NCBI GenBank assembly: GCA_034676685.1
Contig: JAUCBT010000006.1
Location: 6,983 to 70,982 of the forward strand
DNA: 64,000 nucleotides
Direction of reading: 5' to 3'
Origin: Xanthobacter sp.
GTDB taxonomy: Bacteria; Pseudomonadota; Alphaproteobacteria; Rhizobiales; Xanthobacteraceae
Shown piece after piece: positions 1-64,000 of this stretch (position 1 is its first letter; every line of letters starts with the position of its first letter). The translations under genes were made by a program, and so were the position numbers. The notes under the pieces are model-generated. The model saw only the letters and a list, made by a program, of their open reading frames with translations. It was not told the DNA's origin and did not search any database.

Positions 1-820
1 CCACATCCGCGTCCGTTCCATTGAGCAGGAAAACCGTTTCACCGGATATGGCCGCCGAGAGATTTTCCCGGGAGATGAATTCGAAATCCGAACGGCGCGT
101 GACCTGTGACATCAGGTTTTGGGGCAAGCCGGCCACCTCGAAGCCAAGCGACGACAGAAGCTGCGCATGCGGGCTTTCCGGCCGGGCGATGGAATAGCTG
201 CCCCCCAGATTGTAGCCGACAATACTCACCGGCGCCTGGGGTGCCTTGAGCGTGTTGGCAACCTGCGCGGCATAATCATTGAAGCGTTTGATCGCATCAG
301 CCGCACCGGCTTCCAGCCCCGTGGCTTCGCCCAGCTTGGTCGCGATCTCCTGCCATCGCTGGTTGGAGTAGTTGACCACCAATGTCGGAATCCCCTGCGC
401 CTCAAGTTCCGCATAATGCTGAACGGCGCTGTCCGCACCCGTGGCCGAAACCACCAGCAAATCCGGGTTTGCACCGATCACGGCTTCGGGGTCGAACCGC
501 AGATTGCTGTAAAGGATGCCAACGCCCTGCTCATCGGCAATATCCGCCCACTGGGAGAAAAATCCCTTTTTATCCGTCAGGTTGGACGGGGAGGTCGCGG
601 CACTGGAGACGAGCGGCGCACCGATGGCCAGCAGAATGCCGGTGACACTCGGCGTGGTCGAGACAACCCGCTGCGGCGGCTTTTCCAGCACCAGCGCGCC
701 CGCCTCATGCGTGACGGTGCGCGGCCAATCGGCAGATTGCGCGTGTACAGCCTGAACGCCGGCCAGAAAAACCACGCCCATAAGCGCCAGTGCGGCTGGG
801 TATTTTGCAAAATTCATCAT
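1..820 (-). CDS. Fe(3+)-siderophore ABC transporter periplasmic binding protein (FhuD/FepB-like); 3' end runs off the window
   Basis: Absent from the ORF track because it is truncated by the window edge. My translation from ATG 820 reads MMNFAKYPAALALMGVVFLAGVQAVHAQSADWPRTVTHEAGALVLEKPPQRVVSTTPSVTGILLAIGAP..., a signal peptide followed by the usual N-lobe pattern of siderophore binding proteins. It lies directly downstream of the SIP reductase gene. Confidence 0.7.
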   Translation of the reverse strand, partial: MMNFAKYPAALALMGVVFLAGVQAVHAQSADWPRTVTHEAGALVLEKPPQRVVSTTPSVTGILLAIGAPLVSSAATSPSNLTDKKGFFSQWADIADEQGVGILYSNLRFDPEAVIGANPDLLVVSATGADSAVQHYAELEAQGIPTLVVNYSNQRWQEIATKLGEATGLEAGAADAIKRFNDYAAQVANTLKAPQAPVSIVGYNLGGSYSIARPESPHAQLLSSLGFEVAGLPQNLMSQVTRRSDFEFISRENLSAAISGETVFLLNGTDADV

Positions 821-887
821 CGGGTCTTTTCAGGTCATGCCGGCGCTCAGGTACGATGGCGCATATGGCCAACGCATCCCGGCATTC

Positions 888-1754
888 TCAGACGGGCAGA
901 TCAAGGTCTTCAAACCGCTCCAGCTTTTCCCCGCGCGCACGCAGATCCGTATAATGGCCGAGCCGTACCCGATCGATCTGTGAACTGCTGACACCCGCCC
1001 TCCAGTATCCGAAGACGCGCACCTCTTCCCGGCTCAGGCCATGATCCTCCGTGAAGTATTTGCGGATGGCGCGTGCTGTGCCCCGCTCTCCCGCCGCCCA
1101 CACAGTCCACACCTTCGGGTCAGGCAAAGACAGGGCGGCATCAACAAGATATGTGGTTTCGCCCGGATGTTCATCGCTCCGGCGCAAGAGCAGGTGCTTC
1201 TGTACGCCGGGCACATCTGGCAATTCATCAAAGGCCGCACGGTTTGCTGTCTCGATATAGACAACACCCTGCGCCGGAGCCTGCCAGTGCTGCAATATGG
1301 CATAGACAGCGGGGATCGCCGTCTCATCCGCGAAAAGCGCAACCTTGCGGCCACACGCGAAGTCCGGCACGAAATGCGGGCGCGGGCCGACAAGCATGGT
1401 TGCCTGCCCCACATGCGCACCCGCCAACCAGCGCATGGCGGGGCTGTCGTCGGGGTGCATGACGAAGTCGAGTTCAATCAGACTGCGGGCAGCATCAAAG
1501 CTGCGCACGGTGTAAATCCGAGAGACCGGCCGTTGCCCCTCAGGCGATTCCACCTCAAGACGCACGGCCACATTGGGACGCTGCCAGATCTCCGGGCTTG
1601 AAGGCGAGATGCTGGCCGTCACGCGCGTGACGGATTGAAATGGCCGGACAATATCCGTCACCACCAATTCAATGCGTTCCATACCGCCCATATGATCGTC
1701 CTGCGCGAGCAGACCCTGACGATCCTCGACGCTTTCATCGCGCGGATTACCCAT
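888..1754 (-). CDS. Siderophore-interacting protein / ferric-siderophore reductase (ViuB/SIP family, FAD-binding)
   Basis: ORF 888..1931 carries SIP-like segments (RIYTVRSF, HPDDSPAMRWL, FADETAIPAVYAIL, FGYWRAG). I moved the start to ATG 1754, which has GGAGGA about 10 nt upstream. ATG 1691 is an alternative. Confidence 0.8.
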   Translation of the reverse strand: MGNPRDESVEDRQGLLAQDDHMGGMERIELVVTDIVRPFQSVTRVTASISPSSPEIWQRPNVAVRLEVESPEGQRPVSRIYTVRSFDAARSLIELDFVMHPDDSPAMRWLAGAHVGQATMLVGPRPHFVPDFACGRKVALFADETAIPAVYAILQHWQAPAQGVVYIETANRAAFDELPDVPGVQKHLLLRRSDEHPGETTYLVDAALSLPDPKVWTVWAAGERGTARAIRKYFTEDHGLSREEVRVFGYWRAGVSSSQIDRVRLGHYTDLRARGEKLERFEDLDLPV

Positions 1755-2290
1755 GAGACTCAAATCCTCCGGAAACGGCCAGACCATGCGTCCATCCAGG
1801 AACCGCACGTCCTCGCACCCTTCCGACACAGGGTGCAGGCATGCGCCCGCACACCCCCGGAAGGTGCTTTCTTCATCCCACATTACGAATTGCATTCCGC
1901 AATGCAATATGATTTGAGGGGAGAGCATCAAGGTTTGAGGAATTCAAACCTGCTCAATCTTGTGCCCCATCCCATGACGCCATTTCCGAACCAGATGGCG
2001 TTATGATCTCGACCATTGCGCATCTCATCAGAGACAACAGGTCCGAAGTGGATCGCATCCACATATCATGCACCTTCATTACAATGTGTCTAAATATGAT
2101 CACCCTCAACGTCGGCATAAATCAGACGCACCGCAGAGCGACATCATCAATTGAGATGATATCTTGACCTTTACCATGCAATACTAATCCTGCTTGCAGA
2201 TGCCCAAATCAGCATGGGACAGCCCTTCCCGCACCTTGTGGCAACCATCCGAACGCCCTCCTGCATATGTTGCAGCCGGAGAAAATACGC

Positions 2291-3100
2291 ATGAGCCATC
2301 GCCTGCGCGCTGAAGCCCTGACCCTGCGCTATGATGAGCGGACGATCTCCCAGAACCTCTCTGTTGCGGTCCACAATGGCGCGTTCACGGTCATTGTCGG
2401 ACCGAATGCCTGCGGCAAGTCCACCCTTCTGCGGGCGCTCTCGCGGCTTCTGCCGCCCGTCTCCGGACAGGTCGTTCTGGATGGTCGCAGCTTGAATACG
2501 CTGCCTGCAAAAGAGGTTGCGCGCCAGCTCAGCCTGCTGCCGCAAAGCTCGAATGCGCCGGACGGCATTACAGTGGCAGATCTGGTCGCGCGCGGCAGAT
2601 ATCCGCACCAGTCCTTCCTGCGGCAATGGTCAAAGGCGGACGAAAGCGCGGTCCACGCCGCCATGGAGGCCACCCGCATCACTGCGCTGGCTGAACGCAC
2701 TGTGGACGAACTTTCCGGCGGACAGCGCCAGCGGGTCTGGATCGCCATGGTGCTGGCGCAGGAGACCGGAATCCTGCTTCTGGATGAACCCACAACCTAT
2801 CTCGATATCGCCCACCAGATCGAACTTCTCGAGCTTCTGGCAGAGCTCAACCGGCAGGGGCGCACCATCATCGCGGTGCTGCATGATCTCAATCAGGCGT
2901 GCCGTTATGCTTCCCATCTCATCGCGATGCGGGAAGGGGCGATCATCGCCGAAGGTGAGCCGGAATCCATCATCAGTGCGGAGCTCATTGAAACTGTATT
3001 CGGCCTGCCCTGTGTCATCATTGCAGACCCGGTTTCCGGCACCCCGCTGGTGGTGCCGAAGGGTCGCACGGCCGGTGCACCCGCTTCTGCACATATCTGA
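2291..3100 (+). CDS. Iron-siderophore ABC transporter ATP-binding protein (FepC/FhuC/FecE-like)
   Basis: Walker A GPNACGKST, ABC signature LSGGQRQR, Walker B LLLDEPT, H-loop VLHDL. ATG 2291 is preceded by GGAGAA. Confidence 0.9.
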   Translation: MSHRLRAEALTLRYDERTISQNLSVAVHNGAFTVIVGPNACGKSTLLRALSRLLPPVSGQVVLDGRSLNTLPAKEVARQLSLLPQSSNAPDGITVADLVARGRYPHQSFLRQWSKADESAVHAAMEATRITALAERTVDELSGGQRQRVWIAMVLAQETGILLLDEPTTYLDIAHQIELLELLAELNRQGRTIIAVLHDLNQACRYASHLIAMREGAIIAEGEPESIISAELIETVFGLPCVIIADPVSGTPLVVPKGRTAGAPASAHI

Positions 3101-3127
3101 ACCAACCCCTTGCAGGATTTGGCGAAC

Positions 3128-4423
3128 ATGACCGTGAAACGGCAGCTTCATATCGGCCTCAGCCTCACCGAGACCTGGACGATCGGCAATCCGCCAGAAC
3201 CCCATGACAGTGAGCGCCAGACACGCGACCCGGCCGCTTTCTATATCGCGCTGTCACAGGCAGCAGAAAAGGCCTGCCTGGATTTCGTCTTCAAACCCGA
3301 TGTTCTGGCGATGCGGCGGGGCCTGTCCGGCACCTCAAAAGCCTATATCGGGCTGGATGTTACGATCATGCTGGCCGCAATTGCGCATGCGACCAAGATG
3401 ATCGGCCTTGTCACCACGGCCTCCACCACCTTCAACCCGCCTTATGTTGTGGCGCGCCAGCTCATGTCCCTCCACTGGCTGAGCAAGGGGCGGGCGGGCT
3501 GGAACATCGTGACCTCTATCGACGGCGCAGACAATTTCAGCGACGCGCCCATGCCCTCAACCGATATCCGCTACCAGAAGGCAGCCGAGTTCACGCAGGT
3601 GGTGCGTGAACTGTGGGCAAGCTATCCGCACGATGCGCTCAGCAGCCGCGCCACAAGCGCCGGGCCACAGCCCATCAATCATGCAGGCACATTCTTCAGC
3701 GTGAAAGGTCCGCTGAATGTGGCCGCGCATGCTGCCGGCGCGCCTCCTCTGTTTCAGGCCGGCGCATCCGACATCGGACGTGAATTTGCGGCCTCCGTGG
3801 CCGACGCCACATTCGCCTCCACCCCGGACATGGCCGCCGCCATCGAACTGCGCACGGACCTGCACGCGCGCGCGGAACGACTAGGACGCGATGCCGATGC
3901 GGTGCGTGTGTTGCCGGGGCTCTATTTCTTTCTGGCAGACACGCGTGAGGAGGCCCGGGAGTTACACCGTCGCGCCCATGCGCATCTGACCCCCGAGCAT
4001 CGCCATGCTGCGCTCGAAACCATTCTCGGGCTGGATATCACCCATTTGCAGCCGGGCAGCCGTGTGACGCCAGATCTGCTGCCCCCCCTCTCACAGCCGG
4101 TGCGCAGCCGCACCCATGCCGATCTGCTTCGGCGCTATATTGAGCTTCACCATCCAACAGTTGAAGAATTACTCGAGCAACCCGAAGTTGTCGGGTCGGG
4201 ACACTGGGTTTCAGTTGGTACAGTCGAGGATGTTCTGGCGGATATCATCGCATGGTTTGAAGCCGGCGCGATTGATGGTTTCATCGCATTGCCCGGAGGC
4301 TCATTGCGCTCGCTGGAGATTTTTCTCGAACAATTGGTCCCTGCACTGGCAGAACGCGGCCTGTTTCGCACGCACTATGAAGGTGAAACACTGCGCGCGC
4401 ATCTGGGGTTGGAGGTGCGCTGA
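3128..4423 (+). CDS. Luciferase-like FMNH2-dependent monooxygenase, NtaA/SnaA/DszA/EmoA class
   Basis: About 431 aa. The N-terminus KRQLHIGLSL...DPAAFYIALSQAAEKACLDFVFKPD and the length fit nitrilotriacetate/EDTA-monooxygenase component A type LLM proteins. ATG 3128 is preferred over TTG 3110. It lies 27 nt downstream of the ATPase gene. Confidence 0.75.
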   Translation: MTVKRQLHIGLSLTETWTIGNPPEPHDSERQTRDPAAFYIALSQAAEKACLDFVFKPDVLAMRRGLSGTSKAYIGLDVTIMLAAIAHATKMIGLVTTASTTFNPPYVVARQLMSLHWLSKGRAGWNIVTSIDGADNFSDAPMPSTDIRYQKAAEFTQVVRELWASYPHDALSSRATSAGPQPINHAGTFFSVKGPLNVAAHAAGAPPLFQAGASDIGREFAASVADATFASTPDMAAAIELRTDLHARAERLGRDADAVRVLPGLYFFLADTREEARELHRRAHAHLTPEHRHAALETILGLDITHLQPGSRVTPDLLPPLSQPVRSRTHADLLRRYIELHHPTVEELLEQPEVVGSGHWVSVGTVEDVLADIIAWFEAGAIDGFIALPGGSLRSLEIFLEQLVPALAERGLFRTHYEGETLRAHLGLEVR

Positions 4424-4458
4424 ACCTCTCCACCTGTGGCGTCACATGTATTGGAAAC

Positions 4459-4501
4459 AAAAAAGGCCGCCACGCGAATAGATCACGCGGCGGCCTTTTT
4501 G
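4459..4501. terminator. Bidirectional intrinsic terminator between the convergent monooxygenase and TonB-receptor genes
   Basis: aaaaaaGGCCGCCaCG...CGcGGCGGCCttttt: a GC-rich stem flanked by an A-run on one side and a T-run on the other. Confidence 0.6.
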
Positions 4502-4542
4502 CTCTTCAAGACAGAACCTTATGGCTTGTGCCGGACTTCAGA

Positions 4543-6639
4543 TCAGAAGGTGCCCCGCACACCTACGCCTAGCATGCGCGGTTCCACCATGCTGGCCTCA
4601 ATACCGCCAACAACACTGCGGTTCTGCTGGATATAGGTGGGTGCGCGCACGTCGAAGAGGTTTTTCACATATCCATAGATCTGGAAGCCATCATTGAAGT
4701 CATAGCTCGCCCGCACATCTGCAACGGTGTAGGGGTCGACCTCATATTCCGGCGTATTGGCGACATTCGAGAAATATCCCGCAAGATGGCGCACCTGACC
4801 GGAGACATTAAGTTTCTCGGTGATATCCCAACTGACGCCGACATTAAACATGACGCCCGGAGACTTGGGAAACGCATTGCCCTGCAATTCGATATTGCTG
4901 GAAATTTCCTGAATATCCGTATGCAGAAGACTTGCACCCGCATTCACCAGCAGGCTTTCAGAAATTCGGTAATCGACACTCAGTTCCGCGCCATAGGCCT
5001 TCGCCTTCTCGGCGTTGATGGTATAGGACTGCACCACACCGGTCGAGACAACGACCGGAATGTTGAACTGCATATCCTTGATATCCATCACGAATATGTT
5101 GCCGTTCAGGAACATCCTGTTCTCTATCAGGTTCGCACGCACGAACACTTCATAGTCCCAGAGCGTTTCTTCCTGGAAGGTCTGCCACTGGCCGGATGTC
5201 AGGTTAAGAGACACGCCGCCCGGATTGTACCCGCGCGAGGCCATGACGCCCACGGTCCATTCCGGCGTCAGCGCATAGGAAAGAGAAATCTTCGGCAACA
5301 GCGCATTAAAGGTTTCATCATAATCCACCGGCGTCCGGGTGAAGGTGGATGTGCCCAGGCGTTGCACGTGATCCTGCTGATAACGCAGCCCGCCGGTCAG
5401 GGTCCATTTGTCAGTCAGGCGGTAGCTGGCTTCACCGAAGATACCAAGATTGTCTTTCGTGTCATCGAACTTTGAGGTCCCACGCAGATAGAGTTTTTCA
5501 TCTGTCTTTGTATTCGCATAGTAAAGACCGGTCACACCCGTCAGCGTATCACCCTGATTTCCGAACAGAACACGTGTTTCATTCGAGACATTCTGCTGTT
5601 CAATATCCGCGCTGCCATTGGTGCGTACTGGCGCGGTGCGGCGCACGGATGAGTCCGAGAACTGGGTCTGGTTCAAAACCTGATATCCATTCTGGAAATC
5701 ATATTTGAGGTCCAGAATACCCGTATTGGTATCCTGCGCCCAAGTGGGCATGGTGGCCGTATTGCTTTGCAGTTTGTCGAACGGCGCTGTCGCGGCCTCC
5801 TGGCTCGGCCGGTTAGTCGAGTTGTGCGAATAGGTGAGCTTGGCCTCAAAACCGGGAAGCGCCGATGGCACCCAGAGCAGCTTCGCGCGACCGGTCAGTG
5901 CCTTGAAGTTCAGGTCTGTGGCGCCACTCTGGAACTGCGGATTGACATAATCAATAAAGGTGTCGCGACCGGAGTAATCCAGCGCCACGCGCGCTGCGAG
6001 TTCGTCTTTCACGATTGGACCAGAGAAAGCCAGCGAAACGCGCCGGCTGGCATAGCTGCCGATTTCCGCCTGATAAGCTCCCTCCGGTGTGAAGGTCGGG
6101 TCCTTGGTATTGACGATGATCGCGCCGGCAATGGCGTTCGCGCCCTGAGATGTGGTCTGCGGGCCGCGGAACACCTCCACAGTCTGCACATCCCAGCTTG
6201 AGGTCGCTCCAAAGTAGAATTCATTGTAATTGAGGTAATGTCCATCCAGATTGATGGTGGCACGCGGCACTGTTCCCGCGAAAAACGCCCCAGCACCCGT
6301 ATTCGGGCCTTGTGAGTCCATACCTCGGATAACAGGCGCACTCACTGTATCGGGATACACCACGTTCGGAGTGCCGTTCACGACCTGCGAGATCGAGGTG
6401 TCACCCGTCAGGCGTCGCTGAATCTCCTGGCCCGTGATAACCACCACAGAAGATGCTGTATCCTTCAGATCACGCTCAATATTTTCCCCTGTTACGGTGA
6501 CCGCCTCAAGTATGATCGTCCCCTCACGGCCGGCAATGGCGGCATCTTCCTGAGCAAAGCCCGATGATGCTCCCATAGCGCACAGGATGGCGAACGTGCT
6601 GACACCACGCATCAGCGGCGCGGCAAATTTCAACGACAT
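4543..6639 (-). CDS. TonB-dependent siderophore receptor
   Basis: Signal peptide, plug motifs (LEAVTVTG, VEVFRGPQTTSQGANAIAGAI), barrel-sized length of 698 aa, and a terminal aromatic residue (...GVGVRGTF). Confidence 0.9.
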   Translation of the reverse strand: MSLKFAAPLMRGVSTFAILCAMGASSGFAQEDAAIAGREGTIILEAVTVTGENIERDLKDTASSVVVITGQEIQRRLTGDTSISQVVNGTPNVVYPDTVSAPVIRGMDSQGPNTGAGAFFAGTVPRATINLDGHYLNYNEFYFGATSSWDVQTVEVFRGPQTTSQGANAIAGAIIVNTKDPTFTPEGAYQAEIGSYASRRVSLAFSGPIVKDELAARVALDYSGRDTFIDYVNPQFQSGATDLNFKALTGRAKLLWVPSALPGFEAKLTYSHNSTNRPSQEAATAPFDKLQSNTATMPTWAQDTNTGILDLKYDFQNGYQVLNQTQFSDSSVRRTAPVRTNGSADIEQQNVSNETRVLFGNQGDTLTGVTGLYYANTKTDEKLYLRGTSKFDDTKDNLGIFGEASYRLTDKWTLTGGLRYQQDHVQRLGTSTFTRTPVDYDETFNALLPKISLSYALTPEWTVGVMASRGYNPGGVSLNLTSGQWQTFQEETLWDYEVFVRANLIENRMFLNGNIFVMDIKDMQFNIPVVVSTGVVQSYTINAEKAKAYGAELSVDYRISESLLVNAGASLLHTDIQEISSNIELQGNAFPKSPGVMFNVGVSWDITEKLNVSGQVRHLAGYFSNVANTPEYEVDPYTVADVRASYDFNDGFQIYGYVKNLFDVRAPTYIQQNRSVVGGIEASMVEPRMLGVGVRGTF

Positions 6640-6694
6640 GAGAGGCCCCGTCTATCCGGAAAAGGATCGCTGGCTGGGAGCACGGCCTTAGCTT

Positions 6695-6713
6695 GCGAAT
6701 GATTATTAATTCT
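6695..6713. promoter_or_regulatory. Fur-box-like AT-rich element upstream of the TonB receptor gene
   Basis: GCGAATGATTATTAATTCT matches about 11 of 19 positions of GATAATGATAATCATTATC. It lies about 56-74 nt upstream of the receptor ATG (6639). Confidence 0.35.
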
Positions 6714-7016
6714 GCATTGCATGACGCATTCTGCATGTCAACATGATGCGCCGCGCACGGAACCGACGGATCTCCCGGCGTGTTTGATCGGCCACACCAA
6801 TGCTGCACATCCCATATGTGCAAGATGAAAAGGATGCGCCGGGTGCGGGCAGACAGATTGATCTCACCGTCGTGCCACCTTAGCTTGTGTCCAACATATC
6901 GCCCGGCGTGGCCAGCGATATGCACGCCTCTCCCTCCGGTCTTTCTCGGGCATGATCAGAACAATGAAAACATGTGCTCCTTCCCGCCATAGCCTGTCTG
7001 GCCCGGAGATGCGGCC

Positions 7017-7790
7017 ATGATCGAGATTGAGATTGAAGACGAGAAAACCGCCAGCAAGCGCTCCTCCACGGTCCAGTCTGTCTCCATTGCGGCCCGCTTT
7101 CTGGAGATTCTGGCACGCTCTGAAGGTCCGATGGCATTGGGTGAGATTGCCCGGCGCGCCAAAACCGGCACCTCCACCGCGCACCGTTACATGCAGAGCC
7201 TGGTACGCGAGCGTCTGGTGGCGCAGGATGACATCACGGGCCATTATGATCTTGGCCCGTCTGCGCTCAGCATCGGCATCTGCGCATTGCGACGCATCAA
7301 CCCTGTTGAAGTTGCCGCGCGAGCGATGAAGTCTCTCTCCATGCGCATTGCATCCAGCTGCGGTGTGGCGATCTGGACCGAACGTGGGCCGACTGTCGTG
7401 CACTGGTATCGCAACTCCGCCTTTTCGCTCAGCACGGTCTCGCTGGGTGATGCGCTGCCGGTGAACAACAGCGCCTGCGGGCTGGTTTTTCAGGCCTATC
7501 TGGATAAGGATGAAATTGATGCCGTCTATAAGCGGCAACCGGCGGCCTTCCGTGGCCCAGCCCCCAAAGCCGGCATACGCGATGCCATTCGTGAGGCAGG
7601 GGGCGCGGAACTGAACGAACACCTGTTCTCGATGCTCACGGGCAAAGCCGCACCTGTCTTCAATGCGCAGAATGAAATCGCCTGCGTCGTCACCACCGTG
7701 TCTTTTGTCAAAACGGCGGAGGCTGATGGGCATCGCGAAGCCCTGTTTGAAGCCGCACGGCAGGCCACGCACGATTCAGGCGGAACATGA
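7017..7790 (+). CDS. IclR-family transcriptional regulator
   Basis: N-terminal wHTH (VQSVSIAARFLEILARSEGPMALGEIARRAKTGTSTAHRYMQSL) plus an effector domain of typical IclR length. Confidence 0.85.
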   Translation: MIEIEIEDEKTASKRSSTVQSVSIAARFLEILARSEGPMALGEIARRAKTGTSTAHRYMQSLVRERLVAQDDITGHYDLGPSALSIGICALRRINPVEVAARAMKSLSMRIASSCGVAIWTERGPTVVHWYRNSAFSLSTVSLGDALPVNNSACGLVFQAYLDKDEIDAVYKRQPAAFRGPAPKAGIRDAIREAGGAELNEHLFSMLTGKAAPVFNAQNEIACVVTTVSFVKTAEADGHREALFEAARQATHDSGGT

Positions 7791-7871
7791 CAGGCCTTTT
7801 CATGGCAGGGTCTGCCCCACTTAGAGCGTCTGGGGCTCCTGTACCGCGGTTCATGTGAGAAAGAGCAGAAC

Positions 7872-7897
7872 TGATCCACCACAATGCGGCACCCGTA
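7872..7897 (+). promoter_or_regulatory. ECF sigma-E (RpoE/ChrR group) type promoter, TGATCC-N16-CGTA, upstream of the DUF2177 gene
   Basis: TGATCC at 7872-7877, an exact 16-nt spacer, and CGTA at 7894-7897. It lies 38 nt upstream of ATG 7935. The architecture is the same as the two motifs at 11376-11439. Confidence 0.55.
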
Positions 7898-7934
7898 AAA
7901 GCATGAAGCGCAACTGCCGTTCGGGGCCAAGCTC

Positions 7935-8339
7935 ATGTCGTATGCCATCAGTTACATAGCAACAGGCCTCACCTTTCTGGCCATGGATGCAATCTGGCTC
8001 ACTCTCATGTCCGGGCGGTTCTACAAGCCGTTGCTTGGGGGCATGATGGCGGACAAGGTCAATTTCGTTCCCGCAGTCCTGTTCTACCTGCTTTATGTGC
8101 TGGGCATCGTAGTCTTTGCGGTTCTGCCGGCCCTGACCTCGGGGGTCTGGACAACAGCACTCGCATTTGGCGCGCTGTTTGGGCTCATCGCCTATTCGAC
8201 ATATGATCTCACCAACCATGCCACTCTGCGCAACTGGCCGGCTCTGGTTTCAGTCGTGGACATTGCATGGGGCACGTTTCTCACAGCGGTTTCCGCGACT
8301 GCTGGCCTGCTCATCACGCAGGCTGTGGCCGGCACCTGA
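7935..8339 (+). CDS. DUF2177-family small integral membrane protein
   Basis: 134 aa with four hydrophobic segments. It resembles the small membrane proteins I recall from sigma-E/cfa clusters. It has its own sigma-E-type motif. Confidence 0.65.
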   Translation: MSYAISYIATGLTFLAMDAIWLTLMSGRFYKPLLGGMMADKVNFVPAVLFYLLYVLGIVVFAVLPALTSGVWTTALAFGALFGLIAYSTYDLTNHATLRNWPALVSVVDIAWGTFLTAVSATAGLLITQAVAGT

Positions 8340-8351
8340 ACCCCGCGCAAC

Positions 8352-9159
8352 TCAGGCTCGGGGTGGCCCGGGCCAGAATGCATTCACCCGCTTCTGATAA
8401 GACTGGAACGCCGCCCCGCGCGTGCGCAACATATGCGCCTCTGTCGGTGGAATTCCGGAGGCATGGACAAGCACAACATACATCAGCACCGGAGCTGCAA
8501 AGGCAGCCACACCCCACGCATAGTGCCCCGTAAGATCGAATGCGATGACAGGATAAGCGACCCACCCCAGCCATTCGAAAAAATAATTCGGGTGCCGGCT
8601 CATACCCCACAGGCCCTGATCGCAAATACGGCCGCGATTGGACGCATCGGCCCGAAAGCGGGCAAGTTGACGGTCTGCAACACCTGCCCCGAGCACGGCA
8701 GCAAAGAACAGCATCACCCCCACCAGATCCCACACCCTCCAGCCTTGTTCCGGCTGATGCGCGGCGCAAGCGACGGCAACCACCAGCACAAAACCGGCCA
8801 ACGCCTGAGCCTGCAAGAACTGGAACAGACGACGCGGCGCATCTTTTCCCCATTGCCGGCGCAAATCGGCATAGCGCTCATCATCATGGCCGGCCCATGT
8901 GCGCCGCAAAATATGTCCGCCAAGGCGCAACGACCAGATCGCGACCAGCCCGGCCACGAACAGTTGGCGCGGCAACCAGGAATCTGGACTTAAGGGCGCA
9001 AGCGCACCAACAACTGCGGCTGCGCCGGTTGAAAACGACCAGATCGTATCCACCCAACCATGGTTGCCGCTGCGCTTGGGCCACCCACCACGCCATCGCC
9101 ATCGCCATCGCAAGGCTGAGCCCGGCGGCAATTCCGGCCAAAGCGACAAGCACATTCAT
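8352..9159 (-). pseudogene. DUF1295 (steroid 5-alpha-reductase-like) membrane protein with an apparent +1 frameshift near 9078
   Basis: The frame starting at 9159 gives a TM-like N-terminus, MNVLVALAGIAAGLSLAMAMAMAWWVA. From 9077 downward the other frame gives KRSGNHGWVDTIWSF... through the conserved GLWGMSRHPNYFFEWLGW region. One extra C in a CCC run (plus strand GGG 9078-9080) separates the two frames. Confidence 0.55.
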
Positions 9160-10040
9160 GACACGGACCTCCTGGAAGGCAGGGCGTGGATAAAGCCCGC
9201 TATCTCATCCAGAACCGGCGCAAGCAGGCGCAATGGCCGCGCAAATGCCCCCAGAATGGAGGCATGATCCACGCGTGAATGGAACCGCGCGTTTACTTCA
9301 CCATCATGAGCCTGAATACAGGCCGCCAAGCGCGCAGTGTTGCCGGGATCGACGATGTTGTCCTTGGAACCGGTGACGAGAAAGACCGGAGCTTCACCTC
9401 CGCAGACATAATTGATCGGCTGGCTGAGGGGATGCTCATGCTCGGGACCGAAGATTTCTTCCAGTGTCAGCGTGTTCAGGGGCAGAAAATCATATGGTCC
9501 GGCCAGACCCGCCATGCCGGCAAGATCACGCGTCGCATCCAGCCCCACCTCTGCCAGCCATTGCCTGTCAAAGGCCAACATGGCCGCGATGTGTGCGCCT
9601 GCCGAATGGCCCACAACAACCATCCGGCCGGGGTCACCGCCAAATTCGGTTGCATGCTCTTGCGCCCAGCGCACAGCTTGTGCGGCATCTTGAAGGAACC
9701 CCGGAAAGCAAACCTCGGGATAGACCCGATAATCGGGGATCATGGTCACGATGCCCCGGCTTGCCAGCGCTGCTCCGACAAACCGATAAAGCGCGCGGTC
9801 TCCCTCTTCCCAGCCGCCGCCATAGAAAAACACAGCCACCGGGCGATCTGTGACCGCTTTAGCCGGAAGATAGACATCCAGCCCATGGCGTGGGCCCGGA
9901 CCATAGGCGTGCCCAGCACTGACCCGCACGGCCTCCAGCCGCGAAAGGACATTCAGCGTCGCAATCGGCACGAGCCAAGCGATGGTTGCGCCGCCTGCAA
10001 GAACAGCAAGCGCGATGAGCAAAAAGGCATCGCGCATCAT
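9156..10040 (-). CDS. Alpha/beta hydrolase (esterase/arylformamidase-like) with N-terminal membrane anchor
   Basis: Oxyanion region FFYGGGW and nucleophile elbow GHSAGAH. It starts 4 nt after the chrR stop, so it is probably co-transcribed with rpoE-chrR. Confidence 0.8.
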   Translation of the reverse strand: MMRDAFLLIALAVLAGGATIAWLVPIATLNVLSRLEAVRVSAGHAYGPGPRHGLDVYLPAKAVTDRPVAVFFYGGGWEEGDRALYRFVGAALASRGIVTMIPDYRVYPEVCFPGFLQDAAQAVRWAQEHATEFGGDPGRMVVVGHSAGAHIAAMLAFDRQWLAEVGLDATRDLAGMAGLAGPYDFLPLNTLTLEEIFGPEHEHPLSQPINYVCGGEAPVFLVTGSKDNIVDPGNTARLAACIQAHDGEVNARFHSRVDHASILGAFARPLRLLAPVLDEIAGFIHALPSRRSVS

Positions 10041-10044
10041 GCAC

Positions 10045-10719
10045 CTATAGCCGGACGAAAGGCTGGAGCAGACGGCCCAGAAAGCCGCTCAGCCGCATGC
10101 TGCCATCAAAAGCAGCAAGGCAAATGCACTCGCCATCCGGGTCGACAATTGGCTGGTGCTCGATCTCATGGTCCATTTCTGCAAGGTCTCCGGGCATATA
10201 GCGCCCGTATTCATCGGAGAATGACCCCACCAGAACCTGCGTGAATTCCGTGCCGAAATGGCCATGCTCTGGCAATTTGCGCCCGGGACCAACCCGAAGC
10301 AGGGTGAGCCGTGCAGAGGGCTCATCGGGCAAGCGAAGTGCGCTGGCCCGCACCCCAAGCCCAATCCATCGCCACGGGCCCATTTCGCACTGTCGCAGCG
10401 GCGCGGGAAGCGGAATGCCGCCCGGGAGTGTCGCCGGCGCGTGCGCGGAACGTATTGAATCCGGCACCACGGCTGTCACCCCGTTCCCGTCTTCGGCATC
10501 AATCATCCGCATAACCGCAGCGAAGGCATCCGGTGCCATTGGAGCAGGCTCCATGTCTTCCAGAAGCGCACCGCCAACAGCTTCAAACTGCGCCACACGG
10601 CTGCGGCAGGTGGCGCACCCTTCCAGATGGGTCGCAACAACCATAGTCGCCCCTGCGGGCAGCCGACCCGCCGCATAGCGCATCAGCGTTTCATCAGTTG
10701 CGTGATGACGGATTTTCAT
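10045..10719 (-). CDS. chrR: ChrR-family anti-sigma-E factor (zinc-binding ASD plus cupin domain)
   Basis: ZAS-type HLEGCATC motif and a C-terminal cupin-like GHFGTEFTQVLVGSFSDEYG. There is a 4-nt ATGA overlap with the sigma-factor stop (10716-10719). Confidence 0.85.
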   Translation of the reverse strand: MKIRHHATDETLMRYAAGRLPAGATMVVATHLEGCATCRSRVAQFEAVGGALLEDMEPAPMAPDAFAAVMRMIDAEDGNGVTAVVPDSIRSAHAPATLPGGIPLPAPLRQCEMGPWRWIGLGVRASALRLPDEPSARLTLLRVGPGRKLPEHGHFGTEFTQVLVGSFSDEYGRYMPGDLAEMDHEIEHQPIVDPDGECICLAAFDGSMRLSGFLGRLLQPFVRL

Positions 10720-11282
10720 GACTTGTCTTCCAGCAGCGCGCGCAGCCGCCCAAGGGCAAGGCGCACGCGTGATTTCACGGTCCCGAGCGGCAGACCAAGC
10801 TCGGCGGCAATTTCCGAATGCGCCTTGTCATTGAAGAAGGACAGTCGCAGCACGGTTGCCTGGTCATCAGAAAGAGTCTGCATCGCCGCACGCACGCTGG
10901 CCTCTCGTTCGGAGGTCAGAAGCAGCGCTTCTCCGGAAGGCGCGGTTCCCTCCTCATCCGGCACCGCACTTTCCGCCGTGGCCACCACGCGATTGCGACG
11001 CAGATGGTCGATGCGCAGATTGCGGGCGATGGTGAAAATCCAGGTTGCTGCGCCCGCGCGGGCGGGGTCGAAATACCCAGCCTTGCGCCAGACCGAGAGC
11101 ATCACCTCCTGCGCGATCTCCTCGGCGGTATTGGCCGGCAGGCCGGATTTGCGCAGGAAAGCATGCAGACGCGGGGCGAAATACGCATAGAGGCGCGCAA
11201 AGGCCTGCCGGTCCTGCTCAGACGCAATCCGCACGATCAGGCGCGCCAGTTCCGCGCCATCAGGCCGCGCGCCGTCTTCCAT
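10716..11282 (-). CDS. rpoE: ECF RNA polymerase sigma factor (RpoE, ChrR-partnered group)
   Basis: Sigma-70 region 2 (AEEIAQEVMLSVWRKAGYFD...ATWIFTIARNLRIDHLRR) and region 4 (QATVLRLSFFNDKAHSEIAAELGLPLGTVKSRVRLAL). I placed the start at ATG 11282 because the sigma-E-type -10 element sits only 9 nt from ATG 11366. Confidence 0.85.
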   Translation of the reverse strand: MEDGARPDGAELARLIVRIASEQDRQAFARLYAYFAPRLHAFLRKSGLPANTAEEIAQEVMLSVWRKAGYFDPARAGAATWIFTIARNLRIDHLRRNRVVATAESAVPDEEGTAPSGEALLLTSEREASVRAAMQTLSDDQATVLRLSFFNDKAHSEIAAELGLPLGTVKSRVRLALGRLRALLEDKS

Positions 11283-11375
11283 CAGATGTGTCACCACATG
11301 CCCCCGTCGCGGGGGCCGGCGCGGATCTGACCCACCGCAGAGGGGATGTTCCAGCACAGCATTCATGATCCCTTC

Positions 11376-11401
11376 TACGCATCATCCCCGCCATCGGATC
11401 A
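11376..11401 (-). promoter_or_regulatory. Sigma-E-type promoter (TGATCC-N16-CGTA) for the rpoE-chrR operon (autoregulatory)
   Basis: On the minus strand, TGATCC lies at 11401-11396, followed by a 16-nt spacer and CGTA at 11379-11376. Confidence 0.55.
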
Positions 11402-11413
11402 TGCGGCGGGCAG

Positions 11414-11439
11414 TGATCCAGAGGGAAGTCGACTGCGTA
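11414..11439 (+). promoter_or_regulatory. Sigma-E-type promoter (TGATCC-N16-CGTA) for the divergent FAD-oxidoreductase/DUF1365/CFA-synthase-like operon
   Basis: TGATCC at 11414-11419, a 16-nt spacer, and CGTA at 11436-11439. It lies 52 nt upstream of ATG 11491. Confidence 0.55.
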
Positions 11440-11490
11440 CACATTAGACAATGCCGCCTCATCACTCCACCGGTCCGGGAAGCACGTGCC

Positions 11491-12852
11491 ATGAACATTC
11501 GTCAGGACCTCGCCCGAGAGGAGGGATTGCGCATTGCGGTCATCGGCTCCGGCATTTCCGGTCTGTCAGCGGCATGGCTTCTGTCCACGCGTCATGATGT
11601 GACCCTGTTTGAGGCCGAGGGGCGGCTGGGCGGCCACTCCAATACGGTGGAGGTCGAAGGCGTGCCGGTCGATACCGGCTTCATCGTCTATAACGAAAAA
11701 ACCTATCCGAACCTCACCGCATTGTTCGCCCATCTGGAAGTGCCAACGCGCGACTCGGACATGTCGTTCGCGGTTTCCCTGGATGGCGGGCGGCTGGAAT
11801 ATTCAGGCACCGGAATACGTGGCCTGTTTGCACAGAAGCGCAATCTGGTCTCGCCCCGTTTCGCCTCCATGCTGGCCGACCTGCTGCGTTTCTATCGCAA
11901 TGCCCGCCGCGACCTGCCGGCCATGGGGCTGGAGAGCCTCGACACCTATCTGGACGCCCACAATTATGGTGATGCCTTCCGGCGTGATCATCTCTATCCC
12001 ATGGCAGCGGCCATCTGGTCGACCCCGGCAGAGAGTGTCGGGCGCTATCCGGCTGCCGCCTTCGTGCGGTTCTGCGACAATCACGGCCTGCTGCAATTTC
12101 TGGATCGCCCGATCTGGCGCACCGTCATGGGGGGAAGTCGGGCCTATGTTTCGCGGCTGCGCAAGGATTTTAAAGGCCGGATCGTGACGAACCAGCCCGT
12201 GCGCGGCGTGAGACGCGCGCCGGAGGGTGTGGTCGTCACCCATGGTGAGGGCAAGACCAGCCATTTCGATCATGTGGTTATCGCGACCCATGCCGATCAG
12301 GCCCTCGCCATGCTGGACCAGCCCAGCATTGCGGAAAGCAACCTGCTTGGCGCATTTCGTTACAGCCGGAACACCGCCATTCTTCATGACGATGTCCGGC
12401 TTATGCCGCGTCGCCGTGTGGCATGGGCCGCATGGAATTATCTGGCAGACAGGCGCGTCGATGAAAAGCTGTGCGTCACCTACTGGATGAACCTGTTGCA
12501 GGACATCCCGAAAGACAGGCAACTGTTCGTCACGCTCAACCCGACACAAGAGCCTGCCCCCGCATCGGTTGCATACCGCACGGACTATGAGCACCCCTTG
12601 TTCGATGCCAGGGCGATGGCGGCCCAATCCCGGCTGTGGTCACTTCAGGGTGATGGCGGGGTTTGGTTCTGTGGCGCCTATTTCGGTGCGGGTTTTCACG
12701 AAGACGGACTTCAGGCCGGGCTTGCCGTGGCAGAGGCTCTGGGCGGCGTGCGACGCCCATGGCAGGTTGCCGATGAATCCGGCCGTATCTTCCTTGAGCG
12801 TTCTGCTGCACCGGCGCGGTGGGACTGGACAGCAACGGAGCTGGCCTCATGA
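11491..12852 (+). CDS. NAD/FAD-binding oxidoreductase (amine-oxidase/desaturase-like, COG2907-type)
   Basis: The dinucleotide fold RIAVIGSGISGLSAAWLL...LFEAEGRLGGH appears right after ATG 11491. The upstream 42 codons of the tracked ORF cover the promoter region. Confidence 0.8.
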   Translation: MNIRQDLAREEGLRIAVIGSGISGLSAAWLLSTRHDVTLFEAEGRLGGHSNTVEVEGVPVDTGFIVYNEKTYPNLTALFAHLEVPTRDSDMSFAVSLDGGRLEYSGTGIRGLFAQKRNLVSPRFASMLADLLRFYRNARRDLPAMGLESLDTYLDAHNYGDAFRRDHLYPMAAAIWSTPAESVGRYPAAAFVRFCDNHGLLQFLDRPIWRTVMGGSRAYVSRLRKDFKGRIVTNQPVRGVRRAPEGVVVTHGEGKTSHFDHVVIATHADQALAMLDQPSIAESNLLGAFRYSRNTAILHDDVRLMPRRRVAWAAWNYLADRRVDEKLCVTYWMNLLQDIPKDRQLFVTLNPTQEPAPASVAYRTDYEHPLFDARAMAAQSRLWSLQGDGGVWFCGAYFGAGFHEDGLQAGLAVAEALGGVRRPWQVADESGRIFLERSAAPARWDWTATELAS

Positions 12853-13634
12853 GCGAAACCGATTCAGCTCTTTATGCCGGATCCGTCATGCATATGCGGG
12901 TGAAGCCGAAACGCCATCGCCTGTCCTATCGCATCTTCTCATTGCTGCTGGATCTGGATGAAATCGACGATCTGGACCGCAGATTGCATCTTTTCTCCCG
13001 GAACCGGTTCAACATTTTCAGCTTTTATGACCGCGACTATGGCGTGCCAGATGGTGGCTCGCTCCGGGAACAGGTAGAATGGTTGCTCGTCTCGGCGGGG
13101 CTGGAGCCGGATGGCGGGCAAGTGCGCTTGCTCACCATGCCCCGTTTGTTCGGCTATGCCTTCAACCCGATCAGTGTCTATTTCTGCTATCGGCGAAATG
13201 GCGGGCTTCTGGCCATTCTGTATGAGGTGAACAACACCTTCGGCCAGCGCCACTCTTATTTGATCCCGGTCAGCGCGAATGAAACATGGCCGCTGCGCCA
13301 GAAGGCGGACAAGCACTTCTTTGTCTCGCCCTTCATGGACATGGACCTCACCTACAGTTTTCGCATTCAACCTCCGGGAGAGGATGTGCGCATTGCCATT
13401 CTTGTCAGCGATGCTGAAGGACCTGTGTTGAGCGCGGTTCACGCCGCCACCCGGCATCCGCTGACCGATCGCCAGCTTGCCCGCGCCCTTGTTATCTATC
13501 CGCTGCTGACCCTGAAGGTGATGGCCGGCATCCACTGGGAAGCCCTATGGATCTGGGCCAAAGGCATCCGGTTGCGCCGGCGCCCGCCTGCTCCGGCCTC
13601 CCCCGTCAGCATTTCTCCGCCTCCCCATTCCTGA
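12849..13634 (+). CDS. DUF1365-family protein
   Basis: Starts MSETDSALYAGSVMHMRVKPKRHRLSYRIFSLLLDLDEID, the typical DUF1365 opening. There is an ATGA overlap with the upstream stop (12849-12852). Confidence 0.8.
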   Translation: MSETDSALYAGSVMHMRVKPKRHRLSYRIFSLLLDLDEIDDLDRRLHLFSRNRFNIFSFYDRDYGVPDGGSLREQVEWLLVSAGLEPDGGQVRLLTMPRLFGYAFNPISVYFCYRRNGGLLAILYEVNNTFGQRHSYLIPVSANETWPLRQKADKHFFVSPFMDMDLTYSFRIQPPGEDVRIAILVSDAEGPVLSAVHAATRHPLTDRQLARALVIYPLLTLKVMAGIHWEALWIWAKGIRLRRRPPAPASPVSISPPPHS

Positions 13635-13646
13635 GGATCGAACCTC

Positions 13647-14981
13647 ATGCAACCTCTTGCCCGCACACCACTCCCGAACTGCACGAACGCTGTCTTGCGT
13701 GAAGAATATGATCCGGGGCACGCATCTGGCGCACATGTGCGGACCCAGGACATGGAAAGCCGATCCAGCAATCACGAACCCCCTCATGCGCATGGTGGCG
13801 GACGCCCCTCTCACGGCCTGAAGGAGACGGTGCTGGCCCGCCTGTTCGGGCGGCTTGCGGTTGGCACGCTCACCGTGGTGACCCCTGAAGGGCGACGGCT
13901 GGTCTGGCGCGCGCCCGTCTCCGGGCCCGAGGCAACGCTGGTTCTGCATCGCTGGCGCGCATTGCGACGGCTGGTGACCGGCGGGGATCTCGCCTTCTCG
14001 GAAGCCTTCATTGCCGGAGACTGGTCGAGCCCCGACCTGCCGGCCTTCATCGAACTTGCCGCGCTCAATATCCCCCTGCTTGCCGCGCGTGTTGCCGCCC
14101 TTCCACCCGTGCGCCTGTGGAACCGGATACGTCATGCCCTGCGCGCCAATTCCAAGGCGGGAAGCCGCCGGAACATCTCGTTTCACTACGACCTTGGCAA
14201 TGATTTCTATCGCGCATGGCTTGATGACAGCATGAGCTACTCATCCGCCATTTACACCACACCAGACCAGAGTCTGGAGGCGGCACAGCAGGCCAAAATT
14301 GCCCGCATCATCACCCTTCTGGATATAAAGCCCAGTCAGGAGATTCTGGAAATCGGCTGCGGCTGGGGAGGGCTGGCCAGGGAGTTGGGGCGCAGTGGAG
14401 CTCATGTCACCGGCATCACGCTCTCACGGGAGCAACTGGAATATGGGCAAGACATGGTGCGTGCCGATCCTGCTTTTGGGTTGCAGGTAGAATTGCGCCT
14501 GCAGGATTATCGGGATGTCATGCAGCGTTATGATCGCATCGTTTCCATCGAGATGCTAGAAGCCGTCGGTGAAAACTACTGGCCATCCTATTTTGAAAAG
14601 CTTCGCGCTTGCCTGAAGCCGGGCGGACTGGCGGTTGTTCAGGTCATCACGATCGCGGAAGACCGCTTCGAGGACTACAAGCGCAAGACCGATTTCATCC
14701 AGCGCCATATCTTTCCGGGCGGCATGCTGCCGACCAAAACACACATTGCCGATCACGCCCGCCTTGCCGGTCTGGAACTGGTGGGACAGGAATGCTTCGG
14801 ACTGAGCTATGCCCACACCCTTGCAGCATGGCGCACACGTTTTCTGGCCGCTCAACCGGAAATGGAGCGGCTCGGCTTCAATCATGATTTCTGCCGGTTA
14901 TGGACCTATTATCTGAGCTATTGTGAAGGCGGGTTCCGCGCGGATGCCATTGATGTGGGGCTTTACACATTTAGAAATTGA
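13647..14981 (+). CDS. Cyclopropane-fatty-acyl-phospholipid synthase family SAM-dependent methyltransferase
   Basis: HYDLGNDFYRAWLDDSMSYSSAIY and the SAM motif ILEIGCGWGGLA. GAGGA lies 9 nt before ATG 13647. Confidence 0.85.
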   Translation: MQPLARTPLPNCTNAVLREEYDPGHASGAHVRTQDMESRSSNHEPPHAHGGGRPSHGLKETVLARLFGRLAVGTLTVVTPEGRRLVWRAPVSGPEATLVLHRWRALRRLVTGGDLAFSEAFIAGDWSSPDLPAFIELAALNIPLLAARVAALPPVRLWNRIRHALRANSKAGSRRNISFHYDLGNDFYRAWLDDSMSYSSAIYTTPDQSLEAAQQAKIARIITLLDIKPSQEILEIGCGWGGLARELGRSGAHVTGITLSREQLEYGQDMVRADPAFGLQVELRLQDYRDVMQRYDRIVSIEMLEAVGENYWPSYFEKLRACLKPGGLAVVQVITIAEDRFEDYKRKTDFIQRHIFPGGMLPTKTHIADHARLAGLELVGQECFGLSYAHTLAAWRTRFLAAQPEMERLGFNHDFCRLWTYYLSYCEGGFRADAIDVGLYTFRN

Positions 14982-15205
14982 TCGAGATGCAGATATTGCG
15001 GAGCTGACTGATTGCAAGACCACTGTTATGGATGATGATCGGGGTGATCCAGCTTCATGCATGTCGTTCTTCTGAACAGACTTGCGCATGCTGAAGCACA
15101 GACACCCTGATCCGAGATAAACAGAGCATGCACAGTCTTTTCAGCCTGTTTCATGCTCTCAAGTCCAGTCGGCGGGTGTTCGAGAAGAGGAGCCTGCCGC
15201 CCTCA

Positions 15206-16723
15206 TCAGCTCTCCAGAATATACTTCTCCCGCAATTTGAAACGGATTGCCTTCCCGGAACCTGTTCTTGGAATTTCATCAACCGCACGCAGGTCTGCCG
15301 GTATCTTGTATGGCGCAAGAATGTTTCGGCAATATTCGGTCATGCTCTCAAATGTCACGGGCTCAGATGACCAGACGACATAAGCCACGGGAACCTCACC
15401 AAGCGTTTCATGCGGCACGCCGACCACGACAGCATCCCGCACCGATGGATGAGTCAGAAGCGCCTCCTCGATCTCCGCAGGCGAGATGTTCTGCCCGCCG
15501 CGGATCACCAGTTCCTTGAGGCGTCCCGTAATGGTGAGGAAACCATTTTCATCGGAACGGGCCAGATCTCCGGTATGATACCAGCCATTGCGCAATGCCT
15601 TGGCCGTTTCTTCCGGCTTGTTCAGATATCCCAGCATGACATTGGGGCCAGAGCAGATCATCTCCCCTTCTTCACCGCGCGGACGATCCTCACAGGTGAT
15701 CGGGTCGACGATGCGCACGCATACACCTGGAACCGGCAACCCGCATGAGCCCATGACACGGCTCTGGCCCGGCCAGTTCATCGTTACCATGGTCGAGGTT
15801 TCGGTGATCCCATAGCCATCCAGCAGCTCAACCCCGAAATAGGTTTCAAAATCCCGATTGAGCGCAGCCGGAAGGATCGCACCGGCGGAAATACAAGCCC
15901 GAAGCCGCCCCAGATCGCACCCCCCCTTCTCCCGCGCGGTGAGAAGCAGATAGTGGAACATGGTGGGCACGCCCGGCAGCAGCGTCACTTCTCCGGCCTG
16001 CAACAGTTCCAGCGCGCGGCCGGGCGAAAAGCGCGTCATGATCCGTTCTGTTGCACCCGTGGCCAGAATGCCAAGGACCGTGATGTTGATCGCATAAGAG
16101 TGGAACAAGGGCAAAGGCGCCAACACCACATCATCCGCACACAGCCCGGTTATCGGCACCCAGCAGGCCGCATTGACCCAGAGCATCGAATGCACGGTGA
16201 GGATCACCCCCTTCGGCGTACCCGTGGTGCCCGACGTATAAACGATGAAGGCTGGTGCATGAATGTCCTCATCGGGTAATGCGCAAGAGGATGCGGCCGG
16301 CGACGGCAAGCCACCTTCGCGCCAGATGATGCGCGGCAGCTCCCGTCCTTTTTCCTGCATCTGCTCAATGACGGGACGAGTGGGCGCATCCGCAAAAATC
16401 ACCGCCGCGCTGCTGTCCTGAAGACGATACTCGGCTTCATGCAGGGTGGCCTCAACGGTGATGGGCACCGCGACACCACCGGCCCGGATCGTGGCCAGGG
16501 TCGCCACCACCCAGTCCACGGAATTGGCCAGCCAGATGGCAACGGACTGGCCGGGCTGCAACCCTCCCGCGATGAGGTCCCGCGCGAGCTCTGCCGTTTC
16601 AACCTCAAGACCAGCCCAAGTCGTGCTGCGTGTATCATCAATATAGGCAGTTTTATCTGGCCTTATCGCAGCATGTTGCAGCAGGAGCGTGCCGACTGGC
16701 GCAATCAGATCAAGTCTTATCAT
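15206..16723 (-). CDS. AMP-dependent acyl-CoA synthetase/ligase
   Basis: Adenylation motifs YTSGTTGTPKGV, DGYGITE, YHTGDLA, GRLKELVIRGGQNISPAEIE and PRTGSGKAIRF. ATG 16723 has GGGAGGA upstream. Confidence 0.85.
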   Translation of the reverse strand: MIRLDLIAPVGTLLLQHAAIRPDKTAYIDDTRSTTWAGLEVETAELARDLIAGGLQPGQSVAIWLANSVDWVVATLATIRAGGVAVPITVEATLHEAEYRLQDSSAAVIFADAPTRPVIEQMQEKGRELPRIIWREGGLPSPAASSCALPDEDIHAPAFIVYTSGTTGTPKGVILTVHSMLWVNAACWVPITGLCADDVVLAPLPLFHSYAINITVLGILATGATERIMTRFSPGRALELLQAGEVTLLPGVPTMFHYLLLTAREKGGCDLGRLRACISAGAILPAALNRDFETYFGVELLDGYGITETSTMVTMNWPGQSRVMGSCGLPVPGVCVRIVDPITCEDRPRGEEGEMICSGPNVMLGYLNKPEETAKALRNGWYHTGDLARSDENGFLTITGRLKELVIRGGQNISPAEIEEALLTHPSVRDAVVVGVPHETLGEVPVAYVVWSSEPVTFESMTEYCRNILAPYKIPADLRAVDEIPRTGSGKAIRFKLREKYILES

Positions 16724-16771
16724 TATTTCCTCCCGGTGGCGGGTGACCGCCTCCATACCCTTTATGGCGTG

Positions 16772-17548
16772 TCAGCAGCCGCGAAAGGCGGGGGCTCTTT
16801 TCGCGGCAAATGCCGCGCGCCCCTCGCGATAATCCGCGCTGTCAGCCGCGGCATCAATCAGATGCTCCGCTTCGACAGGATCAAAGCCGCCAATGGTATG
16901 GCCATTCAGGATATATTTCGCACCACCGATTGTAAGCGGCGCAGATGTGGCAGCCAGATCCCGGGCGAAGCTCATCGCCTCATCAAGAGGGGATACGCAA
17001 ACCTTGTCGATCAACCCCACATTCAGCGCATGCTCCGCACCAAAGCGATGTCCACCATAAAGAATGCGCTTGGCTTCACTCACCCCCACCAGCGCCAGAA
17101 GCTTGCGAGTGGCCTGCACCCCATACACGATCGACAGGCGCGCGGCGGGAATGCCAAACTGACCATCCGCGGGCGCGAAACGGAAATCGGCAGACATGGC
17201 CACATGCATGCCACCGCCCAGCGTGTAGCCCTTGCACGCCGCAATGACAGCCTTGGGACAGCGCGCAATGGCATCACACCCCAGATCCACGGCCACCTCA
17301 TAAGCGCGCGCCTGTGCGGTATCATCACGAATGCGCGCAAATTCGGCGATATCAGCGCCGGCGGTAAAGTCACTGCCCGCACCCGTGAGTACCACGGCCT
17401 TCACAGCCGGATCTCGCCCCAGATAGGAGAAGATCGTGTCAAGGCCATTCCACATGGCATAGGTCAGTGCATTGCGCTGCGCCGGCCTGTTCAAGGTCAC
17501 CAGCGCCACACCATCTTCGATGCTGACCACTATATCTGTCATCGTCAT
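16772..17548 (-). CDS. Crotonase-fold (enoyl-CoA hydratase/isomerase superfamily) protein, non-canonical active site
   Basis: Crotonase scaffold (LNRPAQRNAL, VLTGAGSDFTAGADI, GYTLGGG). Both canonical catalytic Glu positions are substituted: GGGMHVAM versus GGGCELAM, and FGIPAARLS versus FGQPEILLG. Confidence 0.8.
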   Translation of the reverse strand: MTMTDIVVSIEDGVALVTLNRPAQRNALTYAMWNGLDTIFSYLGRDPAVKAVVLTGAGSDFTAGADIAEFARIRDDTAQARAYEVAVDLGCDAIARCPKAVIAACKGYTLGGGMHVAMSADFRFAPADGQFGIPAARLSIVYGVQATRKLLALVGVSEAKRILYGGHRFGAEHALNVGLIDKVCVSPLDEAMSFARDLAATSAPLTIGGAKYILNGHTIGGFDPVEAEHLIDAAADSADYREGRAAFAAKRAPAFRGC

Positions 17549-17602
17549 TTTCCTGCGGGAATATGCGGCCAGCACAGGCAAACGGATGCTGGCCGCAGGA
17601 GA

Positions 17603-18829
17603 TCAGTTCTTCTTCACCAGCGGGCATGTGCTTTCAGACAGGGGCCGATAAGCCTCCTTGCCCGGGATGACGCTCAGCAGCTTGTAGACGTCCCACTCGC
17701 CCGTGGATTCGGCCGGTGTTTTCACCTGATACACATACATGTCGTGAACCATGCGCCCATCTTCGCGGATCACACCATCCTTGGCGAAAAAGTCATTCAC
17801 GGGCATTTCGCGCATCTTGGCCATGACGGCATCCGCATCCGTGGTGCCGGCAGCCTGCACGGCCTTGAGATAATGCATGGTCGAGGAATAATCGCCAGCA
17901 TCCCCCATGTGTGGCGGGCGGCCGACACGCTCTGCAAACCGCTTGGAGAAGGCGCGGGTTTCATCATCCCGATCCCAATAGAACGCATTGGTCAGGATCA
18001 TCCCCTGCGCGGCTTCCAGCCCCAAAGAATGGGTATCCGTCAGCCACACCAGAAGACCGGCGAGGGTCTTGCCCTGATTGGTCAGCCCGAATTCGCCCGC
18101 AGACTTCACGGCATTGATGAACGTGGTGCCCGAACCGGCAATGGCGACGACATCTGCCGGAGAAGCCATCGCCTGAAGCATGAATGAGCTGTGATCTGTC
18201 GTTTCGATGGGATAGCGGATCGATCCCACAACCGTCCCGCCGAGCGACTTGAGAATGGCGCTCGCATCCGATTCCAGAGCGTGGCCAAAAGCATAGTCTG
18301 CGGTCAGGAAGAACCATTTCTTATGGTCCTGCTTCGCCAGTTCCCGTGCAGTGCCATTGGCGAGCGCATATGTATCATAGGCATAATGAACGGAGTGCGG
18401 CGTGCATCCCTCACCCGTCAGCTTGGATGAACCAGAGCCGTTGACGATGGCAATGCCATTATGCTCCGCCGCAACACCGGCAACTGCGAGCGCGATGCCG
18501 GAATTGATCAGGTTGGCGATCAGATTCACGCCACCCGATTCATACCATTCCTGAGCTGTTGAAACGGCAAGCTCCGGCTTGTTCTGGTGATCGGACACCA
18601 GAACCTCGATCTTGCGACCCAGAACGTCCTTTCCAAAATCCTCGACCGCCATCTTCACAGCCGCCACGGAACCTTCACCGGCCTCATGGCTGAACTGTCC
18701 GCTCATGTCGGTCAGCACACCGATCTTGACCGGTGGATTCTGCGCCAGAACGGGGGCGTAACTTGCGGAAACCAGCAACGCGGCTGCAAGAGCGGCCGGC
18801 CGCAAAGTGCGTGCATTCAAGCGCACCAT
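17603..18829 (-). CDS. ABC transporter periplasmic binding protein, Liv/branched-chain (type I PBP) family
   Basis: Signal peptide, then PVKIGVLTDMSGQFSHEAGEGS... of typical length (408 aa). GGGAGGA lies 7 nt before the ATG. Confidence 0.85.
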   Translation of the reverse strand: MVRLNARTLRPAALAAALLVSASYAPVLAQNPPVKIGVLTDMSGQFSHEAGEGSVAAVKMAVEDFGKDVLGRKIEVLVSDHQNKPELAVSTAQEWYESGGVNLIANLINSGIALAVAGVAAEHNGIAIVNGSGSSKLTGEGCTPHSVHYAYDTYALANGTARELAKQDHKKWFFLTADYAFGHALESDASAILKSLGGTVVGSIRYPIETTDHSSFMLQAMASPADVVAIAGSGTTFINAVKSAGEFGLTNQGKTLAGLLVWLTDTHSLGLEAAQGMILTNAFYWDRDDETRAFSKRFAERVGRPPHMGDAGDYSSTMHYLKAVQAAGTTDADAVMAKMREMPVNDFFAKDGVIREDGRMVHDMYVYQVKTPAESTGEWDVYKLLSVIPGKEAYRPLSESTCPLVKKN

Positions 18830-19075
18830 GCCTTCATCCTCCCAAATGAAGTGATACCATTTTCAGTATCATTATCGAACGCGATATTAATTGCATTATT
18901 GGACTTTTCACGTCAATAGGCCAATTAATACGCCATGACGCCCATTTCACCGCGACTTAAGAGGGCGCAGTTGACACGCATCACAGTTTCATAGTTAGAC
19001 TTTTATGCCGGATAGAACTTTTCGAAGAGAAGCGATCGGCACAACGCCCGGACAGGGCGGCAGGGAGGAGACACA

Positions 19076-19834
19076 GTGAGCGAATCGAGTTGCATCCTCG
19101 AGGCGAAGGGGCTGCGCAAATCCTTTGGAGGCTTCGTCGCCATCGCAGGTGTGGATCTGCGGGTCGCGACGGGGCACATCCATGCGCTGATCGGCCCGAA
19201 CGGAGCGGGGAAATCCACCCTTTTCAATCTTCTGACCAAGTTCATTCAGCCAACAGGTGGCGAAATCCGCTTCAAGGACAACGACATCACGCGCGCCTTG
19301 CCAGCCGCGATTGCGCGCATGGGTATGGTGCGCTCATTTCAGATCTCCTCCGTTTTTCCCCACCTGACGGTCTACGAAAATATCCGCGTTGCGCTTCAGG
19401 CCCATGGCAAAGACACTTGGGGTTTCTGGAAGTCCGAAGATGAACTGCATCGCTTCGACGATGAAGTGCATCAACTGATCTGCCAGGTCGGATTGGAAGA
19501 TCTGGTCTATACACGCGCATCAGACCTTTCCTACGGCCGCAAGCGCGCTCTGGAACTGGCCACCACCTTGGCCCTGCGCCCCGAACTGATCCTGCTGGAT
19601 GAACCCATGGCAGGCATGGGGCAGGAAGATATCGAACGCACAGCCGCGCTCATTCATGCGTTGGGACGCAGGCACACGGTGCTCATGGTCGAGCACAATC
19701 TGAAAGTCGTCGCCAACATTTCAGACCGCATCACCGTGCTGCGCCGGGGCGAGAAGATCGCCGAGGGCAGCTATGAAGAGGTCTCCGCCAATGCGGAAGT
19801 GCGCTCGGCCTATATGGGAGGCGCACATGGCTGA
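19076..19834 (+). CDS. Liv-type ABC transporter ATP-binding protein (LivG-like)
   Basis: Walker A GPNGAGKST, LSYGRKRALELA and LILLDEPMAG. GTG start. Confidence 0.85.
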   Translation: MSESSCILEAKGLRKSFGGFVAIAGVDLRVATGHIHALIGPNGAGKSTLFNLLTKFIQPTGGEIRFKDNDITRALPAAIARMGMVRSFQISSVFPHLTVYENIRVALQAHGKDTWGFWKSEDELHRFDDEVHQLICQVGLEDLVYTRASDLSYGRKRALELATTLALRPELILLDEPMAGMGQEDIERTAALIHALGRRHTVLMVEHNLKVVANISDRITVLRRGEKIAEGSYEEVSANAEVRSAYMGGAHG

Positions 19835-20531
19835 AACGCGACTTCAGGTGGAAGCCCTTGAGGGCTGGTATGGCGAAAGCCACGTTCTGCACGGGGCATC
19901 ATTTCATGTGCGGCGCGGTGAGGTTGTCACGCTGCTCGGGCGCAATGGCGCGGGCAAGACATCCACCATGCGCGCGCTCGCCGGGGTCATGCGCAAACGC
20001 AAGGGGCGCGCGCTGTTTGACGGCAAAGACCTGCTCAGCGCCCCGCCTCATCGTGTGGCCCATCTGGGGCTTGGTTTCGTGCCGGAGGAACGGGGGATCT
20101 TCTCATCGCTGACCGTGCGCGAAAACCTGATGCTGCCGCCCATCGTGCGTTCCGGCGGATGGTCCATTCAGGACATCCACGACCTGTTTCCCAACCTCAA
20201 GGGACGCGACACCACCATCGGCACCCGCCTCTCGGGGGGAGAGCAGCAGATGCTGGCAATGGCGCGCATCCTGCGCACGGGGTGTGATTTCATATTGCTG
20301 GATGAACCGACCGAGGGGCTGGCACCCGTCATTGTCGAACATATCGGCCATGCTCTTGTGAAGCTGAAAGAAAAAGGCATCACCGTTCTTTTGGTCGAAC
20401 AGAATCTGAACTTCGCCCGAAGCGTCGCCGACCGTCACTATGTGATGGAGCAGGGCCGCATCATCGATGAAATCGACAATGGCAGCCTGTCTTCGCACAT
20501 GGACAAGCTGAACCGCTATCTCGGCATCTGA
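19827..20531 (+). CDS. Liv-type ABC transporter ATP-binding protein (LivF-like)
   Basis: GRNGAGKTST, LSGGEQQMLAMAR and ILLDEPTEGLAP. ATG 19827 has GGGAGG upstream and overlaps the upstream gene by 8 nt. Confidence 0.85.
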   Translation: MAETRLQVEALEGWYGESHVLHGASFHVRRGEVVTLLGRNGAGKTSTMRALAGVMRKRKGRALFDGKDLLSAPPHRVAHLGLGFVPEERGIFSSLTVRENLMLPPIVRSGGWSIQDIHDLFPNLKGRDTTIGTRLSGGEQQMLAMARILRTGCDFILLDEPTEGLAPVIVEHIGHALVKLKEKGITVLLVEQNLNFARSVADRHYVMEQGRIIDEIDNGSLSSHMDKLNRYLGI

Positions 20532-20540
20532 GAGGGCATC

Positions 20541-21428
20541 ATGACCGAATTTTTCGGAGTGCCAATTGCCGTCCTCTCGGGACAGGTGATGATTGGCCTC
20601 ATCAACGGATCTTTCTACGCTCTTCTGTCTTTGGGTCTCGCCATCATCTTTGGCCTGCTCAATGTCATCAACTTTGCCCATGGCGCATTCTACATGCTGG
20701 GCGCGTTCGTCTCGTGGGGATTGCTGACCTATGGCGGCGTCGGCTACTGGCCATCCCTGCTGCTGACACCGTTGATCGTGGGCGCGCTGGGCGCACTGTT
20801 CGAGCGGACCATGCTGCGCCGCCTCTATGGGCTGGACCACCTCTTCAGCCTGCTGCTCACTTTTGGCCTCGCCCTGGCACTGGAAGGCGTTTTCCGCTGG
20901 TTTTACGGCGCAGGCGGCAAATCCTATCCCGTTCCGGCAAGTCTTCAGGGTGTCTATAATCTTGGCTTCATGGTGCTGCCCATCTATCGTGCCTGGGTGG
21001 TTGTCGCCTCGCTTACGGTCTGCCTGCTGGCATGGGTGGTGATCGAGAAAACGCCGTTGGGCGCTCGCCTGCGCGCCGCTACAGAAAATCCGAAGCTTGT
21101 CACCGCGTTCGGCATCAATGTGCCCTTGATGCTCACGCTCACCTATGCGGCCGGCGTGGCTCTGGCGGGCCTGGCCGGCGTCATGGCCGCGCCGATCTAT
21201 CAGGTCAGCCCGAATATGGGTTCAAGCCTCATCATCATTGTCTTTGCTGTCGTGGTCATTGGCGGCATGGGCTCCATCATGGGGTCCATCGTCACGGGCC
21301 TGATGCTGGGGGTGCTGGAGTCTCTGACAAAAGTTTTCTTCCCCACGGCATCCGCCATCACCGTCTTCATCGTGATGATCCTCGTACTGCTCATGCGCCC
21401 GGCCGGGCTGTTCGGAAAGGACAAGTAA
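20541..21428 (+). CDS. Liv-type ABC transporter permease (LivH-like)
   Basis: Polytopic membrane protein. The N-terminus GLINGSFYALLSLGLAIIFGLLNVINFAHGAFYMLGAF is typical of LivH. Confidence 0.85.
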   Translation: MTEFFGVPIAVLSGQVMIGLINGSFYALLSLGLAIIFGLLNVINFAHGAFYMLGAFVSWGLLTYGGVGYWPSLLLTPLIVGALGALFERTMLRRLYGLDHLFSLLLTFGLALALEGVFRWFYGAGGKSYPVPASLQGVYNLGFMVLPIYRAWVVVASLTVCLLAWVVIEKTPLGARLRAATENPKLVTAFGINVPLMLTLTYAAGVALAGLAGVMAAPIYQVSPNMGSSLIIIVFAVVVIGGMGSIMGSIVTGLMLGVLESLTKVFFPTASAITVFIVMILVLLMRPAGLFGKDK

Positions 21429-21429
21429 A

Positions 21430-22428
21430 ATGGTCCATCGATACAAGGATTTCCGGCCAAGTCTGGTTTCCGCTCCCTGGCGTTATGGCTTTTTGGCACT
21501 TGCGATTGCGGTGGCGCTGCTTGCACCTCTGGCGATCTATCCGCTGTTTCTGGTCAAAGTGCTCTGCTTCATGCTGTTTGCTGCGGCCTTGAACCTCGTC
21601 CTTGGCTTTGCGGGCCTATTGTCTCTGGGGCACGCCGCCTTTTTTGGCGGAGCAGCCTATGCCTTTGCCCAATCCGCCAAAATCTGGGGCTGGCCGTTCG
21701 AGCTTTCACTGCTGTTCGGTGTGGTGGTGGGTGGCGCGCTGGGGTTCATCTTCGGGCTGATCGCCATCCGCCGGCAGGGCATCTACTTCACAATGATCAC
21801 GCTGGCTCTGGCGCAGATGGTCTACTTCCTCGCCATTCAGGCCCCCTTCACGGGTGGCGAGGACGGCATCCAGAATGTGCCTCGCGGCACACTGCTGGGG
21901 CTTCTGGATCTGCGCAATACCAGCACGCTCTATTATGTGGTTCTGGTGATTGTGGTGGCCTGCCTGCTGCTGATCCGGCGCACGGTGCATTCGCCATTCG
22001 GGCATATTCTGGGTGCCATTCGCGAAAATGAAACACGGGTCACGTCGCTCGGCCTGAATGTCAGTCGCTACAAGCTTCTGGCCTTCACTCTGTCTGCGGC
22101 TCTTTCCGGGCTTGCCGGTGCACTCAAGGCCTCTGCCTTCCAGCTGGCAACGCTGAATGATGTCTCCTGGCACATCTCGGGCGAAGTCGTGCTGATGGTT
22201 CTGATCGGCGGCATCGGCACATTGTGGGGCCCGCTGTTCGGCGCAATCTTCGTGGTGATGATCGGCCATATCCTTGCGACATCGGGGCTGCCTGTATCGC
22301 TGGTCGTGGGCGTAGTGTTCATGGCCTGCGTCATGCTCTTCCGGCGCGGTTTCTATGGCGAGACGGTTGAATATCTGCGCCGCAACCTCACCCGCAATGC
22401 GCCCGCGGCCAGGGATGCCGGGCATTAA
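21430..22428 (+). CDS. Liv-type ABC transporter permease (LivM-like)
   Basis: Polytopic membrane protein with LNLVLGFAGLLSLGHAAFFGGAAY. It starts 2 nt after the livH-like stop. Confidence 0.85.
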   Translation: MVHRYKDFRPSLVSAPWRYGFLALAIAVALLAPLAIYPLFLVKVLCFMLFAAALNLVLGFAGLLSLGHAAFFGGAAYAFAQSAKIWGWPFELSLLFGVVVGGALGFIFGLIAIRRQGIYFTMITLALAQMVYFLAIQAPFTGGEDGIQNVPRGTLLGLLDLRNTSTLYYVVLVIVVACLLLIRRTVHSPFGHILGAIRENETRVTSLGLNVSRYKLLAFTLSAALSGLAGALKASAFQLATLNDVSWHISGEVVLMVLIGGIGTLWGPLFGAIFVVMIGHILATSGLPVSLVVGVVFMACVMLFRRGFYGETVEYLRRNLTRNAPAARDAGH

Positions 22429-22443
22429 GGTTCAGAAGAGAAA

Positions 22444-22475
22444 GCAAACCCGCTACCCGACTGTGGCGGGTTTGC
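22444..22475 (+). terminator. Stem-loop terminator after the ABC operon
   Basis: GCAAACCCGC-12 nt-GCGGGTTTGC, a perfect 10-bp stem 16 nt after the stop. There is no strong T-run. Confidence 0.5.
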
Positions 22476-22502
22476 ATAATCAGGCGGATATGTATAAGGG
22501 GC

Positions 22503-23492
22503 ATGTCTCTTAAAAGGTCTTTCTTTGCAATGAAACCGGACGCAGCCGCGCCATTGAATCTGCCTGTCGTGATGCAGCGGCATTCCTCTGTCCGGCGCGC
22601 GATCGATATCGTTCTGGACAGCTGGAACTTCCTGATCATTCGCGAAGCCTTTTTCGGCGTGCGCCGGTTTGACAAGTTTCAGGCCCGCCTCGGCATTCCC
22701 CGCCAGACTCTGTCTTCACGGCTGAATGTCCTGGTTGAGAAAGAGATACTCGCCATCGGCCGCCGGCCCGGTGAGCCCGGGCACCAGTACTTCCTGACAG
22801 AACGCGGCAAGGATCTTTTCCCCGCCATGCTGTCGCTGATGGAATTCGGCGATACCTGGCTATGTGGAAACGAACTGCCGCCGCTCCAGCTCATCCACAC
22901 CAAATGCGGCAAGGAGTGCCACCCGATCACGGTCTGCTCGAGCTGCCTTGAGCCGATTGATGCGCGCTCTGTCTCGCCGCGTGACGGACCGGGTGCAGGG
23001 TTTGAGCCTGCCGAGGCGCGCCCGCGCTCCCGTCGCAGCTCCGACCCGACCCTTCTCCAGCGCGTGCGCCCCTGCACGGTGGCAGGCAGCCTTGCCATTA
23101 TCGGCGACCGCTGGAGCTTCCTGATCCTGCGCGAGGGCTGGACAGGGGTGCGGCGCTTTGAGGAAATGCGCGAAAATCTCGGCATTGCACCCAACATCCT
23201 GACCGACCGCTTGAACCGGCTGGTGGAGGCGGAGGTCTTCCGGCGCACGCCCTACGGCAATGGCGATCGGCAGGAATATCGCTTCACCGAAAAGGGTTTA
23301 GCGCTCTACAAGCCGATGATCGTGATGATGGCATGGGGCGACAAATGGCTGGCCAATGGCAAGCCGCCCATGCGTCTGCGCCACAAGGCCTGTGGGCATG
23401 ACTTCACGCCCATCGTCGTCTGCTCGGAATGCAAGCAGCCGATCCATGCACGCGATACGGACTATATCCTGCGATACGATTTACCCGAGTAA
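22503..23492 (+). CDS. Transcriptional regulator with two tandem HxlR-type winged-helix domains, each followed by a Cys cluster
   Basis: Repeat 1 is WNFLIIREAFFGVRRFDKFQARLGIPRQTLSSRLNVLVEKEIL...HTKCGKECHPITVCSSC. Repeat 2 is WSFLILREGWTGVRRFEEMRENLGIAPNILTDRLNRLVEAEVF...HKACGHDFTPIVVCSEC. Confidence 0.75.
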   Translation: MSLKRSFFAMKPDAAAPLNLPVVMQRHSSVRRAIDIVLDSWNFLIIREAFFGVRRFDKFQARLGIPRQTLSSRLNVLVEKEILAIGRRPGEPGHQYFLTERGKDLFPAMLSLMEFGDTWLCGNELPPLQLIHTKCGKECHPITVCSSCLEPIDARSVSPRDGPGAGFEPAEARPRSRRSSDPTLLQRVRPCTVAGSLAIIGDRWSFLILREGWTGVRRFEEMRENLGIAPNILTDRLNRLVEAEVFRRTPYGNGDRQEYRFTEKGLALYKPMIVMMAWGDKWLANGKPPMRLRHKACGHDFTPIVVCSECKQPIHARDTDYILRYDLPE

Positions 23493-23504
23493 AGGCATGG
23501 GGCA

Positions 23505-25898
23505 TCAGGCCGATGCCCCATTCTTCTCCCGCGCGGCGCGCACCAGCTGGAACAGCCGCTCCGGCGTTGCCGGCAACATGTTCACCTTCACGTCCAGATG
23601 CGCCAACGCATCCGAGATTGCATTGGCGATGGTCGCGGGTGCCCCGATGGTGCCCCCTTCCCCCATGCCGCGAAAGCCACCCACATTATTGGGCAGGGCA
23701 GCCTCGATATGAACGATGTCGATGTCCGGCACATCGGTTGCGACCGGCAGCAGATAATCGGCAAGGCTGGCCGCCACGCTCTGCCCCTGCTCGTCATGGA
23801 TGATCTCTTCCAGCAGCGCCGCCCCGATGCCCTGCGCCACCGCGCCATGCACCTGCCCGTCAACGATCATAGGATTGATGATGCGTCCGCAGTCTTCCGC
23901 CACCACATAGTTGAGGATTTTCACCCCGAATGTGCCGGGGTCTACCTCCAGCATGCACAGGTGGGTCGAGGAACAGGCCGTGCCGAGATAGGGATCATAG
24001 GTTTCCTGCACCACCAGATCGACGCGCTTATCGCGCGGGATGCGACCCATCTGGTTATAGACGGCCTTTGCCACCTCCTTCAGCGACAGGCTCTGGTTGG
24101 AACTGCGCGCGGTGATGATGCCGCCATGAAGATCCAGTTCATCAGCATTGGCTTCCAGCAGGATGGCGGCCATCTCCAGCACCTTGCTCTTCAGCGCCCG
24201 TGCCGCAAGGGTTGCCGCCCCGCCCCCCAGAACCGCCGAACGACTGGCATAGGTGCCCGAACTCATTGGCACCAGAGAGCTGTCTCCATGCAGGACCACA
24301 ATGTCATCCATGGTGCAGCCTAGCTCATCGGTGATGATCTGCGCCAGCGTCGTTTCCAGCCCCTGCCCGTGTGAGGCGACACCGAAAGCGGCTGTCACCA
24401 CACCCGTTGCATCGATGGAGATGTTCGCCGTTTCCGTACCGGTATTGATCGGCATGCCCGGGGCAACCGAGATGCGTGAGCCGATGCCTGTCAACTCCGC
24501 ATAGCTCGCCATGCCGATACCGACCCAGCGCCCCTTGGCGCGCATGCGGTCACGCTTCTGGACCAGACGGGGATAGTCCACAGCGGCGCAGGCCCCCGCA
24601 AGGCACTCCTGAAAGGCGGACTGATCCCAGATGATGCCCGGCGCGGTGCGATAGGGAAATTCGTCATCCCGCACCAGATTGCGACGGCGGATTTCGGCCG
24701 GATCCATGCCGATCTTGCGGGCCGCCATCTCCACCATGCGCTCCATCGCCAGTGTGGATGAGGGCCGCCCCACGCCGCGATACGGGCCGGTGGGCGGCTT
24801 GGGTGTCATCACCCCCCGGATGCGACCGCGATAAGCCTCGATCTTATAGGGGCCGGGCATGAAGCTGATGACCTGCACAGTCTCCAGCGCAGCTGTCCAC
24901 GGATAGATGGAAAACGCCCCGACATCACCGATCACATCCGCGCGCAAACCCAGAAACTGCCCCTCATCATCAAAGGCCAGCTCCGCCTCGATCCGCTCAT
25001 CAAAAGCCTGGCTCATGGCGGCCAGATCTTCCAGCCGGTCGGCGATATATTTCACAGGGCGCTGGAGCTTGCGCGCCAGAAGGCACACCAGCATTTCCTC
25101 GCCATAGAACGAGCCCTTGCCGCCGAAGGAGCCCCCCACATCTGGCGCAATCACACGCAGCTGATGGCTGGACAGCCCGAGGCAACCGGAAAGCACATCG
25201 CGCACCACACCGGGAATATTGGAGGCGGTGTAGAAGGTCAAAGAGCGCCGCCGCTTGTCCCATACCGCCATATAGCTGCGGTTTTCCATCGGGCTGGCGC
25301 ATTTGCGCGTCATGCGGAAGGTGTCGCCCACAATGTGAGGGGCTTTGCGAAAGACGTCATCCACATCTCCGCGGAGAAATTCGCGCTTGATGATGACATT
25401 GGTGCCCGCCTCTTCATGCAGAAGAGGTGCATCATCTTTCACCGCATCCACCTGACGGATGGCGAATGGCAATGGTTCATATTCTATGTGCACATGTTCC
25501 AGCGCATCTTCCGCCACATAGCGGCTTTCCGCCACCACCGCGACCACCGGCTCCCCCACATAGCGCACCTTGCCGCGCGCCAGCGGCCATGTCGGCGTCG
25601 CGTAATAATCCTTCATGCGTGATGTCGGCACCGCCGGCTGGCATTCGCCCTCGAAATCGGACATGTCGAACACGCCGACCACACCGGGAATGTCGAACGC
25701 ACCGCTGGCATCGATGGAAACAATGCGCGCATGCGGCTGATCTGAACGGCGGATCGCCACATGCAGCATGCCGGGGACCTGCACGTCATCAACATACTCA
25801 CCCGTGCCCGTCAGCAGGCGCAGATCCTCCGTACGCTTGATACGGCTACCCACCATTTTCGGGCGCATAGTGACATCGGAATAATCGGGTTTCTTCAT
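23505..25898 (-). CDS. Molybdopterin-binding large subunit of a xanthine-dehydrogenase/CoxL-family hydroxylase (not a true CO dehydrogenase)
   Basis: 797 aa with an aldehyde-oxidase/XDH a/b-hammerhead plus Mo-cofactor domains. The active-site loop reads PTGPYRGVGRPSS rather than the Mo-Cu CODH loop VAYRCSFR. Confidence 0.9.
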   Translation of the reverse strand: MKKPDYSDVTMRPKMVGSRIKRTEDLRLLTGTGEYVDDVQVPGMLHVAIRRSDQPHARIVSIDASGAFDIPGVVGVFDMSDFEGECQPAVPTSRMKDYYATPTWPLARGKVRYVGEPVVAVVAESRYVAEDALEHVHIEYEPLPFAIRQVDAVKDDAPLLHEEAGTNVIIKREFLRGDVDDVFRKAPHIVGDTFRMTRKCASPMENRSYMAVWDKRRRSLTFYTASNIPGVVRDVLSGCLGLSSHQLRVIAPDVGGSFGGKGSFYGEEMLVCLLARKLQRPVKYIADRLEDLAAMSQAFDERIEAELAFDDEGQFLGLRADVIGDVGAFSIYPWTAALETVQVISFMPGPYKIEAYRGRIRGVMTPKPPTGPYRGVGRPSSTLAMERMVEMAARKIGMDPAEIRRRNLVRDDEFPYRTAPGIIWDQSAFQECLAGACAAVDYPRLVQKRDRMRAKGRWVGIGMASYAELTGIGSRISVAPGMPINTGTETANISIDATGVVTAAFGVASHGQGLETTLAQIITDELGCTMDDIVVLHGDSSLVPMSSGTYASRSAVLGGGAATLAARALKSKVLEMAAILLEANADELDLHGGIITARSSNQSLSLKEVAKAVYNQMGRIPRDKRVDLVVQETYDPYLGTACSSTHLCMLEVDPGTFGVKILNYVVAEDCGRIINPMIVDGQVHGAVAQGIGAALLEEIIHDEQGQSVAASLADYLLPVATDVPDIDIVHIEAALPNNVGGFRGMGEGGTIGAPATIANAISDALAHLDVKVNMLPATPERLFQLVRAAREKNGASA

Positions 25899-26656
25899 CG
25901 GAACCCTTCTTTCCGTGCGGAGAGTTCATGCCATTGCTGGTCATCATGACCGCAGATGATCCGCGCCCCGCGATCCTTGAGCGCCCGGATCTCGGCCAGC
26001 GAATGGATGGCCTGCTCCATATCCCAGCTGTTCTTGGGGGCGTAACCTTCATCCACGTGGCGCATCATGGGCGCGGCATCCGATGCCAGAAGAAAGACGC
26101 CATCGCGCTCCAGTTCCACCCGCGCGGAAATGAGGCCTGGGGAATGGCCCGGAAGGGGCAGGATCACGATCCGCCCATCATCGAACAGGTCCTTTTGGCA
26201 GTCGATTTCCGTATAGACCTGCGCGATCTCCCATTCCTGTGGCAGATACCCCATGCGCTCCGCACCTTCCATACGGGCGGCCGCCAGTTCCGCCCTGTGT
26301 GCAATCACACTGGCGCGGGTGAAAGAGGCATTGCAGCCGCAATGGTCAGGGTGCAGATGGGAGCAGATGACCAGATCAATATCGTCCGCCCCAAGGCCAT
26401 GCGCAGAAAGCTGGTGGAGCACTGTGTCCTCAACGGAAAATATCGGCTGCATGGCCCGCGCCAAAGGCCCCCAACGGCCTTCGGGATCCTCCGCCACCTG
26501 CGGCGCGCATCCTGTGTCGAAAAGCACATTTCCCGATGCGTGACGCAGCAGGACGGAGATAACCGGAAGCTCCACCATCTCTTCCTTGCTCTCGGCAGGC
26601 ATATAGATGGACTTGCGCATTTTGAGACGGCCAGCGGAAAGAATGTCCATTCTCAT
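25895..26656 (-). CDS. Metallo-beta-lactamase-fold lactonase (AiiA/AttM-like)
   Basis: HLHPDHCG (HxHxDH), followed by GHSPG, ASDAA and CGHD ligand positions. There are 4-nt overlaps with both neighbouring hydroxylase subunit genes. Confidence 0.7.
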   Translation of the reverse strand: MRMDILSAGRLKMRKSIYMPAESKEEMVELPVISVLLRHASGNVLFDTGCAPQVAEDPEGRWGPLARAMQPIFSVEDTVLHQLSAHGLGADDIDLVICSHLHPDHCGCNASFTRASVIAHRAELAAARMEGAERMGYLPQEWEIAQVYTEIDCQKDLFDDGRIVILPLPGHSPGLISARVELERDGVFLLASDAAPMMRHVDEGYAPKNSWDMEQAIHSLAEIRALKDRGARIICGHDDQQWHELSARKEGFR

Positions 26657-27156
26657 GTCAGCGGTCCTCTTTCACGGGCCAGTTCACGCACAGCCGCGAT
26701 AATGTGGATGTAGCCGGTGCACCGGCATATGTTTCCCGAAAGCCCCTCGCGGATGTCATCGTCCGTTTCCAAAGGGTGGTGCTTCAGCAGGTCGGCAATG
26801 GCCATCACCATGCCTGGGGTGCAGAAGCCACATTGAAGCCCGTGATGGTCTTGAAACGCCTTCTGGATGCGCGAGAGCTGGTCTGGCGTGCCTTCACTTT
26901 CGATAGTCTCGATATCCATGCCGTCAGCCATCACGGCCAGCGTCAGACAGGAACGGGCGGAGCGGCCATTCAGGGTGATGGTGCAGGCACCGCACACACC
27001 ATGTTCACAGCCGACATGCGTGCCGGTCAGGCCCAGTTCATGGCGCAGGAAATCGGAGAGCAGCATCCGCGGCTCGATCTGCCTCGTGTGATGCATGCCA
27101 TTCACGGTGAAGGTCACGTCGATCTTGCCCCCGTGCATGGGCTCATTCTCCCTCAT
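26653..27156 (-). CDS. (2Fe-2S)-binding small subunit of the molybdenum hydroxylase (CoxS-like)
   Basis: CEHGVCGACT and CGFCTPGMV...NICRCTGY cysteine clusters. Confidence 0.9.
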   Translation of the reverse strand: MRENEPMHGGKIDVTFTVNGMHHTRQIEPRMLLSDFLRHELGLTGTHVGCEHGVCGACTITLNGRSARSCLTLAVMADGMDIETIESEGTPDQLSRIQKAFQDHHGLQCGFCTPGMVMAIADLLKHHPLETDDDIREGLSGNICRCTGYIHIIAAVRELARERGPLT

Positions 27157-28046
27157 GATGCGACCTTTCGCAGCTCAAGTGCACGAGCATGCGCCTTGCG
27201 AATGGCGCGGCCAGCCAGCACGCCAGACAGGTTGCGCCGGTAATCCGCACTCGCATGAATGTCGGTGTTGGGGGTCAGCGTATCGTGCAACCACTGCGCC
27301 ATTTCAGACAGCAAAGATGCATCGGGCTGGCGGCCCTCGGTCAGTGCTTCCAGCCCCTGCATCCGCATCGCGGTTTCACCCACGCCCGTCATGCCGATCC
27401 GCGCATTGCGGATCGCTCCCTCTTCATCCGCATGGAAGGTGATGGCGATGGCGGACATGGCGAAGTCACCATGCCGGCGTGAGAATTCCTCGAAAGCCCA
27501 GCCCTCATTGGGCCGGGAGGTACCAATGCTGATCCCGGTGACCATTTCATCCGGTTCCAGCGCATTGACCAGAGAGCCGACCAGGAACTCGGAAGCCGGC
27601 AGAACACGCCGCGCACCGGCCGACGCGATTTCAATTTCGCCATCGAACATCTGCACGATCATGGGCATTTCGGCGGCAGGGTCGGCATGGCAGACGCTGC
27701 CGCAGAAGGTGCCGCGATTGCGCACGGTCATATGCGCCACATAGTGCATCACATCATGCAGCACCGGGAGCTTGCGCGAGACCACGGCATCACTGGCCGT
27801 CATCCGGTGGCGGGCGAGCGCGCCCATATGCAGCCGATCCCCGCGATCCGCGATCACCTCAAGACCGGGAATGCGATTGATGTCGACCAGAACGGCAGGC
27901 TTCACCAGCCGGAAGTTGATCATCGGCATCAGGCTTTGCCCCCCGGCAATGATCTTCGCCTCGTCGCCATGCTGCGCCAGCACGTCAAGCGCATGCGCGA
28001 TGCTTTCAGCCCGGACATAGTCAAATCTTGCCGGCTTCACAGCCAC
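27153..28046 (-). CDS. FAD-binding medium subunit of the molybdenum hydroxylase (CoxM-like)
   Basis: FDYVRAESIAHALDVL...KIIAGGQSLMPMINFRL, typical of CoxM/XdhB FAD-binding domains. Confidence 0.9.
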   Translation of the reverse strand: MAVKPARFDYVRAESIAHALDVLAQHGDEAKIIAGGQSLMPMINFRLVKPAVLVDINRIPGLEVIADRGDRLHMGALARHRMTASDAVVSRKLPVLHDVMHYVAHMTVRNRGTFCGSVCHADPAAEMPMIVQMFDGEIEIASAGARRVLPASEFLVGSLVNALEPDEMVTGISIGTSRPNEGWAFEEFSRRHGDFAMSAIAITFHADEEGAIRNARIGMTGVGETAMRMQGLEALTEGRQPDASLLSEMAQWLHDTLTPNTDIHASADYRRNLSGVLAGRAIRKAHARALELRKVAS

Positions 28047-28235
28047 CTCCCCTCCGAAGGGTTACACGGCTCATCCAACCGTCAAGGTTGTGCGAAGCCG
28101 CCTGTCCACATTCGGGATCAATTTCTATTTTTCACTTGCTTTACTAGACTACAATAGGGCATGTCAATGGAGGAGGACGCGCGGGGAACGGTGCGCAAGA
28201 CATCGTTCTTCTCATAAAAACAAGGAGGTTGGCGC

Positions 28236-29081
28236 ATGGAGATGTCGGGTCAGAAGCTGATCCCGGAGACACGGGAAACAGTCTGGAAGGCGCTCAATGA
28301 TCCTGAAATTCTGCGCAATTGCGTGCCCGGCTGCCAGACTCTGAACAAGACCTCCGAAACCGAAATGGAAGCCACGGCTTCCATGAAGGTCGGGCCTGTT
28401 TCGGCCAAATTCGGAGGGAAAATATCACTTTCTGAACTGAACCCTCCTGTGAGCTACCGCATCACAGGAGAAGGACAGGGCGGGGTTGCCGGCTTTGCCA
28501 AAGGCAGCGCATTGATCAGCCTCGATGAGGTCGAGGGCGGCACGATGCTGAATTACAGTGTCGATGCACAAGTGGGCGGCAAACTGGCCCAGCTTGGTGG
28601 CCGTCTGATCGACTCCACCGCGAAGAAGATGTCCGAGGCCTTCTTCGAGAAATTCGCATCCGAAATCCGCCGCCAGTATCATGCTGATGGCGGGGCAGCA
28701 CAAACCTCTTCCCCGCAGGCGGAAGCCACACCCACGGCACAGGGCACACCTTCTGCTCCAATCAGCGGAGCATCCGTTCCGCCGCAGATGATGGTGCCGC
28801 CGGGCGCTCCGCCCTTCGCGGGCCCGGGCTGGTTTCCGCCCCCCTATGGCTATGCGCCCCCGCCGCCGCCCCAACCTTCCGGCGGCTCAAAAGCGCCCTT
28901 TCTTGCCGCTCTGGCAATGGCGCTCGTGTTCGCCTTCCTGTGGCTGAGCGAACGACAGGGCAGCCCGCTGATACTGCCTTCAGCACAAGCCCTTACGCCC
29001 GAGTTCGGCGCTGCGGTCCAACTCATCCTCATTGCCATGGTCGGATATCTGTTCGGCCGCCTTTCGGATCGCCGCCACTGA
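28236..29081 (+). CDS. CoxG-like SRPBCC protein with Pro-rich linker and C-terminal transmembrane anchors
   Basis: The N-terminal ~150 aa match the CoxG pattern (ETVWKALNDPEILRNCVPGC...GGKLAQLGGRLIDSTAKKMSEAFFEKF). This is followed by PPQMMVPPGAPPFAGPGWFPPPYGYAPPPPPQP and two hydrophobic helices. Confidence 0.75.
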   Translation: MEMSGQKLIPETRETVWKALNDPEILRNCVPGCQTLNKTSETEMEATASMKVGPVSAKFGGKISLSELNPPVSYRITGEGQGGVAGFAKGSALISLDEVEGGTMLNYSVDAQVGGKLAQLGGRLIDSTAKKMSEAFFEKFASEIRRQYHADGGAAQTSSPQAEATPTAQGTPSAPISGASVPPQMMVPPGAPPFAGPGWFPPPYGYAPPPPPQPSGGSKAPFLAALAMALVFAFLWLSERQGSPLILPSAQALTPEFGAAVQLILIAMVGYLFGRLSDRRH

Positions 29082-29110
29082 GCGGTCCATGTCCTCCCAG
29101 GAGTTTTTCC

Positions 29111-29866
29111 ATGCAGTTGTCCCTCGAAGGCAAGGTCGCGCTGGTGACCGGCGGTGGTCGCGACACCGGAGCTGAAATTGCCCGTGAACTGGCCGCTCTT
29201 GGCGCAACCATTGCCGTCAATTACCGTAAATCTGAAGCGGAGGCCGACGATCTGGTTGCAGAGCTGAGAGCATCTGGCAGCACTGCCAGATCATACCGGG
29301 CCGATATCTCCGATTATGATCAGGTTCAGGCCATGATTGAGGCGATCATTGCTGACTATGGCCGTATCGACATTCTTGTGAACAATGCCGGTTATGTGAA
29401 GTACCAGAGATTTGTCGACAGTACGCCAGCAGACTGGAAAGCCCAGATCGATACCTGCCTGTATGGCGCACTCCATTGCAGCCATGCTGTGGCGTCGCAT
29501 TTCATCCAGCAAAATGGCGGACGCATCATCAATATCGTCGGCGACAGTTCGCGTATCGGCGAAGCCAATCTGGCGCTGGCGGCCGCTGCACGCGGCGCAA
29601 CGGTGCAGCTTGGAAAATCCATCGCGCGTGAGCTCGGCCGCAACAATGTCACCGTCAACACCGTCTCATTGGGGCTGATCCAGACCTCGCACAGCGACCC
29701 GGACTTTCTTGCCAAGAACATGGACAAGATCGTCAAGGCCTATCCCCTGCGCCGGATCGGCCAAGCCGATGATGTCGCGCCGATTGTTGCCTTTCTTGCG
29801 ACGGATGCGGCATCCTGGGTGACCGGGCAGGTCATCAGTGTGAATGGCGGCTTCTCGATGGTCTGA
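29111..29866 (+). CDS. SDR-fold protein (FabG-like) lacking the catalytic Tyr and Lys
   Basis: TGGGRDTG, NNAG and GDSS are present. The YxxxK position reads ALAAAARGA, giving Y to A and K to R when aligned backwards from KSIAREL. ATG 29111 is the first Met after the coxG-like stop. Confidence 0.8.
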   Translation: MQLSLEGKVALVTGGGRDTGAEIARELAALGATIAVNYRKSEAEADDLVAELRASGSTARSYRADISDYDQVQAMIEAIIADYGRIDILVNNAGYVKYQRFVDSTPADWKAQIDTCLYGALHCSHAVASHFIQQNGGRIINIVGDSSRIGEANLALAAAARGATVQLGKSIARELGRNNVTVNTVSLGLIQTSHSDPDFLAKNMDKIVKAYPLRRIGQADDVAPIVAFLATDAASWVTGQVISVNGGFSMV

Positions 29867-29908
29867 AGCACCCGCCCCTCGGGGCGTTCTGGCAAACCGG
29901 AGGCAGAC

Positions 29909-31066
29909 ATGACGCCCTTCGTCTTCAACACCACAAAGTCCATTCTCTTTCGCTCCGGTGCAGCGAAAGAGATCCATATGCATGCCGGCGCGCTTCTGGG
30001 CCGCACTATCCTGCTGGTGACCGATCCGGGTTTGCGCAAGCTCGGACTGGTCGATCCCGCCATCGGCGCTTTGAGAACAGCGGGTCATGAGGTCACCATC
30101 TTCGATGCGGTGGAAGCAGACCCCTCTATTTCCACTCTGAACGCTGCGATCGAGGCTGGGCGATCTGCCGGAGCAACGGGCGTGCTCGGCTTTGGCGGCG
30201 GTTCGTCTCTGGATGTGGCAAAGGTTGCAGCCTTGCTGCTGGGCTCGGGCGAACCGCTCGACGAAGCCTGGGGGGTGAACAACGCCAAGGGGCCGCGCCT
30301 GCCTCTGGTGCTGGTGCCAACCACAGCAGGCACCGGCTCCGAGGTTACGCCTGTCGCCATTCTGACCGTGAGCGGTGATGAGAAGCGTGGCGTATCCTCT
30401 CCTCTCATCCTGCCGGATATCGCATTGCTGGATGCGGAACTGACACTGGGCCTGCCCGCCCCCATCACCGCAGCCACCGGCGTGGATGCCATGGTGCATG
30501 CAATTGAGGCCTATGCCTCAGCCAGCGCCAACAATAACCCGCTGTCACGGATGCTGGCACGCGAAGCTTTGCGGCTTCTGGGGGCGAATATTGAAACCGT
30601 CGTTTCCGATGGTGGCAATGTTGGTGCGCGGGAAGCCATGTTGCTGGGCTCCATGCTGGCCGGACAAGCCTTCGCCAATTCACCCGTTGCCGCCGTGCAT
30701 GCGCTCGCCTACCCGGTGGGCGGTATCTTTCATATTCCGCACGGGCTTTCGAATGCACTGGTGCTGACCTCCGTGCTGCGTTTCAACCTGCCGGCCGCCG
30801 ATGCCATCTATGCCGAGATTGCAGCCGATGCCTTTCCGCATCTGGCCGATGTGCCCGATGATGCGCGCGGCGAGGCCTTCATCACCGCGCTTCAGGATCT
30901 TATCGCCCGCCTCGGCATGCCGCCCCGCTTGCGCGATGTGAACATTCCGGCAGATGCTCTGCCCCGCATGGCGGCGGATGCGATGAAACAGCAGCGCCTG
31001 CTCATCAACAACCCGCGCCCTGTCACGCAGGCAGATGCGCTGGCCATTTATCAGGAGGCTTGGTGA
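29909..31066 (+). CDS. Iron-containing (group III) alcohol dehydrogenase
   Basis: GFGGGSSLDVAK, PTTAGTGSEVT, HAIEAY and HGLSNA metal/NAD motifs. A GGAGG RBS is present. Confidence 0.85.
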   Translation: MTPFVFNTTKSILFRSGAAKEIHMHAGALLGRTILLVTDPGLRKLGLVDPAIGALRTAGHEVTIFDAVEADPSISTLNAAIEAGRSAGATGVLGFGGGSSLDVAKVAALLLGSGEPLDEAWGVNNAKGPRLPLVLVPTTAGTGSEVTPVAILTVSGDEKRGVSSPLILPDIALLDAELTLGLPAPITAATGVDAMVHAIEAYASASANNNPLSRMLAREALRLLGANIETVVSDGGNVGAREAMLLGSMLAGQAFANSPVAAVHALAYPVGGIFHIPHGLSNALVLTSVLRFNLPAADAIYAEIAADAFPHLADVPDDARGEAFITALQDLIARLGMPPRLRDVNIPADALPRMAADAMKQQRLLINNPRPVTQADALAIYQEAW

Positions 31067-31067
31067 C

Positions 31068-31505
31068 ATGCGCGCGCCACCCGGTACACGCGCCGATTAC
31101 GTTCATTTTCGCCAGCACACCACGCGCTGGAGCGACAATGATGTGTATGGGCATCTGAACAACGTCATTCATTACCTGATGTTCGATACCACCGTAAACG
31201 AATGGCTGATCCGGAACGGATTGCTGGATACGAAGAACAGCCCGGCCATCGGCCTCGTGGCGGAAACCGGGTGTCGGTATCATGGTGAGATGTCCTATCC
31301 GCAGGTGATCACGGCGGGCCTGAGGGTCGCCAAGCTGGGCTCATCCTCGGTGCGTTACGATATCGGCCTGTTCGCGGATGACAGCGACATCGCGGCGGCG
31401 GAAGGCTTCTTCATCCATGTCTATGTGGATGCAGCCACGCACCGCCCCTGCCCCATTCCCGTTGAGACCCGCACCGCCCTTCAGCGGCTGGTGAAGGAGG
31501 CATGA
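31068..31505 (+). CDS. Hotdog-fold acyl-CoA thioesterase (4HBT/YbgC-like)
   Basis: RWSDNDVYGHLNNVIHYLMFDTTVNEWL motif. AGGAGG lies upstream of ATG 31068. Confidence 0.75.
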   Translation: MRAPPGTRADYVHFRQHTTRWSDNDVYGHLNNVIHYLMFDTTVNEWLIRNGLLDTKNSPAIGLVAETGCRYHGEMSYPQVITAGLRVAKLGSSSVRYDIGLFADDSDIAAAEGFFIHVYVDAATHRPCPIPVETRTALQRLVKEA

Positions 31506-32959
31506 TGTCCCTGAAGCTGAATGATCCCTCACTGCTGGAAAACCGCAATCTGATCGCCGGGCGCTGGACCCTTGCCGAGAGCGGCAAGACCATCACCGTC
31601 ACCAATCCGGCAACGGGTGATGAGATCGGCGCCGTGCCTTCCGTCAGCCGGGCAGAGGTTGCGCAGGCGATTGCAGCGGCAAAGGAGGCGCAGGTGCTGT
31701 GGGCCGCCCGCCCGGCCAAGCAGCGCACTGCTGTGCTACGCAAATGGTTTGATCTGGTCACGGCCGCAACCGATGACCTCGCCCTGATCCTGACCAGTGA
31801 ACAGGGCAAGCCGCTTGCCGAGGCGAAAGGCGAGATCGCTTATGCCGCCTCCTATATCGAATGGTTCGCGGAAGAGGCCAAGCGCATCTATGGCGACACC
31901 ATTCCCGGGGCTTCCAGCGGTCAACGCATCATCGTGGTGAAACAGCCGATCGGGGTCACGGCCGCGATTACGCCATGGAACTTTCCGGCGGCGATGATCA
32001 CGCGCAAGATCGGCCCCGCTTTGGCCGCCGGATGCGCCATGGTGCTGAAGCCCGCAAGCCAAACCCCGCTCACGGCCCTTGCATTGGCTGTTCTTGCCGA
32101 ACGTGCGGGCGTGCCGGAAGGTTTGCTCTCGGTCGTGACCGGTGCGGCGCGGGACATCGGTGCGGAACTGACTGCCAACCCCACCATTCGCAAGCTCTCC
32201 TTCACCGGCTCCACGGAGGTTGGCAAGGAACTGATGCGACAGTGCGCGGACACCGTAAAGCGCACCTCGATGGAACTGGGCGGCAATGCGCCCTTCATTG
32301 TCTTCGATGATGCCGATCTTGATGCGGCTATTGAGGGAGCGATGGCCTCCAAATACCGCAATGCCGGGCAGACCTGCGTGTGCGCAAACCGCCTGTTCGT
32401 TCAGGCCGGCATACATGATGCCTTCGTCCAGCGCCTGACGGAGCAGGTATCCCGCCTCAAGGTTGGAGCCGGCACGCAGCCGGGTGTCGAGATCGGCCCC
32501 CTGATTGATGGCGCGGCGGTCAGCAAGGTGCGAGAGCTTCTGGATGATGCGAGGTCCAAGGGCGCGACCATCGCGCTTGGAGGCAATCCGCATACACTTG
32601 GCGGCACCTTCTTCGAGCCCACCATTGTCACGGGCACCACCCGGGAGATGGCCTTCTTCGATGAGGAAATCTTCGGCCCTGTCGCCCCGATCTTCCGCTT
32701 TGAACGTGAAGAGGAGGTCATCGCGCTGGCCAATGACACACCCTTCGGCCTTGCCTCATATTTCTATGGCCGCGATGTAGGCCGTGTGATGCGCGTTGCA
32801 GAGCAACTGGAATACGGCATGGTCGGCGTGAATACCGGTATGATCTCAAACGAAGCCGCGCCATTTGGGGGCGTCAAGGAAAGCGGTCAGGGCCGGGAAG
32901 GCTCAAAATATGGGATAGAGGACTATATCTCGGTGAAATATATCTGCCTTCAGATCTAG
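31502..32959 (+). CDS. gabD: NAD(P)-dependent succinate-semialdehyde dehydrogenase
   Basis: 485 aa ALDH with ELGGNAP (catalytic Glu) and GQTCVCANR (catalytic Cys). The N-terminus NRNLIAGRW...VTNPATGDEIG is typical of GabD. ATGA overlap with the thioesterase stop. Confidence 0.8.
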   Translation: MMSLKLNDPSLLENRNLIAGRWTLAESGKTITVTNPATGDEIGAVPSVSRAEVAQAIAAAKEAQVLWAARPAKQRTAVLRKWFDLVTAATDDLALILTSEQGKPLAEAKGEIAYAASYIEWFAEEAKRIYGDTIPGASSGQRIIVVKQPIGVTAAITPWNFPAAMITRKIGPALAAGCAMVLKPASQTPLTALALAVLAERAGVPEGLLSVVTGAARDIGAELTANPTIRKLSFTGSTEVGKELMRQCADTVKRTSMELGGNAPFIVFDDADLDAAIEGAMASKYRNAGQTCVCANRLFVQAGIHDAFVQRLTEQVSRLKVGAGTQPGVEIGPLIDGAAVSKVRELLDDARSKGATIALGGNPHTLGGTFFEPTIVTGTTREMAFFDEEIFGPVAPIFRFEREEEVIALANDTPFGLASYFYGRDVGRVMRVAEQLEYGMVGVNTGMISNEAAPFGGVKESGQGREGSKYGIEDYISVKYICLQI

Positions 32960-33050
32960 ATCTGACATTCAATAAAAGCCGACAGATATTGATATTCTCG
33001 GATTATCGACATCTATCTGTGTCCGAATAAAGGACTGCGGAGCGCACAGA

Positions 33051-33090
33051 CAGGAGATCAGATCATGTCAGAGCTCGAGCTGATCTCCTG
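33051..33090. terminator. Stem-loop between convergent gabD and pyk
   Basis: CAGGAGATCAG-18 nt-CTGATCTCCTG, with perfect 11-bp arms and no U-tract. A second hairpin (ACAGATA...TATCTGT) lies at about 32980-33023. Confidence 0.4.
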
Positions 33091-33112
33091 CAAGATGATG
33101 CATATGCTGGCC

Positions 33113-34558
33113 TCAGGCCTTCCCCACCTTGATGACCCGCAGATTATTGGTGTTGCCGGATGCCCCGAAAGGTATGCCGGCAACGGCCACCACATAATCA
33201 CCGACCTGCGCCAGTCCCGTTGCCAGAACCGCAGCGCGCGCAGCACTGACAGACTGGTCATAGCTGCCGGCATCCGGTGAAGGCAGGCTGATGGCTCCCC
33301 ACAGCAGGCAGAGCTTGCGCGCAACCAGATCAGAATGCGTCATGGCGAGGATCGGCACCGGCGGACGTTTGCGGGCAATGCGCGCGGCTGTTGCGCCGCT
33401 CGACGTATAGGCGACGATAGCGACCGCACCGATCGACTGCGCGACATCTGCCGCCGCGCTTGCAACCGCATGGGAGGGCGATTCAGCGGCATCCGGCTCC
33501 GTGGCATCCACGATCAGGCGATAGTGGCTGTGATGCTCGGTTTTCTCGATGATCCTGTCCATCATCCGCACCGCTTCGACCGGATAGCGTCCGGCTGCGG
33601 ACTCCGCTGAAAGCATCACGGCATCGGCCCCGTCATAAATGGCCCCGGCGACATCAGAAGCCTCTGCCCGGGTGGGTGCGGGCGAATTGATCATGGAATC
33701 CAGCATCTGCGTGGCGACGATCACAGGCTTCACCGCCAGCCGGCAGGCCCGGATGATTTCCTTCTGGCGGCCCGGTACATCCTCGGGCGGGATTTCAACG
33801 CCGAGATCACCGCGCGCCACCATCACTGCATCTGAAAGCCGGATGATGTCGTCGATATGCTGAAGCGCGGAAGGCTTCTCGATCTTCGCCACCAGCCCCG
33901 CCCGTTCTCCGATCAGCGCACGGGCCTCCAGCATGTCGGAGGGCTTCTGCACGAAAGACAGGGCGATCCAGTCCACACCCAGTTCCAGACCGAAGGCGAG
34001 GTCCGCCCGGTCCTTTGCGGTCAGAGGTGAGATCTCGAGAACCGCACCGGGCACATTCACCCCCTTGCGGTTGGAGATGGGACCGCCGGCCATCACCTCC
34101 GCCTCAATGAAATGACGGCTGACAGCGCGCACCGTGACACGCACGCGCCCGTCATCAATCAGCAGGTCATCGCCGGGGGAAACGGCCTGAAAGATTTCCG
34201 GGTGGGGCAGGGGAATATCCCCCGGCCCAGTGCCCACCTGACCGGCCCCGCCATCTTCCGGCAGCACAAAGCGGATGCGCTGGCCGCTTTCCAGAAGCAG
34301 GCTGCCTTGGGCCAGAACGCCGATACGGATCTTCGGTCCCTGAAGATCCTGAAGAATGCCGATGGGAACGCCCATTTCCTTTTCCAGCGCCCGGATATGC
34401 GCAGCAACGCTGGCATGGTCATCGTGAGTGCCATGGCTGAAATTGAGCCGGAACGTATCGACCCCCGCGAGAAAGAGGGCTTTCAGCATGTCTGGCGCAG
34501 CGGAAGCGGGACCAACTGTGGCGACGATCTTCGCCCGGCGGTTGCGATGAAGGATCAT
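33113..34558 (-). CDS. pyk: Pyruvate kinase
   Basis: MILHRNRRAKIVATVGPAS..., MVARGDLGVEIP and the C-terminal regulatory domain. ATG 34558 is preferred because the upstream 35 codons of the tracked ORF lack similarity. Confidence 0.9.
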   Translation of the reverse strand: MILHRNRRAKIVATVGPASAAPDMLKALFLAGVDTFRLNFSHGTHDDHASVAAHIRALEKEMGVPIGILQDLQGPKIRIGVLAQGSLLLESGQRIRFVLPEDGGAGQVGTGPGDIPLPHPEIFQAVSPGDDLLIDDGRVRVTVRAVSRHFIEAEVMAGGPISNRKGVNVPGAVLEISPLTAKDRADLAFGLELGVDWIALSFVQKPSDMLEARALIGERAGLVAKIEKPSALQHIDDIIRLSDAVMVARGDLGVEIPPEDVPGRQKEIIRACRLAVKPVIVATQMLDSMINSPAPTRAEASDVAGAIYDGADAVMLSAESAAGRYPVEAVRMMDRIIEKTEHHSHYRLIVDATEPDAAESPSHAVASAAADVAQSIGAVAIVAYTSSGATAARIARKRPPVPILAMTHSDLVARKLCLLWGAISLPSPDAGSYDQSVSAARAAVLATGLAQVGDYVVAVAGIPFGASGNTNNLRVIKVGKA

Positions 34559-34610
34559 GGCGTTCTGTCCTCCAGTTGGCCGGATATGACAGGCGCGATT
34601 AAGGAAAACC

Positions 34611-35261
34611 TCAGACCGGCAACAGTTCGCCAATCCGATCGGGGAGCTGCGAGAAGTGATCAAACACAGCCTGATGCGTCAGCCTTTCCACCGGCATCTT
34701 GCGGTAGCCTTCCGTGAACAGGAAGAAGGGAAGGCCGGCGGCTTCAGCTGCGGCGGCGTCAATTTCACTGTCCCCCACAAACGCTGCCTCACCTGCCCCG
34801 AGCAGCGCCATGGCATGCCTCACGGGTTCGGGTGATGGCTTGCGCGTGGGCAGGGTGTCTCCACCCACAACAGCCTCAAAGAAGGGCGCGAGCCCGGTGG
34901 CAGCCAGAATGCGCCGTGCGGGCTCTTCCGGCTTGTTGGTGCAGACGGCAAGGCGCGCGCCCCTGTCCATCAGGACGGTCAGCGCCTCCACCACGCCGGG
35001 ATAGGGACGGGTGTCATCCATCATCACCTTCTCGTAATGGTCGAGAAAGGCGCGATGCCAGTCACTCAGAAGGGCCTCATCCGCCCCGACGGCCTCAATC
35101 ACCTGGCGGATCAGCATCTGCGCACCCTCGCCGATGAAGCTGCGAACCTGCGGCAGGTCCAGTCCTTCACGGCCAGCATCCGCCAGCACCATGTTCACGG
35201 CCGTGCGAATGTCTGCAACGCTGTCCACCAGTGTCCCGTCGAGATCGAAAATGATGTTCAT
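34611..35261 (-). CDS. cbbZ: Phosphoglycolate phosphatase (HAD family)
   Basis: [14 protein letters not shown]... HAD motif I, CTNKP and VGDSEIDAAAA. Confidence 0.8.
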   Translation of the reverse strand: MNIIFDLDGTLVDSVADIRTAVNMVLADAGREGLDLPQVRSFIGEGAQMLIRQVIEAVGADEALLSDWHRAFLDHYEKVMMDDTRPYPGVVEALTVLMDRGARLAVCTNKPEEPARRILAATGLAPFFEAVVGGDTLPTRKPSPEPVRHAMALLGAGEAAFVGDSEIDAAAAEAAGLPFFLFTEGYRKMPVERLTHQAVFDHFSQLPDRIGELLPV

Positions 35262-35941
35262 GTCAGTGCCCCCAGCCGCGCGCGTAGCCCGACGAGCCCG
35301 CCCAGATTGGCGAAGCAGTCGATATTGAGTGTAGCCTCTGAAGCCGGTTCATGCAGGGTATAGATGCCGCGTGACAGAATGACGGGCACTCCGGCCATGC
35401 GCGCGGCCCGCACGCCATTTCGGGAGTCCTCGAATGCGACGGCTTCATGCGGCGCCACATCCAGTTGCTCCAGAGCCAGAAAATAGACATCTGGGGCAGG
35501 TTTCTTGGCCGCGACCATGTCGCCGGCGGCAATCACATCAAACACCTCATCCGCCGGCTGGCCAAAGGCAGCCCGGCAGAGGGCCTCCACATTCTCCGGG
35601 CTGGTGGTGGTGGCAGCGGCAAGGCGCAATCCCTCCGCGCGCGCCTGGGTCATCAGTTCACGGATGCCGGGGCGCAACCGAATGCCTTCGCGCACGCGCT
35701 TGGTGAACAGATGGGTCTTCTCGGCATGCAGCAGCGCCACAGGCACCGTGCCGGCATGCATTTCATGCGCATAACGGGCGATGCGCTCCTTGCCGCCGGT
35801 GGTGGTGAGCAAGTCCCGATAGGTCTCACGATCCCAGTGCCAGCCCATTGCAAACGCGACGAAGGCCGCATTGAAGGCCGTGCGGTGCAGTTCCTCGGTT
35901 TCAGCCAGCGTGCCGTCAATGTCGAAGATGAGCGCCTTCAT
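35258..35941 (-). CDS. cbbY: CbbY-type HAD phosphatase (xylulose-1,5-bisphosphate phosphatase family)
   Basis: [26 protein letters not shown]... resembles CbbY. ATG 35941 gives an ATGA overlap with the rpe stop; ATG 35950 is an alternative. Confidence 0.8.
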
Positions 35942-36633
35942 GTCAGGCATCCCGTTCGTTGCGCAGCGCTGCGGATGGCACGGATGTTTTCGCCATAAAC
36001 GGATGGATTGGCGAGAGAACCGCCCTTGAACACGGCAGAACCCGCCACCAGCACATCTGCCCCCGCTTCCACTACCAGCGGCGCGGTGTGGGGGGTGACA
36101 CCGCCATCAATCTCGATATGGATCGGCCGGTCTCCGATCATCGCGCGCAGGCGACGCACCTTCTCCACCTGCGAGGGAATGAAAGACTGCCCGCCAAAAC
36201 CGGGATTGACCGTCATGACGCAGATGAGGTCCACCATATCCAGCAGATAGCCCACATCATCGAGCCCGGTGCCGGGATTGAGCGCAAGCCCGGCCTTACA
36301 GCCGGTTGCACGAATGGCCTGAAGTGTGCGGTGAATGTGCGGCCCGGCTTCCAGATGCGCGGTGATGATGTCTGCACCTGCGCGGGCGAAGTCCTCGATA
36401 TAGGCATCCACCGGCGCGATCATCAGATGCACATCCATCACCCCCCGGATGTGCGGGCGGATGGCGGCACACACAGCCGGGCCGATAGTGATGTTGGGCA
36501 CATAATGACCATCCATCACATCCACATGCACCCAGTCCGCACCCTGCGCCTCCACAGCCGCGCATTCCGCGCCGAGTGCCGCGAAGTCCGCCGAGAGAAT
36601 GGAGGGGGCGATCAGGATCTTGCGCGCGCTCAT
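35938..36633 (-). CDS. cbbE: Ribulose-phosphate 3-epimerase
   Basis: [39 protein letters not shown] and EIDGG. Confidence 0.9.
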
Positions 36634-37532
36634 GCCGGCTCTCCAATCTTCAGCCCGCCAGAAAAGACGCGGCTGGTTGCAATATCCTCGGCCTCGATGG
36701 TGGACAGCATGGTCGCGCTCACCGGCCCCTCATGACGGAACAGACGACTGGCCTGACGCAGACGCGCCCGGTCCAGCGCATTGCGGATGGAACGCGCATT
36801 GGCGAAATGCGGCTGTTCGCGCCGCGCGGTGATGTAGCGACCCAGCACGTCTTCAGCCTGAGCAGACAGGTGATAGCCCTGCGTGGTCAGCATCGCGTGG
36901 GCGATGCGTTGAAGCTCATCATTCGAGTAGTCTGGAAAATCAATGTGGTGGGCAATGCGCGAGCGAAAGCCGGGATTGGACTGGAAGAAACGGTCCATCC
37001 GATCTGCATAACCCGCGAGGATCACCACCAGATCATCGCGCATGTTCTCCATCACCTGAAGCAGGATCTCGATGGCCTCCTGCCCGTAATCACGCTCATT
37101 GTCGGGTCGGTAGAGATAGTAGGCCTCGTCAATAAACAGCACGCCGCCCATCGCCTTCTTCAGAACCTCTTTCGTCTTGGGCGCGGTATGGCCGATATAC
37201 TGCCCCACAAGATCATCGCGGGTGACACTGACAAGGTGACCCTTGCGCACATAGCCCAGCCGGTGCAGCAGCCCGGCCATCTTCAGCGCCACCGTGGTCT
37301 TGCCGGTGCCGGGGTTTCCGGTGAAGGACATGTGCAGGGTGGGGATTTCCTGCGTCAGCCCCAGCTGCCGCCGGCTGCGGTCCACCAGCAGGAAAGCGGC
37401 CGTATCACGGATACGCGCCTTGACCGGGGCAAGGCCGATCAGTTCACGGTCCAGTTCCTCGAGAACCTCTCGCACGCCCGCGCTCTCATATTCGGCGTGC
37501 AGATCAACGGTTGCGACGTTTTCCCCGTCCAT
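36630..37532 (-). CDS. cbbX: CbbX, red-type RuBisCO activase (AAA+)
   Basis: [17 protein letters not shown], Walker [10 protein letters not shown], and [34 protein letters not shown] 37532 has an AAGGA RBS. Confidence 0.9.
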
Positions 37533-37598
37533 GAGATTTTTCCTTTCCCGCACAGGCGCGGTAAATGGCCCGGAGGCGCGTGTCCTCCGGGCGTGATG

Positions 37599-37988
37599 TC
37601 AGCGCTGAACCTCGTGGGTGTAGTGCACGGAGCGCCCCTGAACCTCGGTCCGCACCATGCGGATGGTGGGTTCATGTTCCGGGCGGTTGACGATGAAGCT
37701 CATCGTCACCGTCTCGAAACCACGAACCGAGTCAAAGGCATTGAAGCGAATATAGGCCTGCGGATGGGCCTTGCGGCACTCCTCCAGCTCCAGCATCACG
37801 CCTCTGGCATCCTTCAGGTCGAACATGGGGTTGCCCCACATCTCCCAATAGGTGTTGCGGGGATGGGGGTCGTAGGTCCACTCGACACCCACGGCCCAGT
37901 CGCGGCCAAGACAGTAATCGACCTGTTTGCAGATCTGTTCATCTGTCAGATCCGGCAGATAGGAAAAGCAACCCTGTGTGATGCGCAT
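37599..37988 (-). CDS. cbbS: RuBisCO small subunit, red-type (form IC)
   Basis: MRITQGCFSYLPDLTDEQI...YWEMWGNPMFD, 129 aa. A GAGGA RBS precedes ATG 37988. Confidence 0.9.
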   Translation of the reverse strand: MRITQGCFSYLPDLTDEQICKQVDYCLGRDWAVGVEWTYDPHPRNTYWEMWGNPMFDLKDARGVMLELEECRKAHPQAYIRFNAFDSVRGFETVTMSFIVNRPEHEPTIRMVRTEVQGRSVHYTHEVQR

Positions 37989-37999
37989 GTTATTTTTCC

Positions 38000-40548
<2,549 letters not shown>

Positions 40549-40549
40549 G

Positions 40550-41743
40550 TCAAACCCTCTCACTCTGGCGCTTCAGCGCCGCTATGCCGGGGAGTTCGCG
40601 TCCCTCCAGCCACTCAAGAAAGGCCCCACCGGCGGTGGAGACATAGGTGAAGTCTGCAGTGACACCGGCGGTGTTGAGAGCGGAAACGGTGTCACCACCG
40701 CCGGCCACAGCCACCGCCTTTCCGGCCCGCACCCGGCCCGCCGCATGCCGGGCGAGCAGCACCGTGCCCATGTGGAAGGGGGGCAACTCGAATGCGCCCA
40801 GAGGCCCGTTCCACAAGATGGTCTGCGCCCCATCCAGCACCGCCTGGAAAGCCGCCACCGAATGCGGGCCCGCATCCAAAATCATGGCGTCTTCGGGGCA
40901 TGCATCGGCGCGCGCAAACTCGGCCGGGGCATCGGCGCGGAACTCTCTTGCCACCACCACATCCGATGGCAGATGGATGGTGCAGCCAGAGGCGGCGGCA
41001 AGACGCAGAATCTCGTTCACCGTCTCGGTCTGGTCCTTCTCATGCAGGCTTTTGCCCACTGCCACGCCCTGCGCGAACAGGAAGGTATTGGCCATGCCGC
41101 CGCCGATGATGAGGTGATCGACCCGGCCCACCAGATGGCGCAGAACCGCAATCTTCGATGAGACCTTGGACCCGCCGACAATGGCCACCAACGGGCGGGC
41201 CGGTGCATCCAGCGCCGCGCGCAGGGCGGTAATTTCTTCTGCCATCAGCGGCCCGGCCGCCGATGGCAGAATGCGCGCGATCGCTTCCGTGGAGGCATGG
41301 GCACGATGGGCGCAGGAGAAGGCGTCATTCACATAGATATCGCCCAGCGCCGCAAGCCGGCGGGCAAGATCCCGGCAGTTCGTTTCCTCACCTGGGTCGA
41401 AACGCAGGTTTTCCACCAGCAGAACGCTGCCGGGGCGCAAGGATGCAGCAGCGGTTTCCGCTGCCTCCAGATCCGCAAAGCACACCGATGCTTCCAGTGC
41501 GCTCTCAAGCGCGGCACGCACGGAGGCAAGACTGAAGGTGGCGTCCGCCTGCCCGTTCGGCCGGCCGAAATGCGAGAGGATGACCAGCGCCGCGCCATTT
41601 GCCAGCAGCGGTCGCATACCGGCGGCGAAACGATCGATACGGGTGGTGTCGGTGATCCGCCCGTCCTGCATCGGCACGTTCAGATCTGCACGCACCACCA
41701 GCCGGCGGCCTTTGACATCCAATTCATGAATGGAGGGGATCAT
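40550..41743 (-). CDS. cbbK: Phosphoglycerate kinase
   Basis: [34 protein letters not shown] and GGGDT. Confidence 0.9.
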
Positions 41744-42741
41744 GAGAGCCTCCCCATCACCGCCGCCGTATCCAGCATGCGGTTGGCGAAGCCCCACTCA
41801 TTGTCATACCAGGACATGACGCGGCACAGACCGCCATCAATCACCTTGGTCTGGTCCATGTGAAAGATGGAGGAATGGGGATCGTGGTTGAAATCACACG
41901 ACACGTTCGGCTGGTCGGTATAGCCGAGCACGCCGCGCAAACGACCATCGGCAGCCTTGCGGATGGTCGCGTTGATCTCTTCCGCCGTCGTGTCGCGCGC
42001 CGCCTCGAACACCAGATCGACAACCGAGACATTGGGGGTTGGCACGCGGATGGCGAAACCATCCAGCCGCCCCTTCAGCTCCGGCAGCACCAGTCCCACC
42101 GCCTTGGCTGCCCCCGTGGAGGTCGGGATCATGGAGAGCGCCGCTGCACGGGCGCGGTAAAGATCCTTGTGCACCTGATCCAGCGAGGGCTGGTCATTGG
42201 TGTAGGAATGGATCGTGGTCATGATGCCACGCATGATGCCGATGGACTGGTGCAGCACCTGCGCCACCGGGCTCAGGCAATTGGTGGTGCAGGAGCCGTT
42301 CGAAACCACCACGTCACCGGGTGTCAGCGTGTCATGGTTGACGCCATAAACCACCGTCTTGTCGGCCCCGTTGGCGGGGGCGGAGACCAGCACGCGCCTT
42401 GCCCCGTTCTTCAGATGCCGCGCCGCCTTCTCACGGTCCGTGAACAGGCCGGTGCATTCGAGCGCAATGTCTACATCCGCCCAGGGCAGCTCTTCGGGGT
42501 TACGGATGGCTGTGACCCGGATGCGGCCGCGCCCGGCATCGATCCAGTCCGGCCCCGTCGCGACAGCCTGCGAGAAGCGTCCGGCGACAGAGTCGAAACG
42601 CAACAGATGTGCATTGGTCTCCACCGAGCCGAGATCGTTGATGGCCACGATCTCCACATCCGTGCGCCCGGATTCCACGATGGCGCGTAGCACATTGCGC
42701 CCGATGCGACCGAAGCCGTTGATGCCGAGTCTGATCGTCAT
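41740..42741 (-). CDS. cbbG: Glyceraldehyde-3-phosphate dehydrogenase
   Basis: [25 protein letters not shown] and [12 protein letters not shown] overlaps at both ends. Confidence 0.9.
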
Positions 42742-44714
42742 GTCCTGCAAGCTCCCTTCGCCGCGCGGATGACGGCATCCGCTGTGATGCCGAACTGCCG
42801 GTAGAGTTCCGGCGCGGGCGCGGAGGCCCCAAATCCGGTCATGCCGATGAACGCATCCGAGGGACGAAGCGCGATGTCCCACCCGGTGCGCAGCGCCGCC
42901 TCGATACCGATGCGCGGGACATCCCCCAGCACGCCCTGCCGGTAGGCCTCATCCTGCGCCGCGAACAGTTCGAATGACGGCAGGGAAACGATGGCCGCCA
43001 TGATCCCCTCCTGCGCCAGCCGTTCGGCCGCCAGATGCGCGATCTCGATCTCCGAGCCAGTCGCGATCAATGTCACGTCACGCTTCTCGGCAGACCGCAG
43101 GAGATAGCCCCCGCGCGCGGTGAGGTTCTCATCCGCGCTCTGGCGCAGGGTCGGCAGGTTCTGCCGCGAGAGCACCAGCATCACAGGCCGGTCTTTTGTC
43201 GCGAGGGCGATTTCCCATGCCTCTGCGGTTTCTACCGCATCACAGGGGCGAATGACCGTGAGATTGGGAATGACGCGCAGGCTCGCGAGATGCTCCACCG
43301 GCTGGTGCGTTGGCCCATCCTCGCCAAGCCCGATTGAGTCATGGGTCATGACAAAGATGGTGGGCACGCCCATTAGCGCGGCGAGGCGGATGGCCGGGCG
43401 GCAGTAATCCGCGAAAGCCAGAAAGGTGCCGCCATAGGGGCGGAACAGGCCGTGCAGCACCATGCCATTCATGGCCGCAGACATGCCATGTTCGCGAATA
43501 CCCCAGTGAATGTAACGGCCCTCAAAATCATCCGCCGTGATCGCGCTCATGTCGCGGGTGCGGGTGAGGTTGGAGCCGGTCAGGTCCGCCGATCCGCCAA
43601 TGGTGAAGGGCAGCGCGGCATTGACCACACCCAGCGCCATTTCACTGGCCTTGCGGGTGGCGACCTTCGGCTTCTCCGCGATCAGCTTCGCCTTGTAGTC
43701 CGCCATCGGCGCATCCAGCGCCTGCGGGTTCAGGGCCTGCGCCTCAAGGAATGCGGCACGCAGGGGCGAGGTGGTCAGCTGCTCCCGCCATGCCATGTGT
43801 GCGGCTGCACCACGGGCGGCGACGCGAGCAAAGGCGGAATAGACCTCTGCCGGAATTTCGAAGGGCGGTGCGGTCCAGCCCAGATTCGCGCGGGTGGCGG
43901 CGATTTCATCCGGCCCCAGCGGCGCGCCGTGCACATCACATCCGCCCTGCCGGTTGGGTGCGCCACAGCCGATCAGGGTGCGGCACGCAATCAGGGTCGG
44001 GCGATCAGAACGACGCGCCTCCTCAATCGCGGCGGCAATCTCTTCCGGTGCATGACCATCGCAGGACAGGACATTCCAGCCGGACGCCCGGAACCGCATC
44101 GCCTGATCCACCGAGGTGGACAAAGAGGTCGCGCCATCAATGGTGATACGGTTATCATCCCACAGCACAATCAGCCGCGACAGCTTGAGGTGCCCCGCAA
44201 TGTCGATGGCTTCCTGGCTCACGCCTTCCATCAGGCAACCATCGCCGGCCATGACATAGGTGGCATGCTCCACCAGACCGGGGAAACGGGTCGCGCCCAT
44301 GCGTTCTGCCAGCGCCATGCCCACCGCAGTCGCGATGCCCTGCCCGAGCGGACCGGTGGTGACCTCGACCCCCAGCGTGTGGCCATATTCGGGATGGCCA
44401 GCCGTGCGGCTGCCCCACTGGCGGAATGCGCGCAGTTCGGCTATGCCCATGTCTGCATAGCCCAGCAGGTGATGCAGCGCATAAAGCAGCATCGAACCAT
44501 GGCCGGCCGAGAGGACGAAGCGGTCCCGGTCCGCCCAGTCGGGGGCTGTGGGGTCGATCTTGATGAAGCGGTTGAACAGCACGGTCGCCACATCCGCCAT
44601 GCCCATGGGCATGCCAGGATGACCGGATTTTGCCTGTTCGACGGCATCCATTGTCAGCACACGCAAGGCGTGCGCCATCGTCCGCTCATTGGCGGTTGCC
44701 AAGACTTCAGTCAT
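42738..44714 (-). CDS. cbbT: Transketolase
   Basis: [26 protein letters not shown] and [20 protein letters not shown]. Confidence 0.9.
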
Positions 44715-44727
44715 AGGATGTGCCCTT

Positions 44728-45600
44728 TCAGGCCTGCTTCTTGCGGGCGAGCAAACGCAGGATGAGGGGGGTGAGGATCAGCTGCATCGCCAGATCCATC
44801 TTGTTTCCGGGCACCACAATGGAATTCGCCCGGGTCATCCATGACCCGCTGATCATGGTGGTGAGATAGGGAAAGTCTATACCGCGTGGATTCTTGAAGC
44901 GGATAACAACAAGACTTTCATCTGCTGTTGGAATCCAACGGGCCACGAATGGGTTTGATGTATCCACCACCGGAACACGCTGGAAATTGACGTCTGTTTC
45001 TGTAAATTGCGGGCAGATGCAGTGCACATAAGCATGCATCCGGCGCAGGATCACATCGGTCACGGCCTCGGTGGAGTAGCCGCGCATGGCGCGATCGCGG
45101 TGGATCTTCTGAATCCACTCCAGATTGATCACCGGCACCACGCCGATCTTAAGATCACCCCAGCGGGCGATATCGACCTCGTCATTCACCACCGAACCAT
45201 GCAGGCCTTCATAGAAGAGCAGATCGGAGCCGTCTTCGAACGGAGCCCAGTCTGTGAAGGTGCCGGGGCGGGTGCCATAGCGCTCCGCCTCGTTCTGGTC
45301 ATGCACATAGTGGCGGGTGCGTCCGGAGCCCGTCTCGCCATAGATGCGGAAGGTGCGCTCCAGCTCGGCAAGTTCATTTGCCTCATAGGAAAAATGCGAG
45401 AAGGTGAGATCTCCGGCCTCGGTGCGGCGGGCGAGTTCATTCTTCATCGCTTCGCGGTCGAAACGGTGGAACGCGTCCCCCTCGATGGAGACGGCATTGA
45501 TGCCTTCACGGCGAAAGATCTGGTCGAAGGTGTGCTTCACCATCGTGGTGCCGGCACCTGACGACCCGGTGACCGAAATGATCGGATGACGGATGCTCAT
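44728..45600 (-). CDS. cbbP: Phosphoribulokinase
   Basis: [19 protein letters not shown] (P-loop) and typical length (290 aa). Confidence 0.9.
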
Positions 45601-45610
45601 GGGGATATCC

Positions 45611-46621
45611 TCAGGTGCGAAACAGGCTGCGATTGCTGAAGAGCGCGGTTGTCTCCGCCTCCGGCAGATCGTGATAGGAGGCCACGCGCGCCACATTGTC
45701 CGCCGAACCGAAGACAAAGGGGCTGCGCTCATGCAGACTCTGCGGAATATGGGAGAGAGTGCGGTTCAGCGCGTCCGTGGCCTGTCCGCCCGCCTGCTCA
45801 ATGATGAAGGCGATGGGGGCGCACTCGTAGAGATAGCGCAGCCTGCCCCGCTCATATCCGCGCCTGCTGTCGGCGGGATAAAGAAACACGCCACTGCGGG
45901 TGAGGATGCGGTGTGTTTCGCCAACAAGCGAGGCCAGCCAGCGCATGTTGAAGTTCTTCTCACGCGGGCCGGTCGCGCCTGCCATGCAATCATCCACCCA
46001 CACCCGGATGGGCCGGGACCAGTGGCGGTAATTGGATGCGTTGATCGCAAATTCCCAGGACTTGCGCGCAATGCTCAGCCCATTGCTGACAAGATTGAAA
46101 CGGCGGCTTTCCGGGTCGAGCAGATACTTCTGAACACCTTCGCCAAAGGTCAGGATGAGGCAGCACTGCGGCCCGTAGATCGCATAACCCGCCCCACACA
46201 TCTCGAAACCCGGGCGGAGGAAGCTTTCTTCCGGGGTATTTCCCGCCGGGTACAGGGCGAAGATGGAGCCGATCGGCGCGTTGACATCAATATTCGATGA
46301 ACCATCGAGTGGATCGATCGCCAGCGCCAGATCACCTTCGGGATTCAGGGTCAACGCCGTATCCTGCTCCTCGGAGACAAGGTGGCGCACCTGCGATCCG
46401 GCAAGCGCAGCGCAGAAGGCATCATCGGCGATGATATCCAGCGCCTTCTGCACATCGCCACCACCGCCATCGGCCTGCATCTCCTGATGCAGGGTATCTG
46501 CCGGGTCGCTTTTTGCGATGCGCAATGAAAGGCCTGCAACAACGAACGCTATTCTTTCGATCACATCCAGATACTGTATCGGGATGTGCTGATGCGGAAT
46601 TACCGCTTGATCTGCGCTCAT
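45611..46621 (-). CDS. cbbF: Class 1 fructose-1,6-/sedoheptulose-1,7-bisphosphatase
   Basis: [12 protein letters not shown] and GGVFLYPAD-type motifs. ATG 46621 is preceded by GGGAGGG. Confidence 0.85.
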
Positions 46622-46719
46622 GGCGCGCCCTCCCGACATGTTTTTATTTGAATAAAACTTGCCATAGACCGAAATTCGGGGATATTTAAAAATATCCAAC
46701 TGCCATTCAGAAAAATCTA
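46622..46719. promoter_or_regulatory. cbbR-cbbF divergent control region with AT-rich dyads (candidate CbbR sites)
   Basis: 98-nt AT-rich spacer. TTTTATT-TG-AATAAAA lies at 46642-46657 and ATATTT-AA-AAATAT at 46682-46695. LysR regulators bind interrupted AT-rich dyads. Confidence 0.45.
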
Positions 46720-47673
46720 ATGCCTCGCCCTCTTTCCATCACCCTCCGCCAGTTGCGCGCCCTTGTTGCCGTTACAGAAACGGGCTCCATCACGGCGGCG
46801 GCAGAAAAAATGGGGCTGACCCCTCCCGCCGTACATGCTCAAATCCGCGGGCTGGAGACGGCCCTTGCCGTGCCGCTTTTGCAGCGGGCTGAGCATGGCA
46901 ACGGTTCTGCACCCACAGCAGAGGCTGAGCCGGTTCTGGAAACCGCGCGGCGTATCGAGATCGCGCTCGCGGCCTGCGTCACCCAGGTGCGGGCGCTCAA
47001 ATCCGGCCATGCCGGCCATGTCACTCTTGGCATGGTTTCAACCGCCAAATATTTCGCGCCACGCCTTGTGGCGCAGCTCAAGCACCTGCTGCCGGGCATC
47101 GAGATTGCGCTGGTTGAAGCCAATCGGGGTGGCATCATTTCCGATCTTCAGCGCCAGGCGATTGATCTTGCCATCATGGGCCGACCACCACGCCAGCCAC
47201 TGGTGGCCTCGACCGTGATTGGCCCGCACCCGCACGGCTTTGTCGCACCGCCAGACCATCCGCTTGTTGGCCGGCGCGTGACGGCGCGAGAATTGTTCGA
47301 ACACCCCCTGATTGCGCGTGAGGATGGTTCTGGCACGCGCATTCTGATGACACGCTATCTGGAGTCACAGCCCGAGGGGCGTTCCGTCATACCAACCGTG
47401 ATGGGCTCAAATGAAACCATCAAGCAAGCGGTGATGGCCGGCCTTGGCGTGGCGTTCCTCTCCCTGCATACGGTGACGGATGAACTCCAAACGGGCCGGC
47501 TTGTCGCTCTGGATGTACCCGGCATGCCATTGATACGGCAATGGTTTCTTGTACATCCCGCAACCGCCCGCCTATCTGCCGCCGCAGAGAGGGTTCAGGC
47601 ACAGATTGAGGCGATGGGCGCATCCTTCCTGCCTGAACTACCGGAAGGGATCCTTCACGGCCACAAGCGCTGA
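46720..47673 (+). CDS. cbbR: LysR-family regulator of the cbb operon
   Basis: [40 protein letters not shown] wHTH. Divergent from cbbF. Confidence 0.85.
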
Positions 47674-47704
47674 GACGGAGACAATATATATGGCCACGCT
47701 GCGC

Positions 47705-49456
47705 TCAGGATGGGCGGCCCATCCTGTCTCGCATATCGAACAGGATGATGGTGGCATTATCCGGTGCCCCGGCCTCCAGAACTGCGGCGATGATTGCATC
47801 AGCGGCTTTGGCCAGGCTTTCGGCATTCATCACAATATTCCGGGCCTGTTGAAGCGAAAGCACTTCAAACACCCCATCTGATCCCAGAAACAGAATGTCG
47901 TCACCCGCCCCCCGTTCAAACCGGAGAATATCGGGTTCATTGCTCAATGCCGGCCCGAAGTCTGGCACGCCAAGCGCACGAGAAACGGCAATACCCACGG
48001 GCATATGCGGCACAAAGAGCCTCAATGGTCCCCACCCCACCATTTCGCCGCTATCCATCATGCGCAGTTCGCGCCGTACCTCTCCGCCGGAAGCGATGAT
48101 ACGCTCTGCTTCATGCGCTTGCGAGGGGTGATGCGGAACGGTCAGGGTCATTGCATCATCGCACGGCGAGGCGCGGAATATGCCGACTGGAGAATCCCCC
48201 ACCCATGCCAGATGGATGTCATCCTTGCAGACCACGGCAATCGTCGCCGTTGTGCCGCATGTGATGTGCGGGTCGATCCTGCGCAGGCGCGCCTGCGTGG
48301 CAGCGAACGCCTCACGGATAGCGCTTTCGATATAATCCGGTTCGCAATTGGTTGCAGTGCCCAGTTGTTCCGCCAGAACCAGAGGCAGGTGTCGCGCTGC
48401 AAACTGGCTGCTGCGGGCACCACCCAGCCCATCAAACACAGCAAGGATGAGCATGTCATCGCGCTGAAGAATGCTGGCGGCGTCTTCCATGGATCTCCTG
48501 TGCCGGCCCGCATCGCTTGCCATGCCCATGGAGCGGGGAAGCTGCGGCACCGGGCGCGGTACACCATGGATCATCCTAGGGACTGGCTCATTCTCAAGCT
48601 CATGAAGAATTTCCGGGAAGTCGGGGCGTTGTTGCGGGTCGGCCATGAGGCAGCGGGCTGCAAGTGCCTGCAATTGCGTATCGTCCTGATGCCATTGCGG
48701 ACGGAAACCGTCCTCAATCACCTTTCGGGCGAATTCCGTCGCATCAAGTGAACCGGGCAGGCCGGTGGCCACATCGCGATAGGGGCGTGCACCGCCATGT
48801 GCAACTTCATGCATCAAAATGCCGAAAGCATAGATATCGACACGCCGGTCATAGGGCTTCCAGGCCAGAAGCTCTGGAGCCATATGAAACAGTGATCCGA
48901 CCGGTTCTTCCTTCTGCGCATCGGTGGGAAGCACGATAGCGCGGTCAAAGTCAGCCAGTTTTACTTCGGGGGCATGCTCGCTAAGGGTCCTGAAAACGAG
49001 GATATTCTCCGCCTTGATGTCCCGGTGAACAATATCCAGAGCATGCAAACCCACCATGGCGCGTGCAATCTGCGCAAGAATGGCGCGCGTCTGCTCCGGT
49101 GGAGGTGGGTGCGGTTCTCCCTTTTCATTCCGCAGGAAGCGATGCAGTTCGCCGTGATGCGCGCGCTCATAGGCACGCACCAGATACTCATGCGTGCCAC
49201 CCACACCCAGCAACTGCACGATACCCGCCTTCTCCTCAAGTGCCTGAAGGCGCGCGTAGATATCCAGCTCGCCTTCCACCAGTTCCGCCTTCTCCCAGGG
49301 CGTGAATTTCCAGATCAGTTCAGGCCGGGCATCATCGGTCACGAGCAGCGTTGTGCTGGACAGCATGCGCCCACGTGCAGGTGGAAGCGGACCGCACAGG
49401 GGTAGGCATTGCGTGTGCCCCACCCGCATAGGCAGGTTCGAATACAGACCAGACAT
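47705..49456 (-). CDS. Fusion protein: Hanks-type Ser/Thr protein kinase (N-terminal) plus PP2C/PPM phosphatase (C-terminal)
   Basis: Kinase motifs: HRDIKAENIL, KLADFDRA (DFD in place of DFG), FHMAPE, DIYAFGILMHEV. PP2C motifs: RRSMEDA, VFDGLGG, GTTATIAVV, WVGDSP, LGSDGVFEVL, PDNATIILFDM. ATG 49456 has GGAGGG 6 nt upstream. Confidence 0.8.
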   Translation of the reverse strand: MSGLYSNLPMRVGHTQCLPLCGPLPPARGRMLSSTTLLVTDDARPELIWKFTPWEKAELVEGELDIYARLQALEEKAGIVQLLGVGGTHEYLVRAYERAHHGELHRFLRNEKGEPHPPPPEQTRAILAQIARAMVGLHALDIVHRDIKAENILVFRTLSEHAPEVKLADFDRAIVLPTDAQKEEPVGSLFHMAPELLAWKPYDRRVDIYAFGILMHEVAHGGARPYRDVATGLPGSLDATEFARKVIEDGFRPQWHQDDTQLQALAARCLMADPQQRPDFPEILHELENEPVPRMIHGVPRPVPQLPRSMGMASDAGRHRRSMEDAASILQRDDMLILAVFDGLGGARSSQFAARHLPLVLAEQLGTATNCEPDYIESAIREAFAATQARLRRIDPHITCGTTATIAVVCKDDIHLAWVGDSPVGIFRASPCDDAMTLTVPHHPSQAHEAERIIASGGEVRRELRMMDSGEMVGWGPLRLFVPHMPVGIAVSRALGVPDFGPALSNEPDILRFERGAGDDILFLGSDGVFEVLSLQQARNIVMNAESLAKAADAIIAAVLEAGAPDNATIILFDMRDRMGRPS

Positions 49457-49474
49457 GAGGAACCCTCCAAAAGT

Positions 49475-49508
49475 GGAAAGCGCGCGACTGATGTGCCGCG
49501 CGCTTTCC
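49475..49508 (-). terminator. Intrinsic-terminator-like hairpin between the MFS gene and the kinase-PP2C gene
   Basis: GGAAAGCGCGCG-10 nt-CGCGCGCTTTCC, a perfect 12-bp stem. On the minus strand it is followed by ACTTTT and then immediately by the GGAGGG RBS of the kinase gene. Confidence 0.55.
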
Positions 49509-49527
49509 GGCTGTTTCTGCCGGGATG

Positions 49528-51183
49528 TCAGCCAAACAAGGCGAGTGTCTTGACCAGGGTTGTCCAGACACCCCATGCCAGCGGAATGCCAACCGCCGCC
49601 CATGCGAGAGCCGTGGACAGATCGAACCGTCCGCGATCAATGCCGTAAGAGCCTGTCTTGATCACGGCCGTCTGCCCCTTGGACTGGAGCGCGGCAACTT
49701 CTTCGGGCGACATGAACCACTTCTTGTCGAGCGGCCGCACAAGCATGTTCGCAATCAGGCCGATCGCCAGAAAACCAGCAAGGATATACATTGTGAAATC
49801 ATAGACATGCGCACGTGGAATGCCCGCTGCGATCTGGGCTTCACGAATATAGTTCACCGCCACGGGGCCAAGAATGCCTGCGGTCGCCCATGCCGTCAGC
49901 AGGCGTCCGTGGATCGCGCCCACGAACTGTGTGCCGAAGATATCCGCGAGGTAGGCCGGAACGGTTGAAAAGCCACCACCATACATCGACAGGATAATGC
50001 AGAACATGGCGACAAACAGCACCTGATTGCCCATGTTTGCTGCAATGGGTGCGAGGGCATAAAGTGCAATGCCCAAACCGAAGAAGACAAAATATGTATT
50101 CTTCCGGCCCAGCTTGTCTGAAGCGGAGGCCCACAGAATACGCCCCCCAATATTGAAGAGCGACAGCAACCCTGCGAAACCGGCGGCGATGGCTGCAACG
50201 GCCATCAACTGGCTGGAATTCAACTGGGTGAAGGTCAAACCCGGCTGGCCAATCAAGTGCCCGGCGAAGATCTCCTGAATCATTGGAGACGCCATGCCGA
50301 TGACGCCGATACCGGCGGAGACATTCATGCACAGCACAAGCCATATCAGCCAGAACTGCTTTGTCTTATGTGCATCGCGCAGATGGACATGCCCCTGTGT
50401 AATCATGGACTTGGCATTGGCGGGTGGTGGGGTCCAGCCTTCGGGCGTCCAACCCGCTGGCGGAACGCGATAGCCGAAAGCACCGCCCAGCATGAAGACC
50501 AGATAGATGGCAGCCATGACAAGAAAGGTCTGCCAGACGCCAACGGAGACATCGGTGGCGAACAGACGCATCAATCTGTCTGCCAGTGGCGCACCAATCA
50601 TCGCACCACCGCCAAACCCCATGATTGCCATACCGGTTGCAAGGCCACGCCGGTCCGGAAACCACTTGATGAGGGTCGAGACCGGCGAGATGTAGCCAAG
50701 GCCAAGGCCAATGCCGCCAATGAAGCCCGCTCCGAGCCACATCAGCCACAACTGATGGAACATCACACCGATGCCAGCCAGCGCCATGCCACCGCACCAG
50801 CACAGTGCAGCAACAAAACCGGCCTTGCGCGGGCCGGCCGTTTCCAGCCATCCGCCCCATATTGCGGCAGATGATCCAAGCAGAACGAAGAAGAGCGTAT
50901 AGATCCACCCCAGATCTGCCACGCGCCAGTCACAGGTGGTGGTGAACAGGGCGGTCATCAGCCCCATCCCCTCACATGTGATGGGGGCAGTGATGCCGAT
51001 GGCGTGCGAAAGTGGCAGCCAAAAGACTGAAAACCCATAGGCCATGCCAATACAGAGCTGAATGGCCAATGCTGCGGGTGGTACAAGCCAGCGGTTGAAG
51101 CCCGCTTTGGCAATGGTTCTTTCTCGAGACAAAAGCGCAGGCACGTTGTGCCCTTCGCCCTGTCCTGCATGCGTGGCAGTCAT
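49528..51183 (-). CDS. MFS transporter, oxalate/formate antiporter (OFA) family
   Basis: About 12 TM segments. The N-terminus NRWLVPPAALAIQLCIGMAYGFSVFWLPL is typical of OFA-family proteins. ATG 51183 is preceded by GGGGAGGG. Confidence 0.8.
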   Translation of the reverse strand: MTATHAGQGEGHNVPALLSRERTIAKAGFNRWLVPPAALAIQLCIGMAYGFSVFWLPLSHAIGITAPITCEGMGLMTALFTTTCDWRVADLGWIYTLFFVLLGSSAAIWGGWLETAGPRKAGFVAALCWCGGMALAGIGVMFHQLWLMWLGAGFIGGIGLGLGYISPVSTLIKWFPDRRGLATGMAIMGFGGGAMIGAPLADRLMRLFATDVSVGVWQTFLVMAAIYLVFMLGGAFGYRVPPAGWTPEGWTPPPANAKSMITQGHVHLRDAHKTKQFWLIWLVLCMNVSAGIGVIGMASPMIQEIFAGHLIGQPGLTFTQLNSSQLMAVAAIAAGFAGLLSLFNIGGRILWASASDKLGRKNTYFVFFGLGIALYALAPIAANMGNQVLFVAMFCIILSMYGGGFSTVPAYLADIFGTQFVGAIHGRLLTAWATAGILGPVAVNYIREAQIAAGIPRAHVYDFTMYILAGFLAIGLIANMLVRPLDKKWFMSPEEVAALQSKGQTAVIKTGSYGIDRGRFDLSTALAWAAVGIPLAWGVWTTLVKTLALFG

Positions 51184-51288
51184 GTTCCCTCCCCATCCCG
51201 GTTTGTCCGGGAATTCAGGGCGCACCGACAGCTTTATTATTTTGGGTGGTGCGCCTGTTGTTCTGATGGCGGCGCCACGCCCGTCTCA

Positions 51289-51804
51289 TCACACGGGCCA
51301 GGGGCGTTTCGAAATGAAGCGGTGATAGAGGCCGGCCATAATGACGAGGCCAATAGCCCCGAGCAGAATAGGCATGATGAGGAAAGACCAGCCCGCTCCT
51401 GTCAGAATAATCACCAGCGGATCAGCGCCCGCGGGTGGATGCAGTGTGCCCGTGAACTGCATGACGGCTATCGCGCAGCCAACGCCAATCGCGCAAGCTA
51501 CTGCCCCGTCCCCCATCAGTGCGAAAACCGTGACACCAACAAGGGCGGAGAGAAAATGCCCGCCGATGACATTGCGCGGCCGGGCCAGAGGGCTCTGCGG
51601 CAAGGCGAACAGCAGAACGCAACTGGCGCCGAATGGTGCAATGAGCAGAAGTTGCTCGAATGTTTCCGTTGCCTGCGCCAGCAACCATATGGTCAAGGTT
51701 CCGCCCAACCCTGAAACAACTGAAACAAGTCCGTTTTTCTGAATATAGGTACGCACTGCGTCAAATATTGTCGGGACGCGTGTGACATCAGGATCTGGCT
51801 GCAT
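51289..51804 (-). CDS. HPP-family integral membrane protein
   Basis: Signature GTLHPPAGADPL within 4-5 TM helices. ATG 51804 has GGAG upstream. Confidence 0.75.
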   Translation of the reverse strand: MQPDPDVTRVPTIFDAVRTYIQKNGLVSVVSGLGGTLTIWLLAQATETFEQLLLIAPFGASCVLLFALPQSPLARPRNVIGGHFLSALVGVTVFALMGDGAVACAIGVGCAIAVMQFTGTLHPPAGADPLVIILTGAGWSFLIMPILLGAIGLVIMAGLYHRFISKRPWPV

Positions 51805-51860
51805 GCCGATACTCCATGCGTTTCCGGCCCACGCACACAAATGCGTGGGCCGGGACCAGA

Positions 51861-53066
51861 TCACTTGAGGGTTTTGAACTTCGCAGCTTCCTCGCTGCCC
51901 CCCGTCGCATTGCCCTTGGAGTAGGAGTGAGCGCCGGTTCCAGCCAGTGCGCCGCCCTGCACGATCAGATATTCATCGCGGATCGGACGTCCCTCGAAGA
52001 AGCATTCGAGGATTTCACGCGTACCAGCCGCATAGCGGGTCTGGGCGGAAAGGGAGGTGCCGGAGATGTGGGGCGTCATGCCATGATGCGGCATGGTGCG
52101 CCAGGGGTGATCCTGCGGCGCTGGCTGCGGGAACCACACGTCACCGGCATAGCCGGCCAGCTGGCCACTTTCCAGAGCGCGCACGATGGCGTCACGATCG
52201 CACAGCTTGCCGCGTGCAGTGTTGACCAGATAGGCGCCGCGCTTGAAGTGCTTCAGCGTCTCGTCATTGACCATGTGCTCGGTTTCGGGATGCAGCGGGC
52301 AGTTCAGCGTCACCACATCGCAGGCTGCATAAAGCTCTTCACGCGTGGCATGCCAGGTGAGGCCCAGTTCCTTCTCCACCGCTTCCGGCAGACGGTGGCG
52401 GTCCGTGTAATGCAGATGCATGTCGAACGGCTTCAGGCGCTTGAGCACGGCAAGGCCAATGCGACCGGCTGCGACCGTGCCTACATGCATGCCTTCGACA
52501 TCATAAGAGCGTTCCACGCAATCGGCGATGTTCCAGCCGCCCTTCACCACCCACTGATAGGAGGGGATGTAGTTGCGCACGAGGCCGAGGATCATCATCA
52601 CCACATGCTCTGCCACCGAGATGGAGTTGCAGTAGGTGACCTCAGCCACGGTAATGTTGCGATCGATGGCGGCCTGAAGGTCCACATGGTCCGAGCCGAT
52701 ACCGGCGGTGAGCGCCAGTTTCAGCTTAGGGGCCTTGGCGATACGCTCGGCGGTGAGGTAGGCGGGCCAGAAAGGCTGGGAAATCACCACCTCAGCGTCG
52801 GCGAGATGTTTTTCCAGATCGGAGTCGGGACCATCCTTGGAGGAGGTGACAACAAACTCATGGCCAAGTGACTCGACATATTTGCGCAGGCCAAGTTCAC
52901 CAGACACCGAGCCAAGAAGCGTGCCCGGCTTGAAATCAATGGCCTTCGGCGTCGGCAGGGTCTGACCGTCCGGATATTTGTCGATCTTCGGAAGATCGTC
53001 ACGGGCATAAGTCTTCGGCTGACCGGTTACCGGATCGTCATAAAGGACACAAACAACCTTGGCCAT
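51861..53066 (-). CDS. fdh: NAD-dependent formate dehydrogenase (metal-independent, D-2-hydroxyacid dehydrogenase superfamily)
   Basis: MAKVVCVLYDDPVTGQPKTYARDDLPKIDKYPDGQTLPTPKAIDFKPG..., GTVAAGRIG and PQPAPQDHPWRTMP. It is colinear with what I recall of Pseudomonas sp. 101-type FDH. Confidence 0.95.
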   Translation of the reverse strand: MAKVVCVLYDDPVTGQPKTYARDDLPKIDKYPDGQTLPTPKAIDFKPGTLLGSVSGELGLRKYVESLGHEFVVTSSKDGPDSDLEKHLADAEVVISQPFWPAYLTAERIAKAPKLKLALTAGIGSDHVDLQAAIDRNITVAEVTYCNSISVAEHVVMMILGLVRNYIPSYQWVVKGGWNIADCVERSYDVEGMHVGTVAAGRIGLAVLKRLKPFDMHLHYTDRHRLPEAVEKELGLTWHATREELYAACDVVTLNCPLHPETEHMVNDETLKHFKRGAYLVNTARGKLCDRDAIVRALESGQLAGYAGDVWFPQPAPQDHPWRTMPHHGMTPHISGTSLSAQTRYAAGTREILECFFEGRPIRDEYLIVQGGALAGTGAHSYSKGNATGGSEEAAKFKTLK

Positions 53067-53397
53067 GCTTCTTCCCTTCAATTATTGAGGATGGCATTTG
53101 AAAAACCATCCTGTTCATGGGCAAATCAGCGGCGTTCCCCGTTCTGTTCAGGCGGGGATTTAATCAGCCAGCATTCAGCTTTAGGCATCGGGTCATCTCA
53201 GGTTGAACATACTTGTCTGAGAGACAGGTGCAGCTTGACTGCGGCGCGCTGACGCATCCAATGAATTGTTTTCACGTATTGATAGGCATGGCCGATGGAG
53301 GTGCAGTGCAAAAAAATATTAACTCATATATATCTGTAGTTTCACCTCATATAGCTCATTCTCTTTCTGCATCGCGGCAGCGAAAATAGAAATAATA

Positions 53398-54354
53398 CTA
53401 AGCTGCGGAAGCCCGCCGCAGGTGAATGGGAGCTTGTGCTTTGCCATGAATGCCCTTGAAGCGCTGGGCCACATGGGCACTTTCAACGCATGCCTGCAAG
53501 GCGCTGGACATGGGGGATTGGGGTGCCCGGTCGGCAAGGACAAGGCCAATGGCCTGATTATGGATGGGTCCGCTCAGGCTTTGCATGGAGAGATAATTTG
53601 TGCTGTCAAAAACGAAAGCAAACGTCTGGGGCACGATTGAACACCAGATGCCACTTCGAAGATGTGCCGCCACCCCTGGAAATGAATTACTGACAATCTG
53701 GGGGGCAAGCTTCACCCCAACGCTTGCAGCAATATTATCCAGGATGCGCCGATGCTGCATATCCGCGGAAAGCAAACAGAGCGGCTGCTCAACCGCCTCT
53801 TTCCACGTCACCGTCTTGTATGAGGCCAGAGGGTGATCCTTCGGACATGCAAAGACATATTGCTCTTCATACAATTCAAATCGCACCACATGAGAGAGCG
53901 GTTCGTTGTCGAGATAGGTAATTCCGCCATCAATCTCGAAATTCCCAAGGCCCTTCTCGATCTCTCTGGACGACATGGCGCGGACTTCGATCTGCGCCAA
54001 AGGATTGAGAGCCGCAAACTCTTCCGAGAGGAATGACACCAGCGGCATGGCTGTCGGAATGACGCCCAGACGAAGCGTTCCGCTCAATCCGCCACGCCTT
54101 CCACCATTCAGATCGGCATGCAGATTGTCATAATCTGTCAGGATCTGCCGGCCCCAGCGCAAGACTTTCTCGCCTTCAGGGGTCAGGGCTGTGAAGCGGT
54201 GCCCCCGGATGATGAGGACAAGGGCGAGATCTTCTTCCAGCTTCCGGATTGCCTGTGAAAGGGTCGGTTGCGTCACATGGCACAACTCTGCGGCGCGTCC
54301 AAAGTGCTCCACTTCTGCAAGTGTTACAAAAAACCTGAGATGCCGTATCAACAT
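53398..54354 (-). CDS. LysR-family transcriptional regulator (candidate regulator of the formate module)
   Basis: MLIRHLRFFVTLAEVEHFGRAAELCHVTQPTLSQAIRKLE wHTH. GGGGAGGG lies 7 nt upstream. The gene is visibly less GC-rich than its neighbours. Confidence 0.85.
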   Translation of the reverse strand: MLIRHLRFFVTLAEVEHFGRAAELCHVTQPTLSQAIRKLEEDLALVLIIRGHRFTALTPEGEKVLRWGRQILTDYDNLHADLNGGRRGGLSGTLRLGVIPTAMPLVSFLSEEFAALNPLAQIEVRAMSSREIEKGLGNFEIDGGITYLDNEPLSHVVRFELYEEQYVFACPKDHPLASYKTVTWKEAVEQPLCLLSADMQHRRILDNIAASVGVKLAPQIVSNSFPGVAAHLRSGIWCSIVPQTFAFVFDSTNYLSMQSLSGPIHNQAIGLVLADRAPQSPMSSALQACVESAHVAQRFKGIHGKAQAPIHLRRASAA

Positions 54355-54812
54355 GGAAAAACCCTCCCCGAATTTAAAGTATTTCAATTATATAAAATTA
54401 AAATCACCGTAATTATGATTAATATTTATATATAAACTCAGAACTTATTAGTTTGTATTTTCGATTTATATATCAAATATATAAAGTATATTCATATTAC
54501 ATTTGGCCAAATTAAACCCACCATTCAGACTGTCAGCAGTCTTGGGACGTATCCCGCCGTCTGCCGCATCGTCTTTAAATTCTCCCAGACCACTACGACG
54601 CCGCATGCCCAAAGACATGCAGCAGCACCTTAAGGTACCCTAGTAACTTAAGGTATATTTCTATATATATAGCTTGATCTGGAAAGGGGCAATGTTCCCT
54701 TGCAAAATAAGACTGGGCCATGGCCGGCACACGCTCATGCCACCAGCGATCTCGCAAACCGGCTCATCTTCCGATTGAATGGGTCTGCTAGCCAGTCTGA
54801 GGCTGGCTGGCT

Positions 54813-56396
54813 TCAGTGCTCCAACTGCGCGCGGTGACGCAAAAGGCGGAAAAGAGCCAGCGCGCCCAGCCCATAGATCAGCATGCCGCTCATCACCAAC
54901 CCCACCAGCCGCACGGCTCGCGCCCAACCTGCACCATCGACAGGCACCAGATCGCGCGTTTGAACCTCTATTCCCCAGACAGATAGCCCCATAAGCAGGC
55001 CACAGATGAATAATCCCGCAGCCATGCGGACCGTCTGCATATCCAGTTCAAGATGCCCGGCCCGTACCAGCACAATCAGCATCCCGACAACGGAGACTAT
55101 GGCCGAAAGCGCGGCAGCACCAGCCACCAGCGCCACGCCGGAAAAGCCGTGCGGGCTGCCCAGCCAGCCCAGCATCAGCCCACTCAACAGGCATAACACC
55201 AAAGACCCCAGAGCGATTTTTTCGGCCACCCGCATCATACCGGCTGCCGCAGCCATGGCGCTCAGCACTCGCTCCAGCCCCTGAAACGGAAGAGACAGCG
55301 CCAGTACGGACAGCATGGCGGCTGTGACCTGAACATCCTGGACATCAAAACTGCCCCGCTGGAACAGGACACGCACAACCGGGTCGGCCAGAATGAAAAG
55401 CCCAATGGCGGCCGGCAGAGCGAACGCCAGCGCCGCCAGCACGGCCCGCCCGGCTTCATCGCGGCTCTCACGTCCACCTTGCACCAGCAGAGGCAACAGC
55501 ACGGCACCGGCGCTTGCCCCCACCAGCCCCAGCGGCAGATCCATCAGGCGTTGGGCATAGTTCAAGGCCGCAAAGGCTCCATCCGTGGCAGATACCAGAG
55601 CGGCGATGATAATGAAGCGGAACTGGCTGAGCCCGGCAAAGAGCAGGGCTGGAAGCGCATTACGCAACACGCCGGCCGCCTTGCGCCACACCACCAGCGA
55701 GGTGAACGTTCCCTCTCCGCCACCGCGCAGCTTGTGGGTGGGAGAGACCGGGCAGCCACTTGCCGCCCGCAACATCAGGACAAGCTGGCTGATCCCTGCT
55801 GCCACAGTCGCACCGGCAATCGCCAGCGCGGCCTGGTCGCTCGCCATCATGCCGCGCCAGACCAGAATGGCAATGACAGCCAGAACCGTGATGTTAGCAG
55901 CCACCGGCGCAAGCGCAGGCAAAAGCACGCGCTGCGCGCCATTTGCGATGCCGCCATAAATGGCCGAGAGACCCGCCAGCGGCAAATAGAACACGGCAAT
56001 GCGCCCGCACCAGATGGCAAGCTCAGCCCGCGTCCCCTCCGGAGAAAAACCGGGAGCCAGAAGGCCGATAAGCGTCGGCATGAAAATGGCGCCAAGGGTG
56101 GAAACAACCAGCAGCACCCCCACCAGCAGCACCAGCGTGGCCCGGGCCAACTGAGACGCACCAACAGCGCCATTGGTATCCATCTCGCGCGCAAGGGCAG
56201 GGATGAAGGCCAGATTCAGCGCTCCTTCAGCCAGAAGGCGCCGGGCCAGCAGGGGCAGTGTCAGCGCTGCAGCCAGCGCATCGGCCACCGGCCCCACCCC
56301 AAGCACCGCCGCCGTCGCGGCATCGCGTACGAATCCCAGCATGCGGGAGCCCAACGTGGCGAGGGAAACGATGGATGTGCGTGCGCGAAGAGACAT
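54813..56396 (-). CDS. murJ: Lipid II flippase MurJ/MviN
   Basis: SLATLGSRMLGFVRDAATAAVLGVGPVADAL... N-terminus and about 14 TM segments. Confidence 0.85.
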   Translation of the reverse strand: MSLRARTSIVSLATLGSRMLGFVRDAATAAVLGVGPVADALAAALTLPLLARRLLAEGALNLAFIPALAREMDTNGAVGASQLARATLVLLVGVLLVVSTLGAIFMPTLIGLLAPGFSPEGTRAELAIWCGRIAVFYLPLAGLSAIYGGIANGAQRVLLPALAPVAANITVLAVIAILVWRGMMASDQAALAIAGATVAAGISQLVLMLRAASGCPVSPTHKLRGGGEGTFTSLVVWRKAAGVLRNALPALLFAGLSQFRFIIIAALVSATDGAFAALNYAQRLMDLPLGLVGASAGAVLLPLLVQGGRESRDEAGRAVLAALAFALPAAIGLFILADPVVRVLFQRGSFDVQDVQVTAAMLSVLALSLPFQGLERVLSAMAAAAGMMRVAEKIALGSLVLCLLSGLMLGWLGSPHGFSGVALVAGAAALSAIVSVVGMLIVLVRAGHLELDMQTVRMAAGLFICGLLMGLSVWGIEVQTRDLVPVDGAGWARAVRLVGLVMSGMLIYGLGALALFRLLRHRAQLEH

Positions 56397-56692
56397 ACCT
56401 CGCCTATGCCCGCTGCCAGCCGCCCTGTCGATGGTTTTGCGTGTGCAAAAGCTCCCTCTTCCGCGCACTCATTATCCATCCGGGCAGATGCCTGCACACC
56501 GGCATTAGACCGGCCCCCTATTGGCATCTGGTTCCTGGGGGACTAGGAAAAGACAAGCTGCCGCTGGCCTTCATTTTCGACTCATGGCCCCCAAAGCCAG
56601 ACCCGTGATGAAGACACAGACGGCGGGGGCGGCCTTCGCCGGCAGGCTGCTCAAAAGGGGGATGGAACCGGCGCCATAGAGGACTAGCATTC

Positions 56693-57409
56693 ATGCGCAA
56701 CAAGGTTTTCGCCGACGCGAAAAGCGCCCTGGAAGGCGTGGTTTCCGAAGGCATGACCGTCATGGCGGGCGGCTTCGGCCTGTGCGGCATTCCGGAAAAT
56801 CTCATCGCGGCCATCCGTGATCTTGGCCCCAAGCACCTCACGGTGATTTCCAACAATTGCGGCATCGATGATTTCGGCCTGGGCATTCTGCTTGCCAATG
56901 GCCAGATCAAGAAGATGGTCTCGTCCTATGTGGGTGAGAACAAGCTGTTCGAGAAACTGTATCTGAGCGGCGAACTTGAGCTGGAATTCAACCCGCAGGG
57001 CACGCTGGCCGAACGCATCCGTGCGGGTGGCGCGGGCATTGCCGCCTTCTACACCAAGACCGGCTATGGCACCGTCATCGCCGAAGGCAAGCCCACCGCT
57101 GTCTTTGATGACCAGAACTATGTGCTGGAAACGGCCCTGAAGGCGGACCTTTCCATCATCAAGGCCTGGAAGGCCGACAAGGCCGGCAATCTCGTTTTCC
57201 GCAAGACCGCGCGCAACTTCAGCCCGATGATGGCCACCGCTGGCAAGATCACCGTGGTTGAGGTGGAAGAGGTGGTGGAAACCGGGCAGCTTGATCCGGA
57301 TAACATCCATACACCCGGCATCTATGTGGACCGCATCGTGCTCAGCGTGGGCGCGGAAAAGCGGATCGAGAAGGTGACGACCCGTCCGCGTTCCGAGGAG
57401 GTGAAGTGA
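56693..57409 (+). CDS. scoA: 3-oxoacid CoA-transferase subunit A
   Basis: [35 protein letters not shown] and SYVGEN. Confidence 0.9.
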
Positions 57410-58053
57410 TGGCCTGGACCCGCGAACAGATGGCGGCCCGCGCCGCCCAGCAGATCCGTGATGGCTTCTATGTCAATCTGGGCATCGGCATTCCCACCCT
57501 CGTGGCCAATGCCCTGCCCGAAGGCATGGACGTGACCTTCCAGAGCGAGAACGGCATGCTCGGCATCGGCCCCTTCCCCTATGAGGGCGAAGAGGATGCC
57601 GATCTCATCAATGCCGGCAAGCAGACCGTGACCGAAGTTGCGGAAACCGCCTACTTCAACAGCGCGGACAGCTTCGCCATGATCCGCGGCGGGCATATGG
57701 ACCTCTCCATCCTCGGCTCCATGCAGGTCTCCGAGCATGGCGACATCGCCAACTGGATGGTGCCCGGCAAGATGGTCAAGGGCATGGGCGGTGCGATGGA
57801 TCTTGTGGCCGGCGCCCGTGAGGTGATCGTGCTCATGGAGCATGTGGAGAAATCCGGCGCGCCCAAGCTGGTGGAACGCTGCACCCTGCCGCTTACCGGC
57901 ACGCACGTGACCGATTTCATCATCACCGATCTGGCCGTTTTCGAATTCACCAAGCGCGGCGGCACCATGGTGCTCAAGGAGCTTGCTCCGGGCGTGAGCC
58001 TTGAGGAAGTGAAAGAGAAAACCGCAGCGAAGTTCGAGATCGATCTGCGCTGA
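57406..58053 (+). CDS. scoB: 3-oxoacid CoA-transferase subunit B
   Basis: [20 protein letters not shown] (catalytic Glu region) and GAMDLV. ATGA overlap with scoA. Confidence 0.9.
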
Positions 58054-58106
58054 CCGGCGCAGAGCCGGATGAGGCGTTGAACCTCATTTCCAAGAACTGC
58101 CTGATG

Positions 58107-58135
58107 AGCCCGCCCCCACCGGGGCGGGCTTTTTC
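58107..58135 (+). terminator. Rho-independent terminator after scoB
   Basis: AGCCCGCCCC-cacc-GGGGCGGGCT, a perfect 10-bp stem followed by TTTTT. Confidence 0.7.
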
Positions 58136-58508
58136 ATGTGTGCCGACATTCAGGCGGATAAAGCATCCGCACGGGCGCGCAACCTTCACCTCATGGTGCG
58201 GGATGAGAGGTCAGAAAGTAGGCGCATCATAGCCGCCACCCGCTGCGGACAGACGACACACCCTGAAAAGCAACACACATGGAATGGCCGCCCATACGAA
58301 AACACGGGCCCACCTGCCCGGCGCGCCCGTGTTCCATAATTTCTGTCTGGGAATACCATTGTCCCGGTTTTGACCAGCGCCATATGGCCTCGCTCAAACA
58401 TCTCGCCGGCCTGACCACATGCCCGAGAGGCACGCAGCAGAAGTACCCCGGCATTGAGCGGGCATGTTCGGGCGAAACGCTCCGCTTCACCCAAACATGT
58501 TCCGTGGC

Positions 58509-59789
58509 TCAGCCCTGACGATTGGCCTCTATATGACCGGCCAGATAGTCCGCATCGTGCCACACGCCCCAGATGAAGGGGGAAGCCCGACGCGCCAGCC
58601 ATGCCAGACCGAGGAAATACAGACCCGGTTCCTGCGAGACACCGCGATGATGTTCGGGACGGCCCCGGTCATCATAGGTGCCGGCCTTCAGCCAGCTGAA
58701 ATCCAGAGCATAACCGGTGGCCCACACGATGGAGGTCACACCGGCCTTTGCCAGATCCAGTTCCAGCAGCGGATTGGTCACGCACTCCGGATCAGGACCG
58801 ATCACATGCGCCTCGGGCTCGGGGGGCAGATCAAGGCCGTTCTTCTCGATATAGGCATCGGCTGCCCGCAGCAGGGAGAGATAGTTGTTGTCACCCAGCG
58901 CGATGTTTTTGGCGAGATCAGGCGAGAAGCTCACCACGCCATCCTTGTAGGCTCCAGTCAGGCCGACAAGGGTCATGCCCTGAGCCGCAAGGTTGCGGAA
59001 GTCCACCGTGTAACCGCCATTCGCACCGCTCACCGAAATGGTGACATGCTCCATGCCGGGTTCGATGGCTTCGGCGTTCCACAGGCCGAGCGCGCCCAGC
59101 CACCACACGAAATCACGGCCGCGATAGCGACGGGGCGGACGGTCATGCGGGCCCACGGAGAGATAGACGGTGCGACCCGCCTTCATCAGTTCTTCAGCAA
59201 TCTGCACGCCGGAAGAACCAGCGCCCACCACCAGCACCGCGCCTTCCGGCAACTGGGCCGGGTTGCGGTATGTGTTGGAGTGGATCTGGGTGATGCCGAC
59301 ATCATTCGGCACAACGGTCGGGATGATCGGGCGCTGGAAGGGACCGGTCGCGGCCACAACATTGCGCGCCTCGATCTCACCCTGCGAGGTTTCGACCCGG
59401 AAACCGGAGCCATCCGCCTTCTTCTCGACAGACGTCACCTCGACCCCACAGCGGATGGGGGAGGAAATCTGCTTCGTATAGGCCTCGAAATAGTCGACAA
59501 TATTCTGGCGCGGTGCGAAGGCATCCTCGTCAAGACCGGGAAAGGTCATGTTCGGAAAACGGTCATGCCAAGCAGGACCGTTGGCCACCAGCGAATCCCA
59601 CCGTTCCGAACGCCAGCGCTCGGCAATGCGATTGCGCTCCAGCACGAGGTGAGACAGACCCCGCTTGCCGAGATGCTCACTCATGGCGATACCGGCCTGC
59701 CCGCCGCCAATGACCAGCGTGTCCACTTTTTCAACTGCCATCTCGGCGTCCTTGTCCATTTCGGGCTGAGGTTCGGCCAGTCCGGCCAT
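58509..59789 (-). CDS. FAD/NAD(P)-binding flavin-containing monooxygenase-like oxidoreductase (CzcO-like)
   Basis: DTLVIGGGQAGIAMS and a second dinucleotide fold VLVVGAGSSGVQIA. The start is uncertain: ATG 59789, 59759 or 59741. Confidence 0.7.
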   Translation of the reverse strand: MAGLAEPQPEMDKDAEMAVEKVDTLVIGGGQAGIAMSEHLGKRGLSHLVLERNRIAERWRSERWDSLVANGPAWHDRFPNMTFPGLDEDAFAPRQNIVDYFEAYTKQISSPIRCGVEVTSVEKKADGSGFRVETSQGEIEARNVVAATGPFQRPIIPTVVPNDVGITQIHSNTYRNPAQLPEGAVLVVGAGSSGVQIAEELMKAGRTVYLSVGPHDRPPRRYRGRDFVWWLGALGLWNAEAIEPGMEHVTISVSGANGGYTVDFRNLAAQGMTLVGLTGAYKDGVVSFSPDLAKNIALGDNNYLSLLRAADAYIEKNGLDLPPEPEAHVIGPDPECVTNPLLELDLAKAGVTSIVWATGYALDFSWLKAGTYDDRGRPEHHRGVSQEPGLYFLGLAWLARRASPFIWGVWHDADYLAGHIEANRQG

Positions 59790-60010
59790 AGTCTTTTGAA
59801 ATGCTATGAGAGGTCATATCCGGTCGAAATAAGTGTTTCGTTCAGCCTTGATTAGGTCTTGCCGAAGAGATGAGGCGGGCACAAGAAAGCCCTTCCGGGT
59901 TACTGATGAACCCGGGTCATTCCAATCAAGATTTTTGTTCTTCGTGAAGGTTCAGAAGAAAAAACCGGACGCCGCGCAACCAACACTCCTGGAGAGAATG
60001 CACATGCCTC

Positions 60011-61177
60011 TCAGTCCAGCCCCCTCTCCAGTTCCGCAACAAGGCGTGCCAGCATCGCATCACATTGCGCAAGCTGGCTGGCGCTCACAAACTCATCGGG
60101 CTTATGCCCCTGGTCCATATGACCGGGACCGCATATGGCGGTTGAAAGGCCCAGTTCCTGATCGAACAGCCCGCCTTCTGTCCCGAAAGCCACTTTCAGG
60201 GTCGGCTCATTCGTACCCAGCATGCGCTGAAGCAGCCGCACCGCTAGCGCATCCGGCCGGGTATTGAGGCCCGGATAGCCGGAAACGCTCTCGATCTCGA
60301 TCCGCGCCTGCGGGAAGCGATCGCGATAGGGCTCGGCTATCGCCTCCGCATCCGCCTCAATGCCAGCCAGAATGGTCTGAGGATCATCCTCGGCGATGTT
60401 GCGGATCTCGAAATCGATCGCGCACAGGTTCGGCACAATGTTGAGCGCCGTGCCCCCATGCATCACCCCCGCATGGATGGTGGAATAGGGAATATCGTAG
60501 TCCAGATCCCGTGCGCCATCGGCACTCAGGCTTTGCTGCCGCTTTTCCAATGCCTGTATGAAACCAGCCCCCAGATGGAGAGCATTCAGCGCATTGGGCG
60601 CAAGGGCGGAATGGCCTTCCTGCCCGTGACAGCAGGCGCGGAGCGCCAGTTTGCCCTTGTGGCCATTGGCGATGCGCATCCCTGTCGGCTCGCCAATGAT
60701 GCACAGGGCCGGACGATCCGCCCTGCCCGCAAGTGCCTCGATCATACCGCGCACGCCGAGGCAGCCGATTTCCTCATCATAGGACAAAGCCAGATGGAGG
60801 GGAGACTTCAGCGTCCTCTGCCCTGCCAAAAGCGCCGCACGGAGAGCTGCGGCGACAAAACCCTTCATGTCTGCCGTGCCGCGCCCGTAATAGAGGCCAT
60901 CCCGCTCGGTCAGGATGAAGGGGTCTGTGCTCCACGCCTGCCCATCCACCGGCACCACGTCCGTATGGCCGGAGAGCACGACCCCACCACCGCCCTCAGG
61001 GCCGATGGTGGCCCATAGATTGGCCCGGTTTCCTTCCGGATGGACAAAGCGCTCAGTCCGCGCTCCGGCCATGCGCAACAGGTCTTCGGCATAATCCAGA
61101 AGGGCCAGGTTTGAGCGACGCGAGACGGTCGGTTCCGCGATGAGACGGGCGAGGATATCGGTCGTGGCGGGAATCAT
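60011..61177 (-). CDS. M20-family deacylase (acetylornithine deacetylase ArgE-like)
   Basis: ILARLIAEPTVSRRSNLALLDYAEDLL, LSGHTDVVP, GRGTADMKG and SYDEEIG. ATG 61177 is preferred because the tracked ORF starts at a GTG inside the upstream gene. Confidence 0.8.
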   Translation of the reverse strand: MIPATTDILARLIAEPTVSRRSNLALLDYAEDLLRMAGARTERFVHPEGNRANLWATIGPEGGGGVVLSGHTDVVPVDGQAWSTDPFILTERDGLYYGRGTADMKGFVAAALRAALLAGQRTLKSPLHLALSYDEEIGCLGVRGMIEALAGRADRPALCIIGEPTGMRIANGHKGKLALRACCHGQEGHSALAPNALNALHLGAGFIQALEKRQQSLSADGARDLDYDIPYSTIHAGVMHGGTALNIVPNLCAIDFEIRNIAEDDPQTILAGIEADAEAIAEPYRDRFPQARIEIESVSGYPGLNTRPDALAVRLLQRMLGTNEPTLKVAFGTEGGLFDQELGLSTAICGPGHMDQGHKPDEFVSASQLAQCDAMLARLVAELERGLD

Positions 61178-61233
61178 GGCCTGTCCAATACGGGATTCAG
61201 GAGGAAAGGGAGGGGGCATTGCCCCCTCCCTAG

Positions 61234-61911
61234 TCACAGGTCGCCAGGAACCCCATAGCTCGGGGCACCAGCCGGGGTCAGCGCCCGTGTGACATACGCG
61301 TCCATTTCGGTGCGCCAGCGCTCCCAGAGCGCCGCGCATTCCTCGATCGGATCTCCTTCGGTCCAGTCGATGCGCAGATCCGCGACATTCCACGAGACCT
61401 TGTCCACGAGCAGCATGCCCATGGAATGGACCGGACCTTCTTCGCCACCAGCCGCGATGGCAGCACGCATGCCCGCGATCAGCCGGTCCCCCAGATGCTG
61501 GCCCTTCGAAGCCTCGAAGGTGGCCACCATCTGACGGGTCACGCCTGTCGAGGTCAGCATATTGCCGGCCGCCACTACATTATCGCCCTGAGCCACGCCG
61601 TAGGTCCCGAGGGTTCTGGCCCCCGAATAGGCGGCCGTGCGCCCCTGCGCATCCACCAGAGCGAGCTGGCGGTATTCGATATGCGGCGCTTGCGAGACAA
61701 GACGCTCCAGCGCCGCCTCAGCGGAAAGGCCCTGCGCCATCAGGTCCAGCCCCTGAGGGCCAAGACGCGGGTCCGTCACATTCTGTGTCGCGACCACGCC
61801 GACCCCGGCCCGGGCATGGGCGCAGCGTGCAGCCACACAGGGCGACGAGGAAGACAGCGCAATGCCGAACATGCCGGTTTCAGCGCAGCGGCCCGAAATG
61901 GAGAAGGTCAT
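61234..61911 (-). CDS. DUF1028-family protein (Ntn-hydrolase-like fold)
   Basis: The MTFSISGRCAETGMFGIALSSSSPCVAARCAHARAGVGVVATQN opening is typical of DUF1028. Confidence 0.75.
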   Translation of the reverse strand: MTFSISGRCAETGMFGIALSSSSPCVAARCAHARAGVGVVATQNVTDPRLGPQGLDLMAQGLSAEAALERLVSQAPHIEYRQLALVDAQGRTAAYSGARTLGTYGVAQGDNVVAAGNMLTSTGVTRQMVATFEASKGQHLGDRLIAGMRAAIAAGGEEGPVHSMGMLLVDKVSWNVADLRIDWTEGDPIEECAALWERWRTEMDAYVTRALTPAGAPSYGVPGDL

Positions 61912-61923
61912 CTCGCCCTCGCC

Positions 61924-62346
61924 TCAGGCTTCGTCGGGAATGACGGCGGTGGCTTCGATTTCCACCAGCCACTCGGGGCGCGCCAGCGCGGAGACCACCA
62001 GACCAGTGGAGACAGGGAACACGCCGTCGAGATACTTGCCCATTTCCTGATAGACAGCCTCGCGATAGCGAATGTCGATCAGATACACGACCACCCGGCA
62101 GATGTGGGAGAGATCGGAACCGGCCTCTTCCAGAAGCATCTTGATGTTGTCCATGGCCTTGCGCGCCTGGGCAGCAGCATCGCCGACATGCAGGCTCTCA
62201 CGGGTGTCGAGATCCTGCGAGATCTGCCCGCGCACGAACACCATGGAGCCGCGCGCCACAACCGCCTGACACAGGTCGTTGTTCAGCTTCTGCTCCGGAT
62301 AAGTCTGCTTGGTGTTGAACGGACGAATGCGGGTATGGACGGGCAT
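61924..62346 (-). CDS. RidA/YjgF-family (reactive enamine/imine deaminase-like) protein
   Basis: VFVRGQISQD...VVVYLIDIRY...EIEATAV pattern. ATG 62346 has AAGGAAG upstream. Confidence 0.75.
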   Translation of the reverse strand: MPVHTRIRPFNTKQTYPEQKLNNDLCQAVVARGSMVFVRGQISQDLDTRESLHVGDAAAQARKAMDNIKMLLEEAGSDLSHICRVVVYLIDIRYREAVYQEMGKYLDGVFPVSTGLVVSALARPEWLVEIEATAVIPDEA

Positions 62347-62425
62347 GGGGGCTTCCTTGATGCGCACAGCGCGCGGATAAACGCACCCCCGCACAAGGCG
62401 GGGGCACAAAGTCACTTATTCAGGG

Positions 62426-63566
62426 TCACTTGGACTCGTAGGCGGTCCACTTGCCGTCACGCACCGTCTTCAGCTCGATCTTGATCGGGGTTTCCGTCTG
62501 ACCGTTCTTGTCGAAGGTGATGGTTCCGGTAGCGCCGTCATGCTTGATGGCACGGATGGCGGAGGCAAGTTCAGACTTGTCCTTCACGCCCTTGTCGTTG
62601 ATGGCCTGGATGATGACATTGGTCGCATCGAAGGCATACTTCGTGTAGGGGCTTGCCGGCTCCGCGAACTTGCGGGCGGCATAATCGGCGTTCATCTTTT
62701 CCATCTTCGGCGTCACGGATGCAGCCGGATAGGAAACGATGGCGTTCTGCAGCCGCCTCACCCGCCACGGAGATGAACTCCGGGTCATACATGCCGGAAA
62801 TGCCCAGCATCGGCTTGTCGAGGCCGAGTTCCTTCATCTGGCGCGCGACAATGCCGGCCTCGGTGATGACACCGCCGAAATAGATCGCATCCACATTCTT
62901 GGACTTGAGCGAGGTCAGAATGGTACGGAAATCGGTGGAGCCCACCGGCAGCAGGTCGGTGGAGACAATCTCACCGCCCGCCTCGGTCACGAACTGCTTG
63001 ACCGACTCCGCGTTCGCCTTACCGTAATCGGAGGTGTCGGCGATGATCGCAATGCGCTTTGCGCCCAGATCCTTCACCGCCCATTCCGAAAGCGGCTTGT
63101 TCTCGGTCAGCAGGGTCGGCGTGACGCGGGTGACTTCCGGCAGGTTCTGCGCGGTGATGGCAGGGGAAATCGCACCCCACACGATCAGCGGAGTTTGGAA
63201 GCGAGCGAAAACCGGCATGGTCGCCAGTGCGACGGGGGAGTTCCAGTGCCCGGTCGCCGCGGCCACGTTCGGGTCATTGACCAGCTTCATCGCGGCAGAC
63301 ACGCCGGTCTGCGGATCGGAGGCGTCATCCAGAACGACGCCTTCAAACTCATATTTGGAATCGGGATTGGCGTTGGCCTGCTCGATGGCCAGCAGGAAAC
63401 CGTTCTTGGCGCCAAGGCCCTGCTGGGCGTTACCGCCGGAGAGGGGGCCAAGGAAACCGAGCTTCACCTTGGTCTTCTCGGCATACGCCGGAGCAGAAAA
63501 GGCGAAAGCTGAAAGCAGAAGCCCCGCAATGGCGGTGCGGCGGCTGGTGCGAAAATGAGCCATCAA
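62426..63566 (-). pseudogene. Liv-type periplasmic binding protein interrupted by a frameshift near 62747-62758
   Basis: N-terminal ORF 62571..63566 has a signal peptide and KVKLGFLGPLSGGNAQQG... It loses similarity after ...FISVAGEAA. C-terminal ORF 62426..62788 continues in another frame with ...NAIVSYPAASVTPKMEKMNADYAARKF... Confidence 0.65.
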
Positions 63567-63675
63567 TGTCCCTCGTCATGAGAACGTGCGCGCGTGAGCG
63601 CGCGATGCGGGCAGAACCTCTCTGACATTTTATGGATGCATGGCCCCTAAGGGGCTCCAGACTTCGCACACCGCC

Positions 63676-63695
63676 CTGATTTTCAGAAAAATCAG
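63676..63695. promoter_or_regulatory. Palindromic operator-like element in the divergent promoter region
   Basis: CTGATTTT-caga-AAAATCAG, with perfect 8-bp arms, between the binding-protein gene and a LivH-like gene. Confidence 0.3.
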
Positions 63696-63895
63696 ACCCG
63701 GACACACGCACGCCTGCGCACTCTTTTTATTGTCAGCAACAGTATCATTGCGACGCACAGGACTTGAGAATTCGTTTTTGCTGAACCGGCGTTTCGGAAA
63801 AGGCTATGCTCGAGCGGCCTGTTTCTAATTTACACTTCCGGCTTCATTACGCAACTTCCCGTCAAGAAGAGCCGAGATCAGCAGGGTGGAAAGAT

Positions 63896-64000
63896 ATGGA
63901 TAGCCTTCTCGTTCAACACCTTATGAACTGGATTGTGCTAGGCAGTATATACACTCTGATAGCAATCGGCTTCAGTCTCTTGTTCGGGCTGCTCAATGTC
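63896..64000 (+). CDS. Liv-type ABC permease (LivH-like), 5' fragment running off the window
   Basis: My translation from ATG 63896 reads MDSLLVQHLMNWIVLGSIYTLIAIGFSLLFGLLNV, the canonical LivH N-terminus. It is truncated by the window end. Confidence 0.6.
   Translation, partial: MDSLLVQHLMNWIVLGSIYTLIAIGFSLLFGLLNV

Follow-up and report, generated by a model that had tools for sequence, protein, structure and literature searches.

The window, the 64 kb stretch of DNA that was analysed, comes from a metagenome-assembled genome from a bioreactor, for which the listed sequencing runs are of metagenome DNA with one further run unclassified. It carries, head to tail on the minus strand, genes encoding a coxM-like FAD medium subunit (27153..28046, 297 aa; Pfam FAD_binding_5 and CO_deh_flav_C), a coxS-like [2Fe-2S] small subunit (26653..27156, 167 aa; Fer2 and Fer2_2), a metallo-beta-lactamase (MBL)-fold lactonase (25895..26656, 253 aa; Lactamase_B) and a coxL-like molybdopterin large subunit (23505..25898, 797 aa; Ald_Xan_dh_C, MoCoBD_1 and MoCoBD_2). 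Open reading frames and domains agree with the gene order given in the original prediction, and the 4-nt ATGA overlaps that it proposed can be read at all three junctions, i.e. catcATGAggg (27153-27156), gacATGAgaa (26653-26656) and ccgATGAaga (25895-25898). The coxM start codon is GTG, with GGAGG 8 nt upstream; the true start of coxS is not certain, as further in-frame ATGs lie 15 and 24 nt downstream. Both predicted motifs are likewise present: SHLHPDHCG occupies residues 99-107 of the MBL protein, and the large-subunit loop GPYRGVGRPSS occupies residues 371-381, where a CO dehydrogenase (CODH) in the alignment has AYRCSFR. PDB AHL lactonases match the MBL protein at E about 1e-31, and HLHPDHCG, GH, D and GHD are conserved across 81 MBL sequences. 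The overlaps indicate co-translation and co-expression, and no demonstrated complex.

A putative operator links these genes to their neighbours. The 15-mer TTGCATTATTAGACT is found exactly in 32 related loci, usually twice, once between the genes for the substrate-binding protein and the ABC transporter and once upstream of coxM. The window carries it at the same two places, both on the plus strand: as TTGCATTATTGGACT (18891..18905, one mismatch) in the divergent promoter region of the binding protein and transporter, and as TTGCTTTACTAGACT (28136..28150, two mismatches) in the divergent coxM/coxG promoter region. At up to two mismatches these are the only matches in 64 kb, against 0.04 expected. 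Through these two sites the putative operator ties the flanking genes into one regulon, including those for a CoA ligase, a crotonase-fold protein, an atypical SDR-fold protein, a thioesterase, an Fe-dependent alcohol dehydrogenase (Fe-ADH), a succinate-semialdehyde dehydrogenase (SSADH) and a doubled HxlR-type regulator. The four genes, which the original prediction viewed alone, are probably part of a regulon of about 17 genes that is HxlR-controlled through the 15-nt operator. The regulator (22503..23492, plus strand, 329 aa; Pfam HxlR in two stretches), convergent with coxL and adjacent in 58-60 of the 81 related loci, is the candidate operator binder, a pairing that we infer. Transport is represented by a LIV-type periplasmic substrate-binding protein (17603..18829, minus strand; Peripla_BP_6), 67-90% identical in 43 of the 81 loci, and by an ABC transporter of two ATPases and two LIV-type permeases (19076..22428, plus strand; ABC_tran x2, BPD_transp_2 x2), whose genes are syntenic in 35-37. 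Divergent from coxM lies the gene for a CoxG-like SRPBCC protein with a C-terminal extension (28236..29081, plus strand; COXG at residues 5-144), which is present in 46-52 loci.

The remaining genes encode enzymes that may act at the CoA level and downstream of it. On the minus strand are an acyl-CoA ligase (15206..16756, 516 aa; AMP-binding and AMP-binding_C), whose best PDB matches are malonyl-CoA synthetase and feruloyl-CoA synthetase at about 250 bits, and a crotonase-fold protein (16772..17581; ECH_1) that lacks the second hydratase glutamate (FGIPAARLS). The ligase gene occurs in 51 of the 81 loci, and many loci are truncated at it; the crotonase-fold (ECH) gene occurs in 49, and IPAARLSI is kept in 50 orthologs where HmfE has PE. 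The plus strand encodes the SDR-fold protein (29111..29866; adh_short), in which the catalytic Tyr/Lys are replaced and the glycine motif reads TGGGRDTG. Its alignment shows LALAA--AARG against YTASK in an aligned classical SDR, a feature that all aligned orthologs keep together with GDSSRxGE, and its gene is found in 58 loci. It is followed by a 4-hydroxybutyrate-dehydrogenase-like Fe-ADH (29909..31066; Fe-ADH), which scores 231 bits with the NCBIfam 4-hydroxybutyrate dehydrogenase model, under the cut-off of 500, by a 4HBT-type hotdog thioesterase (31035..31505, 156 aa; PDB 2o6b/2av9 'thioesterase', 141 bits) and by an SSADH (31502..32959; TIGR01780, 698 bits, above the cut-off of 646). The thioesterase gene is present in 16 loci, and in Bosea, sphingomonads and Xanthobacter it lies directly upstream of the ECH gene; relatives of the SSADH at 63-84% identity are encoded in nine.

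The four-gene layout is widely conserved. The same order, medium subunit, small subunit, lactonase, large subunit, is kept in 56 of the 81 related loci, from dozens of soil and root bacteria, and seven more fit it but end at contig ends. Of 35 loci scored at the coxS/MBL junction, 31 have the ATGA overlap there, and the 3' end of the MBL gene is ATGA in 41 and GTGA in four of 52. This conserved order with overlapping junctions is more than chance. The pairwise identities of the MBL and CoxL proteins are correlated with r = 0.93, a value reached by none of 999 Mantel permutations, and the lactonase subfamily is confined to this CoxL clade and regulon; its members are at least 48% identical to one another, and MBL relatives at 38-40% identity do not adjoin cox genes. 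Synteny, co-divergence, the shared operator and this restricted distribution bear out the lactonase as a genuine conserved partner of the hydroxylase. Two loci separate the genes: in L063 and L086 the lactonase is encoded in a thioesterase-ECH-MBL-SDR-ligase operon apart from the cox genes, with the operator present in both separated operons of L086. Its position between coxS and coxL thus reflects co-expression rather than necessity. The MBL-linked CoxL proteins form a single clade of their own (100/100 support), outside the HmfA, QorL/Ndh, Qox and CODH proteins; CoxL orthologs are 59-76% identical, and the next best sequence reaches at most 40.6%. The catalytic Glu of the GMGE motif is retained. 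The hydroxylase is distinct from Hmf, Qor and CODH, and the lactonase from AHL lactonases.

We propose, with a probability of roughly 0.55, that the four genes lie at the core of a regulon for CoA-dependent, Trudgill-type catabolism of an O-heterocyclic carboxylic acid; all chemical steps and the substrate we infer. The acid would be taken up by the LIV-type ABC system and converted by the ligase to its CoA thioester, after which the Mo/FAD/FeS hydroxylase, tethered to the membrane by CoxG, would place a water-derived hydroxyl group on the ring carbon adjoining the heteroatom. The hydroxylated product would tautomerise to a lactone, to be opened by the MBL lactonase. The atypical SDR-fold and glutamate-less crotonase-fold proteins may then act on the ring-opened acyl-CoA, with reduction or isomerisation and probably decarboxylation giving an omega-oxygenated C4 acyl-CoA, at the 4-hydroxybutyryl-CoA level. 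From there, thioesterase, Fe-ADH and SSADH would lead to succinate in this genome, and an AbfD-type dehydratase to crotonyl-CoA in Bradyrhizobium-type clusters. Ten loci encode such a 4-hydroxybutyryl-CoA dehydratase (6vjr, 797 bits; 1u8v, 588 bits), which is absent from the window and from this genome, where the best match is 25% identical; its presence in sister clusters in place of thioesterase, Fe-ADH and SSADH points to a product at the 4-hydroxybutyryl-CoA level. In L063 the genes for Fe-ADH, thioesterase, ECH, MBL, SDR, ligase and aldehyde dehydrogenase are contiguous on one strand. As the most concrete substrate we tentatively suggest a 3-carboxy furan-type ring, for example 3-furoyl-CoA, in which C2 would take the hydroxyl group and leave at a later step as CO2; we put this forward with low confidence. 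Several observations weigh against the main reading. The ligase is as close to malonyl-CoA synthetases as to aromatic-acid ligases and could come into play once the ring is open; the SDR-fold protein, with its altered glycine motif and without the canonical Tyr/Lys, has an uncertain redox role; Rhizobiaceae-type clusters have no thioesterase, alcohol or aldehyde dehydrogenase or AbfD gene within 10 kb; and the ECH gene was not found within the locus in three AbfD-containing loci.

The order of steps could differ. The hydroxylase may act on the free O-heterocycle and the lactonase yield a hydroxy acid or substituted malonate; the ligase would form a CoA ester only after that, for processing by the SDR-fold and crotonase-fold proteins. 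Among solved structures, quinoline 2-oxidoreductase (Qor) comes closest to the large subunit (QorL, 1t3q, 545 bits), the malonyl-CoA synthetase MatB is among the best ligase matches, and the SDR and ligase genes lie directly downstream of the lactonase gene in L063 and L086; however, we consider this order unlikely, because CoxL falls outside the Qor/Ndh clade, a thioesterase as first gene of the operon in 16 loci better fits an order with ligase first and thioesterase last, and the set of ligase, hydroxylase, CoxG and crotonase-fold protein parallels hmfABCDE, whose hydroxylase substrate is a CoA ester (PMC3223595). The ring heteroatom is improbably N or S, as in a pyrrole- or thiophene-carboxyl-CoA with the MBL enzyme as lactamase or thiolactonase: the downstream Fe-ADH, SSADH and AbfD suit a hydroxy acid, the 81 loci show no recurrent gene for a transaminase, a deaminase or sulfide handling, and the MBL protein groups by sequence with the lactonases AttM, AhlS, AiiA and 4-pyridoxolactonase. 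On the other side, N-heterocycles are the substrates of most xanthine oxidase (XO)-family hydroxylases, there is a biochemically known Mo-dependent thiophene-2-carbonyl-CoA hydroxylase, promiscuity is a trait of the MBL fold, and orthologs are present in Aquamicrobium and Xanthobacter, genera that include thiophene-2-carboxylate degraders.

Two further explanations concern the lactonase itself. The stoichiometric pair of the original prediction, a physical complex channelling an unstable lactone, is not supported and seems quite unlikely. Stop/start overlaps do flank the lactonase gene on both sides in most loci, and the co-divergence is tight, but co-divergence is equally expected of any pair of genes that are transferred together, in the two separated loci the lactonase gene belongs to another operon, and no lactonase-Cox fusions occur among 120 and 150 relatives, all of 105-310 aa. 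A role as an ordinary AHL lactonase in quorum quenching, or as a blc/att-type gamma-butyrolactone lactonase, with the gene merely riding in the operon, is very improbable. The protein's database name is 'N-acyl homoserine lactonase family protein', and the AttM family is its best-scoring NCBIfam model. Yet that score, 147 bits, lies under the cut-off of 390, orthologs are 27-29% identical to AttM and 30% to AiiB, and the subfamily is restricted as described above. Intact lactonase copies do persist on Rhizobium symbiotic plasmids although coxL is gone, but these remnants have near-identical coordinates and identities among one another and look like one decay event in a shared plasmid lineage.

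The CoA-dependent reading is best set against known systems. The original prediction's analogy to the HmfABC family is apt: like the window, Cupriavidus basilensis HMF14 and its relatives encode, for their Hmf (Trudgill) pathway, a CoA ligase, an XO-family Mo hydroxylase of three subunits, a module of the CoxG type, a crotonase-fold protein and, in many cases, LIV-type ABC transport. In that pathway hydroxylated furoyl-CoA gives a lactone needing hydrolysis, a step without an assigned enzyme (PMC3223595). Missing from Hmf, in contrast, are the lactonase, the SDR-fold protein, the thioesterase, the Fe-ADH and the SSADH; the Hmf genes run L-M-S-ligase-ECH rather than M-S-MBL-L with the others in separate operons, the CoxG-like domain is fused to the HmfA C-terminus rather than separate, and the end product of Hmf is 2-oxoglutarate and no C4 hydroxy acid. 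Identities are 33% to HmfA, 31% to HmfD (ligase) and 27% to HmfE (crotonase-fold). A canonical hmfABCDE cluster, without an MBL gene, lies elsewhere in this genome; this and the low HmfA identity speak against the hydroxylase being the furoate enzyme. QorMSL of Pseudomonas putida 86 (1T3Q) shares the three subunits, the catalytic Glu and a similar YRGVG loop, but has Gln224 where the large subunit here has Asn, and is accompanied by neither CoA enzymes nor lactonase. This nearest solved relative takes a free N-heterocycle rather than a CoA ester, which speaks against our reading. The BlcABC/AttKLM gamma-butyrolactone pathway of Agrobacterium has three enzyme types in common, MBL lactonase, Fe-ADH for 4-hydroxybutyrate and SSADH, all of which lie within 7 kb in the window and contiguously on one strand in L063; here, however, the lactonase is only distantly related to AttM, the genes are split over divergent operons inside a Mo-hydroxylase/CoA regulon, and most sister clusters lack Fe-ADH and SSADH. 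AbfD is known from GABA fermentation and archaeal CO2 fixation and is not known from a Mo-hydroxylase pathway; a close homolog of the Clostridium aminobutyricum enzyme (1U8V) adjoins the hydroxylase-lactonase core in ten sister clusters. The original prediction knew of no such hydroxylase-lactonase pair and we found no description in the searchable literature either; the M-S-MBL-L layout marks an unpublished pathway, probably from an oxygen-ring acid to a four-carbon hydroxy acid.

The four core genes lie head-to-tail on the minus strand and encode the three subunits of a molybdenum hydroxylase together with an MBL-fold protein. A six-frame ORF listing with translation places coxM (FAD subunit; 297 aa, GTG start) at 27153-28046, coxS (2Fe-2S subunit; 167 aa) at 26653-27156, the MBL-fold gene (253 aa) at 25895-26656 and coxL (Mo subunit; 797 aa) at 23505-25898; the start of coxS is uncertain, with further in-frame ATG codons 15 and 24 nt on. 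Pfam domains above their gathering cut-offs were found in the large subunit (Ald_Xan_dh_C, MoCoBD_1 and MoCoBD_2), the small subunit (Fer2/Fer2_2) and the medium subunit (FAD_binding_5/CO_deh_flav_C), and the domain expected of the MBL protein was found as well; the first three make up the subunit set of a three-subunit Mo hydroxylase of the xanthine oxidase/CO dehydrogenase family. The original prediction had described this gene order, an ATGA at each of the three junctions, the motif HLHPDHCG for the MBL protein and the loop GPYRGVGRPSS for the large subunit; the ORFs and Pfam domains bear out the order, and all three junctions and both motifs (the former as SHLHPDHCG) are present in the window. 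Its further proposal was a stoichiometric hydroxylase-lactonase pair with immediate ring opening. A physical complex of this kind is unsupported: no lactonase-Cox fusion was found among the 120 closest homologs or the 150 best representatives drawn from 1.84 billion proteins, and two lineages carry the lactonase in another operon. The overlapping stop and start codons point to coupled translation and nothing further.

With the MBL protein as query, species-representative genomes yielded 301 relatives, and the best 80 loci were examined with 10-kb flanks; an Agrobacterium plasmid locus from the plasmid search (L002) brought the set to 81. The order coxM-coxS-MBL-coxL, which was to be sought in other genomes as a check on the prediction, is complete in 56 of these 81 loci, and a further 7 are consistent with it, being interrupted by contig ends. 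Of the 35 loci scored, 31 have an ATGA overlap between coxS and the MBL gene, which itself terminates in ATGA or GTGA in 45/52; exceptions to the arrangement are L063 and the Xanthobacter locus L086, where the MBL gene lies away from the cox genes. Across 59 loci, the pairwise identities of the lactonase and the large subunit are correlated at r = 0.93, a value matched by none of 999 Mantel permutations. Both proteins constitute subfamilies of their own that have been inherited together. The cluster is carried by Rhizobiaceae, Bradyrhizobium, Bosea, Xanthobacter, sphingomonads, Acetobacteraceae and Paracoccaceae, among others. Its distribution is sparse and patchy: of 400 alphaproteobacterial genomes drawn evenly, 2 have it. 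Ten of 24 congeners have a copy, most of them at 50-57% identity and one at 91%, and the window copy is 75-79% identical to those of Paracoccus, Frigidibacter and ‘Mesorhizobium microcysteis’. This patchy spread and pattern of identity suggest horizontal transfer. A search of sequencing runs for transcripts recovered the window sequence in metagenome DNA runs and one unclassified run only. About 14 of the 81 loci are decayed remnants on Rhizobium symbiotic plasmids, with fragments of coxS and coxM, no coxL and an intact MBL gene. On Rhizobium etli CFN42 p42d (L001, 8928-10762), coxM and coxS survive in truncated form, while coxL and all CoA genes have been lost; about 13 loci resemble it (L020, L022, L024-L026, L028-L030, L032, L033, L038, L064), and in such remnants the lactonase ORF, annotated as an AHL lactonase, is still intact at 253 aa.

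The MBL protein carries the dinuclear-metal motif HxHxDH of AHL lactonases together with the distal His and Asp ligands (HLHPDH, GH at 169, D at 193 and GHD at 236-238), kept in 81 sequences. Its orthologs are at least 48% identical to each other, as against 27-29% to AttM, 30% to AiiB and 28% to AiiA, and the NCBIfam equivalogs for AHL lactonases score far below their cut-offs (AttM model 147 against 390, AhlS 110 against 475, AiiA 105 against 375), as does 4-pyridoxolactonase (93 against 325). Proteins 38-40% identical to it adjoin an unrelated ABC transporter and DUF190, without cox genes. Hundreds of genomes now have the subfamily annotated as quorum-quenching AHL lactonase, which is probably misleading. 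For the large subunit, Mo-Cu CO dehydrogenase (form I CoxL) is rejected, since the active-site loop reads GPYRGVGRP, without the Cu-binding cysteine of VAYRCSFR; the aligned CO dehydrogenase has AYRCSFR at this place, as had been anticipated, and the form I model TIGR02416 reaches 504 bits, below its cut-off of 991. All NCBIfam equivalogs for CO dehydrogenase, glyceraldehyde dehydrogenase, 4-hydroxybenzoyl-CoA reductase and xanthine dehydrogenase fall below their cut-offs.

A maximum-likelihood tree was made of 17 MBL-linked large subunits, three paralogs encoded in the genome of the window, two HmfA, NdhC, QoxL, one CO dehydrogenase, three other plasmid-borne large subunits and QorL, the last as a sequence transcribed from an alignment. 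Every MBL-linked CoxL falls in a single clade (support 100/100) outside all characterised groups in the tree, so that the phylogeny suggested with the prediction places the large subunit with none of HmfA, QorL/NdhC, QoxL or CO dehydrogenase. In the plasmid collection, likewise, CoxL orthologs are 59-76% identical and the next best match is at 40.6%. The catalytic glutamate is present, GMGEGG aligning with GMGES of quinoline 2-oxidoreductase (Qor Glu743), and is invariant in the 17 clade members. Identity with quinoline 2-oxidoreductase itself is rejected, as QorL and NdhC form a separate clade (100/99) and the position of Qor Gln224 is changed: this active-site glutamine is kept in Qor, CO dehydrogenase, Ndh and Qox, whereas CoxL residue 227 is asparagine in 14/17 of the MBL-linked clade and glutamine in the sub-clade of L077, L081 and L089. 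A ‘CoxL’ of 1083 aa in L071 is merely an out-of-frame open stretch and not a fusion. Mo hydroxylases of the CoxL ‘form II’ or orphan type abound among soil and root bacteria, and we know of almost none with an assigned substrate. Another orphan clade with the order M-S-L (100/100) is accompanied by a divergently oriented TetR regulator gene, and a transporter follows immediately downstream; the clade comprises a copy on D. shibae pDSHI05 (L091, 5647-9355), one on an M. radiotolerans plasmid that adjoins urate-catabolism genes (L092, 5579-9349) and one in the genome of the window (contig C28, 42084-44414).

The core genes appear to belong to a larger regulon. Clustering of all ORFs from the 81 loci yielded as recurrent partners a doubled HxlR regulator (60 loci), an atypical SDR-fold protein (58), CoA ligase (51), CoxG (46-52), a crotonase-fold protein (49), a LIV-type binding protein (43), ABC subunits (35-37), a hotdog thioesterase (16), a succinate-semialdehyde dehydrogenase (SSADH)-like aldehyde dehydrogenase (9) and an Fe-dependent alcohol dehydrogenase (Fe-ADH; 4), and every one of them is encoded within 15206-32959 of the window. 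The two promoter regions of the window taken alone share no inverted repeats or exact common k-mers; k-mer counts over the promoter regions of many loci gave the 15-mer TTGCATTATTAGACT, which is exact in 32 loci and usually sits once between the binding-protein and ABC genes and once some 100 nt upstream of coxM. With as many as 2 mismatches allowed, the 64 kb contain only two matches (18891-18905 and 28136-28150; 0.04 expected), one in each of the two divergent promoter regions. Operator-like copies occur in L002 at 4121-4135 and 8526-8540, and in Bosea the 15-mer separates aldehyde dehydrogenase and coxG from the divergent thioesterase, crotonase-fold and coxM genes. In L086, where the cox genes and an operon of thioesterase, crotonase-fold, MBL, SDR-fold and ligase genes lie apart, both carry a site. 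The HxlR-type protein is a candidate binder of the motif. The 15-mer lacks obvious palindromic symmetry. That is unusual in the site of a winged-helix dimer and may be linked to the regulator being a tandem double HxlR.

Two of the partners depart from their folds at the catalytic residues, and generic matches only were returned by NCBIfam and PDB for the ligase and the crotonase-fold, SDR-fold and solute-binding proteins. The SDR-fold protein (29111-29866, plus strand) has A..AAR in place of the catalytic YxxxK and TGGGRDTG as its glycine motif, both kept in the aligned orthologs, all of which also conserve GDSSRxGE. Without the YxxxK part of Ser-Tyr-Lys and the TGxxxGxG cofactor motif it is not a classical SDR dehydrogenase; it looks selectively maintained and non-canonical, and may act as an ene-reductase or isomerase or be a non-catalytic subunit. 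The crotonase-fold protein (16772-17581, minus strand) lacks the two catalytic glutamates of an enoyl-CoA hydratase, which we take to be E144 and E164 in the rat enzyme: the first position lies in GGGMH, and the second is alanine in IPAARLS, kept in 50 orthologs. The alanine points to a non-hydratase activity, possibly that of a decarboxylase, hydrolase or isomerase.

The downstream genes bear on the product. The aldehyde dehydrogenase of the window is an SSADH by TIGR01780 (above cut-off), and the Fe-ADH resembles 4-hydroxybutyrate dehydrogenases at a score below the cut-off; in L063 the Fe-ADH, thioesterase, crotonase-fold, MBL, SDR-fold, ligase and aldehyde dehydrogenase genes are contiguous on one strand. 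In ten Bradyrhizobium-type loci the core adjoins instead a gene for an AbfD-type 4-hydroxybutyryl-CoA dehydratase/vinylacetyl-CoA isomerase (PDB matches 6vjr, 797 bits, and 1u8v, 588 bits). This gene (L057, 17935-19530, and 9 more loci) stands beside a Mo-hydroxylase cluster in aerobic soil Alphaproteobacteria; to our knowledge, all other descriptions of the enzyme come from anaerobic fermentation and archaeal CO2 fixation. Two differing routes for the disposal of 4-hydroxybutyryl-CoA or 4-hydroxybutyrate on one core argue for a C4 omega-oxygenated acyl-CoA as the product. The co-regulated ligase, thioesterase and crotonase-fold genes suggest that the hydroxylase acts on an acyl-CoA thioester. 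We infer the following steps: an acid would be taken up and ligated to CoA, the Mo enzyme would hydroxylate an sp2 carbon adjoining the ring oxygen, the product would tautomerise to a lactone, and the MBL lactonase would open the ring; the SDR-fold and crotonase-fold proteins would then process the opened product to 4-hydroxybutyryl-CoA, which the thioesterase, Fe-ADH and SSADH would convert to succinate in the genome of the window.

If 4-hydroxybutyryl-CoA is the product, carbon bookkeeping favours a five-membered oxygen ring with the thioester at C3, where the hydroxylated carbon would become the lactone carbonyl and then leave a malonyl-type half-thioester as CO2. 3-Furoate is compatible with this and gives each enzyme type a role; as the actual substrate it is a guess, and an unlikely one. 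In such a 3-carboxy-furan pathway the Mo enzyme would hydroxylate C2 of the acyl-CoA, the SDR-fold protein lacking Tyr and Lys would serve as ene-reductase or isomerase on the butenolide, and the MBL protein would then open the ring to a (2-hydroxyethyl)malonyl-CoA-type intermediate. The glutamate-less crotonase-fold protein would decarboxylate this to 4-hydroxybutyryl-CoA, drained by thioesterase, Fe-ADH and SSADH or by the aerobic AbfD-type dehydratase. We tentatively put at about one in five the probability that the cluster provides the first lactonase dedicated to partnering a xanthine-oxidase-family hydroxylase and represents a new aerobic CoA pathway for 3-carboxy furan-type rings such as 3-furoate. 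If so, catalytic roles would be gained for both atypical fold members. The prediction had named no precedent for a hydroxylase-lactonase pair, and the searchable full-text literature contains no description of the cluster or of a lactonase inside a Mo-hydroxylase operon, although a paper in a subscription journal is possible. The set is unusually complete, conserved and co-regulated: besides the hydroxylase and lactonase it takes in a transporter, the ligase, the atypical SDR-fold and crotonase-fold proteins, both alternative downstream modules and a regulator with its putative operator, and the pathway is directly testable. It merits experimental follow-up because there are cultured carriers to work in, the operator is ready for use in a reporter and the predictions are clear.

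One of the closest known systems is the 2-furoyl-CoA (Trudgill) pathway. A textbook hmfABCDE cluster, in the order L-M-S-ligase-crotonase, lies on an Azospirillum oryzae plasmid (L093), and furoate supports growth of A. oryzae COC8 (PMC8091172). The window proteins are 33% (HmfA), 37% (HmfB), 52% (HmfC), 31% (HmfD) and 27% (HmfE) identical to those of A. oryzae, and HmfA orthologs in confirmed degraders are at least 54% identical (PMC3223595). The genome of the window has its own collinear hmfABCDE on contig C18 (18838-25524), 54-67% identical to the A. oryzae cluster and without an MBL gene; a single further MBL match occurs in this genome (contig C3), at 27% identity. The window cluster is therefore not HmfABC of the furoate pathway, given the 33% identity to HmfA, the M-S-MBL-L order, the separate C18 cluster and the position of HmfA outside the clade in the tree. 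Lactone hydrolysis after hydroxylation in the Hmf pathway is described as ‘spontaneous or catalyzed’, without an assigned enzyme (PMC3223595), and the reading proposed here would, if true, supply an enzyme for that step. A dedicated lactonase here and none in Hmf would be explained if the lactone is a butenolide or saturated gamma-lactone and not a labile enol-lactone. HmfE keeps the glutamate (PE) where the crotonase-fold orthologs read IPAARLS. A. oryzae HmfA (L093, 6944-9970; 1008 aa) has a CoxG-like domain fused C-terminally that is 34% identical to the CoxG of the window, whereas the latter is encoded separately and has a long extension at its C terminus. We regard the system as a variant of the Trudgill-type, CoA-dependent Mo-hydroxylase pathway, and the C18 hmf cluster beside the window cluster gives this organism two such pathways in parallel.
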